From positions 2,996,502-3,060,501 of the forward strand of contig CAVZKX010000002.1 of assembly GCA_963775975.1 (NCBI GenBank): 64,000 nucleotides of DNA, in the 5' to 3' direction. Within the stretch, counting starts at the first letter, position 1. Each line of letters starts with the position of its first letter. The stretch is from an uncultured Planctomycetia bacterium (GTDB lineage: Bacteria > Planctomycetota > Planctomycetia > Pirellulales > Thermoguttaceae). Below are positions 1-64,000 of the stretch, piece by piece. Made by a program: the position numbers and the translations under genes. The notes beneath the pieces are model-generated. The model was given only the letters and a program-made list of their open reading frames with translations, was not told where the DNA came from and searched no databases.

Positions 1-1
1 C

Positions 2-112
2 GTCGATCAATGCAGGCCGCATAGCGTTGAAGACGAAGCCGACTTGCGTTTAGAGCTGGATATTCTCCGCGAGCTGCGGGGGCTTCAAGCGGCAGGGAGG
101 GCCGGAAAATGA
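2..112 (+). CDS. 3' end of an upstream element gene (partial, unknown function)
   Basis: Open frame running off the left edge. Its TGA (110-112) overlaps the ATG at 109 (ATGA), as in coupled operons. Confidence 0.3.
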   Translation, partial: VDQCRPHSVEDEADLRLELDILRELRGLQAAGRAGK

Positions 113-1461
113 CGCGCGTGATATGCGAGCCGTTGAACGGGAAGCCTCAACGCGCCGTCACAATCGAGTTATCGGACGGCCGGCAGTATTCCGATATGAT
201 CGACGTGCGAAGCGGTTTTCAGCGGCAAACATTTCGGGAGCGCGCGGCCGATCAATTCGACCTTCTTGACGATGATCTACGGCCCCTAGATTCGCAAATA
301 CTGCGCGAGGCCGCGCTTGCTGACCAGCGGGCACAAGCCGGCGACGGCAAAGAACGCTTTCCGCTCATTACGTCCGCACAGTTGGCGGCGACGGACTACA
401 CTCCGCGGCCGATCATAACCGATTGCCTCTATGCCGGTCATCCGGGCTTCATCGGCGGCATGTTCAAGACGTGCAAAACGCTGCTTGCCGTAGATGCTGC
501 AATCTCAATTGGCAGCGGACTTCCCTTCCTGAACGTGTTCACAATTGCCGCGCCGATGAGTGTACTTTACTTTTCGGGCGAGGGTGGCCCGTCGATCATC
601 AAAGACTATGGCGAGCGGGTGGCAGGATCCAAGGGCACAACAGAGCGAGCTTTCACTTTGTCCGATGTGAGCAACGTCCAATGGTGCTTTTCCGTTCCCA
701 AGCTGGAAAGCCTGACCGACCTAGACGCAATGGTTGAATGTATCCGCGATACGGCCGCAGAGGTCGTCTTTATCGACAATACGACCCTGGCACTCAGCGG
801 CGACAATGCCGGCGTCGTGATGAAGATGGGCCAGATATTCGGCACCGCGATTGCGCGGTGTGCGGAGGTAGGGGCAACGCCTATCTTTGTTCACCATTTC
901 AAGCGGACTCGGGCGACGGACCAGTTTGCACCGGGCGAGCTGGCGGACCTGACCCAAGCCGGCGCTGCCGAAATTGCCGGCCAGTGGTGGTTGCTCACGC
1001 GACGGGAGGCGTACGACCCCGATACGCCCGGCCAGCATCGCTTGTGGTTGAATGTCGGCGGCAGACTAGGCCATGGCGCTTTACACGCTCTGGACGTGCA
1101 GGAAGGGCGTTTAAGCGACCCTGGCGGCCGGCGGTGGGATGTAGATGTACAGAAGCCGGAAGAGGTTCGGCAGGCGGTGAAAGATCGGAAGGCCCAAGTC
1201 CAAGCAGACCGGGAGCGCGAGCAAATTGATTCCGACCTGACGAAGATTTTTCGGGCTATGGCGTTCTTGGAGCGGCAACACCCAGAGGGCAACAGCAAAA
1301 CGACCATCAGGGACCGGTCTTGCATCCGCGGGAAGCGATTCGACGAGGCGCTTGCGGCGGCCCTGGACGCCAAGCAGATAGAGCCGTGTGCGTTCACTGT
1401 TTCCAATCACCGGACCCCAATTGCGGGATACCGACTTTGCTCTGAGGTATCGCATGACTGA
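109..1461 (+). CDS. RecA-fold / AAA_25-like ATPase (RepA-type replication or helicase protein of an integrative element)
   Basis: 450-aa ORF. P-loop-like GGMFKTCKT (deviant), hydrophobic strand plus Asp (VVFIDNT), GQIFG..CAEVGATPIFVHH layout as in RepA/AAA_25 proteins. Followed by iteron-like repeats. Confidence 0.6.
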   Translation: MTRVICEPLNGKPQRAVTIELSDGRQYSDMIDVRSGFQRQTFRERAADQFDLLDDDLRPLDSQILREAALADQRAQAGDGKERFPLITSAQLAATDYTPRPIITDCLYAGHPGFIGGMFKTCKTLLAVDAAISIGSGLPFLNVFTIAAPMSVLYFSGEGGPSIIKDYGERVAGSKGTTERAFTLSDVSNVQWCFSVPKLESLTDLDAMVECIRDTAAEVVFIDNTTLALSGDNAGVVMKMGQIFGTAIARCAEVGATPIFVHHFKRTRATDQFAPGELADLTQAGAAEIAGQWWLLTRREAYDPDTPGQHRLWLNVGGRLGHGALHALDVQEGRLSDPGGRRWDVDVQKPEEVRQAVKDRKAQVQADREREQIDSDLTKIFRAMAFLERQHPEGNSKTTIRDRSCIRGKRFDEALAAALDAKQIEPCAFTVSNHRTPIAGYRLCSEVSHD

Positions 1462-1600
1462 GCACTACGGAGCACTACGGCAAAAGCACTACGGCAAGCC
1501 TGTCTGCCTGAGTGGTGCGAGCACTACGGCAAGCATGGCCCCTACGGGGCCAATGCGTGTTTGCCGGAGTGCTCACCCCTACACCGCAGAGCACTACGGC
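1461..1600. repeat. Iteron-like direct repeats, five copies of AGCACTACGG(CAAG)
   Basis: Exact 10-mers start at 1461, 1471, 1485, 1520 and 1590, directly after the ATPase stop codon. Confidence 0.65.
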
Positions 1601-1733
1601 AAGGTCGAAATCCGACCCAAGCACCTACTATCCCAAGGTCAGGCGCAAACGTAATGGGCTAGCGATAACAACAGTACCTAAAACCGTACCGACCGATGCC
1701 GCCGGACGGGTGCGGAAACCAACAGCGGCGAAC

Positions 1734-1922
1734 ATGGAGTTTGATATGAAACCGAAACCGATTGATGAGACAATCCCGCTTCACGCTGAGACTGCCGAAG
1801 CCATGAGACCTTGGGAAGAGCGGACCAAGGCCATGCAAGATCATGCCGACGCCCGGCATACGCTGCGGCCGACAAACCCAAAAGCACCGACTGACGATGA
1901 CCCTAACCCCGAGGTGAAATAA
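1734..1922 (+). CDS. hypothetical small protein (element-borne)
   Basis: ATG at 1734 lies inside a longer ORF whose 5' part covers the repeat block. The stop overlaps the next ATG (TAATG at 1920-1924). Confidence 0.35.
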   Translation: MEFDMKPKPIDETIPLHAETAEAMRPWEERTKAMQDHADARHTLRPTNPKAPTDDDPNPEVK

Positions 1923-2422
1923 TGCACGTATCGCAAATTGCTACCCTGTCAAACAAAGAGTGCCGAACGCTCGTCGAGGTCGGCCGTCAACTCGCGCTCA
2001 AACGGATTCATGGCGAGTACGTGGACCCCATTCACTTCACCGAGGTGGTCAATGCGATGGGCGATGCGTACAGACAGGTCTTGGAAATCGAAAAGACCAA
2101 AATCAAGCTTCAGCAGCATCGGGACGATGCCGCCCGAGCCGTTGCGGCGGCTGAAAAGCCCAAGGCCCGGCGCGAGGCGAAACTTGCCACCGCCAAGCAG
2201 CGAATCGCGGAGCTGCAGCGCGAGTTAGAAAAGGCCCAAGCGGCGGCCGTCGCAATCGCCAAGGAAGATGCCGAGATCATCGACCGGCCGCAAAAGCTGC
2301 AAGGGGCGGCCGATGGTACGGCCAGACTTCTCAGCAACTTGGAAGGTTCGATGTGGCGGATTCTCCTACATGCCGAATGGACCGCGCCCGCCGAACTATT
2401 CGAGGAAGGAGCGACCGCCTAA
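1922..2422 (+). CDS. hypothetical coiled-coil protein (element-borne)
   Basis: 166-aa ORF, Ala/Lys/Glu-rich heptad-like middle, TAATG overlaps at both ends. Confidence 0.55.
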   Translation: MHVSQIATLSNKECRTLVEVGRQLALKRIHGEYVDPIHFTEVVNAMGDAYRQVLEIEKTKIKLQQHRDDAARAVAAAEKPKARREAKLATAKQRIAELQRELEKAQAAAVAIAKEDAEIIDRPQKLQGAADGTARLLSNLEGSMWRILLHAEWTAPAELFEEGATA

Positions 2423-2667
2423 TGAGCCAATCGTATGAACCGAAATTGCCCGACCGAGTATTTGGCGAGCGACCGCCGGAAGCGGTCCCGTCGATGAGGC
2501 CCGATTTTGAGCGACAACGTATGTTTTGCGGTCCCGTGGAATCGTTCACAGACAGGCCGGATATTGCCGCGGGCATTGCGCTGGCGGCGGGCCGCGCGGC
2601 GGCACAGGAAAAGGAAATACCGCCTGACGTGCAACAGCGGCAACGTGCGCGATTGGGTTACGACTGA
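2422..2667 (+). CDS. hypothetical small protein (element-borne)
   Basis: ATG at 2422 overlaps the preceding TAA and is in frame with the listed ORF 2353..2667. Confidence 0.45.
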   Translation: MSQSYEPKLPDRVFGERPPEAVPSMRPDFERQRMFCGPVESFTDRPDIAAGIALAAGRAAAQEKEIPPDVQQRQRARLGYD

Positions 2668-2783
2668 CCGCGTAGGGGCGATTCTGAGGGGCTTGGTTTT
2701 CCAAGGTCCAAGACATCGACCCGGCGGCCGATCGTGCAACAGGCGCAATCGTGTGCAACCGAAATTAACGTTTGGAGGTCCAA

Positions 2784-3089
2784 ATGAGCAAACCATCACC
2801 TATGGCCGTTAATGGACGGCGATCGGACGGCACGTTCGCGGCCGGTCACAAGTTCGCCCGCGGCAATCCCCTTGCCCAGCGCGTGCAAAAGCTGCGCGTG
2901 GAGCTTGTCAAGGCCATAGGCAAGGGCGACTTGGCGGCGATCATTTTCAAAATGATCGACCTAGCCAAGAACGGCGACGTGCAAGCGGCGAAGCTTGTTT
3001 TTGACCGCGCGATCGGTGCGCCCGTGGAAGCCGACTTGATCGAACGTCTTGCGCGATTGGAGCAAACCATTGGAGGTGAAACGCGATGA
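2784..3089 (+). CDS. hypothetical protein with N-terminal GNP motif (phage/element small-protein type)
   Basis: GGAGG lies 6 nt upstream of the ATG at 2784. FARGNPLAQ plus helical C-terminus. The stop overlaps the next ATG (ATGA at 3086). Confidence 0.5.
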   Translation: MSKPSPMAVNGRRSDGTFAAGHKFARGNPLAQRVQKLRVELVKAIGKGDLAAIIFKMIDLAKNGDVQAAKLVFDRAIGAPVEADLIERLARLEQTIGGETR

Positions 3090-3529
3090 GCATTGAAAGC
3101 CGAATCCAGAAGTTAGAGGCGGTCGTATCATCCCGCGCCGCGGCGTTTGGAGGGCTTCCGCCCGTGTCACTCTGGCAAGGTGTGGTGTGCGTCGATGATG
3201 AGGCGAATCATATCGACTTTTTGGGCGAACGCTCACACTACACCGGCGCCTTGCCGTATTACCGCGGGGAAGTGGTGACTGAAGACGGACGGCTAAGGGC
3301 GCGTGAAGCCGATGACCCTGAAGACGCGCCGATCTTCGCGCCTGAAGTCCAAGCCCGGTTGAACGCGGAGTATGAGCAGCGGTACTTCACCCACCCTGAC
3401 ACGCCAGATAACCGCACGTGGTATCGAAAGATCGGGTGGGGGTTCTTGTTTGGGGATGAAGAGAGAAGCCCGGCGCGGCGGATGCCGAATCCTATGGTCG
3501 GGCGCGACTGTCCGAAAGATTCCGAGTAA
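3086..3529 (+). CDS. hypothetical protein (element-borne)
   Basis: 147-aa ORF coupled to the previous gene. No recognisable motif. Confidence 0.5.
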   Translation: MSIESRIQKLEAVVSSRAAAFGGLPPVSLWQGVVCVDDEANHIDFLGERSHYTGALPYYRGEVVTEDGRLRAREADDPEDAPIFAPEVQARLNAEYEQRYFTHPDTPDNRTWYRKIGWGFLFGDEERSPARRMPNPMVGRDCPKDSE

Positions 3530-3773
3530 CAGTACCCGAATCGGTACTTTTCCCCTCTTGAAACTTGGGGCGAAAAGGCGAATAATGGAAGTATCAAAAG
3601 TCAGTCTGCCGACTTGTGGCGGACAACAAAGTAAGGTTCTCTCCCATGTTCGATTCTGAGAACACTAGGCAACCCCCTTCCGGCCCGTGGCGAGTGGCAA
3701 CACCGTCCGCGCGGTCTTACTTCCGCGTTGATAGGACCGGGAGGGGCTTGCCCTTTCATGGGAGTTATCGAAC

Positions 3774-5129
3774 ATGCCAAAAATTCACGTGCATGTGGTA
3801 GCGTACCGGGATTGCAAGAACCTCGTCTTGCGGTACATCGACCCGGCGACACGCAAGCCCATTAGGGCGACGAAGTACAAAGACCCGCAGACCAGCGAAG
3901 TATTCGAGACAGGGCAGAATCGCAAGTATGCCCGTAAGCTGGCCGCGCGGTGGGAAGCTGATCTAAATGCCGGCAGGGACCAAGGCCGGTACGCGGCGAC
4001 GTGGGAGCAATTCCGCGAGCGGTACGAAGATGAGGTCGTACCGTCATTGAAAGACAGGACCGGAAATAAGATCGGCACCACGTTCAACCTTATGGAGAAG
4101 ATTCTACCGATGGTTGCGGTGGGGAAGTTGTCTGAGTTGAACGCGGAAACTCTATCTCAATTCCAGCAAGCCTTACGAGCCGGCGGCCGCGCCGAATCGA
4201 CCATCGCGGGCTACCTGGCGCACCTAAAGGCCGCGCTGAATTGGGCGGTTGAAGTGGAGTTGCTTTCCACACGCCCGGCGATTCGGAAACCGCCGAAGAG
4301 CGCCAAGAAGGGCGGCCGGAAGATGAAGGGGCGGCCCGTCACCGGAGAAGAATTCGACCGGATGCTTGCGGCCGTGCCCGCGGCCCTGGCGGAGTGGCGA
4401 CGGCGACGGCGGAACATGGCGCGAGCGGCGGCACGCAAGAAGGGACTCGCGGAACACAAGACGCAAACCGACTCCATCCCCGTGGAAATCGACCCGGCGG
4501 CCGTCGAATCGTGGCGGCACTATCTGCGGGGCTTGTGGCTGTCAGGGTTGCGGTTGGAAGAGTCCCTAAACCTCTATTGGGACCGCGACGATCGACCCCG
4601 CGTTGATTTGAGCGCGGAGCTACCCTTACTGGCAATTCCCGCAGAGTGGCAAAAGGCAGGCCGTGACACGCTCACGACCGTTACACCGGACTTCGCAAAG
4701 TTCCTTTTGCAGACCGCAGCGGACCAGCGGCGCGGCCCCGTGTTCCGGCCAATCATGCCCGGCGGCGTGGCCCGATACGACCAAGCCGGCAAGATGGTCA
4801 GTTTGATAGGCGAACTGGCCGGCGTGAAAGTCTACACTCACCCCAAGACGGGAAAAGTGAAGTATGCCAGCGCTCACGACCTGCGGCGCTCGTTTGGCAC
4901 ACGATGGTCAAGGGTGGTCAGTGCATCCGAGCTTCAAGACATGATGCGCCATGCCGACTATCACACGACGCAGAGTTACTACGTTGACCATCAGGCCGCA
5001 GACCTTGCCCGGAGTATCTACCGCAAGGCCGGCGTCGATCTAGGTACTGTTTTAGGTACTGTTGGGGCTTGTGACGATGATTCGGACGGCGCGGCGATCG
5101 TCGCAAAGTCCAATGGTTTCAACGGTTAA
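3774..5129 (+). CDS. tyrosine-type site-specific integrase
   Basis: 451-aa ORF. C-terminal catalytic signature GLRLEE, HDLRRSF (H-x-x-R) and HADYHTTQSYY (Tyr). Ends 6 nt from a tRNA 3' end. Confidence 0.9.
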   Translation: MPKIHVHVVAYRDCKNLVLRYIDPATRKPIRATKYKDPQTSEVFETGQNRKYARKLAARWEADLNAGRDQGRYAATWEQFRERYEDEVVPSLKDRTGNKIGTTFNLMEKILPMVAVGKLSELNAETLSQFQQALRAGGRAESTIAGYLAHLKAALNWAVEVELLSTRPAIRKPPKSAKKGGRKMKGRPVTGEEFDRMLAAVPAALAEWRRRRRNMARAAARKKGLAEHKTQTDSIPVEIDPAAVESWRHYLRGLWLSGLRLEESLNLYWDRDDRPRVDLSAELPLLAIPAEWQKAGRDTLTTVTPDFAKFLLQTAADQRRGPVFRPIMPGGVARYDQAGKMVSLIGELAGVKVYTHPKTGKVKYASAHDLRRSFGTRWSRVVSASELQDMMRHADYHTTQSYYVDHQAADLARSIYRKAGVDLGTVLGTVGACDDDSDGAAIVAKSNGFNG

Positions 5130-5135
5130 CGACAG

Positions 5136-5208
5136 TACCCCCGGCAGGATTCGAACCTGCGACCAATGGATTAGAAATCCATTGCTCTATCCCCTGAGCT
5201 ACGGGGGC
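5136..5208 (-). tRNA. tRNA-Arg (anticodon TCT)
   Basis: Folded by hand as a 73-nt cloverleaf: acceptor GCCCCCG/CGGGGGT, D arm GCTC..GAGC, anticodon arm ATGGA-TTTCTAA-TCCAT, T arm GCAGG-TTCGAAT-CCTGC. CCA is not encoded. Confidence 0.9.
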
Positions 5209-5373
5209 TAAGTGGACGAAAACAACTCGAACATTGTACGCCGCATTAGCTAGTTTCGCTACCATCGCGGCTTCCCTCCTTTTTGCGCTTCGGCCTTGTT
5301 GGGAACTCGTTTGACCGCTCATCCAGCGTCTGCTACGATGTAGGCGGGCGAATCAGCCGGCGAGGGTAGAGCT

Positions 5374-5634
5374 ATGCAATTTATTGAAATGTCGGGCAAG
5401 GCGTTGAAGCGAATCGTCAGTGAAGACGAATTGCAGACCACCGAGCTGGGGGATATTGGCGTGACCGACGACAGCATGATCCGCGTCAATCGCCAGGGGG
5501 ATATTGAGATTCGCCGCAACAACACTTGGGACGTAATCGGCGGCCTGTTGGGCGACTTCGAGCATCGCGTTCAGCGCGAGACCGGGTTAGACTGGGCCGA
5601 TTGCTGCGGTTGGCGCACGAGGACGATGCGCTAG
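5374..5634 (+). CDS. hypothetical small protein
   Basis: 86-aa ORF with coding-like third-position GC. No motif recognised. Confidence 0.4.
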   Translation: MQFIEMSGKALKRIVSEDELQTTELGDIGVTDDSMIRVNRQGDIEIRRNNTWDVIGGLLGDFEHRVQRETGLDWADCCGWRTRTMR

Positions 5635-5647
5635 CTCGCTGATCGCA

Positions 5648-5731
5648 GTACGTCCTTTCTGCCGGAAAGGACGATTGCGGCGTCGCTCAATAGTTGGCGC
5701 ACATTAGTCCCTTCCGGCAGAAGGGACCTAC
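5648..5731. repeat. Pair of inverted REP-like hairpins (GTACGTCCTTTCTGCCGGAAAGGAC / GTCCCTTCCGGCAGAAGGGACCTAC)
   Basis: Two self-complementary 25-mers in opposite orientation at 5648-5672 and 5707-5731. A third copy lies inside mutL at 9916-9941. Confidence 0.8.
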
Positions 5732-5732
5732 G

Positions 5733-6446
5733 TCAACCCGGCATCGGGAGCCCGCCCACGAAAAGTCCATAGGTGACGATCGCCAGCATGACCAGGCCGA
5801 TCCAACGCTCGGCCCCGTCGGCGCACCAACTGACGATTAATAGCCCGGACACGAGGACGACTGCGGCGAAGACGAAGAACAGTTCGTGCCAGTAGCTGTT
5901 GACGGCGAATGTCCGTTTGGCGCTATGGACCGCGGTGCGCAGTTCGTGCCACTCGCCGGCTTCCTTGCTGCGGCGGTCTTTGGTTGTTTGAGTCTCATAT
6001 TCGGCGAGTTCCTTGCGAAGTTCCTCTGCCCGTTTGCGATCGTCCGTCTTGGCTTCGTCGCGGGCGCCGAGACTCCTGGCATCATTTTGCAAGGCAAGCT
6101 TTTTCGCTTGCACGTCTTCGTCAAACTGCTCGACGGTCGTTTGGGCCACGACCGAGGCGCGTGTCGCGTTGCGCAAGTTGATCGCGTCGCATCCCTTGGA
6201 GAGCAGGGCCAGCAGGAGGCCGACGGCGACCAGCGGACGACCGATCCATCTTGCCTGCAGGGGCAAGTCGCGAGCCGCCTCGGGCGAAACCGACCAGCCG
6301 CGATTGGGCGCCTGTGGCGGTTGCGATTGGCTCCCGTTTGACACGACGAAAGACTCGTTGCAGGCCGGACATTGGATCCGCTGGCCCACGTGGGAATCAC
6401 TCACCTGAAGGCGATGGCCTTTGGGGCAGGTCGTTTCGAAGGGCAT
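5733..6446 (-). CDS. zinc-ribbon membrane protein, hypothetical
   Basis: Start taken at MPFETTCPKGH. CPKGH..CPAC ribbon, charged coiled middle, two C-terminal TM helices. Confidence 0.55.
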   Translation of the reverse strand: MPFETTCPKGHRLQVSDSHVGQRIQCPACNESFVVSNGSQSQPPQAPNRGWSVSPEAARDLPLQARWIGRPLVAVGLLLALLSKGCDAINLRNATRASVVAQTTVEQFDEDVQAKKLALQNDARSLGARDEAKTDDRKRAEELRKELAEYETQTTKDRRSKEAGEWHELRTAVHSAKRTFAVNSYWHELFFVFAAVVLVSGLLIVSWCADGAERWIGLVMLAIVTYGLFVGGLPMPG

Positions 6447-6586
6447 CCCACACCTCGGAGAAGAACGGCTCAGAGAAGAACGGCAGGCGGATACCATTTA
6501 GTTTATTCCAACGCGTGCGACACCGCAACGCGCCATAACCGGGGGGGTTCTGGTCCAAATGCCGCCAATTCAATAAGATCAATGGC

Positions 6587-8002
6587 ATGACTGCCGCAAC
6601 ATCCCGCCCTGCTGCCGACACGCCGCGCGAATCCGCCGCGCCGGCCGCTGAAGTCTTGATCGTCGATAACGACCAGGCGCACGCCGAAACTGTGGCGGAA
6701 AGTCTCGATCGCGTCGGATTTCATTGCCACGTGGCCGCGTCCGGCGGCGAAGGGGCGCGGCTCGTCGAAGAGCGCGAATTCGACGTCATCATTACCGACT
6801 TGAAGATGAACGACGTCGATGGCCTGCAAATTCTCGAACTGGCAAAAACGTCCCAGCCCGACACGGAAGTCATTTTACTCACTGGCTTCGGCTCGATCCC
6901 GTCGGCTGTGGAGGCGATGCAAAAAGGAGCCTTCAACTATCTCACCAAGCCGCTGGACATGGGCCAGCTTCGGGCGGTCACGCAGCGGGCGGTAGATAGT
7001 GCGCGGCTGCGGCGGACGAACCTTGAACTGAACCGCCGCCTCGACGAACGATTCGGCTTCGAAGGCGTAATCGGCGACAGCCGCCAGATGCGCGACATCA
7101 TCGAGCGGCTCAAGCGTATCGCCCCGACGAATGCCACCGTGCTAATCCAGGGCGAAACGGGCACCGGCAAGGAGTTGGTCGCCCAGGCCATCCACCAAAA
7201 CAGTCCCCGCAAGAACAAGGCGTTCGTGGCGTTGAATTGTGCCGCACTAAGCGAAAACATCTTGGAGAGCGAGCTTTTCGGCCACGTCAAAGGGGCGTTC
7301 ACCGACGCCTCCGCGGATCGCGTGGGCAAGTTCGAGTACGCGCACGGCGGCACGCTATTCTTGGACGAGGTGGGCGATATGCCGCTGGCCACGCAGATCA
7401 AGCTCCTGCGGGTGCTGGAGAACAATGAGATTACGCGCGTCGGCAGCAACGATCCGATCAAGGTCAACGTGCGGATTCTTTCGGCGACGAACTCGAATCT
7501 GGAAGAAGGCATCGCGGCCGGCACGTTCCGCAGCGACCTCTACCACCGCCTGAAAGTCATCACGCTCCGCCTGCCCAGCCTGCGCGAGCGGAGTCAGGAT
7601 ATCCCCATCCTGATCGATTACTTCCTCAAGCAATTCACCGCCCAGCACAGCAAGCGGATCAAGGGCATGTCGGCCGCCGCGCGGCACCGGCTGATGATGT
7701 TCGACTGGCCGGGCAATGTCCGCCAACTGCGGAATGTGGTCGAGAGCATGGTCGTCGTCGATTACGACGGCCTGCTGGACATGGATGACTTGCCCGAAGA
7801 ACTGGCCGATCCCGCGACGTCCTCCGCGGAGCCGGGAGAACTGCCGCTCTCCGGCCTGGTGGGGCGGACGCTGGTCGAGATGGAAAAACTGTTCATCGCC
7901 GAGACGCTGCGGCTCTCCGGCGGCAATCGCGAACTGGCCGCCGCCAAGCTGGGCCTGGGTGAGAGGACGCTCTATCGGAAGATCAAGGAGTATGAGTTGT
8001 GA
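6587..8002 (+). CDS. sigma-54-dependent response regulator (NtrC/AtoC family)
   Basis: Receiver domain ([14 protein letters not shown]), AAA+ sigma54-interaction core ([23 protein letters not shown]), C-terminal Fis-type HTH ([21 protein letters not shown]). Confidence 0.9.
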
Positions 8003-8040
8003 GTGCGAAGGGATTAGTGATTGGGGATTGGAGGGCTACG

Positions 8041-8403
8041 ATGGCAAGTCAGAATTTTCGAGAACTGAGAGTCTGGCAATTGGGCATGCAGTTGGCGGAA
8101 GAGGTCTACGGTCTGTCACAGCAGTTTCCCAAACAAAAGATGTATGGCCTGACGAGCCAGATTCAGCGGGCTGCGGTGTCGATTCCAGCCAACATTGCCG
8201 AGGGACATGCAATGGGCTCGACCGGGGACTTCATACGGTACTTGGCAATTGCGCAAGGATCGCTCGCGGAGCTGGAAACCCATCTCACGCTTGCCGAGCG
8301 CCTGAGCTATGTTACGTGTGTCCAAATCGCACCGACGTTGGACCGCTGCTCCGAAGAAGCACGAATGCTCCGCGGCCTGCGCGAAGCCTTCGCCGACGAC
8401 TGA
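8041..8403 (+). CDS. four-helix-bundle protein (23S rRNA intervening-sequence protein / Avd-like family)
   Basis: FRELRVWQ, QIQRAAVSIPANIAEG and AQGSLAELETHL are hallmark helices of this family. Start chosen at the internal Met at 8041. Confidence 0.85.
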   Translation: MASQNFRELRVWQLGMQLAEEVYGLSQQFPKQKMYGLTSQIQRAAVSIPANIAEGHAMGSTGDFIRYLAIAQGSLAELETHLTLAERLSYVTCVQIAPTLDRCSEEARMLRGLREAFADD

Positions 8404-8419
8404 CTAATGGGCAATGAAT

Positions 8420-8540
8420 GGAATTAGGGATTAGGGATTGGAAAAACGCTGACAAGACGGTGGTTTACATGTATATACGTCGCCATTAAATCGGAACCCA
8501 CAACCCCTAATCCCCAATCCCTAATTCCTAATCCCTCCCC
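8420..8540. repeat. GGGATT-type low-complexity inverted repeat flanking the four-helix-bundle gene
   Basis: GGAATTAGGGATTAGGGATTGG (8420-8441) and its approximate complement CCCCTAATCCCCAATCCCTAATTCCTAATCCCTCCCC (8504-8540). A related block GGGATTAGTGATTGGGGATTGGAGGG lies at 8010-8035. Confidence 0.8.
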
Positions 8541-8543
8541 TGC

Positions 8544-10526
8544 ATGCCCATCCACCGCCTTTCTCAATCCCTGATCAACAAAATCGCCGCGGGCGAGGTC
8601 GTGGAACGGCCGGCGAGCGTGATTAAGGAACTGATGGAAAACGCCGTCGACGCCGGCGCAATGCGGATCGACGTCACGGCGCAAAATGGCGGATTGGACC
8701 TGATGCGCGTCGTCGATAACGGCTGCGGCATCGCGGCCGAGGAACTGCCGCTGGCCGTGGCCGCGCATGCCACGAGCAAGCTCGCCGAGGCGGACGACTT
8801 GTTCCGCGTCGCCACGCTCGGATTCCGCGGCGAAGCCCTGGCCTCGATCGGCGAGATCAGCCGCCTCGTCCTCCGCAGCCGAACGGCTTCGAGCCAGGGC
8901 GGCGCGGAAATCGAGGTCGCCGGCGGCCATGTGGGCGAGGTCGCGCCGTGCGGCTGTCCGCAGGGTACGACGATCGAGGTCCACAACCTTTTTTACAACA
9001 CGCCCGTGCGGAGGAAGTTTCTCCGCACGCCGCAGACCGAGTTCGGTCATATCAGCGAGGCATTTACGCGGATCGCGCTGGCTTTGCCGCGCGTCCATTT
9101 CACTTTGCGGCACAATGAGCGGCAGGTGTTCGATTTGCCGGCAACCGAGAACGCGGCGGAGCGGATCGCGGCGCTCTTTGGCCGCGAGTTGGCCGAGCGA
9201 TTGATTTTCGTCGCCAGCACTGACGGCGACGTGCGAATCTCCGGCTGCGTGGCCCATCCCAGCCAGAGCCGCAGCAACAACCGCATGCAATATATTTTCC
9301 TCAATGGTCGGCATATTCGCGACAGCGCTTTGCAGCACGCGCTGGCCGAGGCCTATCGAGGGCTCTTGATGGTTGGCCGCTACGCGATCGCCTTCCTTAC
9401 GATTGAGATGCCGCCCGACATGGTTGATGTCAACGTCCATCCGACGAAGCTCGAAGTCCGCTTTCGTGATGGCGGCCGGCTCTATAGCCAATTACTCTCT
9501 ACACTTCGCGGCAAGTTCCTCACTACCGATTTGACCACGCAGGGCCACGCGCCGCCGGGCGCGGAAGAACCGGGCGGCGCTCACGACGAGACACATGCGG
9601 CACAAGTCCGTGAGGAATTGGTCGCTTGGGCCAAGGGCAAAGTGGCGGGCTGGCAGCCGACGGGCGAAGGCGGAGCGGGCGTCGCAGCGCCGCAAATCGC
9701 ATCCGCCGCGACTGCCGATGAGCCTTGGGCACGAAGCGAGCCGCCGCGGCAATACTCGTTCGCCGGCGAGACAATAGCGGAGCGCCGGCCGCTGGAACTG
9801 ACGAACATTCATTGGCCGCGGCCCGCGTTTTCGAGCGGTGGAGCGGTCGATCCGCCGGCGGAAGGCATCGTCGCTCGTGAGGATTCGGCGCATGTCGTGA
9901 GAGACGACCAGAATAGGTCCCTTCCGGCAGAAGGAACCTACGGCGGCGCAGGGTCCTACCGGCCCGCCTTGCAGATCCACAATCGCTACCTCGTCACGGA
10001 ATCGGAAGAAGGGGTGACGATCATCGATCAACACGCCTTGCACGAGCGGATACTTTTCGAACAAATCCGCGCACGGATCGAGGCAGGGGCGTTGGAGACG
10101 CAAAACCTGCTCGTGCCGGAGCCCGTCGATCTGAGTCCGGCCGAGGCGGCGATTGCACTGGAGCATCGCGACGTGCTGGCGCAGCTTGGCGTCAGGATCG
10201 AACCCTTCGGCGGCGACACGGTGTTGATCACCGGCTTTCCGGCGATGCTGGCGAACATGAATCCGGGCGAGGTCCTGCATGCGCTCTTGGAGCGGCTTGT
10301 CTCCGGCGGCGGCCAGCCCGACCGCCGCGACCTGTTGGACGACATGCTGCACACGGTGGCCTGCAAGGCGGCAATCAAGGCCGGCGACCGGCTCACGACG
10401 TCGGAGATCGCCGCGCTTTTGGAGCAGCGGCACACGGTGCATGACTCGCACCACTGCCCTCACGGCCGGCCCACCGAGCTTGTTTTCACCCGCGACGAGC
10501 TGGACAAGCAGTTCAAGCGGATTTGA
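8544..10526 (+). CDS. mutL: DNA mismatch repair protein MutL
   Basis: N-terminal GHKL ATPase motif INKIAAGEVVERPASVIKELMENAVDAG. C-terminal region has DQHALHERILFE and CPHGRP. Confidence 0.95.
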   Translation: MPIHRLSQSLINKIAAGEVVERPASVIKELMENAVDAGAMRIDVTAQNGGLDLMRVVDNGCGIAAEELPLAVAAHATSKLAEADDLFRVATLGFRGEALASIGEISRLVLRSRTASSQGGAEIEVAGGHVGEVAPCGCPQGTTIEVHNLFYNTPVRRKFLRTPQTEFGHISEAFTRIALALPRVHFTLRHNERQVFDLPATENAAERIAALFGRELAERLIFVASTDGDVRISGCVAHPSQSRSNNRMQYIFLNGRHIRDSALQHALAEAYRGLLMVGRYAIAFLTIEMPPDMVDVNVHPTKLEVRFRDGGRLYSQLLSTLRGKFLTTDLTTQGHAPPGAEEPGGAHDETHAAQVREELVAWAKGKVAGWQPTGEGGAGVAAPQIASAATADEPWARSEPPRQYSFAGETIAERRPLELTNIHWPRPAFSSGGAVDPPAEGIVAREDSAHVVRDDQNRSLPAEGTYGGAGSYRPALQIHNRYLVTESEEGVTIIDQHALHERILFEQIRARIEAGALETQNLLVPEPVDLSPAEAAIALEHRDVLAQLGVRIEPFGGDTVLITGFPAMLANMNPGEVLHALLERLVSGGGQPDRRDLLDDMLHTVACKAAIKAGDRLTTSEIAALLEQRHTVHDSHHCPHGRPTELVFTRDELDKQFKRI

Positions 10527-10599
10527 GAGGCAGCTTTAGGTCGTTGACAAGGGATGCTAGAATTAAGACAGAATTGCACGGCGAATTGGAGGAAGAGGC

Positions 10600-11019
10600 A
10601 TGGGTGAAATAAAGGTCAAAGTAGAACTGGAGAATTACGGTGATCGTGAAGTATCTCGGCGCGGCTTTTTAGCAGAAGACCAAGTCCGACGAGAAAAGGT
10701 CGATGTCATCGTCGATAGCGGAGCCGTAATGTTGGTCCTGCCGCAAGACCTGGTGGAAGCCCTCGGCCTGCCGACGCTGAGAAAAGCCATCGTGACCTAC
10801 GCGGACGAGCGCGAGGAAGAACGCAACATGGCCGGCGTCGTGTCGGTTACGGTTGCCGGCCGCAGCGTCCAGACGAGTTGCGTGGTCGGGCCGCCCGGCA
10901 GCGAGCCGCTGTTAGGCCAGATCGTGCTCGAGGAGGCGGACCTGCTCGTCGATTGCGCGAACCGGCAACTCATTCCACGGCCGGAGTCTCCCTACTTACC
11001 GACGTTGAAAGTGAAGTAA
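10600..11019 (+). CDS. retropepsin-like (clan AA) aspartic protease
   Basis: 139-aa ORF with VDSGAVMLVLP (D-S-G-A active-site motif) in a small beta-rich protein. Confidence 0.65.
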   Translation: MGEIKVKVELENYGDREVSRRGFLAEDQVRREKVDVIVDSGAVMLVLPQDLVEALGLPTLRKAIVTYADEREEERNMAGVVSVTVAGRSVQTSCVVGPPGSEPLLGQIVLEEADLLVDCANRQLIPRPESPYLPTLKVK

Positions 11020-11022
11020 TCC

Positions 11023-12510
11023 ATGATTTGCGTCAGTATCGGCAACGCTCGGCATCGTTTCATGATCCACGAACATCGGCACGTTGCCGAGTTGGGCGCC
11101 AAGCTCGTCGAGTTGCGGCTGGACTATATCACGGGGCCGGTAAATCTCCGCCGCCTGCTTACCGACCGTCCTTGCCCGGTGGTTATTTCTTGCCGCCGCC
11201 CGGCCGACGGCGGCAAGTGGCAAGGCGGCGAGGACCAGCGGATGCTGCTGCTCCGTACGGCCATCACCGAAGGCGTCGAGTATATCGATCTGGAAGACGA
11301 CATAGCGGCCTCCGTGCCGCGCTTCGGCAAGACGAAGCGGATCGTCAGCTTCCATGACTTCCGCAAGATGCCGGAAAACCTCGATGAAATCCACAGCCGC
11401 CTGGCCAAGTGCGACGCCGACATCGTGAAGATCTCGGCAATGGCCAACCACCCCAGCGACAACGTGCGGATCCTGAACTTGGTCCGTAATGCCAAAACAC
11501 CAACCGTCGGCCTGGGGATGGGCGATATCGGTGTGCCGACGCGCATCCTGGCGGGCAAGTTCGGCTCGCCAATCACCTACGCCACGTTCTCGCAAGACCG
11601 CGCGCTGGCCCCCGGACAACTCGGCTTCGAACAGATGATGCAGGTCTTCCGCTACGACGAAATCAACGCCGACACGGAAGTCTACGGCGTCGTAGCCGAC
11701 CCCATCGGGCATAGCCTCAGCCCCTTGATTCACAACGCTGCCTTCGCCCATCTAGGCATGAACAAGGTTTACGTTCCTTTCCGCGTTCCCCGTGAGGACC
11801 TGGGCCGCTTTATCGACGAGGCCCCCGCGCTGGGCATCCGCGGCCTGAGCGTGACGATTCCGCACAAGGAAGAAGTGATCAAGAAGCTAACGGCCGTCGA
11901 CGACTCTGTGCGCGGCATCAGCGCGTCGAACACCGTCGTTATCGATGGCGCCTCTCGCAGTGGCTACAACACCGACTACCACTCCGCCATGTCCTCGCTC
12001 GAAGATGCGATGGAAATACCGCCGACGAAGGAAAAGCCTCTGGCGGGCAACACGGCTCTGGTGATGGGCTGCGGCGGCGCCGGCGCGGCGATTGCCTTCG
12101 GCCTGGTCCGCCGCGGGGCGCATGTTCTCGTCAGCGATATCACGAACCGCAAGGCGGAACTTATGGCCGAGCGATTCAATTGTATGGCCATCGAATGGAA
12201 CGACCGCCACAAGGCCAACCCGGATATCCTCATGAATTGCACGCCTGTCGGCATGCACCCCAACGTCGACGAGACGCCTTACGAAAAACACCACCTGCGG
12301 CCATCGATGGTCGTTTTCGATGCGGTCTACAACCCAGAAAACACGCTCCTCATCAAAGACGCCCGCAGCCGCAACTGCACGGTCGTAACTGGCGTGGAAA
12401 TGTTCGTCCGTCAGGCCTGCATGCAATTCAAATTATTCACTGGACAAGACGGCCCCGCCGACCTGATGCGCGATGTGATCCGCCGAACGATCGGCGCGGC
12501 GAAGATGTAA
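11023..12510 (+). CDS. aroDE: bifunctional type I 3-dehydroquinate dehydratase / shikimate dehydrogenase
   Basis: N-terminal AroD-type region (ELRLDY, VKISAMAN). C-terminal AroE (YGVVADPIGHSLSPLIHNAAF, GCGGAGAAIAFGL). Confidence 0.9.
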   Translation: MICVSIGNARHRFMIHEHRHVAELGAKLVELRLDYITGPVNLRRLLTDRPCPVVISCRRPADGGKWQGGEDQRMLLLRTAITEGVEYIDLEDDIAASVPRFGKTKRIVSFHDFRKMPENLDEIHSRLAKCDADIVKISAMANHPSDNVRILNLVRNAKTPTVGLGMGDIGVPTRILAGKFGSPITYATFSQDRALAPGQLGFEQMMQVFRYDEINADTEVYGVVADPIGHSLSPLIHNAAFAHLGMNKVYVPFRVPREDLGRFIDEAPALGIRGLSVTIPHKEEVIKKLTAVDDSVRGISASNTVVIDGASRSGYNTDYHSAMSSLEDAMEIPPTKEKPLAGNTALVMGCGGAGAAIAFGLVRRGAHVLVSDITNRKAELMAERFNCMAIEWNDRHKANPDILMNCTPVGMHPNVDETPYEKHHLRPSMVVFDAVYNPENTLLIKDARSRNCTVVTGVEMFVRQACMQFKLFTGQDGPADLMRDVIRRTIGAAKM

Positions 12511-12516
12511 AAGGTA

Positions 12517-12686
12517 GGACTTTGGTCTTGGGGCTTAGGTCTTGGGAGTTTTCCCAAGACCCAAGACCCAAGACCCAAGACCAAAGACCTAAGACCTAAG
12601 ACCTAAGACCTAAGACCAAAGACCAAAGACCAAAGACCAAAGACCAAAGACCAAAGACCTAAGACCTAAGACCTAAGACCTAAGCT
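12517..12686. repeat. Heptamer tandem array (19 x CNAAGAC) preceded by four inverted units
   Basis: Phase verified unit by unit from 12554: CCAAGAC x4, CAAAGAC x1, CTAAGAC x4, CAAAGAC x6, CTAAGAC x3, CTAAGCT x1. Inverted units at 12517-12546. Confidence 0.95.
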
Positions 12687-12718
12687 AGGCACCAAGTTCC
12701 ACGCAGCAAGTCCTAACC

Positions 12719-13273
12719 ATGTTCTTCCTCGAATCTCCCTGGCCGATTCTGATCGTTGGACTAGTACTGGAGTTGCCTCTGGTAATTGCGCTCTTCCAGA
12801 CGCGGAAGGGCAAGCTGCTGTGGGCAATCGGCGGAGTCGCATTGCTGGTTTTGGCGGGCCTGCTCGTCGAGCGTTACACGGTCACCGATACGAAGCTCGT
12901 GCGGAAGACGTTGGAAGCGGTTGCGACAGGATTAAAGGCCAATAGTAAAGAGAAAGTCTACGACTGCATTGTTACGGGTCCCGATGGGGACCCGGCAAGA
13001 AAAAGGACCGACGATGCGTTCAGTATCGCCGAATTTTTCGAAATCTCCATTCGCAATCTCGATGTGACGATCAACTACCGCGCCAGCCCGCCGACGGCAG
13101 AGGCGGAGTTCACCGTTGTCGTTCACGGCAGACTTCGCGCGGGGGAAATGAGGGACTTGGGCGACGTAACTCGGCCCGTTAGAATTAAGGTTGAGCTTCG
13201 GAAACAGTCCGGCCGCTGGCTGATCTACGGCGACCCGAAGCACGACGTTCAGGAGTTGGGCGGCAAACTATAA
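12719..13273 (+). CDS. hypothetical membrane-anchored protein
   Basis: 184-aa ORF with two N-terminal TM helices and a soluble C-terminal domain. Confidence 0.55.
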   Translation: MFFLESPWPILIVGLVLELPLVIALFQTRKGKLLWAIGGVALLVLAGLLVERYTVTDTKLVRKTLEAVATGLKANSKEKVYDCIVTGPDGDPARKRTDDAFSIAEFFEISIRNLDVTINYRASPPTAEAEFTVVVHGRLRAGEMRDLGDVTRPVRIKVELRKQSGRWLIYGDPKHDVQELGGKL

Positions 13274-13292
13274 TGAACTCGGCAGACCTAGA

Positions 13293-13748
13293 CTACCCTT
13301 TTTCGCCCGTCCCGTCGCCCGCCACCAACTCCAGAAGCTTCGACTTTGGCACCAGCCCGACACTCAGCGGCGCGGCGACTTTTCCGTTGCGGATGACCAT
13401 CAACGTGGGCATCGCCATGACCGCGTAGCGCTTTGTCAGCGTGGGATTGTCATCGACGTTGACCTTCACCACGCGGATTTCGGGGTGCTCCGCGGCGAAC
13501 TCTTCCAAAAGCGGCGTCAGTCGCTTGCAAGGGCCGCACCAATCGGCGAAGAAATCGACGAGCACCGGCTTGTCGCACTTCAGCACCCGCTCGTCGAACG
13601 TGGCCGCGGTGACGTGTTCTAGTGAGTCTTTCGCCTCCGGCTCCGACCAGGGAAACATCCCGCTGTGCCCCATGCAGCCGGCCAGAAACGCAATTCCCAG
13701 CAAGGCGGGAACAAACAACAAGCGTATCGTTTTCAAGTTTATCTTCAT
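13293..13748 (-). CDS. thioredoxin-family lipoprotein
   Basis: WCGPCK active site. Start taken at MKINLK, with a lipobox-like FLAGC. Confidence 0.85.
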   Translation of the reverse strand: MKINLKTIRLLFVPALLGIAFLAGCMGHSGMFPWSEPEAKDSLEHVTAATFDERVLKCDKPVLVDFFADWCGPCKRLTPLLEEFAAEHPEIRVVKVNVDDNPTLTKRYAVMAMPTLMVIRNGKVAAPLSVGLVPKSKLLELVAGDGTGEKG

Positions 13749-13946
13749 GGCAAGGAAACGGTCGAACCAGCAGGGCAACGCTTAACATTATCTCCACTCG
13801 TCGGGTGTGCGGTCAAGTCCAAGCTGCTTGGGAGCGGAGCTTTTGGCTCGCGATTTAATCGTTTTTCCTCTTTACACGCGCTGCCGCGTCCCGGTATTGT
13901 TTGGCCGATTTCCGCCCACTTCCAGCACCCACTTGGAAACATTACG

Positions 13947-14705
13947 ATGTCCACCCTTCGCCTGATCGCCGCGGCGCTGCTTGTGTGTACCAGCATCGCG
14001 GTCGCCGCGCCTGCCTCCGCCGCGGACTTTCGCGTCACCAATGCCGTCTTCGTTGAAGGCGAGACCGGCCCGCAGAGCCAGAGCGTGACGATTTTTCACG
14101 CCGGGCTGGTCTACGACTTTCTCGCCGATCCAGCCGAGATCATCGTCTTCGACAAGCCGCACGGGCAGTTCGTCCTCCTCGATGTCGGCCGCCGCGTGCA
14201 AAGCGGTGTGTCCACCGATGAAGTCCAAGCGTTCGTCGATCGAGCGAAGCGGCTGCTTGCCGGCTCCAAAAATCCTCCCCAGATAATCTGGCTTGCCGAC
14301 CCCAAGTTCGATGAGACGTTCGACAGCCAATCGTCTGAATTGACCCTCCGCGGCGAATCGATGACCTACCAGGCGCAACTGCTGCCCACGGGCCCGGACG
14401 TAGCGGCCCAGTATCGCGAGTTCTCCGACTGGTACGCACAGTTCAATTATGTGTTGAATCCCCACTCGCGTCCGCCGTTTCCGCGGAAGGTACTGAATGC
14501 AGCCCTGGATCGCAACCACGGCATCGCCAAGGAAGTGCGGCTGTCGACCAACTCCGCCAAGTCGCCCTCGCCGACGGAGGTCACCAGCCGCCACGAGTTG
14601 GCCGGGCAACTCGAAGCGTCCGACAAGAAACGCATCGCCGAAGCCCGCGCCGACATGCAGAGCTTCCAGCATGTGTCGCGGAAAGAATACGTGCAGAGGA
14701 AATGA
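13947..14705 (+). CDS. secreted hypothetical protein
   Basis: Start taken at MSTLRLIAAALLVCTSIAVAAPASA (signal peptide). The longer ORF from 13665 overlaps the thioredoxin gene. Confidence 0.6.
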   Translation: MSTLRLIAAALLVCTSIAVAAPASAADFRVTNAVFVEGETGPQSQSVTIFHAGLVYDFLADPAEIIVFDKPHGQFVLLDVGRRVQSGVSTDEVQAFVDRAKRLLAGSKNPPQIIWLADPKFDETFDSQSSELTLRGESMTYQAQLLPTGPDVAAQYREFSDWYAQFNYVLNPHSRPPFPRKVLNAALDRNHGIAKEVRLSTNSAKSPSPTEVTSRHELAGQLEASDKKRIAEARADMQSFQHVSRKEYVQRK

Positions 14706-14768
14706 GGACGAAGATCTTCGATCTTAGTTCTTAGTGCTAAAATCTAAGCACTAAGTTCTAAGTGCTCT

Positions 14769-15971
14769 TTACGGCAGCTTGTGCCCCATCTTGTCGCGCT
14801 TGGCGGCCATATATCGGGCGTTGTGCGCGTGGACCGGTCCGACGATCGGCACCTGATCGACTACCTCCAGTTCGAATCCGCCATAGATGAAGGCGTCGGT
14901 CTTTTTCGGATTGTTCGTCAGCAGGCGGACTCGCGAAATGCCCAGGTCTTTGAGGACTTGAATGCCCACGCCATAATCGCGGCTATCGACCTGATGGCCC
15001 AGGGCCAGGTTTGCCTCAACCGTATCCATCCCTTGGTCTTGCAGGTTGTATGCCTTGATTTTTTCGACCAATCCGATGCCGCGGCCCTCCTGCGGCAAGT
15101 AGACGACGATACCGCCGCCCTCTTCGCTCATCATCTGCATCGCCATCTGCAATTGGTCGCCGCAATCGCAGCGCAATGACCCGATTAAGTCGCCGGTGAA
15201 GCAGGATGAATGCAATCGCACCAGTGGCGCGGCGGATAAGTCCGGATCGCCCAGCACGATGGCGATCGGCACCTGGTCTTCAAAGCGAACGCCGTAGACG
15301 ATGATTCGCCCCGGCCCGAAATGCGTGGGAAGGTTCGCTTCGGCGGCGCGGTAGACCAATTTCTCGCTCTTGCGGCGATGCTGGATGAGCTGCTCGATGG
15401 TGATCATCTCGAGCTTGTGCCGTCGTGATAGTTCGTGAAGCTCGTCGGACGTAGCCCGTTGGCCGCTTTCGGCCAGCACTTCGCAAAGCACGCCGGCCGG
15501 CTGCAGGCCCGCCATGCGCGCCAAGTCGACGGCCGCTTCGGTATGTCCGGCGCGGCGCAGTACGCCGCCTTCTTTGGCGATCAGCGGCGACACGTGGCCG
15601 GGCCGAAGGAAATCGTCCGGCTGGCTTTTCGGATCGATCAGTGCCAGGATCGTGGCCGCCCGCTCGGCCGCGGTGATGCCCGTCCGCACGGTGCGATGAT
15701 CGACAGGCACGGTGAAATTGGTCCGCAGCGGTGTCGTATTGTCGCCCACAATGGGGTAGAGGTTCAGCCGCCGGCAGGTGTCCGGAAGGAGGGAAACGCA
15801 AAGCTGTCCCCGGCCGTTAAGCATGAAATTGACGAGTTCGGGCGTGACCTTTTCGGCAGCGCAGATGAAATCGCCCTCGTTTTCGCGATCTTCGGCGTCC
15901 ATGACAACGACAATCTCGCCGCGACGGATCGCTTCGACTGCCGACTCGATACTCGATAATCGCTTCTTCAC
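14769..15971 (-). CDS. ribBA: bifunctional 3,4-dihydroxy-2-butanone-4-phosphate synthase / GTP cyclohydrolase II
   Basis: DAEDRENEGDF (RibB) and HSSCFTGDLIGSLRCDCG (RibA zinc site). GTG start. Confidence 0.95.
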   Translation of the reverse strand: MKKRLSSIESAVEAIRRGEIVVVMDAEDRENEGDFICAAEKVTPELVNFMLNGRGQLCVSLLPDTCRRLNLYPIVGDNTTPLRTNFTVPVDHRTVRTGITAAERAATILALIDPKSQPDDFLRPGHVSPLIAKEGGVLRRAGHTEAAVDLARMAGLQPAGVLCEVLAESGQRATSDELHELSRRHKLEMITIEQLIQHRRKSEKLVYRAAEANLPTHFGPGRIIVYGVRFEDQVPIAIVLGDPDLSAAPLVRLHSSCFTGDLIGSLRCDCGDQLQMAMQMMSEEGGGIVVYLPQEGRGIGLVEKIKAYNLQDQGMDTVEANLALGHQVDSRDYGVGIQVLKDLGISRVRLLTNNPKKTDAFIYGGFELEVVDQVPIVGPVHAHNARYMAAKRDKMGHKLP

Positions 15972-16157
15972 GCTCTGCTCAACTGGAAAAACGCCCGATC
16001 AGGATGCCGGGACCCTGCCCGGCCACTCAGTATTATAGGCGTCAAAGCCCATGCCGCCAGGGTAAGGTTGACGTTTGTAGCGGTCGGCTCGATTTTTCCG
16101 ATTATTCTGCCGATAAGCTTAGAGCGACTAATGGAAAACGTGTAGGAGACAAGCAAG

Positions 16158-16745
16158 ATGCGCGGATCAATATGGTTGCTGGCACTCGGCTGCGGCTTGG
16201 TGCTTTCGGCGTCGGGATGCTGCGGTAATATGGGCAGTTGCGGGCGATGCGGCGATACCTGCGGCGGATGCGACGGCGGCCCGGTCTACCGTCGTCCGGT
16301 TCGCCAAACTTGCGGCGACGATTGCGGCACGTGCGGCGGCTGCCGCGAAGGCTGTGATTCTTGCTGCGATCCGTGCGGCGGCGACTGCTGCCAGCGCAAT
16401 TTCTGCTTCCATCCTCTCCGCTCGCTCGGCCGGCTCCTCTTCATCGACTCCTGGTGCGGCCCGCGCTGCGGCGGCTGCTGCGGTGGCGACGAATGCAGCT
16501 CGTGCGGCGGCAGCTGCGGCGGATCAGAAGCGGGACCGGCGGTGGGCGGCCAGTACGGATACTCGTCCCCGCGCCCCGGATGCAAGAGTTGCAATCGCGG
16601 CGGCGAGTCCTACGACAGTGCCAACATGTCGAACGCTACCGAGGGCGAAGTCATGGATGGCGAGGCCTCGCCAGAGCCCACGCCCGCTCCAGCGGCGCCT
16701 AAGACATCCCGCCGGCCAAACCGGCAGACGCCCGCGTATAACTGA
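16158..16745 (+). CDS. cysteine/glycine-rich putative lipoprotein
   Basis: Signal peptide with LSASGC lipobox, then dense CGxC / CGGC clusters followed by a Pro/Ala-rich tail. Confidence 0.65.
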
Positions 16746-16804
16746 CGGCTCTGGGACCGTCCCCTTTGACGCTGCGAAAAGACAAATCTATCGGGGGGCA
16801 GAGC

Positions 16805-16841
16805 GGCCCGCGGGATAGTATCCCGCGGGCCGCGGTTTTTT
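16805..16841 (+). terminator. Rho-independent terminator
   Basis: GGCCCGCGGGATA / TATCCCGCGGGCC stem followed by a TTTTTT run (16836-16841). Confidence 0.7.
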
Positions 16842-16907
16842 CTTGTCGCTCGCGCGGCAGCGAAGTGACGGTGATGGGTCACCGCCGACACAAGTTTGGT
16901 GGCGTCG

Positions 16908-16976
16908 AGCGCAGCGACGACCCACCAATTCGCGACAATTCATGGTGGGTCTTCGTAGAACTCGACCGCACCCTAC
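16908..16976. repeat. Dispersed ~70-80 nt repeat (family shared with 35674-35754)
   Basis: GGTGGCGTCGAGCGCAGCGACGACCCACC...GGTGGGTCTTCGTAGAACTCGACCGCACCCTAC aligns along its length with 35674-35754. Confidence 0.8.
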
Positions 16977-17011
16977 AAGCTCTCGAAAAGGCTAAAAGCG
17001 GGGGGCCGGCG

Positions 17012-17389
17012 TCAGGCGAACTGCGTTAATGAAAGGAGGTTGCCGTCGGGGTCCTTGAACCAGCCGACCTTGGCGCCGCCGGGCGACGTCCAGATGCCCA
17101 GTTCGTCCTGCGACATGCCGGCAAAGCGTTCCAGATTGACGCCGCGGCCCTTGAGTTGCACGGCCACCGCTTCGATGTCGGCGACTTTCCAGCCCATAAC
17201 GGTAAAAGGCATCGGGGTGAAACTCTGGACCTTTTGGATCCGCACAGCCGCATTGGCCGCCCGCACGATCAAGGCGAACGGAGTATCCTCGACGAAGCGA
17301 AGTCCGAGCAGGTCGCAGTAGAAGGCCCGGGCTTTGTCGGCCTCGGCGGTCGCCACAAAGCCCATAACTTCGTCGTTTTGCAGAATCAT
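17012..17389 (-). CDS. VOC / glyoxalase-bleomycin resistance family protein
   Basis: 125-aa ORF. FYCDLLGL...F.DPDGN pattern typical of the VOC fold. Confidence 0.8.
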   Translation of the reverse strand: MILQNDEVMGFVATAEADKARAFYCDLLGLRFVEDTPFALIVRAANAAVRIQKVQSFTPMPFTVMGWKVADIEAVAVQLKGRGVNLERFAGMSQDELGIWTSPGGAKVGWFKDPDGNLLSLTQFA

Positions 17390-17526
17390 ATCGGCACGCT
17401 GAATTGTTCGGAGCTAATGGGTTTCGACGCCGGCAAGTTGATAGCTTATCGCGCGCTGAGGGGGCGTGAATAGACAGCCGCGCGGCGGCATCATCCGCAA
17501 GATGAAAAGGCCGTCGCGGACATACC

Positions 17527-17715
17527 TTATTTCTTTCGCGCGTGCCAAGCGGCGAGCCCTTCGGCTTCGCGCGCGGCCGTCAGCCCGGCGCGGAGTTTAG
17601 CCTGTCTCGCGGCGGGCTGTTTGTGAAACCACTCGAGCGTGGCTTGCGCCGTGTCGGGAATTGTTCGGAAGGTCAAACCCTTGCCGAGCGCTTTGTTCTC
17701 GTCTATTGGTTGGCA
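17527..17715 (-). pseudogene. C-terminal remnant of an NAD-dependent epimerase/SDR-family gene
   Basis: Hand translation gives ...DENKALGKGLTFRTIPDTAQATLEWFHKQPAARQAKLRAGLTAAREAEGLAAWHARKK*. There is no start codon or N-terminal domain, and the next gene abuts at 17722. Confidence 0.45.
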
Positions 17716-17721
17716 TCTCTC

Positions 17722-18027
17722 CTAGTTCTTGCTGAACCCGGCCATCGCTGCGACAAAACTCTCGCGGCCCAAGGGATGCTTGACGAATTTCTCGCGGCAC
17801 TCCGGGCAAAGATCGAAGCGAAGCTGCTGGCAGACCTCTTCGCCGATCGCCTCGTTCATGATGTCATCCTGCCGCTCGATGATGTCCTGAATCTGTTCGA
17901 GCGGATCGTTGTCGTCGTCTTCCGTGGACGCGTCCATCGCGGCGAAGATTTCCATTTTCACCACGTAGCGGAGATCGTTCTCTGCATCGAGATCCCGCTT
18001 GCACAGATCGCACGAATATCGAATCAT
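17722..18027 (-). CDS. zinc-ribbon protein, hypothetical
   Basis: Start taken at MIRYSCDLCKRD. CDLC...CPEC pairs flank an acidic middle. Confidence 0.5.
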   Translation of the reverse strand: MIRYSCDLCKRDLDAENDLRYVVKMEIFAAMDASTEDDDNDPLEQIQDIIERQDDIMNEAIGEEVCQQLRFDLCPECREKFVKHPLGRESFVAAMAGFSKN

Positions 18028-18507
18028 TGATCCACTCCTTCTTGCGGCTCGCGCTGGAAAGGGAAACGGACATCCGCCTTTGGGCAACGGAAGCCCGATA
18101 GGTTCATCCTAATGGCCCCGCGGGGACTGACGCAAGACGGGCGGCGGAAGATTTTTGGCAATTTCGGCCGATTTTTCGGTGGCCTGACAGAAATCCGCAA
18201 AGGCGTCTGGCAGATCGCTCCGGCTTAGGTTAAGATAGAGCGGTTACGCAGCCTCAAAAGGCATAGAAGAGGCTCTATCGGATCCGGTCAAATGGCACGA
18301 TGGACGCAGCGCCAGGATCGGTCTTGTTGGAGACTCTAAGGCAATACCCGAACACATGCTTCGGGTGGAACGGGAGACCTTCCTGTGCGCCTCAATCAGT
18401 CGGCCAACACCCGCGTGGCGAAACTGCACGGCAGCCGCAAGCTTCCGGCGCATAGAGAGGCATTTTCTACAGCCCAGCCGCATTGTTCCCCCTCGCTCCA
18501 CGCCAGC

Positions 18508-19110
18508 GTGCTGGTGCTCAATCGGCTTTATATGGCGGTACATGTGATTGGCATCCGCAGGGCATTTGCCCTCTTATGCCGCGAATTAGCGGAGGTTATT
18601 CATGCCGGCGAGGAAGGGATCTTCGGCAACTATACGTTTGACTCGTGGCTTGAAGCCAGCCAGTTGCGCGTCCATCAAAAACAGACGCATGAGGACTGGA
18701 TTCGCTCGGTGAATTTCGAGATTCAGGTGCCGCGAGTCATCCGGTTGCTGCGTTATGATCGGCTGCCGAAGCATGGCGTCCACCTCAATCGGCGCAACGT
18801 GCTAGCCCGCGACGGACACCAATGTCAATATTGCGGCAAGCACTTGCCCATGCATCAGTTGAGTCTCGACCACGTCCTGCCGCGGAGCCGCGGCGGGCCG
18901 ACCACTTGGGAGAACATCGTCTGCGCTTGCCTGGCGTGCAATGTGAGGAAGGGAGGGCGCACTCCACACGAAGCGAAGATGAAGCTCGTCTGCAAGCCCG
19001 CGCGGCCGAAGCGCAACCCCATGCTCACGTTGAAGCTGGAAAACCCCAAGTACGAGAGTTGGCGGACTTGGCTCGACGGGGTCTCTTGGGAAATCGGAGC
19101 GAAGGATTGA
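18508..19110 (+). CDS. HNH endonuclease
   Basis: CQYCG...LSLDHVLPRSRGGPTTWENIVCACLACNVRKG. The start is uncertain: GTG at 18508 chosen, ATG at 18532 is the alternative, and the ORF is open from 18385. Confidence 0.8.
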   Translation: MLVLNRLYMAVHVIGIRRAFALLCRELAEVIHAGEEGIFGNYTFDSWLEASQLRVHQKQTHEDWIRSVNFEIQVPRVIRLLRYDRLPKHGVHLNRRNVLARDGHQCQYCGKHLPMHQLSLDHVLPRSRGGPTTWENIVCACLACNVRKGGRTPHEAKMKLVCKPARPKRNPMLTLKLENPKYESWRTWLDGVSWEIGAKD

Positions 19111-19215
19111 AGTTTGCGCACTCTCGCTTGCCGCGCTGGAGTCCCGGCTTTAGCCGGTGTATTCCTAGACATGCCGCCTGAAAGCGGTACTCCACCCCCC
19201 CTAATGCCGCGCTTT

Positions 19216-19231
19216 TTGGCACGCCAGAAGC
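19216..19231 (+). promoter_or_regulatory. candidate sigma-54 (-24/-12) promoter
   Basis: TTGGCACGCCAGAAGC has GG and GC at the canonical spacing, but the -12 element is AAGC rather than TTGC. About 110 nt upstream of the sigma-factor gene. Confidence 0.25.
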
Positions 19232-19342
19232 CCCTTCCAAAATGCGACTTGTTTCTTGCATAGTCCTTGTCTAAAATCGAATAGGGCGACGTATGCAGTC
19301 CACGGGGCCCAGGGGCATTAGTTTCTCGTCAAGGTTTTTAGC

Positions 19343-19927
19343 GTGGCACTCTCTGATATTGATCGAAACCTGCTGGATCGCTGCCTCAACCGCAAGCCAA
19401 GGGCGTGGGAGGACTTCGTTGACCGCTTCATGGGCCTCGTGCAACATGTGATCCGGCACACGGCCCAAGCCCGGAGCATGCGTCTTACTCCTCACGATCG
19501 CGACGACCTCTGCGCTGAGGTCTTTCTGGCCGTCATTCGCAGCGACTTTGCGGTGCTCCGCAACTTTCGCGGGCAGAGCAGCCTGGCTACCTATCTCACG
19601 GTCGTCGCGCGGCGAGTTGTCGTGCGCGATCTTCTGGCACGCGGACCGGGCGGCAAGTTGTCGGCGCCAGCCCAGCGTCTGCCGCAGGCCGTTCCCGATC
19701 CGCACATGAACGCGGAGAAGAAAGTGAGCGATCGCGAGGAAGTCGAACACCTGATCGGCGGTCTGCAAGGCACCGAGGCGCTGGTCGTTCGCATGTATCA
19801 TCTGGAAGGCAAGACCTACCAAGAGATCAGCACGACGGTCGGCATGCCGGAAAACAGCATCGGGCCGATCCTATCTCGCGCCCGCGACAAGCTCCGCCGG
19901 GCAGGCGTCAACCCGGCGGTAGGCTAA
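19343..19927 (+). CDS. RNA polymerase sigma-70 family (ECF-type) sigma factor
   Basis: Region 2 (DLCAEVFLAVI) and region 4 HTH (YHLEGKTYQEISTTVGMPENSIGPILSRARDKLRR). GTG start. Confidence 0.85.
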   Translation: MALSDIDRNLLDRCLNRKPRAWEDFVDRFMGLVQHVIRHTAQARSMRLTPHDRDDLCAEVFLAVIRSDFAVLRNFRGQSSLATYLTVVARRVVVRDLLARGPGGKLSAPAQRLPQAVPDPHMNAEKKVSDREEVEHLIGGLQGTEALVVRMYHLEGKTYQEISTTVGMPENSIGPILSRARDKLRRAGVNPAVG

Positions 19928-19939
19928 CGCCGTCGCAAT

Positions 19940-19998
19940 GTAGGATGGACCTCCGAGTCCGTCCAGTCTTCGAGGACGGACTCGGAGGTCCATCCTAC
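19940..19998. repeat. REP-like perfect palindrome (GTAGGATGGACCTCCGAGTCCGTCC / loop / complement)
   Basis: 25-nt perfect arms and a 9-nt loop, between convergent genes. Confidence 0.9.
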
Positions 19999-20029
19999 GA
20001 ACTCGACGAAATAACTTGTACGCAGGTTC

Positions 20030-20677
20030 TCACTGGTTCATGGCGTTGGCGGCGTTCTGCGCGTCCATCGCGTTCTGAGCGTTGACGGCGTTTTGCGTGT
20101 TGATCATGTTCTGCGTGTTGATCATATCCTGAATGTTGTTGTTCATCATCTGATTATTGATCATATCTTGCCTTTGTTGCATGTTCCGCAGATTGGCTTC
20201 ATCGTTCAACGCGGCCGAATTGTCGTAGGTCGAGTAATAGCTGTCGTCCACGTTCGCGGTCGAGCCTTGCCCTGCGTCGCGCAGATTGCGAATCATGCCC
20301 GCCGGAAGCCGCACGGTCATGTAGGGCATGCAAATGGTTTGTCCGCCGTCGCGCTCGTTGCGCACAGTAACGCCATATCCTCCGCGAGTCGTCGCGCCTC
20401 TCCATTGGCGGGCTTGTGCATAGACCTGCGTCTGAAGAATCGGCTGGAGGCAGTTCGTTGTCGCGGTCCAGCCGGGCGCGGCTTGAACTTTCTTTGCATA
20501 CTCAAGTCCTGCAGCCGGATCGGTTGTGGTCCACGAATGGGCCTCGTCCTTGACCCACTTGCCATCGCTCAGGTGGAACGCCCAGATGGAATAAATCGGT
20601 TGACTGGCGTTAGCGGTGTCGAAGGCGAGGACCGGGAACGAAATCAGCATGATCGCGGCAAAGGCGATGGTTTTCAT
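20030..20677 (-). CDS. secreted protein with Asn/Gln/Met-rich repetitive C-terminus
   Basis: Start taken at MKTIAFAAIMLISFPVLA (signal peptide). The tail is ...MINNQMMNNNIQDMINTQNMINTQNAVNAQNAMDAQNAANAMNQ. Confidence 0.6.
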   Translation of the reverse strand: MKTIAFAAIMLISFPVLAFDTANASQPIYSIWAFHLSDGKWVKDEAHSWTTTDPAAGLEYAKKVQAAPGWTATTNCLQPILQTQVYAQARQWRGATTRGGYGVTVRNERDGGQTICMPYMTVRLPAGMIRNLRDAGQGSTANVDDSYYSTYDNSAALNDEANLRNMQQRQDMINNQMMNNNIQDMINTQNMINTQNAVNAQNAMDAQNAANAMNQ

Positions 20678-21048
20678 CTTACGGCTCCAAAATGGTGCGG
20701 AAATTGACCAAATCGTTTCGTGCATGCCGTGTGCCAAAGGCCCGGCACGGCCCAACATCTCGTTACGACGCTCCGCGTCGTAACGGAACGTCCTGGCCGC
20801 TCTGCGGCCTAGATTGGGCGTGAATCCGTCGGTCCAACAAAATCCGCTCCGGGGCCGCGGAGCGGCCGACAGCCCGTGGCCACGCAGAGCGTGGGCACGA
20901 GGACGAGCGTGAGGGCGGTTCACATTGATGACATCGCGCCCAAAAAGCGATTGCCGATTGGCATCCTTGGACCCCGGCCGCAAAAGTGGTATGATGAGCC
21001 TTTCCGTCTGGGTATTCGGCGTTATAGTGTCCCTCAGTGGAGTGGTGT

Positions 21049-21270
21049 ATGGCGAACAAAGAGGAAGCAATCGAAGTCGAGGGCGTCGTTACCGAAGCCC
21101 TCGCGAACACGCGGTTCCGCGTGCAACTGGACAGCGGCCACAAGGTCATCGCCCACGTTGCCGGGCGGATGCGGAAGAACTTCATCCGGATCGTGCCGGG
21201 CGACAAGGTGCGAGTCGAGCTCTCTCCCTACGATCTGACCAAGGGACGGATCACGTTTCGCGAGCGGTAA
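21049..21270 (+). CDS. infA: translation initiation factor IF-1
   Basis: [71 protein letters not shown]. Confidence 0.95.
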
Positions 21271-21388
21271 GCTATCGTTGGGTAAGGCCGTGCGGCCCCA
21301 CACAATCCATTTCCCAATAATTCTGTGCCGCGGGCGAATAACCGCGATAGTGCCGAATATCCACTTTCCCCTTTCCAGGAGAAGAGCT

Positions 21389-23080
21389 ATGAAGAAGTGT
21401 TTGTCCATGTTCCTGGCTGCGGCGGTTCTATTCGCCGCGGGCCTTTCGCGGGCTGGCGCCGCGGAACCGAAACCGATCGCCGCAGTAGCCGTCGCCAGCT
21501 ACAACGATCTCCTTGACGACATCAACTTTGTCGGCGGGCTGGTTGACCGGCCGCAGTTGGGCGCCGGGCTTGACGGCCTCGTCACGCTGGTGACGCAGGG
21601 CAAAGGTCTGGCCGGCGTCGATAAGGCGCGGCCGTTCGGCGCGATCGTCCAAGCCAGCAGCGCTGACGACGTTTCCGGTTACGTCTTCGTGCCGGTCAAC
21701 GACTTCAAGGCGGCGCTCGACCTATTGAAGCTCTACAACGAGGTCGAGGAGCAGGGCGGCGTTTACAAGCTCACGCCCAAGGATGGCAAGCAGGCCAACT
21801 ACGTTAAGCAGCACGACTCTTGGGCATGTTTTTCCGACAAGGCGGAGTCGCTCGCGCACATCGCAGGCAATCCGCTCACCGCGATCCACGGCATGGAGAA
21901 GAACTATATCGTCGCCGGACGTATCTTTCTGGCAGACGTGCCCGAAGCGCTCCGCGACAAGTTTCTCACGGGCCTCAAGAGCGGGATCGAGAATGAGGCC
22001 AACAACAAGAAGGACGACGAGACCGACGAGCAGTTCGCTCAGCGGAAGAAGTTCCTGGAGCAGGTCGAGGCCTATCTCACGCGAGTGGCGGGCGACATGG
22101 ACCAGATCAACTTCGGCTGGGGCCTGGATCGCAAAGCGGCGCGGACGTTCGTCGATTTCAGCGGGACCGCCAAGCCGGGCACCGAGACGGCCGCGGAAAT
22201 GGCCCTGGCCGCCGAGGCCAAGAGCTACTTCTCCGGCTTCCGCATTCCCGGAGCGGCGGCCCTCTATGCCGTAGCCAGCCCGATTCCCGCAGTCAAGCAA
22301 AAGCTTGCCGAGAGCCTGATTGAACTCGCGCGCAGCCACGCGGTGAGTAAGATAGTCGAGCGCGCTCCGGAGAACAAGCGCGCAACGGCCAAGGTGGTTG
22401 TCGGCGACAGCCTCGACCTGTTGACCAAGATGGTCAAGTCGGGCCGTACGGACATGGTGATCACCGGATTGCTCAGCGAAGATTCGGCTACCGGCTTGGC
22501 CGCGTTCTATGTCGCCGACGGCAAGTTGTTCGACAAGATCGTCCACACCGTGGTGAAGGCGATCGAGGAAGACAATCCCGCGGTAGATCAATTCGTCACG
22601 CTCGACGCGGAGACCGCGGGCGGGCTGACAATCCACAAGGTTTCGATTCCCATTCCGGAAAACGCCGAGAATCGCGAGACCGTCGTTAAACTCATCGGCG
22701 AGAAGTTGGATATCGTCGTCGCGGTGGGGAAGGACAACGTCTATGTCGCCGTCGGGCGCGACGCCGCGGCAAAGCTCAAGGCGGCCGTTGCGTCGTCTAA
22801 TGAAAGCGGCGCGAAGTCCGTCCCGCCGGTAAATGCCTCGTACGCGTTCCAGCCAATCGCGGGGGCTATCGCCGCGGTGGGCAAGCCAGAGGATCGGGTC
22901 GGCGCCAAGATGGCCGTAGCCGAATTGAAAAAGTCGCCCGGCAAGGACCATATAAGTCTCACCTTGCGGCCGATCGACAACGGCGTGCGGATGCGGCTCG
23001 AGGTCGAACCGGGCCTATTGCGGGTGGCCGGGCAATTAATTGTCGGGCGCATGGAAGGCAAGAGCCCGGCCGCGGAATAG
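21389..23080 (+). CDS. secreted hypothetical protein
   Basis: AGGAGAAG lies upstream of the ATG at 21389. Signal peptide MKKCLSMFLAAAVLFAAGLSRAGA. 563 aa. Confidence 0.65.
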   Translation: MKKCLSMFLAAAVLFAAGLSRAGAAEPKPIAAVAVASYNDLLDDINFVGGLVDRPQLGAGLDGLVTLVTQGKGLAGVDKARPFGAIVQASSADDVSGYVFVPVNDFKAALDLLKLYNEVEEQGGVYKLTPKDGKQANYVKQHDSWACFSDKAESLAHIAGNPLTAIHGMEKNYIVAGRIFLADVPEALRDKFLTGLKSGIENEANNKKDDETDEQFAQRKKFLEQVEAYLTRVAGDMDQINFGWGLDRKAARTFVDFSGTAKPGTETAAEMALAAEAKSYFSGFRIPGAAALYAVASPIPAVKQKLAESLIELARSHAVSKIVERAPENKRATAKVVVGDSLDLLTKMVKSGRTDMVITGLLSEDSATGLAAFYVADGKLFDKIVHTVVKAIEEDNPAVDQFVTLDAETAGGLTIHKVSIPIPENAENRETVVKLIGEKLDIVVAVGKDNVYVAVGRDAAAKLKAAVASSNESGAKSVPPVNASYAFQPIAGAIAAVGKPEDRVGAKMAVAELKKSPGKDHISLTLRPIDNGVRMRLEVEPGLLRVAGQLIVGRMEGKSPAAE

Positions 23081-23111
23081 CACCGCGACCCCTATAGTTC
23101 TCAAAAACGCA

Positions 23112-23155
23112 ACGGAGTGCGGCGGCCAAAGGTCGCCGCACTCCGTGCTTTCTTG
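23112..23155 (+). terminator. hairpin terminator candidate
   Basis: ACGGAGTGCGGCG ... CGCCGCACTCCGT stem followed by a T-rich stretch, 30 nt after the stop codon. Confidence 0.5.
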
Positions 23156-23703
23156 GCCCTCAAAAGATGTCAACTTTGCGGACGCCAAGCCAAGTCGTTC
23201 ATCGTGATTTAAGCTCTAAGCTCTCCACTCTCGGCTCTCCACTCTAAGCTCTCCACTATTAAAGACGGCTGGCCGCCGAGGCAGATCCAAGCGCCACAAC
23301 CGCGTATGACCGGTCTGGGTGAACCGGTGGGTGACTAGAAGTCGGCTGTGTATACTCCCTGCCTCGGCGTCCAGCCCGAGTGACGTGTAATCGTGACAAC
23401 GTGGCTATTCTGCCCTAGCTTCGTGTGCTGTTTGTGAACCGCCGGCAAACGTTCGGTTAGCAATCGGTTTGCGTTGGGTTAGGTCGTGCGATGGGCAGGC
23501 AGTTCGCATGGCGATATAATGGGCTTTCCTCACCGATCATCACCCTCCGACAGAGCGCACGCTAAGGCGCAAAGCTCGCAAAGGGATTCCATGAGACTAA
23601 GCGAGATGATTCTCCCGAGCCGACGATTTTCCATTTTATCGATCGGATCGACTGATGTTTTCTTTGCGAGCTTTGCGCCTTTGCGCGAGACTTCCCAACG
23701 ATA

Positions 23704-26004
23704 ATGCTGGAGCCTGCTGCTGTGAAAACTGCCAGCTTCGTGTTAATCCTGGCTATAACCTCCTCCGCAATCGCCCAGCCTCCGGCCATGTTCGATACTG
23801 AAGCCATCGACGCCAAAGTGGGCGCCCTGTTGAAGCGGATGACGCTCGCCGAAAAGCTCGGCCAGTTGACGCAGTTCTCCAACGGCGCGGCCACCGGGCC
23901 GGGCGGCGCGAAAGTCGATCAAAAAGAACTCGCCGCGCGAGGAGGACTCGGTTCGGTCCTCAATCTCACCGGCGCGCGCGAATGCAATGAGCTGCAGCGG
24001 CAGGCCGTGGAAAAATCGCGGCTGAAGATTCCGATCCTCTTCGGCCTCGATGTGATCCACGGGCACCGCACGGTCTACCCGATCCCGCTGGGTCTCTCCG
24101 CCGCATGGGACGCCGAACTTGCCGAGCGCTGTGCCCGCATGGCCGCCGAGGAGGCGACCGCCGACGGCATTCGTTGGACGTTCTCGCCGATGGTCGATAT
24201 CGCCCGCGACGCCCGCTGGGGCCGCATCGCCGAAGGCAGCGGCGAGGACCCGTTCCTCGGCTCGGTGATGGCGGCTGCCTGGGTCCGTGGATATCAAGGA
24301 AAGGACCTGTCTAATGCAACGGCGATGCTCGCTTGCGCCAAGCATTATGTCGCCTACGGCGCGCCGGAGGGCGGACGCGATTACAACACGGTCGACGTCT
24401 CCGAGCGCGTCTTGCGCGACGTTTATCTCCCGCCCTTCAAGGCGGCCAAGGATGCCGGTGCGGGCACGTTCATGGCGGCGTTCAACTCGTTGCAAGGAGT
24501 GCCGGCATCGGCAAACCATCATACGCTGACCGACATCCTGCGAACCGAATGGGGGTTCAAGGGCTTCGTCGTGAGCGATTGGGACTCGATCGGTGAGCTC
24601 GTGCAGCACGGCGTGGCGCTCGATGGCAGCGAGGCGGCGCTGAAAGCGATTACCGCCGGAGTCGATATGGATATGCAGAGCGGTCTATATGACTCGGTGC
24701 TGCCGGAGTTGTTGCAGAGCGGACGGTTGAAGAGCGAGGTGATCGATCGGGCAGTCGAGCGCGTGCTGCGAATCAAGTTTGCGCTTGGGCTGTTTGAAAC
24801 GCCATATACGGACGAAAAGCGGAGTGACACGCAAGCTATCAAGTCAAAACATCGAGAACTCGCCCGGCGGGCGGCGGAAGAATCATTTGTGCTGCTGAAG
24901 AACGATAATGTATCCGGCACACTCCGTGTGCCGCCTGCGAACGGCACACGGAGTGTGCCGGATACATTTCTTCTGCCGTTGCCAGCGAACAAGAGAATTG
25001 CCCTCATCGGCCCGCTGGCCGACGATCACGCGGGCATGTTAGGCGCGTGGGTGATGAAGGCCGATCCGAAGCTCGTCGTGACCTTGCGGGAATCGCTCGC
25101 CGAGCGGATTGGCGATCGACTTATGTATGCAAAAGGCGCCGAAACGCGCGGCGACTCCGAAGCCGGCTTTGCCGAAGCACTTGCCGCGGCACGGGAAGCC
25201 GACATTGTGCTAATGGCCTTGGGCGAAGCACCCGACATGAGCGGCGAGGCCGAATCGCGGGCCCACTTGGACCTGCCTGGCGTGCAGCTCAAGCTGCTCA
25301 AGGCGGTCGTCGCGACGGGCAAGCCGGTCGTGCTCGTTCTGTTTAGCGGGCGGCCGCTTGCAATTCCCTGGGAGGCCGAGCATGTGCCGGCGATCATCGC
25401 GGCCTGGTTCCCCGGCGTGCAAGCCGGGCCGGCGCTCGTGCGCACGCTTTACGGCGACGTGAATCCATCGGGCAAGCTCACCGCGACCTTTCCACGGAGT
25501 GTGGGCCAGGAACCTTTGTATTACAACTGCTTCAACACGGGCCGTCCCGCGCCGGGCAGCGACCACTACGTGACCGGCTACATCGACGAGCGGAATACGC
25601 CCCTCTTTCCTTTCGGCTGGGGGCTGTCGTACACGAAATTCGACTACTCGCCGACGTCGATAACATCGCCGGCGACGAGTGCCACGGACATAAACCGCGA
25701 CGGGGCGATAACGGTCGAAGCGACCGTCACGAACACCGGCCCGCGGGACGGTATGGAGGTCGTGCAGCTCTACATCCGCCAGCGCGGCACGAGCGTCGTC
25801 CGGCCGGTTCGCGAGCTAAAAGGTTTCCAGAAAATCATGCTCGCGGCCGGCGAGTCCCGGATGATCAAGTTCACACTTACAAAGAAGGAGCTTGCCTTCT
25901 GGAATATTGACTTGCAGCACGTTGTCGAGCCGGGCGAGTTGACCGTATGGGTCGCGCCCAATTGCCAGAGTGGCCAGCCGGTGAAGGTCCTGATCGGGCG
26001 GTAA
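23704..26004 (+). CDS. bglX: glycoside hydrolase family 3 beta-glucosidase (BglX-type)
   Basis: LTLAEKLGQL, GRIAEGSGEDP, GFVVSDW (nucleophile Asp), C-terminal FnIII-like domain. Carries a 60-nt palindrome in frame. Confidence 0.92.
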   Translation: MLEPAAVKTASFVLILAITSSAIAQPPAMFDTEAIDAKVGALLKRMTLAEKLGQLTQFSNGAATGPGGAKVDQKELAARGGLGSVLNLTGARECNELQRQAVEKSRLKIPILFGLDVIHGHRTVYPIPLGLSAAWDAELAERCARMAAEEATADGIRWTFSPMVDIARDARWGRIAEGSGEDPFLGSVMAAAWVRGYQGKDLSNATAMLACAKHYVAYGAPEGGRDYNTVDVSERVLRDVYLPPFKAAKDAGAGTFMAAFNSLQGVPASANHHTLTDILRTEWGFKGFVVSDWDSIGELVQHGVALDGSEAALKAITAGVDMDMQSGLYDSVLPELLQSGRLKSEVIDRAVERVLRIKFALGLFETPYTDEKRSDTQAIKSKHRELARRAAEESFVLLKNDNVSGTLRVPPANGTRSVPDTFLLPLPANKRIALIGPLADDHAGMLGAWVMKADPKLVVTLRESLAERIGDRLMYAKGAETRGDSEAGFAEALAAAREADIVLMALGEAPDMSGEAESRAHLDLPGVQLKLLKAVVATGKPVVLVLFSGRPLAIPWEAEHVPAIIAAWFPGVQAGPALVRTLYGDVNPSGKLTATFPRSVGQEPLYYNCFNTGRPAPGSDHYVTGYIDERNTPLFPFGWGLSYTKFDYSPTSITSPATSATDINRDGAITVEATVTNTGPRDGMEVVQLYIRQRGTSVVRPVRELKGFQKIMLAAGESRMIKFTLTKKELAFWNIDLQHVVEPGELTVWVAPNCQSGQPVKVLIGR
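24908..24967. repeat. 60-nt palindromic element inside the bglX coding sequence
   Basis: ATGTATCCGGCACACTCCGTGTGCCG-CCTGCGAA-CGGCACACGGAGTGTGCCGGATACAT. A near-identical intergenic copy lies at 58516-58574. Confidence 0.9.
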
Positions 26005-26134
26005 TATTCGAAAAAAGAAGAGGACTGAGCCGGCGCCCGACGTAACGAACATCCGTGCCGTTATTCTTGCCCAAGATTGACCTGGTCCCAAGCGTCCGTG
26101 CTCGGGGGCGTCAATGGCTCAGTCCTCTCCGGTT

Positions 26135-26195
26135 GTAGGGAACGGACTCCGTGCCGTTCCGCGGACTCTGGAACGGCACGCAGACCGTTCCCTAC
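26135..26195. repeat. REP-like nested palindrome (GTAGGGAACGG...CCGTTCCCTAC)
   Basis: Outer arms GTAGGGAACGG/CCGTTCCCTAC and inner arms CGTGCCGTTCC/GGAACGGCACG, between convergent genes. Confidence 0.85.
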
Positions 26196-26208
26196 AGAAA
26201 CACTGCAA

Positions 26209-26958
26209 TTACGCGACGGCAAGCCGATCCGATTGGCTGTGGGCGATGATGCCGGAAACGAACTCCTCGAAGATGCGCAGGTCCAACGCCGAGGCCGATT
26301 CGCTCTCGGGATGGAACTGGGTGCCCATCGCGAACCAGTCGTCCATCGTGCTTTCGATGGCTTCGACCACGCCGTCCGGGCAGCGGGCGGTCACGGCAAA
26401 ACCGGGCGCCACCTCGTCGATCGCCATGTGATGGAGGCTGTTGACGCGGATTTCGCCCTCGCCGAAGACCCGCTCCATGATCGTGCCCATCTCCACCATC
26501 AGTGCGTGGCGGTGGTGAGGATCGGTGGCGTCGAGGTGTGGCAACGCTCGCGGCAGGTCCTCGGGAATGTGCAGGAAGAGGTTGCCGCCTTGCGATGTAT
26601 TCAGCAATTGCATGCCGCAGCCGATGCCGAAGACCGGCATGCGGCGCTCGGCGACCATCCGCATCAGCAGGCGATCGAACTCCTCGCGGCGGCGGTCCAA
26701 GAGGCGGACCGAGGGATGAACCATGAATCCGTCAAAGCGCGGGTCGAGGTCGGCCCCGCCAACGAGCACAACGCCATCAAGAACATCGAGCAGCCGGGAG
26801 AGGTCGTCCTCATCGGTCAGCGGCGGTATCACCACGGGCACGGCGCCGGCCTTCGTGAGCGAATCGTAATAGCCGGCGCCGATGATCGAGAATGCCGGCA
26901 CGTCTTTCTTTGCGGAACGGAAATCGGCGTTGATGCCGACGAGCGGTTTGGAATGCAT
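26209..26958 (-). CDS. class I glutamine amidotransferase, gamma-glutamyl-GABA hydrolase-like (peptidase C26)
   Basis: AAGGAG upstream of the ATG at 26958. FGIGCGMQLLN (nucleophile Cys) and VNSLHHMAI (His). Confidence 0.85.
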   Translation of the reverse strand: MHSKPLVGINADFRSAKKDVPAFSIIGAGYYDSLTKAGAVPVVIPPLTDEDDLSRLLDVLDGVVLVGGADLDPRFDGFMVHPSVRLLDRRREEFDRLLMRMVAERRMPVFGIGCGMQLLNTSQGGNLFLHIPEDLPRALPHLDATDPHHRHALMVEMGTIMERVFGEGEIRVNSLHHMAIDEVAPGFAVTARCPDGVVEAIESTMDDWFAMGTQFHPESESASALDLRIFEEFVSGIIAHSQSDRLAVA

Positions 26959-27609
26959 GAGATACTCCTTTGACACGTCCTGTGTCGGAAAAGCTGGAAT
27001 CGCCTGTATCGCGAGGAGAACGTCCGATGATTGCGAAGCCCTCGGCAAGGGCAACTTAGAGTCTCCAACAAAACCGAATCAGGGGCAGCGTCAGTCGTGC
27101 CAATTGATCGGTTTTGATAGAGCCTCGAAGAAAAGATCCGTCCGACAAAACCGAGCTACTCGGCAGCGTCAATCCCTGACTAAGCGGAACGCGGATCGCT
27201 TTCCTGCGGCTGCGGCGTCAACTTGCGTCAACGCTTTGCCGGTGCAACCTTCGCACGTCACGATTGATAAGGCACATACTCCTGGAGCTGTCACGCGCCT
27301 CCCTGTAGGAAATGCAAGTTCGAGGAGTCTAAGGGTTTACCCTAGTAAATACAAGCTTCAGCCATATCTTGTGATTAATTGCAAAATCAGCCACAATATA
27401 TGGTATTGCAAGCAATGCTAGCAATGTGGAAACCCACAGTCAAGGCAAGTGTATTTTCATTGCGAGCCCAAGAGATTACAACGTGCTGGAACGGCAATAA
27501 GCAGCCTTTTATCGGGCTCTCGCGGCGTGAATTGAGCCCACAGCCGCGAACGAAATGCAGCTCAAGCAAGTCCATATTAACAAGGACGAACTACGTGTAT
27601 GATTGTTAC

Positions 27610-29142
27610 ATGCGACCGTCAAACGCTGATCCAAAGATCGCTAAGAGGATAATGGCTTTCCTCCCGCACGCTCTCGCTTGTTCCGCCACTTTCATCGCGG
27701 CCATCTTCAGTTGCTCCCAGGGCTGGACCGCGGACCCGGCGACATACAAGCACGGCGTCATTATCGATCTCGAGGGTGAAATTGGACCGGGACTGGAACA
27801 GTACGTGTTTCGCAAGCTGGATGCCGCCAAGGAAGCCGGCGCGGATCTTGTGGTCGTGGAGATTGATAGTCCCGGCGGCCGACTCGTCGAGTCGCTGGAA
27901 ATAGCCAAACATCTGGCGACTGTCGATTGGGCTCACACCGTGGCTTATGTGCCCGAAAGCGCTTATAGCGGGGCGGCTGTCGCCTCGCTCGGTTGTGACG
28001 AGATCGTCATGGGGCCCAATGCGAAATGGGGCGACGCCGGCGCAATCTTTCGCGATGAGAAATCCTTCTTCCATTTCGTCCCGGAGAAGCTTTTAAGTGC
28101 CTTCAAGAGCGAACTGCGCTCGCTGGCCCAGGCCAAGGGTAGGCCGATCGCTTTGGCCCAAGCCATCGCAGACAAGGAGATGAGGGTCTTTCATGTAGTC
28201 AGCCTCAAGCCAAAGGCTGGGCAGCCTGTGCTGGACACTTACATCTCCGAGCGCGAATTCAATGACAACCCTGGCGAGTGGAATAGGATTGGCGAGATCG
28301 CGTCATCGGGCAAGGGCCAGTTTTTGACACTCACGGGCATTGAAGCGGAGAAATGCGGACTTGCCAACTTCCTCGTCGCCAACCGCGAGGAGTTGGCGAA
28401 ACATTACGGCCTGAATGAGTTCCAAATCATGACGGCGACGTGGCTCGATATCACCGTCGAGATATTGAATTCGTGGCTGGTGACGGCGCTCTTAATCATC
28501 GTCGGGCTGACCGGGCTCTACTTCGAGTTCATGTCGCCCGGCCACGGCATCGGAGCATTGATCGGCGCGGCGTGCTTCCTGCTGCTTTTCTGGAGCCATT
28601 TTCTCGGCGGCACGGGCGGCTGGCTGAGCGCCGTATTGTTCCTCCTCGGGCTGGGCTGCATCGCGGTGGAGATATTTCTCCTGCCGGGCACCGTCGTGCC
28701 GGGGCTTATGGGGTCGGTGCTCGTCTTGGCCAGCATCATCATGGTTTGCCAGGGCTTCTTGATTCCGGAAACCGAAGCCGACCTGCACACGCTCGCCGGC
28801 ACGATGGGCATGATCCTCGGGTCGTGCGGAGTGTTCGTGGCGGCGGCAATTGTCATTACGCGGCGCATGGACACGCTGCCGCTGTTTAGTCGACTGATGT
28901 TAGCCCCGCCCGACGCCGAGCCAATAGCCATGTCGGGCACCGCCGCCGGCGGCGAGACCACTCTTGCGGCCGGCGATCAAGGCATTGCCCATACGCCGCT
29001 GCGGCCCGGCGGGAAAGGCCGCTTCGGCGAGCGGACGGTCGACGTCATGGCCAGCGGCGATTTTCTTGATCGCGGTACGCCGATTCGCATCGTCCGCATC
29101 AGCGGGAATCAAGTTTGGGTGGAAACCGTCGAGGAATCTTGA
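27610..29142 (+). CDS. NfeD-family membrane-bound ClpP-class serine protease
   Basis: VVEIDSPGGRL protease domain, multiple TM helices, C-terminal NfeD OB domain. The start is uncertain (27610 or 27652). Confidence 0.8.
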   Translation: MRPSNADPKIAKRIMAFLPHALACSATFIAAIFSCSQGWTADPATYKHGVIIDLEGEIGPGLEQYVFRKLDAAKEAGADLVVVEIDSPGGRLVESLEIAKHLATVDWAHTVAYVPESAYSGAAVASLGCDEIVMGPNAKWGDAGAIFRDEKSFFHFVPEKLLSAFKSELRSLAQAKGRPIALAQAIADKEMRVFHVVSLKPKAGQPVLDTYISEREFNDNPGEWNRIGEIASSGKGQFLTLTGIEAEKCGLANFLVANREELAKHYGLNEFQIMTATWLDITVEILNSWLVTALLIIVGLTGLYFEFMSPGHGIGALIGAACFLLLFWSHFLGGTGGWLSAVLFLLGLGCIAVEIFLLPGTVVPGLMGSVLVLASIIMVCQGFLIPETEADLHTLAGTMGMILGSCGVFVAAAIVITRRMDTLPLFSRLMLAPPDAEPIAMSGTAAGGETTLAAGDQGIAHTPLRPGGKGRFGERTVDVMASGDFLDRGTPIRIVRISGNQVWVETVEES

Positions 29143-29144
29143 AC

Positions 29145-30011
29145 ATGCCAATTCTCGGAGCGCATCAATCGATCGCGGGCGGTTATTACAAGGCCGTCGA
29201 AATCGGCGAGCAGACCGGCTGCCAGGTGATCCAGGTCTTCACCAAGAATACGAATCAGTGGCGCGGCAAGCCCATCACGCCGGACGAGGCCGCGCGGTTC
29301 CGCGATGCCCTGGCCAAATCCGGCATTGAATGCCCGATAGCGCACGATTCCTACTTGATCAATCTGGCCAGCCCCGACGACGTGCTCTGGAAGAAATCGA
29401 TCGAGGCCATGATCGACGAGGTCGAGCGGGCCAGCATCCTCGAAATCCCCTGGGTCGTATCGCACCCCGGCGCTTATACGACGACCAGCGAGGACGAAGG
29501 AATCCAGCGCATCGTCACCGCATTGGACGAAGTGCTCGCCAAAACGAAGCGTCTTTCCGCCGGCATCCTGCTGGAAACCACTGCCGGGCAAGGGACGACG
29601 CTAGGCTGGCGATTCGAGCACCTCGCCGCGATCCGCGCGGGCGTCAAGGACAACCGCCGCCTGGGCGTCTGCTTCGATACGTGCCACGTCTTCGCCGCGG
29701 GCTATAAAATGTCAACGCAAGCCGAATATAAGGCCACCATGAAGGAGTTCGACCGCATCGTCGGGCTCGACCATATCCGCGCATTCCACCTGAACGACAG
29801 CTTGAAAGATTGCGGCAGCCGCGTCGATCGACACGCCCATATCGGACATGGCAAGATCGGCCGCGATCCGTTCGGCTGGCTCCTCCGCGACCGCCGCTTC
29901 GGCAACGTACCTATGGTGCTGGAAACGCCCAAGGGCCAGCAGGACGGCGAGGAGTGCGATATCATCAACCTGCGCACGCTGCGGGAGCTGGCGGCGAAGA
30001 AGAAAGTGTAA
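29145..30011 (+). CDS. nfo: deoxyribonuclease IV (endonuclease IV)
   Basis: MPILGAHQSIAGG, HDSYLINLAS, LETTAGQG, CFDTCH, HLNDS. Confidence 0.92.
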   Translation: MPILGAHQSIAGGYYKAVEIGEQTGCQVIQVFTKNTNQWRGKPITPDEAARFRDALAKSGIECPIAHDSYLINLASPDDVLWKKSIEAMIDEVERASILEIPWVVSHPGAYTTTSEDEGIQRIVTALDEVLAKTKRLSAGILLETTAGQGTTLGWRFEHLAAIRAGVKDNRRLGVCFDTCHVFAAGYKMSTQAEYKATMKEFDRIVGLDHIRAFHLNDSLKDCGSRVDRHAHIGHGKIGRDPFGWLLRDRRFGNVPMVLETPKGQQDGEECDIINLRTLRELAAKKKV

Positions 30012-30031
30012 GGACGACCACATGCCGGTCT

Positions 30032-30523
30032 ATGAATTTCTATTGCGGCGATTGCCATACCATCTTCAGCTTCTTTTCGCGGCGGGTCGATACGACGACA
30101 CGGCCCAAATGTCCGCGCTGCGGTCGGAAGAAGCTTGAGCGGAAGGTCTCGCGCTTTGCCACTTTGGGAAAGGCCGGTTCCGCGGCCGACGCCGACGACT
30201 TGCCGGGCGGCATTGACGAATCCAAGCTGGAGGGCCTGATGGAATCGATGGGCCGGCAGGCGGAGGGCATCGACGAGAACAATCCGCGCCAGGTGGCGGC
30301 GATGATGCGGCAAATGCACGAAGCGACGGGCATGCCCTTGGACGGCCGCGCCGAGGAGGCAATCCGCCGCATGGAAGCCGGCGAGTCGCCCGAAAAGCTC
30401 GAAGAAGAGCTAGGCGACTTGTTCGGGGAGGAAGGGCCCGACGCTGAACTGCCCGCGGGGCGGCGGCGAAAAAAGAGTCGTTCAGCCGCCCCCGCCGTCG
30501 ACGCGACGTTGTACGATCTGTGA
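30032..30523 (+). CDS. FmdB-family zinc-ribbon protein
   Basis: MNFYCGDCHTIFSFF...CPRCG. The canonical MPVYEF start (ATG at 30022) is out of frame by one T. Confidence 0.65.
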   Translation: MNFYCGDCHTIFSFFSRRVDTTTRPKCPRCGRKKLERKVSRFATLGKAGSAADADDLPGGIDESKLEGLMESMGRQAEGIDENNPRQVAAMMRQMHEATGMPLDGRAEEAIRRMEAGESPEKLEEELGDLFGEEGPDAELPAGRRRKKSRSAAPAVDATLYDL

Positions 30524-30545
30524 TTCGACGTTTGCCATCCCCGCG

Positions 30546-30726
30546 AGCCGCGGAGCGGCAAAAGAAAATAGCCAGGGCGCAAGCCCCTGGCGACGAAGAA
30601 CCACGATTCGGTAGCCCCGGAGGGGCGAAACTTGACTTACTGTCGCCGCTCCGCGGCTGTGGTATCCAATTCGACATATCCCAGGGGCTTGCGCCCCTGG
30701 CTATTGTCTATCGCCGCTCCGCGGCT
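30546..30726. repeat. Composite nested inverted-repeat element filling an intergenic region
   Basis: AGCCGCGGAGCGGC (30546) with complements GCCGCTCCGCGGCT at 30645 and 30713. CCAGGG..CCCCTGG hairpins at 30568-30591 and 30680-30704. Confidence 0.8.
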
Positions 30727-30757
30727 ATCAATCGGCAAACCAATTCCACGGCGAACG

Positions 30758-31552
30758 TTAGTTGCCCGGAGGATTTCCGCCATTGCCGCCGCCCTGGCCT
30801 CCACGGCCACCGCGTCCGCCGCCAAATCCGCCGCGGCCGAAGCCTTGCTGTGAGAACTTGAACTCCTTACCGGTCAGCTTGCCCCACTCGACCAATTGGT
30901 CGTCGTCCAAGACGGCCAGGGCCGACTTCATCGTGTCCGCGCGCTGCTTCGCCATCTTGTCCATGAACTCTTTACGCTCGTCGTCCGTCGCATTTCGGAA
31001 GTCAAACTGCGGACGATTCTGGCGGGAGTCGTCGACGATCTTCTTGATCTTGTCTTGGGCATCTTGGGAAAGCTTGAGCTTGGCGACTGTGTCAGGATCG
31101 CTGAGCGCCTGAACGCCTTGGATCTGAACCTGCAACTGCTTCAGGCGTTCCAGTTGTTTCGCATCCAGGATCTTGTCGACTTCCGCCTGGGTCTTTTTGC
31201 CGGCTTCCGCCATCTTCTTTTGCATGTCTTCCCGGGCCTTGGTCCGCTCCTCATCGGTCATGTCCTGGAAATTGGCGAAGCCCTGGAAGGACGAGCGCAT
31301 GTCGTCCATCGCCTTCTTCTGGAGATCGGTCAGTTTGGTTTTTTGGTCGTCGGTGACGGCGAGTTCTTTCTGCACGTCTTCCATGCCAAGAATCATCAAG
31401 CTGGCGCCGCGCATCCCGCCGCCGCCGAACATCCCGCCGAATCCACCCCGTCCGCCAGGGCCGCCGGGACCGCCGCCTCCGGGCTGGGCGAAAACCGTCG
31501 CCGCCCCTAAGGCCAAAATCAATCCAATTACTCCCAGTGTTCGTCGCAACAT
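30758..31552 (-). CDS. periplasmic helical repeat protein (Spy/CpxP-like LTxxQ-type repeats) with Gly-rich termini
   Basis: Start taken at MLRRTLGVIGLILALGAATVFA. Repeats VTDDQKTKLTDLQKK, LSQDAQDKIKK and LDDDQLVEW. GGRGG-rich ends. Confidence 0.55.
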   Translation of the reverse strand: MLRRTLGVIGLILALGAATVFAQPGGGGPGGPGGRGGFGGMFGGGGMRGASLMILGMEDVQKELAVTDDQKTKLTDLQKKAMDDMRSSFQGFANFQDMTDEERTKAREDMQKKMAEAGKKTQAEVDKILDAKQLERLKQLQVQIQGVQALSDPDTVAKLKLSQDAQDKIKKIVDDSRQNRPQFDFRNATDDERKEFMDKMAKQRADTMKSALAVLDDDQLVEWGKLTGKEFKFSQQGFGRGGFGGGRGGRGGQGGGNGGNPPGN

Positions 31553-31829
31553 GAGCCACCACCTTTCTTTACGCGTCCCAGACGAAGCCAACCGTTGGCT
31601 TTCGTCAGAGACAGCAAGGACCGAACCGCCCGTCATAGTAACGGAAGACGGCGGTTTTTATTGCGTCCCGCGCGCGGCCAACCGCTGGCTTTGCCCAGGA
31701 CGAAAAGAATACACGAGTCGCAGATAATGATAGTCCTGCCGCAGGGCGTTGTCTACCGCCTGGTAATTCGCGGATAAAGTGGGTGCTTGCGTCGCTGGAC
31801 CCCGCTACATGGTTAACCGCCCTGGCCTG

Positions 31830-33374
31830 CTAGGAAAACAACTTTTCCCGCGGGTCGATAAACAGCCAGGTTGCCGACGCGACCAGGAAACTGACCCCGA
31901 TGAATACGAGAGCCACGTTCCAACCTAAGATCATGGAGCCCAAAAAGCGGATGCCGTGCAATGCGTAGTGGTCTTTCAGATAAACCACCAAAAGCGGGCA
32001 GGCGATCGCGCCGACTTGTCCGGCGGTATTCATCGTGGCGCTGACGGTGCCGGCATGGCGGCCGCCGATGTCCTGGCAAGTCCCCCAGGCGGCGCCCATG
32101 ATGAACATGTTGGCTGCATTGCCTACTGCAAAGAGCAAGGCCGCAGTATGCGCGTCGCCGGCGACGCCCGCCAGGATTATGCAGATTCCCGCACTCAGAT
32201 ACGAGACGAGCCCCACCCCCGCGCGTCCCCAGCGGGGACCTATGCGGCGGACGGCCCAATCGGTCGCCGCGCCGCCGAGCACGTCGCCCGCGACGCTCAG
32301 CAGCAGCGGCAGCCCAGCCAAGATGGCGAGCGTCCGGCCCTCGAGGCCGCGGCCCTCGTCAAGGTAGCGATGAAACCACGTGATGCAGAAGTAGAAAATG
32401 AAGCTGTTGGGAAGATACATCAGGCATAGGGCAATCATGTTGCGATTGAACAGCAGCCGCCGCCAAAAGGCCATGCGACTCGCGAGCGGGCGCTCCGGCT
32501 CGTCGTCACTGCTGGTCAATGTGCGGTCGGACAAGATATATGCCAGTTCTGCGTCGTTCACTTGCCGGTGCTGCTCCGGTTCGTCGCGGAACCAGTAGTA
32601 CCAGACCGCGGCCCAAACGAGGCCCGGTAAACTGAAAAGTGTGAAGACGCCGCGCCAGCTCAGCGGCAGCACATGCACCCAATGCCACGATGTGCCGTGC
32701 ATCAATTGATAGACGATGAGCGGCGTAACGCCGACGGTGACATGCGCCCCGAACCACACCACTCCCTGCGCTGTGCCGCGCTCGCGATAAGGAATCCACC
32801 GTGAGAGCGTCTGCGAAATCGCCGGCCACGCCCCCGACTCGGCTACCCCAAAGAGAAACCGGGCAACAACCAACGAAACGAAGCCGCTCGCCAGCCCTGT
32901 GGCGCACGTGCAGAGCGACCACAGAACGACGACCGTGGTGAGCATGCGGCGGGTGCCGATCCGGCCCGCCCAGCGTGCGCTGGGGATGCCGAAGGAGCAA
33001 TAGGCGATGGCGAACACCGTATCGATGCACGCCAGTCCCTGGTCCTGCGTCATGACCAGCCCCCACACATGCAGCGACAAATCGAGGTCCTTCGAGATGG
33101 GCGTCTTAAGCACGCCCAGGCAGGAGCGATCGAGATACGTGACCATTCCCATCAGAATGGCCATCGTCACGACCACCATGCGGACGCGCGAGGGCCGCGC
33201 GGAAGTGGTTTGCCCGGAAGATGAGGTCAACGATCGGGAAATCACACTTGGCCCATCTTGCGGTTTGTGGCGGTCAAAGTTAGCCTCAGTAGACAGCGTC
33301 TGGCCGTCCTGGTGAAGCCCCCCGGCCCCGAATATGAACCGCATCTCCCGGCGCTGGGATTCAGAGAGTGCCAC
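31830..33374 (-). CDS. MFS transporter (anion:cation symporter-like)
   Basis: About 12 TM helices. YLDRSCLGV and G(R/K) loop motifs. The start is uncertain (33374 or 33344). Confidence 0.8.
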   Translation of the reverse strand: MALSESQRREMRFIFGAGGLHQDGQTLSTEANFDRHKPQDGPSVISRSLTSSSGQTTSARPSRVRMVVVTMAILMGMVTYLDRSCLGVLKTPISKDLDLSLHVWGLVMTQDQGLACIDTVFAIAYCSFGIPSARWAGRIGTRRMLTTVVVLWSLCTCATGLASGFVSLVVARFLFGVAESGAWPAISQTLSRWIPYRERGTAQGVVWFGAHVTVGVTPLIVYQLMHGTSWHWVHVLPLSWRGVFTLFSLPGLVWAAVWYYWFRDEPEQHRQVNDAELAYILSDRTLTSSDDEPERPLASRMAFWRRLLFNRNMIALCLMYLPNSFIFYFCITWFHRYLDEGRGLEGRTLAILAGLPLLLSVAGDVLGGAATDWAVRRIGPRWGRAGVGLVSYLSAGICIILAGVAGDAHTAALLFAVGNAANMFIMGAAWGTCQDIGGRHAGTVSATMNTAGQVGAIACPLLVVYLKDHYALHGIRFLGSMILGWNVALVFIGVSFLVASATWLFIDPREKLFS

Positions 33375-33403
33375 TCCACTTCGTCAACTTATTCTGCCAC
33401 AAG

Positions 33404-35035
33404 ATGTGGCTACGGATCATGATTAGCTCAGCTCTCGCCCTCACCGCGTTGTTAATTGGCGCATCGTCCAATACGTCCCAATCCGACGTAGTCGTTTACG
33501 GCGCGACTTCCGCCGGCGTTGCCGCAGCCGTCGAAGCCGCCCGGATGGGCAAGAGCGTCGTGCTCATCGAGCCGAGTCGGCATGTCGGCGGGCTGACTTC
33601 CGGCGGACTGGGACGCACCGATATTGGCAATAAAGGGGCCATCGGCGGCATCGCCCGCGAGTTCTATCGGCAAGTCCATCGACATTATCTTGATGCCGCC
33701 GCGTGGAAGCATGAGACGCGCGATCAATATGTTGCCCGCGCGAAGGGCTTCGTCGACGCCGATACGATGTGGGGCTTCGAGCCGCACGTGGCCGAAGAGA
33801 TTCTCCGCGCAATGCTGGCCGAGGCGGGCGTCTCGACGGTTTTTCAGCAGCGGCTCGACCTGTCGCGCGGCGTTCGCAAAGAGGGTTCGCGGATCGTCTC
33901 CATCGCGATGGAATCAGGAATGATTTACGCGGCCAAAGTCTTCATTGACGCAAGCTATGAGGGCGATCTCTTGGCCCGTGCCGGAGTCCGCTACGCGACC
34001 GGTCGCGAGGCGAACGCGCAGTACGATGAAACGCTCGACGGCGTCCAGACCCGTCATGCCACAAAACACCAGTTCAGGCACCCGGTCGATCCTTTCATCG
34101 TCACCGGCGACAGGGCCAGTGGACTTCTGCCGGGCCTGCACGGCGGGAGCCCAGGCACGGACGGCGAGGGCGATCGGCGCGTTCAGGCATACAACTATCG
34201 CATGTGCCTCACCGACGTATCGGAGAACCGCCGCGAGATTGCCCGGCCGCAGGGCTACGATCGGCGGCGTTATGAGATTCTGCTCCGATACATTGAGGCC
34301 GGCGGCAGGGAGATTGTAGGCAACCCCGAACCGATGCCCAACCGCAAGTCGGACACCAACAACAACGGAGCATTTTCGACCGATGACATCGGCATGAACT
34401 ATGATTATCCCGAAGCCGGCTACGCGACGCGCGAAAAGATCGCCGCCGAGCACCGCGACTATCAACTCGGCCTGATGTGGACGATCGCCCACGATCCGCG
34501 CGTGCCGGCTTCCATGAGAAAAAAGTTCTCCGCCTGGGGACTGGCCAAAGACGAGTTCACGGACAGCGGCAATTGGCCCGAGCAGCTTTATATTCGCGAG
34601 GCCCGGCGGATGATTTCCGACTATGTGATGACCGAGCACGAGTGCCGCGGCCGGCGCACGGCGGCCGATTCCGTCGGTTTGGCGGCCTACGGCATGGATT
34701 CGCACAACACGCAGCGCTACGTTGACGCCGCGGGGCACGTCCGCAATGAGGGCGACGTGCAAGTCGCCGTCGCGGGGCCGTATCCGGTCAGTTATCGAGC
34801 GATCGTGCCCAAGGCGGCGGAGTGTACGAACCTCGTCGTACCGGTCTGTCTTTCGGCGACCCACATCGCCTATGGATCGATCCGCATGGAGCCCGTCTTC
34901 ATGGTCCTTGGCCAATCGGCCGGCGCCGCGGCCGCAATGGCGGCCGGCGACGGCATCGATGTGCAGCAGGTCGATTACCAGCGGCTCCGCGAGCAGCTTT
35001 TACGCGATCGACAAGTTCTGGCTTGGCCGAAGTAG
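33404..35035 (+). CDS. FAD-dependent oxidoreductase (secreted)
   Basis: Signal peptide, then the dinucleotide-binding motif DVVVYGATSAGVAAAVEAAR and LIEPSRHVGGLTSGG. Confidence 0.85.
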   Translation: MWLRIMISSALALTALLIGASSNTSQSDVVVYGATSAGVAAAVEAARMGKSVVLIEPSRHVGGLTSGGLGRTDIGNKGAIGGIAREFYRQVHRHYLDAAAWKHETRDQYVARAKGFVDADTMWGFEPHVAEEILRAMLAEAGVSTVFQQRLDLSRGVRKEGSRIVSIAMESGMIYAAKVFIDASYEGDLLARAGVRYATGREANAQYDETLDGVQTRHATKHQFRHPVDPFIVTGDRASGLLPGLHGGSPGTDGEGDRRVQAYNYRMCLTDVSENRREIARPQGYDRRRYEILLRYIEAGGREIVGNPEPMPNRKSDTNNNGAFSTDDIGMNYDYPEAGYATREKIAAEHRDYQLGLMWTIAHDPRVPASMRKKFSAWGLAKDEFTDSGNWPEQLYIREARRMISDYVMTEHECRGRRTAADSVGLAAYGMDSHNTQRYVDAAGHVRNEGDVQVAVAGPYPVSYRAIVPKAAECTNLVVPVCLSATHIAYGSIRMEPVFMVLGQSAGAAAAMAAGDGIDVQQVDYQRLREQLLRDRQVLAWPK

Positions 35036-35075
35036 TACGCCACCTACGGTAAAATGGCGGGACCAGTTCGCGATG

Positions 35076-35140
35076 TCGAAGCCCGACGCGCAAGCGAGGC
35101 TTGGATGCGGCGCCGGCCTCGCTTGCGCGTCGGGCTTCGA
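35076..35140. repeat. REP-like palindrome, 25-nt perfect arms
   Basis: TCGAAGCCCGACGCGCAAGCGAGGC (35076-35100) and its exact complement (35116-35140). Confidence 0.9.
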
Positions 35141-35249
35141 TAGCAGCGATGACCCGCCAATTCGCTTATTGACCGCACTGGGATGCCCAGGCGGGGGCCT
35201 TTGCAATAAAGGCCGAAGCGGGTATATATGAATATGCGGAACAATTCCA

Positions 35250-35669
35250 TTGAATTCAAGTAAAGGAACGGCAGCCTTGGCCAAGCAAGTTAAGGAAAAG
35301 AATAACTTCGACCAGTATCGCACCCGATTGCTCGATCTGCGGTCGCGCCTGCGCGGCGAAATGGGCCGCATGGCCGACGCCGCCTTGAGCCAGGGCAAGT
35401 CCGAATCGAGCAGCCTGCCCATCCACATGGCTGATTTGGGCAGCGACAACTTCGAGCAGGAGCTCACCTTAACCCTTGTCGGCAGCGAGAAAGTTGCGCT
35501 CGACAAGATCGAACTCGCGCTTCAGCGAATTCGCGAGGGCGAGTACGGGATTTGCGAGGATTGCGGCAAAAAGATCCCCGAGTCTCGGTTGGAGGCCATC
35601 CCCTACGCGGCTGTCTGCGTGCATTGCGCGGAGATCCAAGAGCAGCAGCAGGGCGTCGAGCAAGAATAA
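35250..35669 (+). CDS. DksA/TraR-family C4 zinc-finger protein
   Basis: CEDCGKKIPESRLEAIPYAAVCVHC. TTG start, position uncertain. Confidence 0.8.
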   Translation: MNSSKGTAALAKQVKEKNNFDQYRTRLLDLRSRLRGEMGRMADAALSQGKSESSSLPIHMADLGSDNFEQELTLTLVGSEKVALDKIELALQRIREGEYGICEDCGKKIPESRLEAIPYAAVCVHCAEIQEQQQGVEQE

Positions 35670-35673
35670 GCCG

Positions 35674-35754
35674 GTAGGGTGGCGTCAAACGCAGCGATGA
35701 CCCACGACTCTTGGCGATTCCTGGCGGGTCTCGTGGAACTCGACGACACCCTAC
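35674..35754. repeat. Dispersed repeat, GTAGGGTGGCGTC...ACACCCTAC (family of 16908-16976)
   Basis: Aligns with 16908-16976. The terminal CCCTAC supplies the stop codon of the minus-strand gene ending at 35751. Confidence 0.8.
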
Positions 35755-38315
35755 ATTTCTTCGGGTGGCGGCGGTCCGTCGGACGAGTCTGGCGGAGGCG
35801 CGGATTGACTTTGGGGCGATTTCTTGTCGTTCTTCTTTCTGAGGTCCTTGAAGTCGGCGTCCCGTTTGATTTTTTCCTGCCAAGCCGGTATCACCTCGTA
35901 GCGTATTGTCCCCCGCATCAAGGCTAAATACTCCTGCGCGGTGTCCTCGGAGACGAACTGTTCCCAAAGTTCCTTGAAAGGAGTCAACGAAATTATGCGG
36001 ATTACGTAGGCCTCGGACTTAGGGCCGTTCGTCGCGATCGCAACTTGACCGGGACTAAGGCTGAATACCGTCTTCATGAATTCCTCGCCGGGCTTCTCGA
36101 GGTCGCCTACCTCGCTTATGGACGGCGACTGGCCCGTCAACATGCCGCTGGTCATCCAAGTAAAGCGAGGCGGCTTTATGACCTCGATTCGTTTATCGCT
36201 CGCCGCGAGGCTAGTCAATGATTTGCCGGCGTTATCGGCCGCACTCGCCTTCTTCTTAAGATCTTCGGCGGCTTTCATCGCCGGCACGCGGGCCTGGAAG
36301 AGCTTCCACTCCTCGCGCACCTTGCTCTCGACTCCCTTGTCGTCCCACTTAGGCACGCCGCCGGCCTGGTCGTCGGTCTTCCAGAAAAGGTAAAGCTTCT
36401 TGGAAAGCGTCGAATAGCTTGGCCGGGAAACGTCAACCTTGTAGAGTGTCGTAGGACCGAAAATCTCGCCGACAGCGGGGACGAGGCGGCCTGCCTCGGC
36501 ATTGATCATATCCGACTTGCCGAACTCGGTGTCCACCAATTGCCTCAGCGAGAGCAGGCCGGTGCGATGGGCCGTCATATTGTATTTTTTGGCCAGCGCG
36601 GCGAAATCGGGCGACTTCGGCTTTTCGTCGCCCGCGTTGGTATACTTTTCGCGATAGGCGTCCAGCGTTGTGCGAACTTTCGAGATGCTATCGCTGTACT
36701 TCTTGTTGGCCAAATTCTGGCGGATAGAATCGCGCAGGCGTTCTTCCGCCGTTTTGATCGGCTTCCGCGCCTCTTTTTTGGCGGTTGCGTCAACCTTTTC
36801 CGCTTTGGCGCCCGATGACTTGGTATCCACCGGCTTTGATTCGCCGCCTTGTTTCGCGCCTGTCTGTTTCGCGCCTCCTTCTTTCACGCTGTCCGGCTTG
36901 GCATCGGACTTCGACGATGGCGTCGGCTCGGTCGCCGGCCGTTTGCTATCAACCGCCTTTGCGGCAGTTGTCGGATCCATCTTCGCCGAACTTTTCGGCT
37001 CCGCGTTTTTCTCTGCGCCTGCCGGAGGCGTTTTGTCAGCGGCCTTGTCGTCGACATACGCGACGAGGCGGAAGGGACTTGCCGGCGCGGCCAACGAACT
37101 GCCCGAAGGCTTCACTGCGGTTGACGCCGGCTTCACAGGCTCGGGCGTCTTTCCCGCCGCAGGCGTGGCATCCGGTTTTACGCCGGGAGATTTTTCCTCG
37201 GGCACTTTTATATTGGGCGCTGCCGGCGGGCTCGCGGTTGATTTTGCCGCTGGCGCGGTCGCCGGGCGACTATCCGGCTTCGCAGGCGGCGTCGGCTCCT
37301 TCAATACCGGCTCAGTTGTCGGCTTGCTCTCCAGCGGAGTTTTGCCGCCGGCCTTGGCGGCAGCGGCAGCCTTGTCTTCTTTTTCGCGGGCGTCACGGTC
37401 TTCCTTCTCCTCCTTCTGAAAGTCCTCCTTTTCGCGAGCATACTTCGTGGGGTCTTTTTCGAACTCCTTGGTGATTTCCGCCTCGGTGACTTGGCCCTCG
37501 TAGCTATCCGGGTCGGCTTCCAGATACTCGATATTGACCTTTCGCGGCACGCGGAATCCCGGCTGCGGAGAGTCGGGCGACGGCTCAATATCCTTATACT
37601 TATCAAAGAACTGTTTGAGTTCGTCGGTCGTAGGCTCTTTCACACTTTTATCGCCCAGGAATTTGCTCGTCTGCAGCACTGCCACTTCCACGGAAGCCCG
37701 CTGATGAAACCGCTTGAAATAGTCCCATCGTTCGCCCGGCGTTGCCGAACTGCCGGCCCATTCGTCGTATTGATGGCCGAGCTGCATCAAGCGAATGGCG
37801 AGCAACTGCTGGCGCATGATCTTGAAGATCTGGGGTTGATTGGCATGGACGGCTTGAATCGCGAAGTCAATCCTTCCCTGCGCATTGTCGACTTCCATCG
37901 TCATCTGCGCTAGAAGATCGTTGACCGCCTTGTCGTCGATCATGACACCCATCGATTCCGCCGTGCGCGCGTAAAGCCAGCGCTGAATGGCCGTGTCGTC
38001 CGTGTCATCTCCTAAAATCGCGTATACCGCAGCGATGATGCCGGCTGCCTTCTGCGCCTGCTGATTACTGCCCAGTTGCGCGCGAAGAAAGTCCACGAAC
38101 TGGCGGAGCAGTTTCCGCTGTTCTCGCTCGCTATTGATTTGCGATTGAGTGAGGCTTCCGTACTTCGTTTGAATGGCTGTCGGCTCTCGGCTCCCCAGCC
38201 GGTTCATGCCGATCATCGGGCCGCCTAGGAAAACGAAGGCCACGATCGCCATAATCGTAATTCCGGCCATCCAGACCTTTTGATTCTTGCGAAAAGTACG
38301 GAACGGACTAGCCAT
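35751..38315 (-). CDS. PpiD/SurA-N-like periplasmic chaperone-type protein with a long low-complexity insert
   Basis: N-terminus FRKNQKVWMAGITIMAIVAFVFLGG (membrane anchor) followed by a SurA_N-like region. Central Pro/Ala/Lys-rich region of roughly 250 aa. Confidence 0.55.
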   Translation of the reverse strand: MASPFRTFRKNQKVWMAGITIMAIVAFVFLGGPMIGMNRLGSREPTAIQTKYGSLTQSQINSEREQRKLLRQFVDFLRAQLGSNQQAQKAAGIIAAVYAILGDDTDDTAIQRWLYARTAESMGVMIDDKAVNDLLAQMTMEVDNAQGRIDFAIQAVHANQPQIFKIMRQQLLAIRLMQLGHQYDEWAGSSATPGERWDYFKRFHQRASVEVAVLQTSKFLGDKSVKEPTTDELKQFFDKYKDIEPSPDSPQPGFRVPRKVNIEYLEADPDSYEGQVTEAEITKEFEKDPTKYAREKEDFQKEEKEDRDAREKEDKAAAAAKAGGKTPLESKPTTEPVLKEPTPPAKPDSRPATAPAAKSTASPPAAPNIKVPEEKSPGVKPDATPAAGKTPEPVKPASTAVKPSGSSLAAPASPFRLVAYVDDKAADKTPPAGAEKNAEPKSSAKMDPTTAAKAVDSKRPATEPTPSSKSDAKPDSVKEGGAKQTGAKQGGESKPVDTKSSGAKAEKVDATAKKEARKPIKTAEERLRDSIRQNLANKKYSDSISKVRTTLDAYREKYTNAGDEKPKSPDFAALAKKYNMTAHRTGLLSLRQLVDTEFGKSDMINAEAGRLVPAVGEIFGPTTLYKVDVSRPSYSTLSKKLYLFWKTDDQAGGVPKWDDKGVESKVREEWKLFQARVPAMKAAEDLKKKASAADNAGKSLTSLAASDKRIEVIKPPRFTWMTSGMLTGQSPSISEVGDLEKPGEEFMKTVFSLSPGQVAIATNGPKSEAYVIRIISLTPFKELWEQFVSEDTAQEYLALMRGTIRYEVIPAWQEKIKRDADFKDLRKKNDKKSPQSQSAPPPDSSDGPPPPEEM

Positions 38316-38472
38316 AGCAGAGGTAAACCTTTTGCACGAATTGACCGGAATCTTTCATTTTAGAATACCAAGCTACAATTGCAATGGTAGACGACTTGCG
38401 TATCATAGGATGGATCGTCGATCCACGGCGAACCTTGCCGACCATCCCTTTGCACAGATTATCCAAATTAAC

Positions 38473-41238
38473 ATGGCCAAGAAATCGCCCAATTCCGACG
38501 CACCTTCGCTGGTAATCGTTGAGTCGCCAGCCAAAGCTCGGACGATCGGCAAGTTCCTGGGGCGGGGGTACACCATCGAGGCCAGCATCGGCCATATCCG
38601 CGACCTGCCCAACGGCGCCAAGGAAGTGCCCGAGGAGCTAAAGAAGGAAGATTGGGCCTATCTGGGCGTGAACGTCAACAAAGGCTTCGAGCCCGTGTAC
38701 GTTATACCTCCGAAGAAGGCCCAACAAGTAAAAAAGCTTCGGGCGGCGCTCAAGGATGCCAAAGACCTCTATCTGGCGACGGACGAAGATCGCGAGGGCG
38801 AGGCGATTAGTTGGCACCTCTGCGAAGTTCTCAAGCCGAAGGTTCCGGTCCATCGGCTGGTGTTCCACGAGATCACCGAGGAAGCGATCCGCGACGCCTT
38901 GACTCACCCCCGCTCGATCGACCAGGCCTTGGTGCGAGCACAGGAAGTGCGGCGAATCGTCGACCGCTTATATGGCTACGACGTATCGCCGCTCTTGTGG
39001 CGAAAGATCCGACCACGGCTTTCGGCCGGCCGCGTGCAGAGCGTGGCGGTGCGGCTGATCGTCGAACGCGAGCGGCTGCGAATGGCCTTTCGCTCGGCAA
39101 CCTACTGGGACCTTCTCGCCACGTTCGCCAAGCCGAGCGGCGAAAAGTTCGAGGCCGTGCTCGTCTCGGTCGATGGCAAGCGAATTCCCGCCAGCCGCGA
39201 CTTCGATCCCGCGACCGGGCGATTGAAGGACGACGTCTGCCTGCTCATGGATCAGCAGCAGGCCGCCGACTTGGCTGCTCGGCTCGAGCGCGAGACCGCT
39301 CGCGTCGCCGAATTGGAAGACAAGCCCTATACGACGAAGCCCTATCCGCCATTCACCACGAGCACTTTGCAACAGGAAGGCAATCGCAAGTGCGGCTTCA
39401 CGGCGCGGCGGACGATGGAGGTGGCCCAGAGCCTCTACGAGAACGGGCACATCACCTACATGCGTACCGACTCGACGAACCTGGCGACCGTGGCCATCGA
39501 GACGGCGAGGCAGATTATTTCCAGCCAATACGGCAAGGATTATCTGCCCGACGCGCCGCGAATCTATCAGACCAAGGTGAAGAACGCCCAGGAAGCCCAC
39601 GAGGCGATTCGTCCGGCTGGGCACCCCTTTCCACTGCCGGAGGACCTGCGAAACCAGTTGAGTCCCGACGAGTTTCGTCTATACGACTTGATCTGGAAGC
39701 GGACCGTTGCCAGCCAGATGACGGACGCGAAAGCGCGGCGGATCACGATCCGGGTCGATCTCGGAGGCACCCTCACCCCCGGCCCCTCTCCCGAAAGGAG
39801 AGGGGAGACAGCGCGCTTCGAGGCCAGCGGCAAAATCATCGACTTCCCCGGGTACTTGCGGGCGTACGTCGAAGGTTCTGATGATCCGGACAGTGAACTT
39901 GCCGAACGCGAGGTCGTGCTGCCGCAAGTGGCGGTCGGCGAGACGCTCGAGTGCCGCGAACTGGCGTCCAAAAGCCACACCACGCAGCCGCCCAATCGCT
40001 TCAGCGAAGCCTCGCTCACGCGCGAGTTGGAAAAAATGGGCATCGGCCGGCCGAGCACCTATGCCTCGATCATCGACACGATTCTCGCTCGCGATTATGT
40101 CTTCAAGAAGAGCGGCAATGTGCTCGTGCCGACATGGACCGCGTTTGCCGTTTCGCAACTGCTGGAAATACACCTGCCCAACCTGGTGGATTACCAGTTC
40201 ACCGCCAAAATGGAAGACGAGCTGGACGACATCAGCCGCGGCGAGCTCGACTACGTCGAGTATTTGCAGCAATTCTATTTCGGCAAGGGCGAGAAAGGGC
40301 TCAAGGAATTGGTCACGGCCAAGGCGGGCGAGATCGACGCTCGCGACGTATGCCGCGTGAGCATTGGCAGCCCCCAGGGGCAAGAGGAGATATTTGTCCG
40401 CGTCGGCCGCTACGGTCCGTTCCTGCAGCAAGGCGAGCGCCGCGCAAGCATCCCCGACCAGACCCCGCCCGACGAATTGACCCAGGAGGCCGCGCTTGCG
40501 ATGCTCGAGACGTCGGCCCAGGGCGACGAGCCGCTGGGGCACGATCCCGAAGGCAAGCCGGTCTTTCTGAAAGTCGGCCGCTTCGGTCCCTACGTGCAGC
40601 GCGGGAGTCCGGACGACGAAGAGACTCCGCAAAACGCCTCGCTGCTAAAGGGCATGGCGCCCGAAGACGTGACACTTGAAGTCGCGCTGAAGCTGCTCTC
40701 TCTTCCGCGCACGCTGGGAATGCACCCACAAAGCAGCAAGCCGGTCATGGTTTTCAACGGAAAATTCGGGCCGTATGTGAAGTGCGGCGATGACAAAGGC
40801 GACGAGAAACCGGAGACGCGTTCCTTGCCCGCCGGAGTCTCGCCGCTCGATGTGACGTTCGAACAAGCAATGGAACTCCTCGCACAACCCAAGGCCGTCG
40901 GCCGCGGCCGCGGTGTCAAGCGCGAACCGCTCAAGGTATTCGATGCTTCGCCCGTAACGACCAATCCGGTACAACTATTGTCTGGTAAGTTCGGTCCCTA
41001 CGTGACCGACGGCACGACCAACGCCTCGCTCCCGCGAGGCATGTCGCCAGACGAGCTGACATTCGAATTTGCCTTGAATCTTCTCAAGGTCCGCGCCGAG
41101 CAAGGCCCGACGGAGCGGCAGTTGAAGAACGCCGCGAAGAAAGCGGCAGCGGCGAAAAAGGCCGCGCCGAAGAAGGCGGTGAAAAAGAAAGCCACAAAGA
41201 AAAAGGCCGCGAAGGGCGCGGCAACGGAATCGGAATAA
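38473..41238 (+). CDS. topA: DNA topoisomerase I
   Basis: Toprim start LVIVESPAKARTIGKFLG, active-site region ITYMRTDS, repeated GRFGPY/GKFGPY C-terminal modules, Lys/Ala-rich tail. Confidence 0.95.
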   Translation: MAKKSPNSDAPSLVIVESPAKARTIGKFLGRGYTIEASIGHIRDLPNGAKEVPEELKKEDWAYLGVNVNKGFEPVYVIPPKKAQQVKKLRAALKDAKDLYLATDEDREGEAISWHLCEVLKPKVPVHRLVFHEITEEAIRDALTHPRSIDQALVRAQEVRRIVDRLYGYDVSPLLWRKIRPRLSAGRVQSVAVRLIVERERLRMAFRSATYWDLLATFAKPSGEKFEAVLVSVDGKRIPASRDFDPATGRLKDDVCLLMDQQQAADLAARLERETARVAELEDKPYTTKPYPPFTTSTLQQEGNRKCGFTARRTMEVAQSLYENGHITYMRTDSTNLATVAIETARQIISSQYGKDYLPDAPRIYQTKVKNAQEAHEAIRPAGHPFPLPEDLRNQLSPDEFRLYDLIWKRTVASQMTDAKARRITIRVDLGGTLTPGPSPERRGETARFEASGKIIDFPGYLRAYVEGSDDPDSELAEREVVLPQVAVGETLECRELASKSHTTQPPNRFSEASLTRELEKMGIGRPSTYASIIDTILARDYVFKKSGNVLVPTWTAFAVSQLLEIHLPNLVDYQFTAKMEDELDDISRGELDYVEYLQQFYFGKGEKGLKELVTAKAGEIDARDVCRVSIGSPQGQEEIFVRVGRYGPFLQQGERRASIPDQTPPDELTQEAALAMLETSAQGDEPLGHDPEGKPVFLKVGRFGPYVQRGSPDDEETPQNASLLKGMAPEDVTLEVALKLLSLPRTLGMHPQSSKPVMVFNGKFGPYVKCGDDKGDEKPETRSLPAGVSPLDVTFEQAMELLAQPKAVGRGRGVKREPLKVFDASPVTTNPVQLLSGKFGPYVTDGTTNASLPRGMSPDELTFEFALNLLKVRAEQGPTERQLKNAAKKAAAAKKAAPKKAVKKKATKKKAAKGAATESE

Positions 41239-41302
41239 GAAAATGGTTCCTGCCTGTCGCCAAGTTGGTTCTCATCGGCCGTGCGTCGAGGTTCTTGACG
41301 AC

Positions 41303-41479
41303 ATGATGGTCCGAGTGTTGCGCGAGAAGACGCCCTCGGAGCGGATTGCCATGGTTTTCGACGCCGAGCGCACCATGCGCCTGATGCTTCAGGCCGACGT
41401 TGCGTGGCGACATCCCGATTGGAATTCTCGGCGAGTCTCGGAGGAGGTAGCACGGAGGTTTCGCGGTGGATCAGGCTGA
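41303..41479 (+). CDS. small hypothetical protein, putative partner of the downstream nucleotidyltransferase-fold protein
   Basis: Start taken at MMVRVLREK. Overlaps the next gene by 14 nt. Confidence 0.4.
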   Translation: MMVRVLREKTPSERIAMVFDAERTMRLMLQADVAWRHPDWNSRRVSEEVARRFRGGSG

Positions 41480-42041
41480 CTTGCTGCGTCATGTGCTCGA
41501 CGTTCTGGAATCCCAGGGCGTGACTTACGCGCTCGTTGGCTCCTACGCCAGCGCAGTTTACGGAGAGCCGCGATTCACGCACGACATCGATATTGTCGTC
41601 CAGCTTACCCTTGAAGACGCCAATCGATTATGCGCAGCGTTCCCGCCACCCGAGTTCTATGTGAGCCACGCCGCGGCCCGCGAAGCCGTCGCGGAGCACA
41701 GCCAATTCAACGTTATTCACCCCGCTTCGGGCAACAAGATCGACTTCATGATTCCACGCAACGACGACTGGGGGCGAACGCAGTTAACGAGGAGAATTCG
41801 CCGCCCGATTCTGCCCGACCGCGAGGGATTCGTGGCGGCGCCCGAGGACGTCATTCTCGGCAAACTCTGGTATTACAACGAAGGCGGCTCCGAGAAGCAC
41901 TTACGGGACATCGCGGCGATGCTGCAAACCAGTGGGGATATGATCGACACCAATTATATCGAGCAATGGGCGCAGCGGCTTGGTTATGCCGAGCACTGGC
42001 GGTTGGTTGTAGATCGGGTACTCGACAAGTCTAATGAGTGA
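41466..42041 (+). CDS. nucleotidyltransferase-fold protein (uncharacterised family)
   Basis: YALVGSYASAVYGEPRFTHDIDIVV resembles the G-[SG]...D-x-D minimal NTase motif. GTG start. Confidence 0.55.
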   Translation: MDQADLLRHVLDVLESQGVTYALVGSYASAVYGEPRFTHDIDIVVQLTLEDANRLCAAFPPPEFYVSHAAAREAVAEHSQFNVIHPASGNKIDFMIPRNDDWGRTQLTRRIRRPILPDREGFVAAPEDVILGKLWYYNEGGSEKHLRDIAAMLQTSGDMIDTNYIEQWAQRLGYAEHWRLVVDRVLDKSNE

Positions 42042-42051
42042 GTTACGTGCA

Positions 42052-42444
42052 TTATTCTTCCCTTCCCATCACAATCGCATACGCCGTAGCGTGCGTTCGG
42101 CAGTGGGATAAGGTGACGAGAATCTCACCGACGCCTTGCTGCTCGATGAGGTCCTTGATCGCGCCGCGGGCGGCCACCGCCGGGCGGCCCGAGGAGTCGC
42201 GGCGGATTTCCACGTCGGCCCAGACCGCGCCTCGGGACGAATTGATGCCGAGCGCCCGGAGGATCGCTTGCTTGGCGGCAAAGCGGGCGGCAAAGTGCTG
42301 CGTCGATTGCGGGCGGCCCTGGCAGTAGCGGACCTCGGCCGGCGTGTAGACGCGGTCGATGAACTGCTCGCCGTGCTGCTCGATCATCCGCGCGATCCGC
42401 AAACATTCGGTGATCTCCGTGCCGATTCCCAGGATTCGAGCCAT
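42052..42444 (-). CDS. acpS: holo-[acyl-carrier-protein] synthase
   Basis: ILGIGTEITECLRI...FAAKQAILRALG...LSHCRTHATAYAIV. Confidence 0.9.
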   Translation of the reverse strand: MARILGIGTEITECLRIARMIEQHGEQFIDRVYTPAEVRYCQGRPQSTQHFAARFAAKQAILRALGINSSRGAVWADVEIRRDSSGRPAVAARGAIKDLIEQQGVGEILVTLSHCRTHATAYAIVMGREE

Positions 42445-42461
42445 AGCATTGTCTCAAACGG

Positions 42462-43355
42462 TCAAACTTGTCGGATCGATAAATCGAGCAATCGGGTCAC
42501 GCCCTCGCGATCGGCGGCGGCCAGCCAGGCCTCGCCGTGCCGCGTGCTCCCCTTCCCGTCGTCGCAGGCCAATTGAAATCGAGCGGGACCGCAGCCACTA
42601 GAGCAGTGCGAAAGTTGGTAACGCGCCGCCGCGATCGGCTCGTCGATTTTTAGCCCCGCCGCTTCGGCCAGCCGCGCGGCCGTGTCGCCGTCGACTCGCC
42701 CGCTGCGGACGAGCCGATACCAACTGCGGCATACATGGCAATAAGGGCTTCGGCTAAAAACGTAAACTATTGCCACGGCCGCCGCGACGAGCAACATGCC
42801 GTCCATCGCCCAACTTGCCCAGGCGCCGGCCCCGCGGAGCGACTGGAGAGCAGCGATCTTGACGGTGAACTTGCCGGTGATCGCGCGGCCCTCTCGCGCC
42901 TGCCACAGCATGTAGTCGGCGAACGACGGAGGGGCCGGCATCATTTCTGTAAACGCTCCCGCCAATCCCTGGTCGGCCTTTTCGGCAAGCATCGCCGCGC
43001 GCGTGTAGACGAAGTCACGATAGTGCAAATAGTGCTGCCCCACGACCGCCACGACCGCCGCCAGCACGGCGCCGATGATAAGTGTCGGCCGATGCCCGAT
43101 GTTCAATGTTCGCAGCATCGCGACAAGCAGAAGCCCCAGCCCGACGCCAATCAAAAGCGGAAAAATCAACAGCGGCGCGCGAACGTGCTCGGCCCAGACG
43201 GCCGCGCGGGCGACGGCGGCTCCGAGCAACGGCGCGGCCAAGACCCAGGCGAGCGCTTGCCAGGCGATGAACCGGCCGCGGGGCGGCAATTCGACGGCGG
43301 CCCGCGCGGGGCAAACTTCAGTCACGCTCCCCTCCCTCCTCTTCGCCTCCCGCAC
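42462..43355 (-). CDS. hypothetical multi-pass membrane protein with C-terminal Cys cluster
   Basis: 297-aa ORF with several TM helices, then CHVC...CSSGC. Confidence 0.55.
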   Translation of the reverse strand: MREAKRREGSVTEVCPARAAVELPPRGRFIAWQALAWVLAAPLLGAAVARAAVWAEHVRAPLLIFPLLIGVGLGLLLVAMLRTLNIGHRPTLIIGAVLAAVVAVVGQHYLHYRDFVYTRAAMLAEKADQGLAGAFTEMMPAPPSFADYMLWQAREGRAITGKFTVKIAALQSLRGAGAWASWAMDGMLLVAAAVAIVYVFSRSPYCHVCRSWYRLVRSGRVDGDTAARLAEAAGLKIDEPIAAARYQLSHCSSGCGPARFQLACDDGKGSTRHGEAWLAAADREGVTRLLDLSIRQV

Positions 43356-43364
43356 AAGGCATGG

Positions 43365-44537
43365 CTACTTTGCATCGCCGTTCGCCGAGCCGGCCGCCGC
43401 ATTCGCCGCGCGGCCGACGTCATCCTTGTCGAACTGGTAGGCGATTATCGAGCCATCGGCATGAAACGCCGCGCCGGGCAGCGCGATGTACATCGTCGCG
43501 GGAATCTTCGCGGGCATTTCGAAGACGAGATGCACCTGGATGCGGTCCTTCGTGACCGCCTTCATGTCTTCGCCCTTCTTTTGCGGAACCTGTCCCAACA
43601 ACTCAAACGAATTTCCCTTGCCCTCCTTCTCGTCGTCCTTGAGGAACACCGCCTTCCTCAGCTTCTCGTCGGCCCAACTCGTCAAATCGACGTTCTTTTT
43701 CGCCCCATCCTTGAGCTGGAGATTGACCGGCACGATGAGGACTTCCGCATCGTTGTCGGTGGTCTTGATGCCAGTCGGCGGAGCGCCGCGGAACGGCTTA
43801 AGCACCATGACATCCACGTCGCCCAGCATGGTCGTTTCGACGGAGGCCTTCTTCCAGCTTGTCGGCCACTTTGCCTGCACCGCTTTTTGCTCGCCGGGTT
43901 TCTTTTCGGCGGCGGGCTTGGCTGCGCTGTCCTCGGCATTCAAGACGTTTAATGCCTTCGGGTCTTTGTTCGGATCAGGCTGCGGCGAACTGAGCCAGCC
44001 ATTCGCCAGGGCCACAATGAACACGACCACGCCGACGGTCAGGCCGCCGCCGATCACGCTCATGAGGATTATCGTTACCTTTTTCTGCTCGGCCTTCTTA
44101 AGGCTCTGCATGCCGGATTTCATCTTGCGGCGCGAGACCATCACCGGCGCCGCTTCAAATTCGAAGTTATCGAGTTGCACGCCGTGCTTGCGCGTGCCGC
44201 CCAGCGCAAGCTCCTGCGGCAGCTCGGCCGGCGGTGGAGGCGCCTCGGCGGCCGCCGGCAAAGGGCCGGCCTTGGCGGCGGGCGCGGCGTCCGACTTCGC
44301 CGCCTTGGGCAGAGGCTTGGCGGATGCGGGCGCGGCCTTGCCTTGTGCGGAACTTTGCGCGGCGGCCGGCGCAAACAGGCCCTTGATTCTGCCCGCCGGC
44401 ACCCACGGACCTTCGCTGCCGCGTCGAACCAGGTGCTCGGCCTTCAACTGGCCCTTCGCCACTAACGTCTTGAGCTGCTGGTTGTTGAGCGGACCAACCT
44501 TCTTTTCACCGATTTTGCAGAACCAATCAGCGGACAT
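43365..44537 (-). CDS. GYF_2 (DUF4339)-domain membrane protein
   Basis: Start taken at MSADWFCKIGEKKVGPLNNQQLKTLVAKGQL..GPWVPAG. One TM helix and a C-terminal beta-rich domain. Confidence 0.6.
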   Translation of the reverse strand: MSADWFCKIGEKKVGPLNNQQLKTLVAKGQLKAEHLVRRGSEGPWVPAGRIKGLFAPAAAQSSAQGKAAPASAKPLPKAAKSDAAPAAKAGPLPAAAEAPPPPAELPQELALGGTRKHGVQLDNFEFEAAPVMVSRRKMKSGMQSLKKAEQKKVTIILMSVIGGGLTVGVVVFIVALANGWLSSPQPDPNKDPKALNVLNAEDSAAKPAAEKKPGEQKAVQAKWPTSWKKASVETTMLGDVDVMVLKPFRGAPPTGIKTTDNDAEVLIVPVNLQLKDGAKKNVDLTSWADEKLRKAVFLKDDEKEGKGNSFELLGQVPQKKGEDMKAVTKDRIQVHLVFEMPAKIPATMYIALPGAAFHADGSIIAYQFDKDDVGRAANAAAGSANGDAK

Positions 44538-45206
44538 TTCTGGAAGCTCGGACTTTTCGGCGCCCGGCCGGCTAGCGTGTATGAGAGGTAGCGGTGCCCA
44601 GCGTGATTGACGCCTCGCGAATACATTTACTTTAGCGGCAAAGACGGTCGAATTCCAGGCGGGGCGGCAAAAGCCATGATCGCGCGGCGTCGTGACTGTC
44701 GGATCGTTTAGCCCGGGGCCATCGGCGACGGCGATTCCCGCATTGTCTGTCGCCGATGGCTCCGGGTTAAACAATGCGCTGCATCAAGAAATACAGCCGG
44801 CCATCGTGGCAGATCCAAGCTCGCTGAACGCGGGTGTCGGCCCTGGGTAAACCGACACAAGGGAAGAGAATGCGTGTCTAAGCTAAGCTGATTATGACTG
44901 CACGATGGCCGGCTTGACCGTGTCAATTGAAAAGTATGCTAGGTTACTTTCCTTAGACGTGCTTGGTTTCTGTGCATTCATTGCCTCGCAGGTGGTCATG
45001 TTCTTGTGATTCTGTGCCTCAAACGATGATTTCATGTGGAACGCAAACGTCGTGCCGCTCCCGAATTTGAAGTCTTAGTCTAGCCGCCGTCCGCCTACGG
45101 AACATATACTGGCAAGGTTCATAACCGCTATGTGCTTCGAAAATGATTGCCGCGCATGTTAATATCACATACGGGCGGTTTGTAAAAACATTTACCGCGA
45201 CAACCG

Positions 45207-45698
45207 ATGAAATGCCCTGCCTGCCAGGAAGACAACGACCGGGTGATCGATTCGCGTGCGAGCCACGACGGGTTTGCCACGCGCCGGCGGCGGGAGTGCG
45301 CAGCCTGTGGGCACCGTTATACGACCTACGAACGGATCGAAACCGTGGTCGTGAAGCTGATCAAGCGGGACGGCTCGCGGCAGCCATTCGATCGCGCGAA
45401 AGTCAAACGCGGGTTGGAAATCGCATGTCGCAAGCGGCCCATCAGCGACGACCAGCTCGAAGCGCTCGTCAATGAGGTCCAAAACGAATTGGAAAGCCGC
45501 TCCGATCTGGAGATCGAGAGCCACGAGGTAGGCGAACTCGTGTTGCAGCACTTACGAGAACTAGACCAGGTGGCCTACGTTCGTTTCGCTAGCGTCTACC
45601 GGCAGTTCGAAGACGTACACGACTTCGTCCACGAACTCAAGCCGATGCTCGCCGAGGCGCGGCGACGCGATGAGAGCAAGGCGGAGGAAGAGGAATAA
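45207..45698 (+). CDS. nrdR: transcriptional repressor NrdR
   Basis: MKCPACQ...CAACGHRYTTYE zinc ribbon plus ATP-cone. Confidence 0.95.
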   Translation: MKCPACQEDNDRVIDSRASHDGFATRRRRECAACGHRYTTYERIETVVVKLIKRDGSRQPFDRAKVKRGLEIACRKRPISDDQLEALVNEVQNELESRSDLEIESHEVGELVLQHLRELDQVAYVRFASVYRQFEDVHDFVHELKPMLAEARRRDESKAEEEE

Positions 45699-45775
45699 GA
45701 AAGGGAGAAAGGGAGCAGGGGAGAAAGGGAGATTTCGATTTGATGCCTCTCCCCTTCTCCCTTTCCCCCCTGCTT
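45699..45775. repeat. GGGAGAA-type low-complexity hairpin between convergent genes
   Basis: GAAAGGGAGAAAGGGAGCAGGGGAGAAAGGGAGA / 15-nt loop / TCTCCCCTTCTCCCTTTCCCCCCTGCTT. Confidence 0.8.
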
Positions 45776-45779
45776 GCCG

Positions 45780-46112
45780 CTAATGGCAGCCGCAGCTTCC
45801 GCAGCCGCCGGCCTTCGCGACATTTGGATTGTCGATTACAAAGCCGCGGCCCGTCGGGCCGTCCTGAAAGTCGATCTTCGTGCCGTCCAAATGGAGGGCC
45901 ATTTTCTTGCTGGTGATAACGGCCACGCCGTCATACTCATAGCGGGCGTCCGCCGCCGGCTGGTAGTCGTTGGCGAAACCCAGGCTGTAATTCAGTCCAG
46001 AGCACCCGCCGCCGGCGATCCCCATCCGCAGCACGTAGCCCGGCTCAATCTTTTCCGCGTCCATGTAGCGTTTGATTTCCGCGGCGGCGCCGGACGATAA
46101 TTCAATAGCCAT
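45780..46112 (-). CDS. iron-sulfur cluster insertion protein (IscA/ErpA/HesB family)
   Basis: Start taken at MAIELSS. GGGCSG and C-terminal GCGSCGC. Confidence 0.88.
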   Translation of the reverse strand: MAIELSSGAAAEIKRYMDAEKIEPGYVLRMGIAGGGCSGLNYSLGFANDYQPAADARYEYDGVAVITSKKMALHLDGTKIDFQDGPTGRGFVIDNPNVAKAGGCGSCGCH

Positions 46113-46250
46113 AAGTAGTATTCTCCGAAATTGGTTCGTTTCTTGTCGTTTGCTTGGGCGGCCGACCGGCGGTTTTTCACACCGAATTCGCCCCGCTCCA
46201 TTCCCAACAATCTTACCATTCCCGTCCCGGCAAGGCAACTTCCCCGTACC

Positions 46251-46297
46251 GTAGGGTGGGCCGATCGAAGGGACTCGCCGCGCTCGGCCCACCCTAC
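46251..46297. repeat. REP-like palindrome GTAGGGTGGGCCGA...TCGGCCCACCCTAC
   Basis: 14-nt arms, located 4 nt downstream of the QueD-like stop codon. Confidence 0.85.
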
Positions 46298-46300
46298 GAA

Positions 46301-46789
46301 TTACGACTGCCCGAACTCGCAAACCGCCGAGCAGCCGGGCGATTCTTCCAACTCGATTCGCAGCCACGCCGGCCGCGGAAGTCCATTCGCCGCAAGGCGT
46401 TCCAGCAGCCGCTCGGCCAGATAGCTGGCCATGAGCTCGACCGTCGTGCTGGCGATCGGCAATAACCGGCATTCCTCGCGCGGAAAGACCCAGCGCCGAT
46501 CGCCAAATCGTACCTCGACTTCTTCTTCGCCTGCCGCGACATGGATCTGCCCGCTCCGCGCCGGCAGGAGCACGGCGTGATCGATCTCAGCCAGGATCGA
46601 CTTCATTGCGCGGAGCACGGCGGCAAAGTCGATTACGCAGTCCGTCTCGTCCAAGGGCCCGCTGAGATCGACCGCCACACGGTAGTTGTGGCCGTGCAAC
46701 GGCTCGCAGAGGCCGCCCGGCAAAACGATAAAGTGCGCGGCGCTATAAATCAGCTTGTCGCCGGCGATGCGGACGGAGTAGTCAGGCAT
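46301..46789 (-). CDS. 6-pyruvoyl-tetrahydropterin / 6-carboxytetrahydropterin synthase family protein
   Basis: CEPLHGHNYRV and DFAAV..I...DH pattern of the PTPS/QueD fold. Confidence 0.85.
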   Translation of the reverse strand: MPDYSVRIAGDKLIYSAAHFIVLPGGLCEPLHGHNYRVAVDLSGPLDETDCVIDFAAVLRAMKSILAEIDHAVLLPARSGQIHVAAGEEEVEVRFGDRRWVFPREECRLLPIASTTVELMASYLAERLLERLAANGLPRPAWLRIELEESPGCSAVCEFGQS

Positions 46790-46818
46790 GGTGTCGGCCG
46801 TTCGCCGCCGATAAATGT

Positions 46819-48676
46819 CTAGTGACCGGGCGGGGCGCTGTCAGGCAGGGACGGGTCGGGCCGCGGGGATGGCCTGCCACGAGGCGGGGAAGATCCGCGT
46901 TCCCCTCCACCGCGCGGATTGAAACGCCTGCCCTCACCGCCGCCCGCACTTGGTCGATCAGGCTCCTTCGTCGCGTCATTCCAGTCCTTGCTCTCGCCCA
47001 TCTCGTCGTGGATGACCAACTCGCCATTGTCGCTCAGAACGAGCATTGCGCCGGGGGGATGGGGGCTCTTTTCCCGATCTCGCGGAGACAAGTATTCGCC
47101 GCCTCCCGTAACGTCCACAAGAATGGAATTCGTTTCCGCTTTGGGTTCTGGAGTCGTGCTATCTTCGGATTTCGGGTGCCAGGTGGCACCCTCAAAGGTA
47201 GAGTCGATCGGCGTGCCTCGGAATATAGTGGCCTTTTCGGTCCACTTATTCGCACCGGTATCCTTATCCCAGATGATTATGCGGACCTGGCCAGTGATTT
47301 CAGCGGGGCTCGGGCTTTTTGCCGGTTCAACGGTGCCCGCGATCAGCCGGTTGTCGCTTGGCAATCTGGTTGACTGACAGGCATTCGACCAGCCCTTGTC
47401 ATCAATCTTCAAGTCGGCGACTTGGTTTTTCGCGTCGGGCTGGTCCTTGCCCGGCGTGACGGATAACGTGCTTTGACTGCTCTGCTTAGGATCAAAAAGC
47501 GCCGATTCCGGAAGGCCGTTGTTCGGATTTTGCAGCAGCGGAAAAACCCGGTAGGTGTATTGCTTGCCCGGTTCTACGTCGAAGTCGAAATAGCGCAGCA
47601 AATAATACGGAGGAACTTGAGCCGCTTCGTCAACGGACTTATTATTGGTGGCCTCATCCCTGGCAAGGACAGTTTTTTTACCGAATAGTCCATTGCCGCC
47701 GCCTTGATCGCTGCCGGGGCGGACCGCATCTGGCGGGGGACGCCGCAGATTCTGGCGATAAGCGCCCTCGCCACGTCCCGACGGCAACCTTCCGCGAAAA
47801 CCTTCGCCTGCACCGGGTCGAATTGTTGGAGGTTGGCCCGCTCCACCGCCGCCTAGCGCCTGATCTCTCTCTTCCTTCGGAATGAGCTTGATCTCCGCCG
47901 GATGAGCCACCTCGTCGCCCCATTCGCCGGTTGTCCGCGGCGGCAATTGCGACGCCAAGCCCGGAAAAATGTACTTGGAATCAACCACTTCCAGCGAGCC
48001 GCCGCTCCATTTTTCCAACTGGTGGCGTAGGAAATCCGCGTCGCAGATCGTTACCGCCTTATCCCAATTCGGCTCGCTTGCGGCGCCGGGGACAACCTCC
48101 GCGCTGTACCAGGAACCCGACGTATTCCGGCGTGTCGTTGTTGCCCTCGAAACCGGCGGTCTCGAAATTCCTCTTGTACTCGGCCAATTGTTTGGCGTAG
48201 GGGACCAGTCCAGTGACGACGACCCAGCGCTGGCCGACCGTGCCGGCGGCGTTGGCGTTGCCGCTCAGCGCGCCGCGGCCCGCGACTGCCCGCAACTCCT
48301 CGACGGGAATAACTGCCGGTGTTCCGCGCGGGTTCTTCGGCGCAATGACCGCCGGATCCATGACGGCGTCAAACTTGTATTTGCCGGGATCTTCAGGCAT
48401 TTTGAATCGCTCGATCTCGCTGGCGTAGGCCGTAATAGGCGCTTCGGTAGCGGGCGACTTATTCAGGGGACCGGTCACCATGGTCTTTTGCGCCGCCTGG
48501 ACCGCATCGGAGAGGCTCTTCGGATCCTTCTTATAGCTATCGTTGGCTTGCAGCATGACGGCGCTATAGGTGAAGTAGAGGAACAACAGGCCGACGACGC
48601 CGATCACGATCTTTTCGGTGTGGTCGATGAAAAACTGCTTGATCGCCTTCGCGTCGAGTTTGCTTTTTTTCTTCAT
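46819..48676 (-). pseudogene. large single-TM envelope protein, third gene of the PilM-like operon (split into two frames as assembled)
   Basis: ORFs 48059..48676 (MKKKSKLD plus TM) and 46819..48018. The downstream frame is open and coding-like across the gap (..AEVVPGAASEPNWDKAVTICDADFLRHQLEKW..). The upstream ORF ends in Arg-rich junk. Confidence 0.6.
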
Positions 48677-48776
48677 GGACGTGCTCCTTGCGGTTTCCGG
48701 TACACTCCAAGTGATTGCCCATCGCAGCGGGAGTGTGCCGGACACATGAGCGTGCGATTAGTTGGAATGAAATGGT

Positions 48777-50491
48777 TCATTTCGCTTGCGTTGCGGTTGG
48801 CGGAGTTGCCGTCCCGGCAGGTGCGGCCGGGCTTGCTGCCGGTGTTGCCGGCGCAGCGGCGGCCGCAGGCGCCGCCCCAGTTGCCGTTGTCCCCGTCGCC
48901 ACCGCGCCGTTTGTCGACTGTGGCGTGGGCGGGTTGTAAATGTAGATGACGCCTTGAATCTCGACCGGAACCGGCGGAGCACTCGGGTCCGCTGACTCTT
49001 CGCTGTAACTGAATTCGTTGTTCTGAGACGCGTTGCCGGCGCCCTGCCCGCCCAGCCGATTCATCATCCCGTGCCCGCCGAACCCGGACATCCCGCGTCG
49101 GCCGCCTGCCGGCGGACGCCCCAGTTGCGGAACGGCGGCCGCGCCGGCAGGAGCGTCGCCGCCCGTGCTACTTCCGTTGACGTCAAATGCGGGCGGCTTC
49201 TCGGCGAGAATCCGCACGGAGCGGACATCGATCCGCATGTTCGAATTGGCGCACTCGACCAATAGCCGTGGAATGGCCCTTTGTTCCATGACCACCCGCA
49301 GATTAACGGGCATCATGCGGAACTCCTGGTTCGGCTGTTGCTTGGGATCGGCCAGCGGCTTGCCGTTGTTATCTACATAGCGGCCGACAAGCAGCGAGGC
49401 CGCCGAGCCGCCGCTGGTGGCGCCGGCGGCCGCACTTTGAAAACCCATGCCGCGGCCGGCGCTTGGACCCGGTTGTATCGTCGGTGCTTGGGTGCTTGCC
49501 GCCGAACCGCCATCGCTCGACAATACGAACACCGCGTTCTCGCAGGCAGCCCAGCTCTGCGCGGCCTCGTTGCCGATCTCCAATGCCTGAATCTCCTTGA
49601 TCCGGGCGTCCTTGTGGGTGCCCGGCGATTGATAATTCTTCGCACTATGCTTGGGATCATTCCCCACATCATTCGTATTGCGAATGACTTTCAAAAGCGC
49701 CTCGTAGACCCAGACATTTTCCTGGGCAACGATGACATCCGGCGTGGTTGGGATGTCGTTCCAATTGCGGAAATAGTCCATCAAGTTGCCCGCGTTGGCC
49801 CAGTCGACAACGCCTTTCGGCTGTTTGGAGGGATCGTCGCCTTGCATAGGACCATTCCGACCGAAGCGCTGGCCTTCACCCCCGCCCGCATTCGATCCAG
49901 GCTCTCCCGATGTTCGCAACTCGATCATCTCAAAGAGGCTGGGAAAAACGTCTTTGATCTCGTCGCGGTATTTCAGGCGATAGACTTGCTTTAGTTCGTA
50001 CTGATCCTTGTTGGGAGCGTCCGCCGGCGGTGATTCGATGTCCTCGATCTTGTGGTTCCAAACCTTCCAAAAATCTTCTTCAAAGCGAACCTGTTCTTCG
50101 TGGTTGTTCGGATAGATGGGCGGCAATTCAAAGGTCGTGCGCTGGCCGTCAAAGAGCTGCTCGGCGGCCTTGGATACGTTCCCGGTAAGGCTCTCGCTCG
50201 GGCTTTTGATTCCGGATGCCTTGATTACTTCGTCCGACGCGCCGGCAAACTCGCCGTCCGGCGCAGAACAACGCCTTTGATGAACGTCTCACTTGGATGA
50301 TCGCGTTTACCGGTGATCGCAGACATCGAAGTGAACTGGCCTTCGATCTCCTTTTTGCACTTGTCGTACTGTTCCGCCCTATCGGCGGTGGCCATGTACC
50401 ATGTGCCGAACGTGATGAGGACGATCAAAGACAGGAGAATCCAGAAATGGTACTTCTTGAAGACTTCAAGAGCTGCGCGGACTTTTTCCAT
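48777..50491 (-). pseudogene. large single-TM envelope protein, second gene of the PilM-like operon (split into two frames as assembled)
   Basis: ORF 50225..50491 (TM helix HFWILLSLIVLITFGTWYMA) plus ORF 48777..50126, whose frame is open upstream to 50288 (..PDGEFAGASDEVIKASGIKSPSESLTGNVSKAAEQLFDGQRTTFE..). Confidence 0.6.
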
Positions 50492-50686
50492 GATTATCGG
50501 CTCCGTCGTAAGTTAATTGATACTATCGTTAGGGCTTTGCCGCTGGCGCGGTAGCCGCCGGCACAACTGCCGGCGCAGGCGCGGCTGTCGCTGTCGCCGC
50601 CGTTCCACCGGTCGCGCCGGCAACTTGATCTCCGGCGGACTTTGGCTGCCAAATGAATTGCACGCGGAACTGGAAACGGTCGACTG

Positions 50687-52720
50687 TTACTTTCCTTTCC
50701 TCATCGGGCGCGCCCCGCCAATACCGCCGAGCGTCATGGGGCCTGGCGCCAACGGACCGTGCCCAGGTCCAATGTTGTTGCCCGGACCGAATACGGGATT
50801 TACGGAGTTCTCACTCCGCTTCGGCCCCGGAATGACAATCTCCTCTTTGTCGTTGGGCGCGGGCTTCACAAGTACCGGGTAGGAAACGCCCAGGTCGTGC
50901 ATCTCCTTGCTCGCAAGCTTCGTCAACAGCGTGCTGTAAACGTACTGTGTGCCGACTTCCTGCTGTTTCTTGTCATTGTGGAAATGCTTGCCGTATATCT
51001 GCACGATCATGCCCGGTCCCGTAGGGCCATCGGCTGCGGCTATTCCACCAGTGCCAGCACTTCCCGACGATGCCTCGGGCGAATCGCTCAAAAACGGGGC
51101 GCCGGGTTGGCCGGGAAATGGATGGTACCACGGCTTCACCAGCGCGAACCACTTCGATGCGTCGTCGATCTGCTGCGAATCGACGTTCGTTATCAGCAGT
51201 TGCTCTCGATCCATAATCTCTTTGCGCAGCTTCTCTGGATCGGTCGAACTGGGCATCGGCTTCGCATGAATTTTGCCGTCTTTGCCCGGGTAGGGCGGCA
51301 GGCACGTGTCGATCGCCGTCAGGAACTTCAGCCACTGCGAGCGGTTTTGCAGGTTTTTCACCAGGCGGTCGCCTTTGCCCGTAGTCTCCTCGAATTTCTT
51401 CTTGGCCGCTTCATAGTCGCCGATCAGTTGTTTTGACTTGCCATCGGCCGCCTTCGCCTCTCCTTCCGGCTTCTCCCAAATCGCGGGCCGCACCGCATTG
51501 AATTGCAGGGCATAAGCCGCGTAGCTGACCGTGCAGGCCAGCATGACCATCGCCGCCGCCGCCACCGCCCACGGCTTCTTGCGGCGGATCAGCCGGTCCA
51601 TCGAGATTTCCTTCGGCAGCAGGTTCGTCTTGAGGCCGCCGCTCTGAAGGCCTTGCAGGCACAGCCCGTAGCAGACGCCGAACGAGAGGATATTGTCCTT
51701 GAACGCCGGCGTGGCCAGCACCTCCGCGCCCACCAGGCCGCGGAACGACTCGACCCGCTCGATTTCTTCGCCGAGACTCTGCGCCAAGTAGCGCCGCAGT
51801 CCGGGCAATTTGAAGGCGTTTCCCATCGCCACCACGCGGCCGATCTTGGCGTTGCGGTCGAGGTTGCTGAAGAATCCAATCGAGCGCTGCAGCTCCGTCT
51901 GCAAATCGTTGAACACCGGCCGCATCGCCTGGAACACCGCCTTGGGGTCCTGCGCCGTCGTGGCATTCCGCTTCAAGTGCTCCGCCTTGGCAAACGTGAG
52001 CTTCATCTCCTTGGTCAGCGACTTGGTGAAGTGATTGCCGCCCAGCGGCACGCTCCGCTGCCAGACCTTGAACCCGTTCGTCACGACGAGGTCTGTCGCG
52101 TCCGTGCCCAGCGAGATTATCACAATCGATTCCGGCGGGTCGTCCGGATCGTAGGCCTCCGGGCTGGGTAGGTCTTGCAGCATGTCGAAGACGACATAGT
52201 TGTAAAGCGAGAGCGGCGCCAACTGCACGATATCGACTTCGATGCCCGCCTTGACGAACGGGTCCAGCGCCCGAAAAACGGCGTCGCGCTTCATGGCGAA
52301 AAGCCCGATTTCGGTCTCCAGCACGAAGCCCGATTCCTCGCTTCCGCCGCCTAGCCGCTGGTAGTCCCAAATCACGTCGTTCAGATCGAAGGGGATCTGT
52401 TGCCGGGCCTCGTAACGGACGATGTCCGGGATCTTTTTGGCCTCGACCGGCGGCAACTTGATGAATCGGGCCAGGCCGCTCTGGCCAGCCACGGATACCG
52501 CCACGCGGTCGTTGTGAACCTGGTTCCGAGAAAGGAACTGTTTCAGGGCGTCGGCGATCAACTCGGCTGGATTGGCGTCGGGCTGCGTCAAGATTTTGGG
52601 ATACTCGATGTAGTCGAACGCCTCGACCACGATCTTGTCCGGGTCATCGTGTGCCCGGCAGCGCATCGCCTTCAACGCGCACTGGCCAATATCAATTCCC
52701 CATACGCTACCGCTTGCCAT
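50687..52720 (-). CDS. pilM: PilM-like actin-fold protein fused to a TM and periplasmic region
   Basis: WGIDIGQCALKA, IVRYEARQQIPFDLNDVIWDY, then TM WAVAAAAMVMLACTVSYAAYAL. The native C-terminus probably continues in another frame to 50529. Confidence 0.85.
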   Translation of the reverse strand: MASGSVWGIDIGQCALKAMRCRAHDDPDKIVVEAFDYIEYPKILTQPDANPAELIADALKQFLSRNQVHNDRVAVSVAGQSGLARFIKLPPVEAKKIPDIVRYEARQQIPFDLNDVIWDYQRLGGGSEESGFVLETEIGLFAMKRDAVFRALDPFVKAGIEVDIVQLAPLSLYNYVVFDMLQDLPSPEAYDPDDPPESIVIISLGTDATDLVVTNGFKVWQRSVPLGGNHFTKSLTKEMKLTFAKAEHLKRNATTAQDPKAVFQAMRPVFNDLQTELQRSIGFFSNLDRNAKIGRVVAMGNAFKLPGLRRYLAQSLGEEIERVESFRGLVGAEVLATPAFKDNILSFGVCYGLCLQGLQSGGLKTNLLPKEISMDRLIRRKKPWAVAAAAMVMLACTVSYAAYALQFNAVRPAIWEKPEGEAKAADGKSKQLIGDYEAAKKKFEETTGKGDRLVKNLQNRSQWLKFLTAIDTCLPPYPGKDGKIHAKPMPSSTDPEKLRKEIMDREQLLITNVDSQQIDDASKWFALVKPWYHPFPGQPGAPFLSDSPEASSGSAGTGGIAAADGPTGPGMIVQIYGKHFHNDKKQQEVGTQYVYSTLLTKLASKEMHDLGVSYPVLVKPAPNDKEEIVIPGPKRSENSVNPVFGPGNNIGPGHGPLAPGPMTLGGIGGARPMRKGK

Positions 52721-53288
52721 GATGGATTTCTCTCCTTAAGTGGACGCATGGCGGATCGACCGCATCGTCCACGATCGCACGTTCAACTGCCGCGCTATGC
52801 AGTCGCGCACTGCGCAGCGTCAAGCGCCTGATGCTCTGTTTCCGCACTCCTTCTGCTGTTCCTGACGGCTCCCATGCCTCAATAAGGCGCATCCAGAGTG
52901 GACCGGAAAAGAGCCATCTGCCTCTACTACATAATCTATCGCAACCGGGCAGCGGGTGTCAATCAAAAATCGCCCACGCAGAACACGAATTTATACCAAC
53001 CCGCCGTTGACAATAGCCCGGCTAGTGGGGGGTCCGACAGCGGCGGCTATACACTCTTAGGCGTGCGACGTTCGAGCGCCTTCAATTCCGTTCCTTCGCT
53101 GCAATCCAACTACTCGTTACCGTTGGAAAGAGGCTGCCCGGCGTTCGGCGGGACGTTGGTGCTGTCCCGCCACCCGCGCCGAAATTTGTCCTACTATTCC
53201 TATGACCCGTTAGAGGAAATCAGGCCCCGCCGCCAGTCGAGTCGAAAAAATGACTGAACGGCGGCTGCGGCCGCGCTAACCAAGAGAT

Positions 53289-54266
53289 ATGGCAACGACC
53301 TGTGCGGCAGAGAATGTAGTGGAAAATGGCGCCTTGATGGCCGTCGGCGTGGAGACGCTGCGCACATCGGGCGTGCTGCCGTTCGATCTCTACTTCTACG
53401 GTGACGGACCGAAACGCCCAGTTCTTTACCGCGAAAAGACACTGCCGGTTGGCGACGACGATCTGGCTCGGCTGTTGGAGCGCGGCGTGCGGACGCTGTA
53501 TATCCTGCAAGGCGAGTCCGCTTCGTATCGCGAGTATCTCCGCGAGACTCTGCTGGCCAATCCGGACATTCCGCCCGTGCAGCGCTACCAGGTGCTCCGC
53601 GAGGCGACCCGCTCCGTGCTCAGCGAAGCCTTGCACAAGGGCGACAACGAGACGGCTGTCCGCGTGACAAGCGAACTCAGCGACGGCCTGGTACAGACCG
53701 TTTGCAATTCGCAAGCCGTGCTCAACGACCTGCTGCGGGTGATGTCGCACGATTACAGCATCTTCACGCACGCCGTCAACGTGGCCACGCATTGCCTGCT
53801 GCTGGCCCGGCAGATAGGCATCAGCGGCGATCAGGAATTGATGCAGATCGGCCAGGGGGCGCTGCTGCACGACATCGGCCTGCAGGGCGTGCCGCGGAAT
53901 ATCATCGACAAGCCGGAAAAGCTCACCGAGCGCGAGCGGCGGATCGTGCAGCAGCACACGACGCACGGCTTTCAGGAGCTTTCCCGCCGCCCCGAACTGA
54001 GCTGGCCGCAGTTGATGATCGTTTACAGCCACCACGAGCGCTGCGACGGCCGCGGATATCCGGTGGGACTGGTGCGCTCGGAAATCCACGAATACGCGCG
54101 GATCTGCGCCATCGCCGACGTATATGAAGCTTTGTGCCGCGACCGTCCCTATCGACGGGCATCGCGGCGGAACGACGTTTTGGAGTATCTCGACCGCCAG
54201 GCGGGCCGAGCTTTTGACGAGGAGATGACGCGATGCTGGATAGCGGCGGTCGGCAGGAAGAAATAG
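53289..54266 (+). CDS. HD-GYP domain protein (c-di-GMP phosphodiesterase type)
   Basis: HAVNVATH, LLHDIG, HHERCDGRGYP. Confidence 0.88.
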   Translation: MATTCAAENVVENGALMAVGVETLRTSGVLPFDLYFYGDGPKRPVLYREKTLPVGDDDLARLLERGVRTLYILQGESASYREYLRETLLANPDIPPVQRYQVLREATRSVLSEALHKGDNETAVRVTSELSDGLVQTVCNSQAVLNDLLRVMSHDYSIFTHAVNVATHCLLLARQIGISGDQELMQIGQGALLHDIGLQGVPRNIIDKPEKLTERERRIVQQHTTHGFQELSRRPELSWPQLMIVYSHHERCDGRGYPVGLVRSEIHEYARICAIADVYEALCRDRPYRRASRRNDVLEYLDRQAGRAFDEEMTRCWIAAVGRKK

Positions 54267-54672
54267 GGCGGTGGATCTTTTCGCTGCCCTGCCAGGTGCA
54301 GTTTCCGCCCAAGCTCCGCGAGGAGTTGGAACGGACCGGCGCGGTCCCCGTGCCCAGCGACGACGTGCGGCGGCACCGCCGCATCTACTGCCGCGGCGAA
54401 AAGCACCGCGCGGCCCTGGAACTTCGGCAGTCGCTGCCGGCGCTTTCCCGGCCCACGGCCTGGCATTGCGTCTACACGAGCGATTTCTCCAAGAGCGGTT
54501 GCGGGTTCATCCACAGCGCGATCCTCTATCCGGGCGAACGGCTGCGGATGGTTCTCTTGACCGTGCGCAGCGGCAAGTTGAAGTGGCCTGGTGCCGGCGG
54601 TTGGACAAGCATTGCTATGCCGTCGGCGGGCGATTCGTGGCAGACCCCGCTGGCGCGGTCGATGAGGAGTGA
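54233..54672 (+). pseudogene. PilZ-domain protein (one-nucleotide frame break as assembled)
   Basis: RRHRR ... DFSKSGCGF in the frame of ORF 54233. The C-terminal strands EVAWCRRLDKHCYAVGGRFV* lie in the frame of ORF 54271..54672. Confidence 0.6.
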
Positions 54673-54676
54673 CATT

Positions 54677-56137
54677 ATGACCACCGGACCAGCAGACGCC
54701 GCGGGCCAACTGGAGCAATTGCTTCAAGGTTTGGCCATGCTGGCCGAAGACACGGACTCGGACGCGCCTGTGCACGACCTGGCCCCCTCGACCGCCGCGT
54801 CGCGGCCCGCCTTGGCCCGCGACGGCGAGTTGACCGCCGGCTCCGATTCCGAAGCAATTCCGGCCGCGGGCAATCGATTTCTTCCCGCCGCTCCGCGGAG
54901 CCTGGAGGAGACGGGCATCCGCCAGTCTGATATCGAGAGCATCATCCTCCGCCTGATGCGGCTTCGCGGTACGGCGACGGGCATGGAGATCGCGCAGCAC
55001 ATCGGCTTGCCCTTTCCGCTGACGGAGAAGGTGCTCCACTCGCTTAAGAACGAACGCTTGCTCGTCTTCCGCAACTCCGCCCAGCTCAGCGATTACCTCT
55101 ACGAAATCACCGATCAGGGCCTGGAGCGCGCCGGACAGTTGTCGGCCCAGTGCGGCTATTGCGGGGCCGTGCCCGTCGCGCAGGACGACTACACGGCGAG
55201 CGTCGCCGCACAGTCGCTCTGCCACACCCGCCCCTCGGCCGAAGCCGTCCGCCGCGCGCTGGCCGATCTTACCGTCGATCGGGAAATGATCGCTCGGCTG
55301 GGCCGCGCGATCGCTTCCGGCTGGGGGCTTTTCCTGCACGGTGCGCCGGGCAACGGCAAGACGAGCATCGCCGAGCGCATCACGGCGGTTTTCGGCACGA
55401 GCATCTGGATTCCACGCGCGATCAACGTCTGGGGCGAGATTGTCCGCATTTATGACCCGAGTTGCCACGAAGAGCTTCCACTGGCCAAGGGCGAGCAGAT
55501 CATCGATGACGAGCGGCTCGACCACCGCTGGGTCCGCATCCGCCGGCCGACGATCGTCGTCGGCGGCGAATTGACGATGGACAATCTGGAAATAACCGTC
55601 AACAAAGATACGGGCGTCGCCGAAGCGCCGCTGCAAATGAAGAGCAACTGCGGCACGCTCGTGATCGACGACTTCGGCCGCCAACGCATCTCTCCGCAGA
55701 AGCTGTTGAACCGCTGGATCGTGCCCCTGGAAGAGCGGCATGACTATCTCGGCCTGCCGAGCGGGCGGAAGATCCGCGTGCCTTTCGACCAGTTCATCGT
55801 CTTTTCAACGAACTTGGAGCCGCGGGACCTGGTGGACGAAGCGTTTCTGCGCCGCATCCCGTACAAGATTGAAGTCCAAGACCCGACGCCCGAACAATTT
55901 CGCGAACTATTCGAGCAGACGTGCCAGCGGCAGGGCGTCGGATTCGACGCGGGGGCGCTGGATTACTTGCTCGCCGAGCACTACGCCGCCGGCCGGCGGC
56001 CGATGCGATTCTGCCATCCCCGCGACCTCGTGCATCAGATCGGCATCTTCTGCCGCTTCCGCAAATTGGCGCCCGCGGTAAGCCGCCAAGCCATCGACGC
56101 CGCGGCGACGGATTATTTCTCCGTGATGGGGACTTAG
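54677..56137 (+). CDS. AAA+ ATPase with N-terminal winged-helix-like region
   Basis: ATG 4 nt after the PilZ stop codon. Walker A GAPGNGKT, Walker B LVIDDFGRQ, FSTNLEPRDLVDEAFLRRIPYKI. Not a GspE/PilB-type ATPase. Confidence 0.75.
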   Translation: MTTGPADAAGQLEQLLQGLAMLAEDTDSDAPVHDLAPSTAASRPALARDGELTAGSDSEAIPAAGNRFLPAAPRSLEETGIRQSDIESIILRLMRLRGTATGMEIAQHIGLPFPLTEKVLHSLKNERLLVFRNSAQLSDYLYEITDQGLERAGQLSAQCGYCGAVPVAQDDYTASVAAQSLCHTRPSAEAVRRALADLTVDREMIARLGRAIASGWGLFLHGAPGNGKTSIAERITAVFGTSIWIPRAINVWGEIVRIYDPSCHEELPLAKGEQIIDDERLDHRWVRIRRPTIVVGGELTMDNLEITVNKDTGVAEAPLQMKSNCGTLVIDDFGRQRISPQKLLNRWIVPLEERHDYLGLPSGRKIRVPFDQFIVFSTNLEPRDLVDEAFLRRIPYKIEVQDPTPEQFRELFEQTCQRQGVGFDAGALDYLLAEHYAAGRRPMRFCHPRDLVHQIGIFCRFRKLAPAVSRQAIDAAATDYFSVMGT

Positions 56138-56570
56138 ATCGGGTTGGAATGGCGTAGGGTGGAACCGGGTTTCACAATGCCCGTCAAGAGTCCGACCGCA
56201 CCGAAGGTGCGAACCATACCAGCCCAGGCCAACGGCCTGGGCATGATCGCCCCGCGATAATTTAGGGCCGAAGGTCCGATTGATCCAAGCAAATCCCCGC
56301 GGCGCCGCGAATTAGCTTCCGAGGGCTTCGGAACGCTCGCATGATCCCGTTGCGACTGACCGACGCGAGCGCAGAGCCAATCGCTATAAGCCTCCGAGGC
56401 CGCATGCGTTTAATCTAGACGGCAACAAAAAACGGCGGAGTTGCGATATGTCACAAATGCCCCCGAAAATTCTTTAAGTCCTTGTCCGGCACGAAGTTGG
56501 GAACAATCCGAAAAGAATTCTTCTATAATCGCATAGCGCATCTAGCAATATATATATGGGAGTGTGTACA

Positions 56571-56880
56571 AGAGTTGAGAGGTGAGAGTTGAGAGTTGAG
56601 AGGGGAGAAAGGATGAAGGCGGAAGGATGAAAGGCAAAGGTTCAATGTTCAAAATCCGCAAATCCCCAAATCCCTAAATCCCAAATTCCCCAAGACCGCA
56701 TCCGTGTTCAATCTGCGTTTCATCCGTGGCCCCGTCCGGCTTTCGTGTGCTTCGTGTATTTCGTGGTTTATTAAGACAATCCAATAAGTGAAAAGAAGTG
56801 TCCATGAGATCCTATGAGTTTCTATGCATTCCTATGCGCTTTCTATGCGATTCCTATGACGTTTCTATGGGGTTTCTATA
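56571..56880. repeat. Mosaic of five different micro-repeat blocks in an ORF-free 1.1-kb region
   Basis: GAGTTGAGAG block (56571-56603), GGATGAAGG block (56610-56633), AAATCCC block (56651-56692), TTCGTGT block (56740-56766), T(C/T)CTATG block x7 (56808-56880). Confidence 0.85.
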
Positions 56881-57256
56881 TAGATTTGGCGCGGTTGTTC
56901 ATTAAACGCACGCCACTTTCCGCGGGAATTGACGACATGAGGCCTTCAAACAAAAAAATGGCGGGCACTTGTCGCGACCATCCGTGACCTGCCGCTTCCA
57001 AGCCGGATCAAAGCAGTTTCAAAGCGAAATCAAAGCAGTTTCATGTTGACATTTCAGCCGCAAAGAATGTGGCCGGCCGGCGGACGGAAGTCTCCGACTC
57101 GTTCCAACGAACCAACCACTACAATCGTTAAAGCTGGCACACGTTATTCTTTCACGTTGGGCAGGAACTGTAAGGTAACTTTTGAAGATAGGCCGCGCCA
57201 TGTGCCTCGTGAGCGCGCTTTGATCGGCGTTTATTCGGGAACTTAGAGAATTCATC

Positions 57257-58516
57257 ATGCAGGTCACGTTTATCGCTTGTCCCTTCAAGACCTCCTACGG
57301 AGCGGCTTCAGAGGCCCTCAAAAAAGCCCTCGAAGCGAAGCTCGTTGAAAAGCAGCTTGGCTCGAACGTCGAGTGGGTGGCGTCCAATTGCGGCTGCGGC
57401 GACGACGTCGAGGTCAGCCGGCAATTCCAGATCCCCGGCTGCAAATACTTCGATGCGATCACGATTACCGACCATCCTTCGCGAAACCCTTGGAAGCTCA
57501 GGATCAAGCTTGCGGCGAGGAAGTTCTTCTACTACTTCCGCGCGCGGAAGTATCACGCCTTTTCCGCCGGAGCGGAAGTCGTGAACTTCCAGCAGACGTT
57601 GAACGCTTACGGATCGACCGTGCTCTTCCACTGGTTAACCCAACGATCGCCGGCCGCGCGGGTGGTCACGATCCACGAGTTGGACCGTCACCAGTTGGAA
57701 TGCCCCGAGAGCAATCAAGCATATAACAAGGCCGACGCGATCATCGTACAGCAAGGCGCCATGCGAGATCAGCTCATCGGCCTCGGCGTCGATCCAAACA
57801 GAATAGAAATTGTTCTTCACGGGTCCGACCTGCCGGTAATCGACGAGAATCGCCCGCGCGACGGAATCATGTATTACTGCGGCCACCATCCCTTCCGAGC
57901 CAAAGGGCTGGAGTCGGTTTTCCAGGCGATGGCGACGCTCAAAAAGCGTCTCGGCACGAAGGCTCCGAAACTGAAAGTACATGCGTATTTGAGCGGCGAA
58001 GACTTGACGACCTTGAAGGGCATGGCCGCCCAGGCCGGTTTGGCAGACGACGTTAAATGGCTCAACCAGCCTTCGACGGAGGAACTCGTTCGCGAGTATG
58101 GTTCATCGCTGCTGTGCGTGCTGCCCTTCACGGGCAGTTTCGCCGGCCTGGCCGCGGCCACTGCGGCCGCCGTGGGACTGCCGATCATCGCCACGAAGCA
58201 CGCGGGAATTATCGAACACATCGGCGAAAATGGAATCTGGCTAGATAGCGACACGGCCGAGGAAATCGCGGCCCAGATCGAACGGCTGCTCGGCGCCGAT
58301 GCGCTCCGCCGCGATCTGTCCAAGCGCTTGCGGCAGCACGCGGAGCAATGTTTAAGCTGGGATACTGTCGCCGAACGCACGCTTGCGGTCTACGAACGGG
58401 CGATCGCGCGGAAAATGGGACAAAAGTGCTGTCGCAACTCGCAGGCAAACGCGCGGTTAACGGCCGACGACGCCGAAATGTGCGAAGAAACGTGCGGTTG
58501 CGCGGTCGCGGATTGA
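57257..58516 (+). CDS. glycosyltransferase (GT-B fold, family 4-like)
   Basis: C-terminal GLPIIATKHAGIIEHIGENGIWLD (E-x7-E-like region). Confidence 0.8.
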   Translation: MQVTFIACPFKTSYGAASEALKKALEAKLVEKQLGSNVEWVASNCGCGDDVEVSRQFQIPGCKYFDAITITDHPSRNPWKLRIKLAARKFFYYFRARKYHAFSAGAEVVNFQQTLNAYGSTVLFHWLTQRSPAARVVTIHELDRHQLECPESNQAYNKADAIIVQQGAMRDQLIGLGVDPNRIEIVLHGSDLPVIDENRPRDGIMYYCGHHPFRAKGLESVFQAMATLKKRLGTKAPKLKVHAYLSGEDLTTLKGMAAQAGLADDVKWLNQPSTEELVREYGSSLLCVLPFTGSFAGLAAATAAAVGLPIIATKHAGIIEHIGENGIWLDSDTAEEIAAQIERLLGADALRRDLSKRLRQHAEQCLSWDTVAERTLAVYERAIARKMGQKCCRNSQANARLTADDAEMCEETCGCAVAD

Positions 58517-58574
58517 ATGTATCAGGCACACTCCGCGTGCCGTCTTTCCGCACACGGAGTGTGCGGGATACATT
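58516..58574. repeat. Palindromic element, intergenic twin of the bglX insertion
   Basis: AATGTATCAGGCACACTCCGCGTGCCG-TCTTTC-CGCACACGGAGTGTGCGGGATACATT, between convergent genes. Confidence 0.9.
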
Positions 58575-58638
58575 CCTTTACAAGCGCTCCGCGGCTTCGA
58601 GCACGATCCGCTCCGTGGTTGCCCAGTCGATGCAGGCG

Positions 58639-59619
58639 TCAGTGATCGACTGGCCGTAGACAAGACTGCCGGGCGGCTTGGGAAACGGCTGGCTGCCGGC
58701 AACCAGGTTGCTTTCCAGCATCGCGCCGACGATCGACGCCGTACCGGTAGCTCGCTGGCAGACAATGTCGCGCAAGACGTTCCGGCTGGCGGTTGGCGTC
58801 CTTGCCGCTGTTGCCGTGGCTGCAATCGATGACGACGGCCTTAACCAGCCCGGACGCCGCCAACTGACGTTCTGCGTCCGCAACGTGTTCGGCCGAGTAA
58901 TTCGGACCGTTGTCGCCGCCGCGGAGGACGAGATGACAATCGGGATTGCCCTTGGTCGAGACGGCGGAGGCGACGCCATCGCCGCTGATGCCGAAGAACC
59001 TTTGCGGCTGCCGCGCGGCCTTGATCGAATTGATCGCCGGCGTAACCGAGCCCAGTGTGGCGTTTTTGAAGCCCAGCGGCATCGACAGCCCGGATGCCAT
59101 TTGACGGTGCGTCTGCGATTCGGTCGTGCGTGCGCCGATCGCCGACCAGCAAATCAAGTCGGCGATGTACTGCGGCGTGATCGGGTCCAAAAGTTCGGTT
59201 GCCGTCGGCACGCCCAGATCGATAATGTCGCGAAGCACGCGCCGGGCGATCCGCAGGCCCTCGGGGATGTCGCCCGAATCGTCCAGGTGCGGGTCCATGA
59301 TCAGCCCCTTCCAGCCGAGCGCGGTTCGCGGCTTCTCGAAGTAACAACGCATTACCAGAAACAGCTTCTCGCGCACGCGGTCGATCAGGCCGCGGAGGCG
59401 GGTCGCATATTCCAGGCCGGCACGTGTGTCGTGCATCGAGCAAGGACCGAGGACCACGAGGAAACGCCGCGAGTTTCGCGTCAGGATATCGCGAATCTGC
59501 TGCCGCGACTCGGCGACAAAATCCTCCTGGTCGCCCGAACGGGGGATTTCATGGAGCATCAACGCCGGCGCGGGCAGCGGGATGTTGGAATCGATATTGA
59601 GATCGGATACTCTTCGCAT
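58639..59619 (-). CDS. 3-deoxy-7-phosphoheptulonate (DAHP) synthase, class I
   Basis: LVVLGPCSMHD, KPRTALGWKGLIMDP, IDCSHGNS. The conserved C-terminus (..GQSITDACIDW..) is in another frame and ends at 58578. Confidence 0.88.
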   Translation of the reverse strand: MRRVSDLNIDSNIPLPAPALMLHEIPRSGDQEDFVAESRQQIRDILTRNSRRFLVVLGPCSMHDTRAGLEYATRLRGLIDRVREKLFLVMRCYFEKPRTALGWKGLIMDPHLDDSGDIPEGLRIARRVLRDIIDLGVPTATELLDPITPQYIADLICWSAIGARTTESQTHRQMASGLSMPLGFKNATLGSVTPAINSIKAARQPQRFFGISGDGVASAVSTKGNPDCHLVLRGGDNGPNYSAEHVADAERQLAASGLVKAVVIDCSHGNSGKDANRQPERLARHCLPASYRYGVDRRRDAGKQPGCRQPAVSQAARQSCLRPVDH

Positions 59620-59752
59620 GTGATCATGCTAACAAATCCGCGAGAATCTGTCGAATCGAACTAATACGGATAACAGCGCGACCGTATCCCCGGCGGCAAT
59701 GCCGGCCGAAGCCGCAAATTCGGCGCGATCCGCAAAGTCGAGGTGGGCGAGA

Positions 59753-61216
59753 ATGTGCCGCAGCGCCGGAAAGCTCTTGGCCGTGGTCTTGGCAGCCGCC
59801 GCGCTTGCGCCGGCATGCTGCGCGGCACAGAACGCCTATTCGCCGGTCAACGGGCAAGCACTTGGACCGAGCCGAGCGATGTTGGAACTCGCGCCGGACG
59901 CGGGCAACCAAAGCGCGCTGAGGCCGTCCGGCCCGATTTTTCCAGCTCCCGCGCCCGATGAGATCAAATCGCTAACCGTGCCGCAAATTGACGGGCCGGA
60001 GTCCTTGGATGACGCCTGGCGAATCGCGCTTTCGATCGACCAGCGCGTGGCGGCGGGCGACTTCAACGTGTCGGCGGCGGACCACGCGCTTTCCGCCGCT
60101 CGCGCCGAGCAGTTTCCCTCCCTGAACTTAGGCGCGAATTACCTTGCTATGAGCGACCAGTTGGCGATCAAGGCCAACGTGCCGCCGCTGCCTGCGACCC
60201 AACTGCCGTTCTTCAACCGCGACAGCCTCGGTTTCAACGCCCTGGTCAGCCAGCCGATCTACACGTTTGGACGGATATCCAGCGGGATCGACGCGGCCGG
60301 CGCGGGCGTCGATGCCAACCAGGCTGACGCACAGCGCACGCGGCTGGACATCAAGATGAGCGTCGCCGAGGTCTATATCGCAGTCCTCCGCGCGATACGG
60401 GTCGTCGAGGTTGCCGGCAGCCGCGTGTCGAGCCTCGCGGCGCACGTCCGCGATGTGGACAACCGCTTCCGCAAGGGCGTGGCGTCGCGCAACGACCTAT
60501 TGGCTGTTGAAGTGGCGCTGGCCGACGCGCAGCAACAGGCTGTCCAGGCGCGAAATGCGCTGGCAATGCTGTGCGCGGCCTACAACCGCGCACTGCGGCG
60601 GCGACTGAACGAACCGGTCCGTCTTGTGGATCTGCCGGGCGAAGGCGGCGCGGGCGACGTGGACGAACTGACGAAGATAGCGTGCGCCTGCCGGCCGGAG
60701 CTCGCCGAGCTTTCCGCCCAGGCGCGGGCACTGCGCTGCCAGGCCGATGCGGAACGCGCCAAGCACGCGCCGCAAATCGGCGTGAGCGGCGGATACCTGT
60801 ATCAACAGGACCAATACGTCGATCCCAATGGTGTGGCCGGCGTGGCTCTCACCGCCCAATGGACCGCCTTTGATTCCGGCCGCAGCAGCGAGCAAGCCGC
60901 TGCGCTATGTCAGCGCAGCGAGGCCTTGCTCCGCACGCGGAACGACGCCGAATCGTCGATTGCCCTGGAGGTCCGGCAAAAGTGGCTGGAGGTCCAGACC
61001 GCACGCGATCGCCTCGACTTCGCCCGCAAGGCGACCGCGCAGGCCGACGAGAACATGCGAGTCGTCCGCGATCGCTATCTCCAGGGCCTGGCGACGAACA
61101 CCGAGGTGCTGGACGGCGAAACGCTCCGCGTCCAGGCGTATATGAACCTGTACAACAGCTATTATGAGTCAATCCTCGCCGGGCTACGGGTCCGCCGGGC
61201 GGTCGGAAATCTATAA
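59753..61216 (+). CDS. TolC-family outer-membrane efflux protein
   Basis: Start taken at MCRSAGKLLAVVLAAAALA. Two OEP-type repeats (..AEQFPSLNLGANY.., ..RYLQGLATNTEVLDGE..). Confidence 0.82.
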   Translation: MCRSAGKLLAVVLAAAALAPACCAAQNAYSPVNGQALGPSRAMLELAPDAGNQSALRPSGPIFPAPAPDEIKSLTVPQIDGPESLDDAWRIALSIDQRVAAGDFNVSAADHALSAARAEQFPSLNLGANYLAMSDQLAIKANVPPLPATQLPFFNRDSLGFNALVSQPIYTFGRISSGIDAAGAGVDANQADAQRTRLDIKMSVAEVYIAVLRAIRVVEVAGSRVSSLAAHVRDVDNRFRKGVASRNDLLAVEVALADAQQQAVQARNALAMLCAAYNRALRRRLNEPVRLVDLPGEGGAGDVDELTKIACACRPELAELSAQARALRCQADAERAKHAPQIGVSGGYLYQQDQYVDPNGVAGVALTAQWTAFDSGRSSEQAAALCQRSEALLRTRNDAESSIALEVRQKWLEVQTARDRLDFARKATAQADENMRVVRDRYLQGLATNTEVLDGETLRVQAYMNLYNSYYESILAGLRVRRAVGNL

Positions 61217-61218
61217 GC

Positions 61219-61271
61219 GTGGGGCAGGTTGCCAACCTGCCTGAACTCGGCAGATTGGCAATCTGCCCCAC
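61219..61271. repeat. 53-nt double-hairpin element, copy A
   Basis: GTGGGGCAGGTTGCCAACCTGCC-TGAACTC-GGCAGATTGGCAATCTGCCCCAC. Confidence 0.9.
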
Positions 61272-61273
61272 AG

Positions 61274-62461
61274 TTAACGCAGCGCCGCGAGCTGTTCCGC
61301 GCTGGGAAACTCCGTCACGCGGTAGCGTTCGGGATACATGTCTAACGGCGTCATCAACTCGCCGACGACCGATTCAACTTTCTCCCAGTCGGCCACGACC
61401 GGCGTCTCGCTTATAGTGCCGAGCACAATCTGCTCCGTGCGGGGCAACAGCGTCACGGCGCCATCGGCCCAGACGCAGAAGTTGATCCGCTTTCCGGTCT
61501 CCTTGTGTTGGGCAACGCTGAACGAGGCGACGAAGACGTCCTCGCCTCGCGACTCGTGCAGCTTGTCGAGAAGGTCTTTCTGCTCGGCGTAGTCCTGGCC
61601 TTGCGAGCGCAGCCAGAGGCCGTGCAATTCCTCGTAATGCGGATTGTCCATGTCCGGCAGCCAGCGGGTCCATTCGTCGCCGTCCAGCCGCAGCGCCGCG
61701 CCGGAGACCGTTCGCGGCTGGTCGAACGCCTTCTTCGCCAAGGCGATCATCGCTTCCAGCCCGGCGGTGTCTTCGGAGCCGGTAACGATCAGCATTTCGC
61801 GACCCGGCGCCATGGCGATGTAGTCGCCGTCCACCTCGAACTGCCGCACCAAATCCAAGAGCACCAGCCGCGACGAGTCGTAGCCGTCGTTCGTAGTGAA
61901 GACGTAAGTGCCCGGCCCTTCCTGCGGGCCGATGATCTGCGGCGGCACGTGCCGCAGATTCTCGCGGGCGGACTCCAGAGCTTCGTAGAACGTCACGCCC
62001 CACGATTCCAACTCGCGATTGGAAACCGGCTTCATCGAGTCGGGCATATCGTAGACCAGCCCGAGGCCCAGGTCGTCGCCGATCGTCTGATAGGGGAGAT
62101 ATGTGTCCTCCGCGCCGCCGAGTTGCATCCGCAGCCGCGCAGCCTCGAAAAAGCTTCGCGACCGCACTGCCGGCAAGATGTCCGGTTGAATGTCGTCATA
62201 CTCTTCCGGCGCCGGCTTGTTGGCCTGCAGCCAGCCGCGCACGAACCGCCGTACGGCTTGCTCGCGACTTTCCACCGCCAGCGAGCAATACTCGCGGTAG
62301 GCGTTGTTCAGAAAGAGGACCGATCCCTTCTCGCCCTCGACCTGCAACTGGAACTGTTCGGCGTCGTAATCGATCGGGTTGGTGACGCCGACCTCGCGCA
62401 GGCGGTCGATCACGAATTGGGCGAAGGCGTCTTGATCGCTGCTGACCTCGAAATCCGCCAT
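61274..62461 (-). CDS. hypothetical protein (395 aa), bracketed by inverted 53-nt elements
   Basis: Long ORF with coding-like composition. No motif recognised. Confidence 0.65.
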   Translation of the reverse strand: MADFEVSSDQDAFAQFVIDRLREVGVTNPIDYDAEQFQLQVEGEKGSVLFLNNAYREYCSLAVESREQAVRRFVRGWLQANKPAPEEYDDIQPDILPAVRSRSFFEAARLRMQLGGAEDTYLPYQTIGDDLGLGLVYDMPDSMKPVSNRELESWGVTFYEALESARENLRHVPPQIIGPQEGPGTYVFTTNDGYDSSRLVLLDLVRQFEVDGDYIAMAPGREMLIVTGSEDTAGLEAMIALAKKAFDQPRTVSGAALRLDGDEWTRWLPDMDNPHYEELHGLWLRSQGQDYAEQKDLLDKLHESRGEDVFVASFSVAQHKETGKRINFCVWADGAVTLLPRTEQIVLGTISETPVVADWEKVESVVGELMTPLDMYPERYRVTEFPSAEQLAALR

Positions 62462-62479
62462 GATGCCTCCATTTCATTC

Positions 62480-62532
62480 GTGGGACAGATTGCCAATCTG
62501 TCAAAACATGGCAGGTTGGCAACCTGCCCCAC
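62480..62532. repeat. 53-nt double-hairpin element, copy B (inverted relative to A)
   Basis: GTGGGACAGATTGCCAATCTGTC-AAAACAT-GGCAGGTTGGCAACCTGCCCCAC. Confidence 0.9.
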
Positions 62533-62537
62533 AGCCC

Positions 62538-63959
62538 TCAATCGCTGAGCGAGCACATCGGATGCCAGCGGGGCAGGACGACCGGCTTCTGGTCGAGCAT
62601 CTTGACGACAGACTTCGGCAAATAATTCTTCTTGACGACGATCAAGAACAGGTGTTCGTTGAACCAGTTGTCGTAGAGCGACCAGTAGCCGTCGTGGCCC
62701 TTCTCCTTGCCCCAACTGTTCTCCACCAGCCATTTGACCGGCTTGTCGCCCTGCAGGTCGACGCCCATCAGCACCATGGCGTGGTTCGGCGTACTGTCCC
62801 AGTAGGTCCAGCGCTCGGCCTTGTCGAGCTTCTCGCTCGCGCCGAAGATCGAGTCGTAGTCGTGGACGCCGACCTCCATGATCCCGTGCGGGCCGTCCTG
62901 GTCCTTGGACACGTCGGCGGCGAACCAGACGGGCTGCTTGTCCAACACCGACTTCAGCGCGGCCGCGCGGAGCACGTCGATCTTCATGTTCAGATAATGG
63001 ATGTCGCGCTCGCCGTAAATGTCGCGGGAATGCGATAGCTCGTAGACCTTGCCGTATTCCTGGCCGGGCACGTTGCCGATCTGCACGTAGTCGTCCAGAT
63101 CGGTCTCAGCCACCCATTCCTTCCAGAACGACTGCGGCGTGTACGTCTTCTCCGCGCTGAGCTTGCCGTCCTTGTCCTCGTAGCGCCAGTTGAACTTCGT
63201 CGGCGGCTCTCCGAGGTTCATCACGAGGATGCGGTAAGTATCGGCGAGGGCCTTCTCCTTGACGTTCCGGATCTCATCCACCGACTTGCCCTCCTGCTTG
63301 AGCTTGCGAAGCTTGACGGCGGCCGCCTTCAGCCGGTCGCGGATCACGTGGTTCATCTGGACGGTGTGCGACGAGCCGTGCGTTTCCGGCATGATCTCGA
63401 TCGGCACCGCGCCGTACTTCTTCGTCAACGCGGTGACAAAGTCCCACATGCCGCCATCCTGGAATCCTTCCATGAGGATGTTCTGCACGTCGCGGTCCAG
63501 CGGATCGCGGTCGGCCGTCTCGATGATGTCTTCAAGAAAGCAGTTGGCCTTTTCTAGCTTGTCCCAGAAAGCAATATAATTCTCGGAAAGTTCGAGCTTG
63601 CCCAGTTTGTGCTTTTTCATCAGTTCCGGCCGCATGACATTCAGCGAGGCGAAGAGCCAGCAGCGGCCCGACGTCTGCTGATTCGTGACCGGGCCAGTCT
63701 TGATCTTGTTATTGAACAGATCGTTGTGCTTGCTGACGATCTCGCGATTCAAGGCAAGCTGGCTGATGTCGAGGCTCGACACCGCGTTGTAGACGGCACG
63801 GGCGTGATCGTCCATGCGGAATGAATCGCGAAGCGCCGCGACCGCTTGCGGCGAGAGGCTGCCGTCGCAGGCCGCCGCGCGGCCGGCCGGCGCAGTGGCC
63901 AAAAGGCAGATCGTGAGGGCGGTCAAGGAACAAAACAAGGTCGGGCGCGCGGTTTTCAT
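62538..63959 (-). CDS. aminopeptidase C / bleomycin hydrolase-type cysteine peptidase (C1B), secreted
   Basis: Signal peptide. QQTSGRCWLFASLN (catalytic Cys) and HAMVLMGV (His). Confidence 0.85.
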   Translation of the reverse strand: MKTARPTLFCSLTALTICLLATAPAGRAAACDGSLSPQAVAALRDSFRMDDHARAVYNAVSSLDISQLALNREIVSKHNDLFNNKIKTGPVTNQQTSGRCWLFASLNVMRPELMKKHKLGKLELSENYIAFWDKLEKANCFLEDIIETADRDPLDRDVQNILMEGFQDGGMWDFVTALTKKYGAVPIEIMPETHGSSHTVQMNHVIRDRLKAAAVKLRKLKQEGKSVDEIRNVKEKALADTYRILVMNLGEPPTKFNWRYEDKDGKLSAEKTYTPQSFWKEWVAETDLDDYVQIGNVPGQEYGKVYELSHSRDIYGERDIHYLNMKIDVLRAAALKSVLDKQPVWFAADVSKDQDGPHGIMEVGVHDYDSIFGASEKLDKAERWTYWDSTPNHAMVLMGVDLQGDKPVKWLVENSWGKEKGHDGYWSLYDNWFNEHLFLIVVKKNYLPKSVVKMLDQKPVVLPRWHPMCSLSD

Positions 63960-64000
63960 GTTTCAATCTCGGTGTATGTGAGGTCGGTTCTAATGGAACT

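Follow-up and report, generated by a model that had tools for sequence, protein, structure and literature searches.

The window analysed here, a 64-kb stretch of planctomycete (Thermoguttaceae) DNA, carries a gene for a GH3 (BglX-type) β-glucosidase that contains a perfect palindrome of 62 nt, with the reading frame kept (Table 1). The host ORF is intact and encodes a protein of 766 aa with Pfam matches to Glyco_hydro_3 (7e-68), Glyco_hydro_3_C (4e-51) and the Fn3-like domain (8e-25). The protein has at least 8000 homologues at E ≤ 1e-50, matches PDB entry 5xxl at E = 9e-211 and retains all of the invariant residues of the family, including D292 (in the SDW motif) and E508/E515. It thus has the N- and C-terminal domains, the Fn3-like domain and the invariant residues expected of a GH3 enzyme. 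The insert peptide, VSGTLRVPPANGTRSVPDTF, makes up residues 403–422, between the strand VLLKN (396–400) and the LLPL motif (423–426), at the start of the Pfam match to the GH3 C-terminal domain (residues 396–643).

Table 1. Features of the GH3 locus and of the second repeat copy (positions in the window)
Feature	Position	Strand	Composition	Basis
GH3 (BglX-type) β-glucosidase, host gene	23704..26004	+		Pfam, homologues, PDB 5xxl, AlphaFold2 model, dN/dS
Complete REP doublet (REPIN)	24907..24968	.		Arms, fold, metagenome match limits, flank consensus
Left REP unit	24910..24933	+	GTATCC tag 24910-24915; GGCACAC stem 24916-24922; TCC loop 24923-24925; GTGTGCC stem 24926-24932; then G	Direct sequence reading, core matches, family alignment
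Spacer (loop) between the REP units	24934..24941	+	CCTGCGAA	Loop catalogue of 85 copies
Right REP unit, left unit inverted	24942..24968	-	C, GGCACAC-GGA-GTGTGCC, GGATAC, ATT	
Second REPIN copy, more degenerate, extragenic	58515..58575	.	GAATGTATCAGG...CGGGATACATTC	

An inverted-repeat search gave two arms of 27 nt (24907–24933 and 24942–24968) that are 100% complementary and enclose a loop of 8 nt. A sequence-only reading of the window had described an in-frame palindrome of 60 nt at 24908–24967; the sequence and the frame hold, but the element is one base longer on each side. As RNA, it folds with a free energy of −59.6 kcal/mol, compared to −21.3 ± 3 kcal/mol for shuffled sequences (z = −12.8; 0 of 200 shuffles equal it), and as DNA with −39.5 kcal/mol (z = −14). 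The layout is AAT-GTATCC...GGATAC-ATT, with the tags on the outside. In the frame of the gene, the left unit codes for VSGTLRVP and the right unit, read on the + strand, for (N)GTRSVPDT(F). No Rfam family matches the element. Its boundaries are visible in soil-metagenome contigs with unrelated flanks, where the similarity is confined to a stretch that begins at 24905–24907 and ends at 24966–24968. The element is a REPIN, in which two inverted REP units of about 24 nt are joined by a short variable spacer; each unit is made up of a GTATCC tag and, next to it, a stem of 7 bp closed by a 3-nt loop.

There are two copies of the REPIN in the window. The second had been placed at 58516–58574 by the sequence-only reading and is real; it is slightly longer than proposed, has 26-nt arms that are 88% complementary and directly adjoins the TGA stop codon (58514–58516) of an ORF at 57257–58516. 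The 17-nt core, GGCACACGGAGTGTGCC, has six matches in the window at ≤3 mismatches, where 0.18 are expected. A search of GTDB genomes with a 19-nt arm pattern returned at least 100 loci, with 13–38 loci each in four metagenome-assembled genomes (MAGs) among the matches listed. All of these listed matches lie in MAGs assigned to Thermoguttaceae, Pirellulales or “Planctomycetaceae”, except for a single contig, probably mis-binned, in a Bifidobacteriaceae bin. At least 91 full copies (85 non-redundant), with unrelated flanks and from at least seven related MAGs, share the arrangement GTATCCGGCACACTCCGTGTGCCG-(5–12 nt)-CGGCACACGGAGTGTGCCGGATAC, with a repeating unit of 56–62 nt. The spacer is the variable part of the family (5–12 nt across the 85 copies) and gives each copy an orientation, reading either CCNNCCAA or its complement, TTGGNNGG. 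Sister subfamilies with GTAG...CTAC tags are found in the same MAGs.

Most copies are extragenic, and 6–10 of the 91 lie inside verified or plausible genes. A search of a protein database with the doubled insert peptide found no host proteins, only nine short “hypothetical proteins”, spurious ORFs predicted from the repeats. In public sequencing runs, only two soil metagenomes gave weak matches, with no reads over the GH3 junctions, and a metagenome scan with the GH3 protein returned relatives of at most 63% identity.

A small, non-coding, multi-copy element with inverted ends might also be a classical MITE, a decayed insertion sequence (IS) with terminal inverted repeats that is moved by a DDE transposase with duplication of the target. 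The bacterial MITEs, such as Correia/NEMIS, ERIC and RUP, are likewise short, non-autonomous hairpin repeats in or near genes, and carry IS-derived terminal repeats and target-site duplications (reviewed in PMC10969869). One copy of the present family, in the GH3 orthologue L002, does lie between CCCAAG and TCCCAAG, which resembles a target duplication of 6–7 nt. However, a direct flanking repeat of ≥4 nt was found in none of the 85 copies; instead, the flanks continue the palindrome, with the consensus CAAY|...|RTTG. The whole element is a single hairpin, and each arm in turn forms a stem-loop with a GTA(T/G) tag. In about 0.8 Mb of loci, there was no IS or DDE transposase with ends matching the element (GTATCCGGCACAC). 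Neither IS-derived terminal repeats nor target duplication is thus found here, and a MITE is a highly improbable explanation, the more so as the only gene recurrently flanked by the repeats is of an altogether different kind.

This gene encodes a homologue of the REP-associated tyrosine transposase (RAYT). Using E. coli RayT as a phmmer query, a RAYT gene was found in a related genome (L089, 6914–7570, minus strand). It encodes a protein of 215 aa with the HUH motif PNHVHVL and the tyrosine motif RLYIADNP, and has GTATCC REPINs with identical loops on both sides. The protein matches NCBIfam NF047646, “REP-associated tyrosine transposase”, with E = 1.7e-14, at a score (54 bits) under the curated cutoff (80 bits); a Pfam search gave no direct match to Y1_Tnp. 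Its homologues at E ≤ 1e-10 number 1411; JGI gives many of them the name RayT, and some match PF01797. Three further RAYT loci (L106, L107 and L108/L109) are flanked on both sides by the same repeat superfamily, with the tag variants GTATCC, GTATGC and GTAGTC/GTAGCA (GTAGTA is also found around RAYT genes), so that the transposase homologue is bordered on both sides in all four of the related genomic loci examined. There is no RAYT gene in the window, and the best 120 of the 1411 homologues include none from the 4.29-Mb source contig; a cognate transposase in the source genome is therefore hypothetical. The element is presumably mobilised by a RAYT, an HUH/Y1 enzyme that would act in trans on single-stranded hairpin DNA without producing a target-site duplication.

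REPINs and their RAYT transposases have been described by Bertels & Rainey (2011, PMC3116915) and Bertels et al. (2017, PMC5581495). The planctomycete family resembles that system in the tagged stem-loop, in the inverted pair of REPs that forms one larger hairpin, in its many, mainly extragenic copies per genome and in the lack of target duplication. The “REPtron” arrangement, a RAYT gene flanked by the same repeats, is found in the relatives, at the four loci. The planctomycete family differs from the known REPIN–RAYT systems in its host, which belongs to the Planctomycetota rather than the Gammaproteobacteria, in its tag, GTAT(CC), a one-base variant of the canonical GTAG, in its short spacer, and in a RAYT of about 215 aa that is distant from the curated model. 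In addition, about 10% of the sampled copies here are in frame inside genes.

The history of the GH3 copy can be read from its orthologues. The sequence-only reading had taken BglX-type enzymes to be contiguous at this site, with 20 codons added by the palindrome. The close orthologues have a five-residue turn here, V-(N/A)-G-K-P. The 20-residue peptide is indeed present, but it stands in place of this turn, and the net gain is 15 residues (+45 nt). Since the element itself is 56–62 nt long, a simple insertion does not explain the junctions, and the mismatch in length suggests that about 11–17 nt of the original turn were lost there. The insert peptide is absent from 117 of the 120 homologues compared. 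The closest homologues without it (P0002, P0003, P0004 and P0006) are 80–88% identical to the window protein, and the site is empty in L103, a syntenic orthologue, and also in L104. Among the close orthologues, none that lacks the palindrome carries a homologous peptide, the observation by which the sequence-only reading would have been refuted. The length of the loop at this site varies across the GH3 family, and 5xxl, a distant Bacteroides enzyme, carries here a loop of 12 aa of its own, NVTLRPGTPAEP, which superficially resembles the insert. We take this to be a coincidence, because the DNA in the window is near-identical to dozens of copies elsewhere.

The insertion had been expected to be unique to this genome, which is not the case. 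In a syntenic sister lineage, L001, which has the same upstream neighbour (92% identical), the GH3 protein is 92% identical to that of the window and carries the same insert with the same junctions. The insertion is thus older than the split between the two lineages, which are separated by a dS of about 0.5. The L001 copy bears on the possibility that the palindrome is a fold-back chimera in the contig. Long-read artefacts can indeed yield perfect palindromes, but L001 is an independent assembly of another sample that has the insert at the same site with two substitutions, and the family is present in short-read SPAdes MAGs, long-read MAGs and Logan contigs alike. The probability of an assembly or sequencing artefact is accordingly close to nil.

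The other case is the orthologue L002, 77–80% identical, which has its own copy of the element in the same loop. In a neighbour-joining tree, the window protein and that of L001 are nested together among the insert-free P0002, P0003, P0004 and P0006, while the insert-bearing P0005, in which the loop and the junctions differ from those of the window, groups with the insert-free P0007 and P0009. The L002 insertion is independent of the one in the window.

Since the split from L001, the insert-bearing gene has been under purifying selection, as indicated by a gene-wide dN/dS of 0.092 at dS = 0.50 (596 aligned codons). Within the insert, the two sequences show no nonsynonymous and two synonymous differences. 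It might be argued that the enzyme was disabled by a foreign peptide of 20 residues inside the part matched by the Pfam GH3 C-terminal domain, and that the gene is now decaying as a pseudogene or serves another function; the L001 copy, moreover, is split into ORFs of 622 aa and 144 aa. However, this split lies far from the insert, the contig is nanopore-derived, and an indel error is the simplest explanation of it. With the window ORF intact, the family-invariant residues all kept and the low dN/dS after the insertion, loss or change of function is very improbable, and the host enzyme has presumably retained its activity.

In an AlphaFold2 model, residues 403–422 are a coil with a pLDDT of 48–62, whereas the adjoining strand (396–400) has a pLDDT above 90. 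The insert is thereby placed in a low-confidence coil between well-predicted elements. Such a low-confidence stretch of a predicted model suggests that the insert may form a floppy loop, which might be exposed on the surface. The earlier suggestion, a mobile hairpin that inserted into coding sequence and persists as a tolerated loop, is borne out by the repeats elsewhere, the orthologues without it, the coil in the model and the dN/dS.

The explanation that we consider very probable is that a REPIN of a RAYT-associated family landed in a turn of the GH3 protein and is translated as a tolerated loop of 20 residues. One copy would have inserted into the short turn that links the VLLKN strand to the LLPL motif, where the GH3 C-terminal domain starts, replacing V-(N/A)-G-K-P with the frame preserved. 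It would then have been translated as a flexible loop that contains neither a cysteine nor a stop codon, and since the split from L001 the gene has stayed under strong purifying selection.

The GH3 gene is one of several hosts. In-frame copies were found within Pfam-matched domains of Lnt, HypF, a GltB-like protein and a ComF-type phosphoribosyltransferase, and also within PGM-like and GH106 ORFs. A custom codon-usage score could not tell sense ORFs from antisense ones in DNA this rich in G+C, and intragenic copies were therefore counted only where Pfam supported the host; ten further ORFs that span copies, mostly without a Pfam match, are outside this count. In nine of the ten intragenic copies, the left arm is in the VSGTLRVP frame (p about 4e-4), and in eight of ten both arms are in the cysteine-free frame, VSGTLRVP...GTRSVPDT (p about 5e-5). 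This bias towards one frame indicates that the palindromes are translated and that insertions are filtered by selection on the peptide, which is direct sequence evidence for both; the GH3 insert peptide, too, is probably translated. Translational bypass or splicing of the hairpin would explain neither the kept frame nor the bias.

Alternatively, the hairpin might be selected as nucleic acid, either as an mRNA structure involved in ribosome pausing and in stabilisation or attenuation of the transcript, or as a DNA cruciform. The hairpin is very stable and lies at the start of the C-terminal domain match, and REPs elsewhere are reported to influence termination and the stability of mRNA (PMC3733652). 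Even at a dS of about 0.5, the palindrome has stayed perfect, with a pS of 0.11 in the insert against 0.365 for the remainder of the gene; among windows of 60 nt, only 3.5% show two or fewer differences. However, this synonymous-site signal is based on about 18 sites, and gene conversion from arm to arm could equally preserve a perfect palindrome. The close orthologues do without the hairpin, the intragenic copies in other hosts lie within domains rather than at boundaries, the one-frame bias points to selection on the peptide, and a terminator scan did not flag the hairpin in the GH3 gene. A nucleic-acid role is therefore unlikely, and a translated, tolerated REPIN is preferred.

Palindromic repeats in frame within genes have already been described, and the GH3 case is a clear further example. 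Di Nocera, De Gregorio & Rocco (2013, PMC3733652) reported intragenic GTAG/CGTC REP dimers, for example in Opitutus terrae, including head-to-head dimers 1–2 bp apart and dimers or grouped repeats within ORFs of known proteins that code for 20–30 amino acids. The same paper reports an occurrence in the PVC superphylum and, in two Xanthomonas species, REPs at about the same site of recB (PMC3733652), which parallels the repeated insertion in GH3. The planctomycete element differs from these dimers in its sequence family, its host clade and its host gene, a glycoside hydrolase; for this element, the present analysis adds values for the one-frame bias and for dN/dS after the insertion. The Rickettsia palindromic elements (RPEs; Ogata et al. 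2000/2002), as cited in PMC3733652 and PMC10969869, are in-frame palindromes in many unrelated protein genes, where they are regarded as tolerated with the function kept; RPE-4 and RPE-6 were classed as CGTC-type by Di Nocera et al. (PMC3733652). The likeness of the GH3 element to the RPEs, as an in-frame coding palindrome, is functional only. It is 62 nt long and differs from them in size, G+C content and host phylum. RPE-1 is 100–150 bp long and AT-rich, and to our knowledge, no RAYT partner of the RPEs is known.

The REPIN–RAYT picture, drawn mainly from Gammaproteobacteria, would now reach the Thermoguttaceae of soil and peat. The GH3 case is unusually clean, in that the insertion can be ordered against a speciation event and was followed by strong purifying selection, and an orthologue independently acquired a copy in the same loop. 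For GH3 enzymes, the site points to a loop in which an extension of 15 residues is tolerated. For the annotation of planctomycete MAGs, VSGTLRVP...GTRSVPDT segments in unrelated proteins should be taken as repeat-derived, as should many short “hypothetical proteins” called on intergenic copies, which are spurious.

The 62-nt unit has no stop codon in any of the six frames, a property shared by only 5.8% of composition-matched shuffled palindromes. The change from GTAG to GTAT takes a TAG stop out of the tag, and the preferred frame codes for a benign loop rich in Gly, Ser, Thr, Pro and Arg. It is conceivable, though doubtful, that the GTAT subfamily has adapted to coding sequence and, with its CAAY-type target preference, repeatedly colonises permissive loops, as in the two independent insertions in one GH3 loop, its palindrome perhaps being kept intact in genes through conversion between the arms or because the hairpin is under selection. 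If so, these REPINs would act as a natural source of variation in loop length among planctomycete proteins.

The palindrome in the β-glucosidase gene consists of two 27-nt arms with 100% complementarity, separated by an 8-nt loop, CCTGCGAA. The sequence-only reading had given its sequence correctly, as re-reading the window confirmed, and had the right site, while its size of 60 nt fell slightly short. The RNA fold has an energy of −59.6 kcal/mol, compared with −21.3 ± 3 in dinucleotide shuffles (z = −12.8), and the DNA fold one of −39.5 kcal/mol (z = −14). The predicted hairpin runs on across a small bulge into complementary gene sequence, GAAGAA ... TTCTTC, a flank arrangement also present in L001, the syntenic locus of a sister lineage; in insert-free orthologues, the right side of the site is CCGTTGCTG or CCGCTCCTG. 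The second copy noticed in the window is real and more degenerate, with 88% arm complementarity. It begins right at the stop codon of an ORF, a location typical of extragenic REPs.

Table. Positions of the repeats, genes and RNAs discussed, in the window and in related genomic loci (L numbers)
Locus	Positions	Strand	Feature
Window	23704–26004	+	GH3 ORF, 766 aa
Window	24907–24933, 24942–24968		Palindrome arms in the GH3 gene
Window	24897–24902, 24968–24973		GAAGAA and TTCTTC, flanking gene sequence
Window	58515–58575		Second copy
Window	57257–58516		ORF preceding the second copy
Window	19940–19998		Hairpin, clear GTAG...CTAC tags, GTAGGATGGACC...
Window	26134–26196		Hairpin, clear GTAG...CTAC tags, TGTAGGGAACGG..., shortly 3' of the GH3 stop
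Window	35076–35140		Hairpin
Window	61214–61276		Hairpin
Window	5648–5731		Hairpin
Window	44700–44778		Hairpin
Window	12515–12684		AAGACCT heptamer, 18 tandem units, 96% matches
Window	8420–8536		Inverted GGGATTA / CCCTAAT heptamer arrays
Window	30681–30726	+	Acido-Lenti-1 small RNA (Rfam)
Window	5136–5208	−	tRNA
L001	10714–11148		Fn3-like part of GH3, 144 aa
L078	1465–7998	+	Open frame, at least 2178 codons
L089	6914–7570	−	RAYT homologue, 215 aa; HUH motif VMPNHVHVL, catalytic-tyrosine motif RLYIADNP
L106	883–2485, 3493–5095		Duplicated two-gene module
L108	2174–2491		Tandem single REPs
L109	2206–2491		Tandem single REPs

A 19-nt arm pattern matched at least 100 loci in GTDB species-representative genomes. 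Those listed all belong to Thermoguttaceae, Pirellulales or “Planctomycetaceae” MAGs, except for a short, probably mis-binned contig from a Bifidobacteriaceae bin, and four MAGs gave 13–38 loci each among the matches listed. Searching these loci with relaxed criteria yielded 91 full copies (85 non-redundant) with the layout GTATCCGGCACACTCCGTGTGCCG, a variable spacer of 5–12 nt, and CGGCACACGGAGTGTGCCGGATAC. Every arm forms a small stem-loop of its own (GGCACAC-TCC-GTGTGCC) with the tag GTATCC in front; sister subfamilies in the same genomes have GTAG tags. Because the spacer, CCNNCCAA or its complement, is asymmetric, family copies are found in both orientations. The 3–4 bases outside the tags prolong the palindrome (consensus CAAY/.../RTTG), and direct repeats of at least 4 nt flank none of the 85 non-redundant copies. 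Many contigs from two soil metagenomes match the window only from 24905–24907 to 24966–24968, with unrelated flanks, which independently delimits a 62-nt unit. An Rfam search found no family matching the element, which is built as a head-to-head REP dimer, known as a REPIN (PMC3116915, PMC3733652). Public annotations include “hypothetical proteins” of 32–70 aa (P0241–P0249) that are translated intergenic copies of the GTATCC repeat; these are gene-calling artefacts.

When E. coli RayT was used as a phmmer query against all ORFs in the fetched loci, one borderline match was found, in L089. This ORF matches NCBIfam NF047646, “REP-associated tyrosine transposase” (RAYT), with E = 1.7e-14 and 54 bits, under the 80-bit curated cutoff, and a Pfam search of it gave no match. 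Its database homologues at E ≤ 1e-10 number 1411; many are named “REP element-mobilizing transposase RayT” by JGI, and some match PF01797. A GTATCC REPIN lies on each side of the ORF, ~10–60 nt away, and the two spacers are identical. Three further homologues were fetched, and all three have the repeat superfamily on both sides, with a tag that varies by locus: GTATCC in L106, GTATGC in L107, and GTAGTC and GTAGCA in L108/L109. A RAYT homologue with repeats on both sides is a REPtron arrangement. Upstream of the L108/L109 homologue are 8–10 tandem single 32-nt REP units, GACGGCACACGGCGTGTGCGGACTACGCCCGA, in one orientation, which is a REP cluster and not a set of doublets. In L106, a two-gene module (ORFs of 82 aa and 435 aa) is present on both sides of the homologue. 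The annotated 5' end of this homologue contains four partial REP repeats, CGGAATGTGCCGGATACATTG, 21 nt long and in tandem; they probably explain why it was called as 263 aa instead of ~215 aa. Since the window holds no RAYT gene and the 4.29-Mb source contig contributes none of the best 120 of the 1411 homologues, a cognate RAYT in the source genome is unproven.

At the insertion site, nearly all of 120 aligned GH3 homologues read VLLKN-D-x-V-(N/A)-G-K-P-LLPL, without the insertion, and empty-site DNA is seen in L103 (a syntenic orthologue, ~80% identity) and L104. The window reads VLLKN-D-N-VSGTLRVPPANGTRSVPDTF-LLPL. Its 20 palindrome-encoded residues take the place of a five-residue turn, so that the protein is longer by a net 15 residues and not by the 20 first proposed. 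Nor is the insertion exclusive to this genome, since a related peptide occurs in two other homologues (and only two) among the 120. One, P0014 from L001, is 92% identical to the window's GH3, as is its upstream neighbour, and its insert has identical junctions and 2 differences in its 60 nt. The other, P0005 from L002 (77–80% identical), carries a copy that is offset by two codons and differs in its loop, ACGCGAAG, and in its junctions. In a neighbour-joining tree, the window and L001 form a sister pair inside the insert-free P0002, P0003, P0004 and P0006, and P0005 clusters with insert-free P0007 and P0009. On this tree, the parsimonious reading is that the insert would have been gained twice, independently; the alternative, a single gain, needs at least four precise losses and is less parsimonious.

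Pfam places GH3 N-terminal, GH3 C-terminal and Fn3-like domains in the host ORF, within which the palindrome is in frame. Over 596 codons aligned between the window and L001, insert left out, dS = 0.50 and dN = 0.046 (dN/dS = 0.092); because both carry the insert, this divergence accumulated after insertion. All family-invariant residues are kept, including D292 (SDW motif) and E508/E515. An AlphaFold2 model (mean pLDDT 83.8, pTM 0.88) has a strand at residues 396–400 (pLDDT >90) and a coil at 403–422, where pLDDT drops from 62 to 48, to become high again from residue 421. Across the GH3 family, this loop varies from 1 to ~12 residues. Together, the dN/dS, invariant residues, model and loop-length variation support a tolerated, probably flexible loop. 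Within the insert, both differences from L001 are synonymous and none is nonsynonymous, giving a pS of 0.11 versus 0.365 in the remaining gene; 2 or fewer differences are found in only 3.5% of the gene's 60-nt windows, and the window's palindrome is still perfect. In this small sample, the few synonymous changes and the perfect palindrome hint at extra constraint or at DNA-level arm-to-arm conversion.

The L001 gene is called as two ORFs, one of 622 aa and then the Fn3-like part. The contig is nanopore-derived and the insert is far away from the break, which is therefore probably an indel error, not a real frameshift. The nearest solved structure, the Bacteroides periplasmic β-glucosidase 5xxl (E = 9e-211), has its own 12-residue loop, NVTLRPGTPAEP, in chain A (residues ~380–395), exactly at the window's site (residues 400–426). 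HMMER pairs it with the REPIN peptide (V..TLR..P..GT....P), a likeness that is probably coincidental.

The 91 recovered copies include others within genes. In-frame copies lie inside Pfam-matched domains of Lnt (CN_hydrolase), HypF (Sua5/YrdC), a glutamate-synthase-like protein and, from the GTAG subfamily, a ComF-type phosphoribosyltransferase; others are in PGM-like and GH106 ORFs and in two probable membrane proteins with no Pfam match, and a further 10 spanning ORFs are candidate hosts only. About 10% of copies are in genes. Random insertion in a mostly coding genome would strike genes far more often, so most genic insertions are presumably removed by selection. The 62-nt unit lacks stop codons in all six frames, as do only 5.8% of composition-matched shuffled palindromes; the window's GTAG-tagged palindromes are closed in two frames. 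The left arm is read as V-S/D-G/R-T-L/H-R-V in 9 of 10 credible intragenic events (binomial p ~4e-4), and both arms are in the cysteine-free frame (VSGTLRVP...GTRSVPDT) in 8 of 10 (p ~5e-5); the remaining two frames give Cys-rich peptides (YPAHSVCR, IRHTPCA). Because the frame must be kept and is biased, the sequences indicate that the intragenic copies are translated. RNA-level bypass or excision of the insert is opposed by the same frame retention and bias. The long open frame in L078, a putative giant protein only, lacks a Pfam match; its two in-frame copies (2757, 4863) are each in a Cys-containing frame.

We infer that the REPIN would have been placed by a RAYT working in trans on hairpin DNA in single-stranded form, with a CAAY-like site within the turn that follows VLLKN(D/N)N as its target; the junction in L001 reads AACAAT/GTATCC. 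Some 11–17 nt of the original turn would have been lost during the insertion event or soon after, for a net +45 nt. The product may have survived as it was in frame, in a benign frame and in a variable-length loop, and would have been passed on vertically since before the window and L001 split. The independent event in L002 suggests that the GH3 loop is a target hot spot, one of a few places where the gene tolerates insertion, or both.

In-frame coding palindromes are already known as a kind, classically from the Rickettsia RPEs and also from REPs. Di Nocera et al. (2013, PMC3733652) reported GTAG- and CGTC-tagged REPs from eight phyla, including the PVC group. Their examples comprise head-to-head dimers just 1–2 bp apart in Opitutus terrae, intragenic dimers coding for 20–30 residues of known proteins, and two Xanthomonas species in which recB carries REPs at roughly matching positions. 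New within the literature searched are the GTAT-tagged family, its host range in Thermoguttaceae, where cognate RAYT homologues accompany it, a dated GH3 insertion after which the host gene stayed under purifying selection, and the quantified frame bias of intragenic copies.

The window contains at least six more hairpin palindromes of 60–85 nt from other sequence families, and the source genome therefore seems to carry several REPIN-like families together; the types at 26134, 35076 and 5648 were found again in related MAG loci. An inverted block of complementary heptamers precedes the AAGACCT array, giving long imperfect inverted repeats. The short GGGATTA / CCCTAAT arrays, ~70 nt apart, consist of telomere-like TTAGGG-type units. 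The window also encodes a tRNA and, in an apparent planctomycete genome, an Acido-Lenti-1 small RNA (48.9 bits; gathering score 37).

Follow-up and report, generated by a model that had tools for sequence, protein, structure and literature searches.

The window analysed here, a stretch of 64,000 nucleotides, harbors three co-oriented genes on the minus strand (positions 46819–52720), each of which carries one frameshift. As deposited, gene 1 (50529–52720) reads from an ATG at 52720 to a stop codon at 50687 and encodes 677 aa; its FRVQFIWQP motif and the following Ala/Thr/Pro tail are located in a different frame that ends at 50532. Gene 2 (48777–50491) is split into an 88-aa piece with a transmembrane (TM) helix starting from the ATG at 50491 and a frame piece from 50288 to 48780, and gene 3 (46819–48676) into a piece starting from the ATG at 48676 and a frame piece from 48264 to 46822. 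Comparison with intact homologues by tblastn placed the frameshifts at approx. 50705–50714 in gene 1, 50246–50255 in gene 2 and 48098–48102 in gene 3. The first lies in a G/C run (GGCGGGGCGCGCCC) that is one base short of the intact homologues, the second in CGC-CG-GAC, where an intact reading requires three bases between CGC and GAC, and the third in CAGCGCGGAGG.

Repair of the reading frames resulted in proteins of 729, 571 and 619 aa without a single internal stop over 1919 codons. Intact homologues of the three proteins comprise 701–827, 532–592 and 576–631 aa, respectively. The proteins as deposited, with 677, 449 and 399 aa, are truncated calls. After repair, genes 1 and 2 are separated by 37 nt and genes 2 and 3 by 100 nt. 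A hydropathy scan revealed exactly one hydrophobic segment per protein, starting at aa 384, 10 and 22. The arrangement of three closely spaced genes, the sizes of about 570 and 620 aa for the second and third products and the single TM helix in each protein, all reported in a preliminary description of this DNA, were reproduced. A putative sigma-70-like promoter (TTGACA-18-TAGATT; 52933–52962, minus strand), which matches the consensus in 10 of 12 positions and is a consensus match only, precedes the start of gene 1 by about 210 nt. On the other side, gene 3 is followed after 29 nt by a PTPS/QueD-like gene (46301–46789, minus strand), a conserved neighbor within the clade of the window that occupies the position held by a secretin gene in more distant relatives and probably does not belong to the machine.

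Gene 1 encodes a PilM domain fused to a possibly PilN-like tail

In the repaired gene 1 product, a cytoplasmic actin-like PilM domain is joined by one TM helix to about 325 periplasmic residues; the preliminary description had proposed this architecture with about 300 such residues. Its PilM_2 domain (aa 8–356; 51653–52699, minus strand) was recognised by PF11104 with E=3e-30, and the score of 137.1 bits against TIGR01175 passes the NCBI pilM cut-off of 133. The best NCBIfam match was NF045709, the Amuc_1101 family 'PilM-like pilus complex protein' (E=1.5e-55), which spans aa 43–471 and thereby extends beyond the end of the PilM domain; with 189 bits against an equivalog cut-off of 650, the protein is related to this family and not a member of it. 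The TM helix (aa 384–402, WAVAAAAMVMLACTVSYAA; 51515–51571, minus strand) was located by the hydropathy scan and an alignment of 26 homologues, in which it is preceded by a conserved NLLPxEI...KKPW motif. Identity to 22 intact homologues amounts to 63–92% in the PilM domain (median 75%) and to 24–53% in the periplasmic parts. PilN, like PilO (PF04350), is bitopic and has a coiled coil and a ferredoxin-like core; it binds PilM. Its model PF05137 did not match gene 1 at E<=0.1. The tail fits PilN in its topology (a TM helix followed by 325 periplasmic aa), in an R..WL.LL.A...LP motif and in a beta-alpha-beta...beta layout read from the alignment, which suggests that it is PilN-like.

Gene 2 has a predicted PilO-like fold and gene 3 occupies the PilP/GspC position

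In the AlphaFold model of the bitopic gene 2 protein (pLDDT 68), the TM helix at the N-terminus is followed by a long helix and a helical domain, and disordered Gly/Ala/Pro inserts interrupt a ferredoxin-like core. The C-terminus consists of VEIQGVIYIYNPP followed by an Ala/Thr/Pro tail. The protein has relatives in 163 species genomes. No Pfam model, including PF04350, and no NCBIfam model matched gene 2 even at E<=10, and a sequence profile search of the PDB returned chance-level matches only, PilO not being among them. Foldseek matches 1–14 of the model were solely Amuc_1100 or PilO, with E-values of 0.15–0.8 that are individually not significant and target-normalised TM-scores of 0.27–0.56. 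The top match was 6lad_D (Amuc_1100; E=0.15, probability 0.90), the PilO structures were those from M. xanthus (3jc8_Oa) and P. aeruginosa (2rjz, 5uvr), and probabilities among the 14 matches reached up to 0.91. These structural matches of a predicted model are weak and uniformly point to PilO-type folds. A match of the two large proteins to known PilN, PilO, PilP or PilQ had been named beforehand as evidence against a novel assembly; such a likeness was obtained for the predicted structure of gene 2, exclusively with PilO-type folds, but with weak E-values. The reported resemblance between the ends of genes 1 and 2 held for a short motif (VQFIWQP and IIYIYNPP) and did not extend beyond it, since profile-profile comparison aligned 15 columns with a probability of 8% and E=0.004.

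Gene 3 codes for a bitopic protein with 3872 cluster representatives among its homologues. In the AlphaFold model (pLDDT 74) the N-terminal TM helix is followed by a beta-beta-alpha-beta-beta-alpha domain, which is connected by about 75 aa of disordered Gly/Pro/Arg linker to a C-terminal beta-sandwich region with an invariant LLRYFDFDVEPGKQYxYRV motif. Segments with pLDDT<50 in both the gene 2 and the gene 3 model agree with the Gly/Pro-rich disordered stretches noticed before. Foldseek comparison of gene 3 with the PDB gave generic Ig/Fab-like matches only (probability <0.2) and no specific fold. PF04351 (PilP) did not match any of 26 family members at E<=10, and the protein possesses a TM helix and lacks the lipobox of a PilP lipoprotein. 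It fits PilP only by its place after the PilO-like gene and, in relatives, before the secretin gene, and may play a PilP/GspC-like role.

The preliminary description had recognised no domain in genes 2 and 3, and in fact neither matches any Pfam or NCBIfam model. For both genes, NCBIfam yielded no match at E<=0.01, and neither GspM nor GspC (HR plus PDZ) was detected in Pfam or NCBIfam. Gene 2, gene 3 and the gene 1 tail showed no sequence-level match to the PilN, PilO, PilP, GspL, GspM and GspC models even at E<=10.

The three genes are syntenic and adjoin a secretin gene in many relatives

We compared related loci from Planctomycetia, Pirellulales and Thermoguttaceae MAGs. The PilM fusion was located upstream of gene 2 in all 70 scorable loci, and gene 3 followed gene 2 in 80 of 82. 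The co-occurrence of the three genes, which the preliminary description had suggested checking across Planctomycetota, is seen as a conserved order in Planctomycetia. A secretin gene lies directly after gene 3 in 29 of the 64 loci with sufficient flank and in 32 loci in all. It encodes a giant TPR-secretin of 1350–1500 aa (PF00263, E=1e-21) that scored 62 bits against NF042912 (cut-off 750). At one locus only (L086), the C-terminus of a PilB-type ATPase and PilC are encoded directly upstream of PilM. The clade of the window has PTPS and no secretin after gene 3, and in another genome the same secretin family occurs unlinked, beside dnaA.

Searches of the window itself, which represents 64 kb of a 4.29-Mb contig, agreed with the earlier statement that no secretin, pilin, prepilin peptidase or PilB/PilC gene is present in it. 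Its roughly 40 main ORFs gave no match to Secretin, T2SSE, T2SSF, N_methyl or peptidase A24, a secretin profile run against all six frames of the window found nothing, and no prepilin N-terminal motif was detected in the window, nor a pilin-like gene upstream of PilM. A search able to reach the secretin of this genome, which was demonstrably non-exhaustive, recovered none. Because the secretin family occurs unlinked elsewhere, its absence from 64 kb says little about the genome, and an unlinked gene is a simpler reading than an absent one.

Discussion

The PilO-type matches of gene 2, the synteny of the three genes and the presence of secretin, PilB and PilC genes at related loci make it most likely that the operon encodes the alignment platform, with PilM/N, PilO and PilP-position proteins, of a type IV filament machine that depends on a secretin, either a type IV pilus or a type II secretion system. 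We assign a probability of roughly 60% to this reading. Since an outer-membrane pore gene adjoins the three genes in many related genomes, the operon most likely represents an odd-looking, unannotated form of an already known system and not a new one. The preliminary description, in contrast, had concluded from the missing secretin that the assembly is no type IV pilus-type machine, a conclusion not supported in view of the secretin gene next to gene 3 in relatives and of the single PilB/PilC locus. What stands of its proposal is a PilM-headed, syntenic operon with oversized partners, consistent with a PilM-scaffolded trans-envelope assembly; the non-pilus part is not supported.

In such a platform, the TM helix of gene 1 would covalently link the cytoplasmic PilM module to a periplasmic part that is PilN-like and combines a coiled coil with an alpha/beta domain, in a GspL-like architecture. 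The gene 2 protein would be the PilO/GspM-type partner pairing with gene 1 in the periplasm. Anchored by its TM helix in the place of PilP/GspC, the gene 3 protein may reach outward through its long disordered linker, and its beta-sandwich domain may dock on the periplasmic part of the giant TPR-secretin. With proteins of this size and with Gly/Pro-rich linkers, the complex would be able to span the wide planctomycetal periplasm. Pore and motor genes of this genome are probably located elsewhere, and the secretin, ATPase, platform protein and pilins would then be encoded outside the operon.

The presence of a frameshift in each of the three genes of this assembly counts against the platform reading. 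The operon might be a recently inactivated remnant with real frameshifts and non-functional products, an explanation we regard as unlikely although several observations favor it. Against three frameshifts within 5.9 kb, the remaining 58 kb of the window contains at most two other candidate frame breaks, and its large genes are full length compared with their Pfam models. Moreover, the frame of gene 2 is broken at the corresponding site in an independent assembly (run ERR12040025) of a 99%-identical strain. There, however, the sequence reads CGC-C-GAC instead of CGC-CG-GAC, and an indel whose length varies between the two assemblies looks more like a base-calling problem. Decay is also at odds with the stop-free 1919 repaired codons, with an identity of about 86% between repaired gene 2 and the intact protein P0002, and with 75–93% identity between gene 3 and its L001 counterpart (tblastn segments). 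Furthermore, the nearest relatives are nanopore 'MFD' MAGs, which are often broken in these and adjoining genes (L012, L017–L019, L022, L043 and L048), whereas short-read-style assemblies (k141/NODE contig names) provide mostly unbroken loci.

Several known systems come close to the operon, and each differs from it in several respects. As in the type IVa pilus PilM-PilN-PilO-PilP/PilQ operons of Pseudomonas aeruginosa and Myxococcus xanthus, the first product is a cytoplasmic, actin-like PilM protein, which is followed by bitopic single-TM periplasmic proteins, one of them with a PilO-type predicted fold, and in many relatives the secretin gene comes last. In contrast to these operons, PilM and its probably PilN-like partner form one covalent fusion. 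The partner proteins reach about three times the usual size, contain long disordered Gly/Pro/Ala inserts and do not match the PilN, PilO and PilP sequence models. PilP is a beta-sandwich lipoprotein that binds the secretin N0 domain; gene 3 has neither a lipobox nor PF04351, and carries a TM instead of a lipoprotein anchor as well as an extra N-terminal domain. The secretin of the relatives differs by its length of 1350–1500 aa and its TPRs, and a secretin gene is not adjacent in this genome. In the PilM-PilN-PilO-PilW-PilQ operon of Thermus thermophilus, which encodes a DNA translocator/pilus, PilM and PilN are separate proteins unlike in gene 1, and a lineage-specific fourth protein, PilW, is encoded between PilO and the secretin. 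Gene 3 presumably holds the matching place, a likeness by position only.

The architecture of the three proteins is closer to GspL-GspM-GspC, which operate with GspD in type II secretion, than to PilM/N/O/P. In GspL, as in gene 1, one TM helix connects an actin-like cytoplasmic domain to a periplasmic one, which is ferredoxin-like in GspL. GspM is bitopic like gene 2 and PilO-like, as is predicted for gene 2, and GspC is TM-anchored like gene 3 and reaches the secretin. Yet the cytoplasmic domain of gene 1 belongs by sequence to the PilM family (TIGR01175) and not to GspL, no GspL/T2SSL, GspM or GspC model matched, gsp genes are missing nearby, and gene 3 has no recognised PDZ domain or coiled coil.

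Among studied relatives, the Amuc_1098–1102 (MUL2) cluster of Akkermansia muciniphila, from the same PVC superphylum, comes closest. It shares with the operon of the relatives the order FtsA/PilM-like protein (Amuc_1101), PilO-fold protein (Amuc_1100), uncharacterised protein (Amuc_1099) and secretin (Amuc_1098) (PMC5332112; PMC13174399), and Amuc_1101 extends past the PilM domain like gene 1. By analogy, the operon could be the planctomycetal counterpart of this pilus-like system and serve the capture and import of macromolecular glycans into an enlarged periplasm. This proposal concerns the output of the machine, which would not be motility, adhesion or secretion, and is compatible with the structural reading. 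Besides gene order (PMC5332112), it draws on the best NCBIfam match of gene 1, the best structural match of gene 2 and dextran uptake by Planctomycetes via crateriform structures, according to a statement in PMC11131199 citing Boedeker 2017. Nevertheless, we consider it improbable: the scores of gene 1 and of the relatives' secretin are far below the family cut-offs, genes 2 and 3 lack NCBIfam matches, and the pilin-like Amuc_1102 found upstream in Akkermansia has no equivalent here. The relationship to the cluster is distant; gene 2 (571 aa) is longer than Amuc_1100 (about 317 aa), and the secretin that follows downstream in Akkermansia is not adjacent in the window.

Re-use of a PilM/N/O-type scaffold without secretin for another envelope structure, essentially the original idea, is very doubtful. 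Such a structure might be a flagellar cage of the type present in Campylobacter and Helicobacter or, in the FtsZ-less Planctomycetes, a complex for division or envelope remodelling. Flagella are known to co-opt PilMNO homologues (PMC10823254), the PilM domain is unusually conserved, and both the lack of secretin and pilus genes in the window and PTPS after gene 3 in its clade would fit; the secretin immediately downstream in so many related loci, PilB-PilC upstream in one and the unlinked secretin family in other genomes argue against it. There is a similarly slim chance that in the clade of the window, where the triad is intact and PTPS follows gene 3, the triad forms the inner-membrane base of the planctomycetal apparatus of fibres and crateriform structures for macromolecule uptake, as a distant MUL2 homologue with a different or no outer-membrane partner and linker-rich proteins adapted to the enlarged periplasm.

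Genes 2 and 3 represent large families without a name in Pfam or NCBIfam. If correct, the alignment platform reading would name a near-universal operon of Pirellulales-type Planctomycetia and assign it a role that can be tested. Gene 2 would be the PilO-type and gene 3 the PilP-position partner of a PilM-PilN fusion, with linkage to a giant TPR-secretin. It would also tie the operon to Akkermansia MUL2, the sole PVC relative with functional data (glycan uptake and host signalling), and may thereby provide candidate genes for planctomycetal fibres and crateriform uptake structures, which are still genetically undefined.

Organization of the operon

Three co-oriented genes occupy positions 46819-52720 of the minus strand. 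Gene 1 starts with an ATG at 52720, opens with MASGSVWGIDIGQCALKA... and, as deposited, ends at a stop at 50687 (677 aa); another frame encodes the FRVQFIWQP strand together with a tail rich in Ala/Thr/Pro that runs to 50532. Gene 2 begins with an ATG at 50491 as an 88-aa piece containing the TM helix and continues in another frame from approx. 50288 to 48780. Gene 3 extends from an ATG at 48676 to 46822 with a frame change near 48100. Using intact homologues as tblastn queries, one frameshift per gene was located, at approx. 50705-50714 (gene 1), 50246-50255 (gene 2) and 48098-48102 (gene 3), each in a G/C-rich context. The repaired products comprise 729, 571 and 619 aa, respectively, contain no internal stops and agree in length with intact homologues. 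After repair, the intergenic gaps measure 37 nt (genes 1 and 2) and 100 nt (genes 2 and 3), and a PTPS/QueD-like gene lies 29 nt 3′ of gene 3. Consensus matching alone revealed a sigma-70-like site approx. 210 nt 5′ of gene 1 and no convincing terminators between the operon genes. The ORFs, the repaired frames, a single hydrophobic TM segment in each protein and a Pfam PilM_2 match to residues 8-356 of gene 1 (E=3e-30) confirmed the PilM-headed three-gene envelope operon proposed in the preliminary description.

Origin of the frameshifts

The concentration of three breaks within 5.9 kb is striking, as the window's other long genes have their full length. The sole other candidate frame breaks (at most two) are abutting same-strand ORF pairs in different frames at 2769-3086/3080-3526 (+) and 21028-21267/21239-23077 (+), which have a coding-like composition and no Pfam match. 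Inactivation of the operon by genuine frameshifts is unlikely. The independent assembly of run ERR12040025 contains a 99% identical gene 2 (P0275) whose reading frame is likewise lost at the gene 2 site, pointing to a real or systematic cause; the indel length at this site differs between the two assemblies. However, the repaired frames are free of stops, repaired gene 2 shares about 86% identity with its intact homologue P0002, and gene 3 shares 75-93% with its counterpart in the related locus L001, all of which argues against decay. Moreover, the nearest relatives are 'MFD' long-read MAGs that are often broken in the operon and in adjacent genes, whereas short-read-style assemblies mostly carry unbroken loci. 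A base-calling artefact due to methylation of GCGC, a sequence common to the three sites, cannot alone explain breaks confined to the operon, since the window contains 580 GCGC sites.

Gene content of the window

A Pfam scan of approx. 40 main ORFs of the window identified MutL, TopA, a GH3 enzyme, NfeD and an MFS transporter among others, and no secretin, T2SSE, T2SSF, prepilin or peptidase A24. A secretin profile found no match in the six frames of the window, and a motif scan detected no prepilin N-terminus. The statement that the window lacks secretin, pilin, PilB and PilC genes was thus correct. A search with a 20-sequence secretin profile, which gave no hit on the window's contig, was uninformative because the same hit list missed most loci carrying the gene.

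Two genes at 53280-54263 (+) and 54218-56134 (+) are divergent from the PilM promoter region. The product of one is of the HD-GYP type (HD_5, E=5e-27). The second product, of 639 aa, has a Walker A motif (GAPGNGKT), and its N-terminus reads like a PilZ domain (RRHRR...DFSKSGCGF); it has no Pfam match and only a weak match to the IteA anti-phage ATPase. The two are possibly a c-di-GMP pair; their position beside PilM is not conserved in relatives.

The window's left end carries an AAA_25 (RepA/RecA-like) ATPase at 109-1461 (+) and a phage-integrase-family recombinase at 3735-5126 (+), with small unassigned ORFs between them, which together may represent an integrated mobile element. A fragment of an AbiEii-type nucleotidyltransferase toxin (41451-42038, +; E=4e-5) lies between topA and an ACPS gene. 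The 867-aa protein encoded at 35754-38354 (-) has only a weak SurA_N-like N-terminus, and its gene overlaps the region (36-38 kb) in which the AT skew of the window reaches its largest deviation (-0.27). The start of a 472-aa GYF_2-domain protein with a TM segment and a long Ala/Pro/Lys-rich region (43368-44783, -) may be overcalled, because its counterparts in the related loci L001 and L002 were called at approx. 285 aa.

Conservation of the operon and linkage to a secretin

The genomic context in relatives provided the decisive evidence on the nature of the operon. A word-indexed protein search returned only about 35 relatives per protein, on the same contigs. Scanning species-representative genomes with a gene 2 profile gave matches in 163 genomes, the best 80 loci belonging to MAGs of Planctomycetia, Pirellulales and Thermoguttaceae, and an exhaustive profile search with gene 3 yielded 3872 cluster representatives. 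Both families are therefore large yet unnamed. Gene 2 was followed by gene 3 in 80 of 82 non-redundant loci, the remaining two stopping at a contig edge, and a PilM fusion of the same orientation stood before gene 2 in all loci with enough flank (70/70), so that the neighbourhood comparison bore out the co-occurrence of the three genes. Two operon-bearing contigs, labelled 'uncultured Acidobacteriaceae bacterium' (L018) and 'Candidatus Nealsonbacteria bacterium' (L066), are probably mis-binned. A seemingly conserved 946-aa same-strand upstream gene from the first clustering consisted of antisense or alternative-frame ORFs, arising from a divergent minus-strand gene of approx. 870-990 aa (weak GH57/GH38 Pfam matches in L003) and from cytidylate kinase.

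Among the 64 loci whose downstream sequence extends for at least 2.5 kb, 29 have a secretin gene directly after gene 3 (32 carriers over all loci). Its product, 1350-1500 aa long, combines TPRs with a Secretin domain at the C-terminus (PF00263, E=1.3e-21). These linked secretins (loci L022-L084; e.g. L040:10023-14531 and L030:11373-15479) are unusually large, with a TPR-containing N-terminal region, a mean identity of approx. 50% across genomes and an invariant acidic C-terminal tail (...VTPRIIIQEEEEE). In one locus (L086), PilM is immediately preceded by sequence encoding the C-terminal end of a PilB/GspE-type ATPase and by a T2SSF (PilC) gene. In another genome (L088), a secretin of the same family stands alone adjoining dnaA-dnaN-gyrB, so the gene occurs both with and without linkage to the operon. 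In the window's own clade (L001, L005-L019 and L028), the position after gene 3 is taken by the PTPS gene instead of the secretin. In view of the secretin linkage in relatives, the absence of pilus genes from the window carries less weight than it had been given, and a reading as a novel secretin-less system is not supported.

Domain architecture of the three proteins

Gene 1 scored above the curated NCBI cut-off for pilM (TIGR01175, 137.1 versus 133 bits). Its top NCBIfam match was NF045709, 'Amuc_1101 family PilM-like pilus complex protein' (E=1.5e-55), covering residues 43-471, so that the match continues beyond the TM helix and takes in some of the periplasmic region; the score of 189 bits is far under the equivalog cut-off of 650 bits. 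The periplasmic tail matched no family. An alignment of 26 homologues displayed a conserved juxtamembrane NLLPxEI..KKPW motif followed by a helical stretch, an R..WL.LL.A...LP motif and a beta-alpha-beta...beta layout closing in F.F.vQF.WqP, on which basis the tail may be PilN-like. Across related loci, the PilM domain is 63-92% identical (median 75%) and the periplasmic parts 24-53%.

Genes 2 and 3 matched no Pfam or NCBIfam model, no Pfam family recurred among their relatives (all 27 and 26 members, respectively, scanned at a lenient E<=10), and PDB sequence-profile searches with the family alignments returned nothing meaningful. The AlphaFold model of gene 2, calculated for the intact homologue P0002 (86% identical) with a 27-sequence alignment, had a mean pLDDT of 68 and confident cores parted by four disordered segments. 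Foldseek hits 1-14 against the PDB formed a single structural family (E 0.15-0.8, probability 0.44-0.91), consisting of Amuc_1100 of Akkermansia (6lad, 6kny, 6laf) and PilO of M. xanthus (3jc8_Oa) and P. aeruginosa (2rjz, 5uvr). The matches are weak one by one and uniform as a set, and weakly support a PilO-type fold. The gene 3 model, built on the homologue P0038 (pLDDT 74), comprised a TM helix and a beta-beta-alpha-beta-beta-alpha domain, followed by approx. 75 disordered linker residues and a C-terminal region rich in beta structure; searched at full length, it gave only generic Ig/Fab (antibody-like beta-sandwich) hits of low probability. The profile and fold searches proposed for the two large proteins thus produced no profile match and, for gene 2 only, weak PilO-type structural hits.

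The reported likeness between the ends of genes 1 and 2 held for the terminal strand motif and no further: hhalign of the gene 1 tail against gene 2 aligned just these 15 columns (probability 8%), which falls short of demonstrating a PilN/PilO-type paralogy. Profile-profile comparison of genes 3 and 2 aligned the TM region alone.

Relation to known systems and proposed function

A literature search on PilM in Planctomycetes and on crateriform structures plus secretin found no paper describing this planctomycete operon. The closest studied system is the Amuc_1098-1102 cluster of Akkermansia muciniphila, in which Amuc_1098 is a secretin-family protein, Amuc_1101 is FtsA/PilM-like and the others are envelope proteins yet to be characterised (PMC5332112). 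The name MUL2 is now used for Amuc_1099-1102, in which Amuc_1101 carries the annotation PilM and Amuc_1102 is described as pilin-like (PMC13174399). Both share the order PilM-like, PilO-fold, unknown, secretin; the planctomycete operon falls outside the Amuc NCBIfam equivalog families. Logic and topology are also common to PilMNOPQ and GspL/M/C/D, whereas the planctomycete components, PilM excepted, fail the sequence-family tests.

We propose, with a probability of roughly 0.6, that the triad forms the alignment platform, in the inner membrane, of a type IV filament machine (a pilus, secretion pseudopilus or uptake device) that depends on a secretin. Gene 1 would combine a PilM module with a PilN-like periplasmic domain in a GspL-like architecture, gene 2 would act as a partner of the PilO/GspM type, and the TM-anchored gene 3 would take the PilP/GspC position, its C-terminal beta-sandwich contacting the giant secretin via the long flexible linker. 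The analysis demonstrates PilM identity, topology, synteny and secretin linkage; the PilN-like and PilP-like roles, the protein contacts and the periplasm-spanning rationale are inferred. A secretin-independent role of the triad is unlikely, although the co-option of PilMNO homologues by flagella offers a precedent (PMC10823254).

Taken as a whole, the original interpretation as a PilM-scaffolded trans-envelope assembly distinct from a canonical type IV pilus receives partial support. The operon is genuine, strongly conserved and so far without annotation. Our preferred view is that it represents an oversized and divergent form of the PilM/N/O/P-type platform found in secretin machines.

Follow-up and report, generated by a model that had tools for sequence, protein, structure and literature searches.

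The window analysed here is a stretch of 64,000 nucleotides from an uncultured bacterium of the Planctomycetia. Three closely packed genes on its plus strand encode an HD-GYP phosphodiesterase, a PilZ protein and an AAA+ ATPase, and the trio is divergent from a PilM-like gene that starts at 52720. The gap between them measures 568 nt, close to the 570 nt given in the first-pass annotation, and a check of the open reading frames and their translations confirmed the coordinates of the trio and every motif that had been quoted for it: HHERCDGRGYP in the HD-GYP protein, RRHRR and DFSKSGCGF in PilZ, and GAPGNGKT and LVIDDFGRQ in the ATPase. The PilZ gene starts at an ATG (54233) that gives a 34-nt overlap with the end of the HD-GYP gene, and the ATG of the ATPase (54677) is found 4 nt past the PilZ TGA (54670-54672). 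The features of the locus are as follows.

53176..53210, plus strand: conserved motif GAAAttTGTCCTACTATTCCTATGACCC in non-coding DNA, 84-99 nt before the start of HD-GYP
53289..54266, plus strand: HD-GYP phosphodiesterase (325 aa); N-terminal domain like that of Bd1817, catalytic domain with the full HD...HHExxDGxGYP set
54233..54672, plus strand: single-domain PilZ protein, a putative receptor, of 146 aa after restoring one G near 54560 (alignment to homologues, Pfam PilZ)
54677..56137, plus strand: orphan AAA+ ATPase of 486 aa, with a disordered N-terminal tail, winged helix, AAA+ core and lid
54923..55144, plus strand: predicted MarR-like winged helix-turn-helix of the ATPase, residues 83-156 (AlphaFold, Foldseek)
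55316..55876, plus strand: AAA+ core of the ATPase, residues 214-400 (Walker A and B, sensor-1, arginines; model)

The phosphodiesterase and the PilZ protein

The HD-GYP protein matched Pfam HD_5 at 95 bits (cut-off 27.2) and HD at 55 bits. Its translation contains LLHDIG, HHERCDGRGYP and IADVYEALCRDRPYRRA, so that the metal ligands, the signature motif and the downstream DxxDAxxxxRxY-type helix are all present. Amongst PDB sequences the best match was PmGH (4MCW, E 9e-27), an active enzyme that the protein resembles across the catalytic domain, while Bd1817 (3TM8) aligns over residues 17-283 and is alike across both the N-terminal and the HD domains. Pfam DUF3391 was not found in the N-terminal 154 aa. 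The predicted substrate is c-di-GMP, although HD-GYP enzymes can also be cGAMP-specific, as is V-cGAP3, the second-best PDB match (5Z7C, E 5e-25). The HD-GYP architecture is described here after the survey of Galperin and Chou (bioRxiv 10.1101/2021.11.05.467447). In the literature searched, including the passages of this survey that were consulted, no HD-GYP operon with an overlapping PilZ gene and an AAA+ ATPase is described.

As assembled, the window holds no intact PilZ frame. The list of open reading frames instead gives a single 634-aa ORF (54233-56137), in which the N-terminus of PilZ runs through an out-of-frame linker into the ATPase. Alignment with four intact homologues of 146 aa places a 1-nt deletion at about 54560, where the window reads 'acc-gtg' and the homologues 'accggcg', and restoring one G yields LLTGAQRQVEVAW, the same as in the homologues. 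Once repaired, the protein scores 23.8 bits with Pfam PilZ (PF07238), above the cut-off of 22.5, whereas neither of the raw frames has a Pfam PilZ match. Its RxxxR motif (R46-R50, RRHRR) and DxSxxG motif (D84-G89, DFSKSG) are invariant in 5 sequences; more widely, [DN]xSxxG occurs in 47 of 52 full-length homologues, and RxxxR is retained in all full-length sequences inspected, those scrambled by frame breaks aside. From these intact binding motifs we infer that the PilZ protein is a c-di-GMP receptor. Its subfamily is small and uniform, with 67 clusters amongst 5.8 billion proteins, nearly all of about 146 aa. Many of them come from contigs whose lengths equal those of contigs with ATPase matches, and a metagenome scan with the PilZ patterns returned 6 loci only, mostly short.

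Since two neighbouring genes have similar frame breaks, an assembly indel is the likeliest, if unproven, explanation of the deletion. These genes, of 572 aa (break near 50250) and 617 aa (near 48101), lie within 8 kb and are both intact in the related locus L097. A programmed frameshift was rejected, there being no slippery site and the homologues carrying the extra G in a single frame. Should the deletion be real, the broken PilZ frame means that the module may be inactive here, and the cassette might then be decaying in the source genome, with PilZ reduced to a pseudogene or to a fragment fused to the ATPase, as the missing G and the read-through ORF would allow. We give this little credence, not only on account of the two further breaks but also because breaks are common in relatives from similar assemblies: in L090 the HD-GYP gene is in four pieces and the ATPase gene in three, L005 also has breaks, and PilM is split in L097. 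The PilZ break is moreover a 1-nt loss within a GG run, and the rest of the gene is conserved (dN 0.01 against L082).

An ATPase outside the named families

The AlphaFold model of the ATPase (mean pLDDT 72) has an alpha/beta core followed by a helical lid, which places the protein in the AAA+ superfamily. Walker A (222-229, GAPGNGKT), Walker B (D331-D332), sensor-1 (N379) and R392/R393 are invariant in 19 sequences of 50-93% identity, and beta-rich inserts lie between Walker A and Walker B and ahead of sensor 1. The N-terminal winged helix that had been proposed from the letters, with a structure search suggested as the check, was borne out by that search. The domain has pLDDT above 90 in the full model and, when modelled alone, matched the MarR-family structures HpaR, ZitR, MepR and OhrR in Foldseek (probability 1.0, E ~1e-3); weak NCBIfam matches were to MarR_EPS and SufR. 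Judging by this predicted fold, the ATPase may bind DNA through its winged helix.

The protein rose above the cut-off of no Pfam or NCBIfam family. The earlier remark that it lacks GspE/PilB signatures holds, as T2SSE (PF00437) was not matched even at E<=10 and no PilB/GspE structure occurs among the best 50 Foldseek matches listed. A profile search of the PDB found VAT, Msp1 and spastin (E ~1e-7), only around Walker A and the sensor region. Attempts to name the ATPase through Pfam, NCBIfam, PADLOC and PDB sequence searches thus returned Walker A and sensor fragments, none at cut-off. A sigma-54 enhancer-binding protein was rejected, Sigma54_activat (PF00158) scoring 11 bits (E 0.3) under a cut-off of 20.2, against 242 bits for a genuine protein of this family at 6587-8002 of the window. 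The MoxR/Mg-chelatase/ComM families were likewise set aside: AAA_5 reached 16.7 bits (cut-off 22), Mg_chelatase 14.7 (20.3) and bpMoxR 11.9 (27), all restricted to the Walker A region. It is these families that underlie the JGI label 'ATPase with chaperone activity'. The anti-phage ATPase IetA/IteA was also discarded, with NCBIfam NF042959 at 26 bits against a cut-off of 510 and an operon without the partner protease IetS.

In the full-model Foldseek search the best match was the uncharacterised hexamer 8P49 (E 1.5e-9, probability 1.0), followed by MCM, dynein and RuvB. 8P49 is the hexameric ring ATPase Q8U0N8 of Pyrococcus furiosus, a protein that falls in no Pfam family and whose N-terminal domain is flexible (bioRxiv 10.1101/2023.06.09.544317). 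It differs from the ATPase described here in being archaeal and without a known c-di-GMP link, and the likeness is a distant one, with identity of 12-14% and low TM-scores of 0.26-0.36.

At E<=1e-30 the ATPase family comprises 1,220 clusters (50% identity) and reaches beyond Planctomycetota, and the source genome itself holds at least two more paralogues (P0038, P0087). Most members are stand-alone genes. Some are fused to an FHA domain (P0246, P0250, P0274) or to HDOD (P0191), and P0329 has a weak PAS match. The FHA and HDOD fusions suggest that the family is a signal-output module. An HDOD gene and a Ser/Thr kinase gene were each found as a neighbour in 7 loci. When the neighbours in 81 loci were clustered, each gene family was present in at most 13 of them, the commonest being housekeeping genes (dCTP deaminase, endonuclease III). 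No hidden PilZ was found upstream of other ATPases by tblastn, the upstream ORFs being inconsistent in size and position.

Recurrence of the trio and its neighbourhood

The order HD-GYP, PilZ, ATPase was found in at least nine other loci, including L001, L002, L082, L083, L084, L085, L090 and L092, with ATPase identities of 59% to 93%. The 34-nt overlap between HD-GYP and PilZ is exact wherever it is measurable from gene calls or ORFs (L001, L002, L082, L083, L092 and the ATPase-less L091), and the gap between PilZ and the ATPase is 4-5 nt in the loci with gene calls. This recurring arrangement is not due to chance; within one group of planctomycetes the three genes form a conserved operon and are probably co-translated. 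When 89 ATPases were placed in a neighbour-joining tree, the 11 with a link to HD-GYP or PilZ all fell into one clade, and the other 78 lack both. Such a conserved unit of a c-di-GMP-degrading enzyme, a PilZ receptor and a non-canonical ATPase makes it reasonable to infer that the ATPase is under c-di-GMP control.

Three loci depart from the full order. PilZ is missing from L005, where the ATPase gene comes straight after HD-GYP; on the JGI contig of P0005 PilZ and the ATPase are kept, but HD-GYP is cut to a 99-aa ORF; and in L091 a second PilZ follows HD-GYP and PilZ, and there is no ATPase. The last of these raises the question of whether HD-GYP and PilZ are a general c-di-GMP pair whose real target is elsewhere, the ATPase being merely co-transcribed through shared regulation or hitch-hiking. 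Their overlap, which L091 shares, is the most invariant feature of the locus, and the 23 clade-specific positions of the ATPase are spread across winged helix, inserts and lid with no one obvious patch, and would need a model of the complex to be read as a docking surface. We nevertheless consider a general pair rather unlikely. The ATPase stands directly downstream of PilZ in eight loci over the whole of the identity range given above, PilZ and the ATPase are still paired in the JGI contig despite the curtailed HD-GYP, and the single clade of linked ATPases is the pattern expected from one acquisition followed by retention.

The first-pass annotation had read the trio as a c-di-GMP-gated module energising the adjacent PilM-like pilus machine, with PilZ coupling the signal to a non-canonical motor. 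Of that proposal the conserved HD-GYP/PilZ/ATPase unit stands, and the tie to the machine lacks support. PilM is the divergent neighbour of the trio in the window, in L082 and on the P0005 contig from JGI, and the orientation survives in L083, where the trio and the PilM operon are separated by an RHS island of 11.2 kb. Among the window ORFs that were scanned with Pfam, none encodes a PilB/GspE-type ATPase, and PilZ adaptors are known to couple to pilus ATPases in Xanthomonas and Pseudomonas. Adjacency is, however, confined to relatives with ATPase identity of at least 84%. Occurrence of the trio without the PilM-like operon had been set beforehand as a refuting finding, and trios without PilM within about 9-10 kb were found in L001, L002, L085, L090 and L092; the HD-GYP and PilZ pair of L091 also has no PilM nearby. 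Co-location of the trio with the operon is therefore not conserved across genomes. Conversely, since there are at least 6,867 PilM-like proteins against the 67 PilZ clusters, nearly all such machines must do without the trio. The ATPase also argues against a pilus motor, with a family of mostly stand-alone genes that is present outside Planctomycetota, with its paralogues in the same genome, and with a fold that combines a winged helix with an MCM/dynein-like AAA+ core and is no secretion ATPase. The trio is tied to the PilM-like genes by local gene order alone, a functional link is not supported, and we regard the energising role as very unlikely. Removal of this tempting tie to a PVC-type PilM machine should stop 'pilus motor' labels from being attached to the ATPase.

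A short non-coding motif lies upstream of the trio. Its core, CCTACnATTCCwATGA, is exact in the window, L001, L002, L082 and L083 and recurs with 1-2 mismatches in L085, L088 and L090, in every case upstream of HD-GYP, and it accompanies the trio into the loci that lack PilM. The window has a single copy, where chance would give 0.05. Its sequence and position make the motif a possible promoter or operator for the cassette. An array of 11-nt repeats is also present at 56810-56880. The 568-nt gap had no Rfam match to a riboswitch or other known RNA, and scans for sigma-70 promoters and terminators stayed at chance level.

Homology between the loci begins and ends sharply at the borders of the cassette, and the neighbourhoods vary, NfeD being the neighbour in two loci (L001, L090) and genes of the Dnd and RHS kinds in L083. 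These observations could mean that the cassette is accessory, mobile or of a defence type and not part of housekeeping signalling, as could the PADLOC matches of the ATPase to IetA (E 7.6e-8) and the dS between the window and L082, which at 0.14-0.39 in the trio is a little below the 0.46-0.95 of the flanking genes. But the IetA matches are weak and partial, spanning the Walker A and sensor segments only, and the dS of the flanks is inflated by frame errors and low-complexity sequence. The flanks of the trio hold no integrase, transposase or terminal repeats, and synteny is low in general amongst these genomes. The idea is weakened further since the PilM operon of L083 lies on the same contig, 11.2 kb away past the RHS genes, which means that the context there reflects an insertion into the same locus. 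A mobile or defence role is in our judgement highly improbable.

A proposed c-di-GMP input to the ATPase

On balance we lean towards the trio being a self-contained, lineage-specific c-di-GMP input cassette acting on an orphan winged-helix AAA+ ATPase, outside the PilM-like machine. The stand-alone PilZ protein would bind c-di-GMP through RxxxR and DxSxxG and, in one of its two states, dock on the ATPase to alter its oligomerisation, ATP turnover or target binding, as the conserved operon suggests. HD-GYP, whose domain and catalytic motif are complete, would hydrolyse c-di-GMP nearby and thereby reset the switch. The ATPase would be the output, probably a hexameric remodeller that its predicted MarR-type winged helix places on a DNA or nucleoprotein target. 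Elsewhere in the family the signal may come in through a fused FHA or HDOD domain, and perhaps PAS, where the trio clade would use a PilZ adaptor and a dedicated phosphodiesterase.

A broader and more tentative proposal is that these ATPases make up a large family, as yet without a name, whose members are remodellers or regulators under the control of signals, with lineage-specific inputs, and in which PilZ and HD-GYP supply c-di-GMP control at this locus. If so, inputs elsewhere would come from the FHA, HDOD and possibly PAS fusions or from the neighbouring HDOD or Ser/Thr kinase genes, the trio would be the first pathway to lead from PilZ to an AAA+ effector, one directed at DNA or a nucleoprotein and unconnected with pili, and the conserved upstream motif would be a candidate autoregulatory site. 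To our knowledge, c-di-GMP signalling in Planctomycetota is nearly unstudied, and we know of no winged-helix AAA+ protein of this kind amongst PilZ targets. The trio offers a testable entry to the function of the ATPase family, through a defined small-molecule signal and candidates for an adaptor and a DNA motif.

The arrangement has parallels in two known kinds of system. In Xanthomonas and Pseudomonas, PilZ adaptors control pilus ATPases through FimX-PilZ-PilB and through RpfG (HD-GYP)/GGDEF/PilZ with PilT and PilU. These systems share with the trio a c-di-GMP-metabolising enzyme, a small single-domain PilZ that serves as an adaptor rather than a target domain, and a hexameric ATPase (in the trio, by prediction). 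They differ from it in that their ATPase is PilB or PilT of the GspE family, in place of a winged-helix AAA+ protein without the T2SSE signature, and in that their type-II PilZ proteins lack the c-di-GMP-binding motifs, both of which the trio PilZ keeps. Unlike them, the trio is a single overlapping three-gene operon. The second parallel is with regulators of the FleQ/VpsR type, in which, as predicted for the trio, an AAA+ ATPase with a DNA-binding domain is under c-di-GMP control. In FleQ, a member of the sigma-54 activators with its HTH at the C-terminus, the AAA+ domain itself binds c-di-GMP. The trio ATPase has no significant Sigma54_activat match and carries its winged helix at the N-terminus, and sensing would fall to the separate PilZ protein.

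Gene layout and the PilZ reading frame

The genes for an HD-GYP protein, a PilZ protein and an AAA+ ATPase were found, with the HD-GYP motif, the 34-nt overlap and the 4-nt spacing, where the first-pass annotation had placed them, divergent from a PilM-like gene:

53289-54266, plus strand: HD-GYP gene, containing HHERCDGRGYP
54233 (ATG) to 54670-54672 (TGA), plus strand: PilZ gene, overlapping the HD-GYP end by 34 nt
54677 (ATG) to 56137, plus strand: ATPase gene, starting 4 nt past the PilZ TGA
52720 (start), minus strand: PilM-like gene, separated from HD-GYP by a divergent gap of 568 nt

The PilZ reading frame is not intact as assembled, and since it is broken, 54233-56137 appears as one 634-aa ORF in the mechanical ORF list. 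Aligned with four homologues of 146 aa whose frame is intact, the window is one base short at about 54560 ('acc-gtg', where the homologues have 'accggcg'). With a G put back the sequence becomes LLTGAQRQVEVAW, the same as in the homologues, and it is in this repaired form alone that the protein clears the Pfam PilZ cut-off (23.8 bits, cut-off 22.5). Three apparent single-base breaks lie within about 8 kb (48101, 50250 and 54560, the last being that in PilZ), and the genes broken near 50250 and 48101 are intact in a related locus, L097, at 572 and 617 aa, respectively. Since there are two other breaks nearby and similar ones are frequent in related assemblies (L005, L090 and L097), the PilZ break is probably an assembly indel, and the breaks across the window and its relatives point to indel-prone long-read assembly. 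That the cassette is truly decaying in this genome, as the broken frame taken at face value would have it, is improbable.

The HD-GYP protein matches Pfam HD_5 at 95 bits; its alignments include PmGH, an enzyme known to be active (4MCW, E 9e-27), and the cGAMP-specific V-cGAP3. Its alignment to Bd1817 spans the N-terminal and HD domains, and it fits the Bd1817-type architecture described in a preprint (bioRxiv 10.1101/2021.11.05.467447); Pfam DUF3391 was not detected in it. The PilZ protein has both RxxxR and DxSxxG. Its subfamily is small, with 67 clusters in a set of 5.8 billion proteins; 47 of 52 full-length members carry [DN]xSxxG, and RxxxR is retained in all sequences inspected, bar those scrambled by a frame break.

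Conservation of the trio, and its position relative to PilM

HD-GYP, PilZ and ATPase are one unit. Their order is repeated in eight loci from relatives (L001, L002, L082, L083, L084, L085, L090 and L092), whose ATPases are 59% to 93% identical to that of the window. The exact 34-nt overlap, measurable only where gene calls or ORFs permit, recurs in L001, L002, L082, L083, L092 and the ATPase-less L091, and the PilZ-to-ATPase spacing is 4-5 nt in loci with gene calls. Upstream of HD-GYP, 84-99 nt from its start, a non-coding motif, CCTACnATTCCwATGA, is kept in eight trio loci, some of them PilM-free. The conserved operon is restricted to one clade: when 89 ATPases were arranged by neighbour joining, the 11 with a linked HD-GYP or PilZ gene all fell into a single group, and the remaining 78 have neither gene. 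That the trio is an accessory or mobile cassette is very improbable.

Some loci depart from the full set. The ATPase directly follows HD-GYP in L005, without PilZ; on the JGI contig of the ATPase representative P0005, PilZ and ATPase remain with HD-GYP shrunk to a 99-aa ORF; and L091 has HD-GYP, PilZ and then a second PilZ, without the ATPase. That the HD-GYP/PilZ pair targets something elsewhere, a reading that would suit L091 and sit less well with the eight complete trios, is unlikely. The second PilZ of L091 (4733-5119; 128 aa, clear Pfam match) is a different one and occupies the usual ATPase slot.

In the PilM-like operon (46819-52720, minus strand), the gene for a 677-aa PilM is joined by two for large proteins of low complexity that lack any Pfam domain; PTPS and an Fe-S biosynthesis gene come next. 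TIGR01175 recognises PilM above its cut-off, and the Akkermansia Amuc_1101 model gives a match of E 1e-55 that falls short of the model's own cut-off. It had been proposed that the trio is a c-di-GMP-gated energiser of this machine. The window is one of three places where PilM adjoins the trio, the others being L082 (ATPase 93% identical) and the P0005 contig (84%); in L083 (86%) the two units are still divergent, but an RHS island lies in the 11.2 kb that separates them. This proximity is confined to close relatives, and the co-location breaks down across the wider set, five trio loci (L001, L002, L085, L090 and L092) having no PilM within about 9-10 kb. In L001 and L090 the trio lies beside NfeD genes, whose homologues are 25 kb off in the window. 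For this long type of PilM-like protein at least 6,867 sequences were found, mostly from Thermoguttaceae and other Planctomycetota, and therefore nearly all such machines lack the trio. The window ORFs scanned against Pfam included no PilB-type ATPase and no other pilus gene. Shallow synteny is the best reading of the adjacency, and the pilus-energiser model is very improbable.

The ATPase as a candidate signal output

The ATPase matched no family above cut-off in Pfam, NCBIfam or PADLOC. Walker A, Walker B (DD), the sensor-1 Asn and paired arginines are invariant, and, in agreement with the first-pass annotation, no PilB/GspE signature was found. The AlphaFold model (mean pLDDT 72) comprises:

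residues 23-65: disordered tail
residues 83-156: winged helix, confident
residues 214-400: AAA+ core

The core carries inserts rich in beta structure, between the two Walker motifs and ahead of sensor 1, and a helical lid is present. The top Foldseek match is an uncharacterised P. furiosus hexamer (8P49, E 1.5e-9), followed by MCM, dynein and RuvB. The N-domain modelled alone matches MarR-family regulators at probability 1.0, which together with the modelled winged helix bears out the winged-helix-like N-terminal region suggested earlier.

The family is large, with at least 8,000 homologues, at least 595 matches in species-representative genomes and, in a full HMMER scan, 1,220 clusters (50% identity) at E<=1e-30 and 2,948 at E<=1e-10. 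It extends from Planctomycetota to Wallbacteria, Acidobacteriota and Dehalococcoidia, and the gene stands alone in the single non-planctomycete neighbourhood examined. At least two further paralogues are encoded on the window's 4.29-Mb contig, both sharing 60% identity with the ATPase of the window's trio. No neighbour gene family is common to more than 13 of 81 ATPase genome loci; neighbours coding for HDOD and for a Ser/Thr kinase occur in seven loci each. N-terminal of the same winged-helix AAA+ core, FHA is fused in three representatives (P0246, P0250 and P0274) and HDOD in P0191, with a weak PAS match in P0329. Because of these fusions, the HDOD and kinase neighbours and the otherwise varied contexts, the family looks like a general signal-output module taking interchangeable inputs.

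In the best explanation, which is slightly more likely than not, PilZ would sense c-di-GMP and serve the winged-helix AAA+ ATPase as its adaptor, HD-GYP would reset the signal and the ATPase would be the output, probably acting on DNA or nucleoprotein. The trio would then be a PilZ-adaptor signalling cassette on a new kind of target, and a testable way into a large orphan AAA+ family.

Flanking sequence features

A gene-poor stretch of 1.1 kb (56138-57256) follows the trio; it has no Rfam match, contains tandem arrays of AGAGTTG (x5), AAATCCCC (x5) and ATCAAAGCAG (x3), and the 56001-58000 bin is 54% G+C against about 60% elsewhere. Within it lies a non-coding element of about 216 nt (56719-56929), also found in L083 (7653-7865; 216-nt BLAST match, 73% identity), with six to seven 11-nt TTTCTATGCGn repeats ending in TTTCTATATAG. 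In the window the element is on the downstream side of the trio and in L083 on the upstream side, and the 1.5 Mb of sequence retrieved contains no other such array. The element has a core, TTCCTATGA, similar to the conserved motif upstream of HD-GYP.

On contig_112745 (L083 1-7083, L097 1-5600), the insertion of about 11 kb separating the trio from the PilM operon holds a 1,143-aa RHS-repeat protein and three genes of 347, 232 and 461 aa with no Pfam domain; a Dnd phosphorothioation cluster lies on the opposite side of the trio. The left end of the window (109-5208) looks typical of an integrated element: directly next to a tRNA gene (5136-5208, minus strand) is a gene for a phage-type integrase (3774-5129), and an AAA_25 protein is encoded at 109-1461. 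A match to the Rfam Acido-Lenti-1 sRNA (48.9 bits, gathering cut-off 37) lies at 30681-30726 (plus strand) in this planctomycete-like genome.
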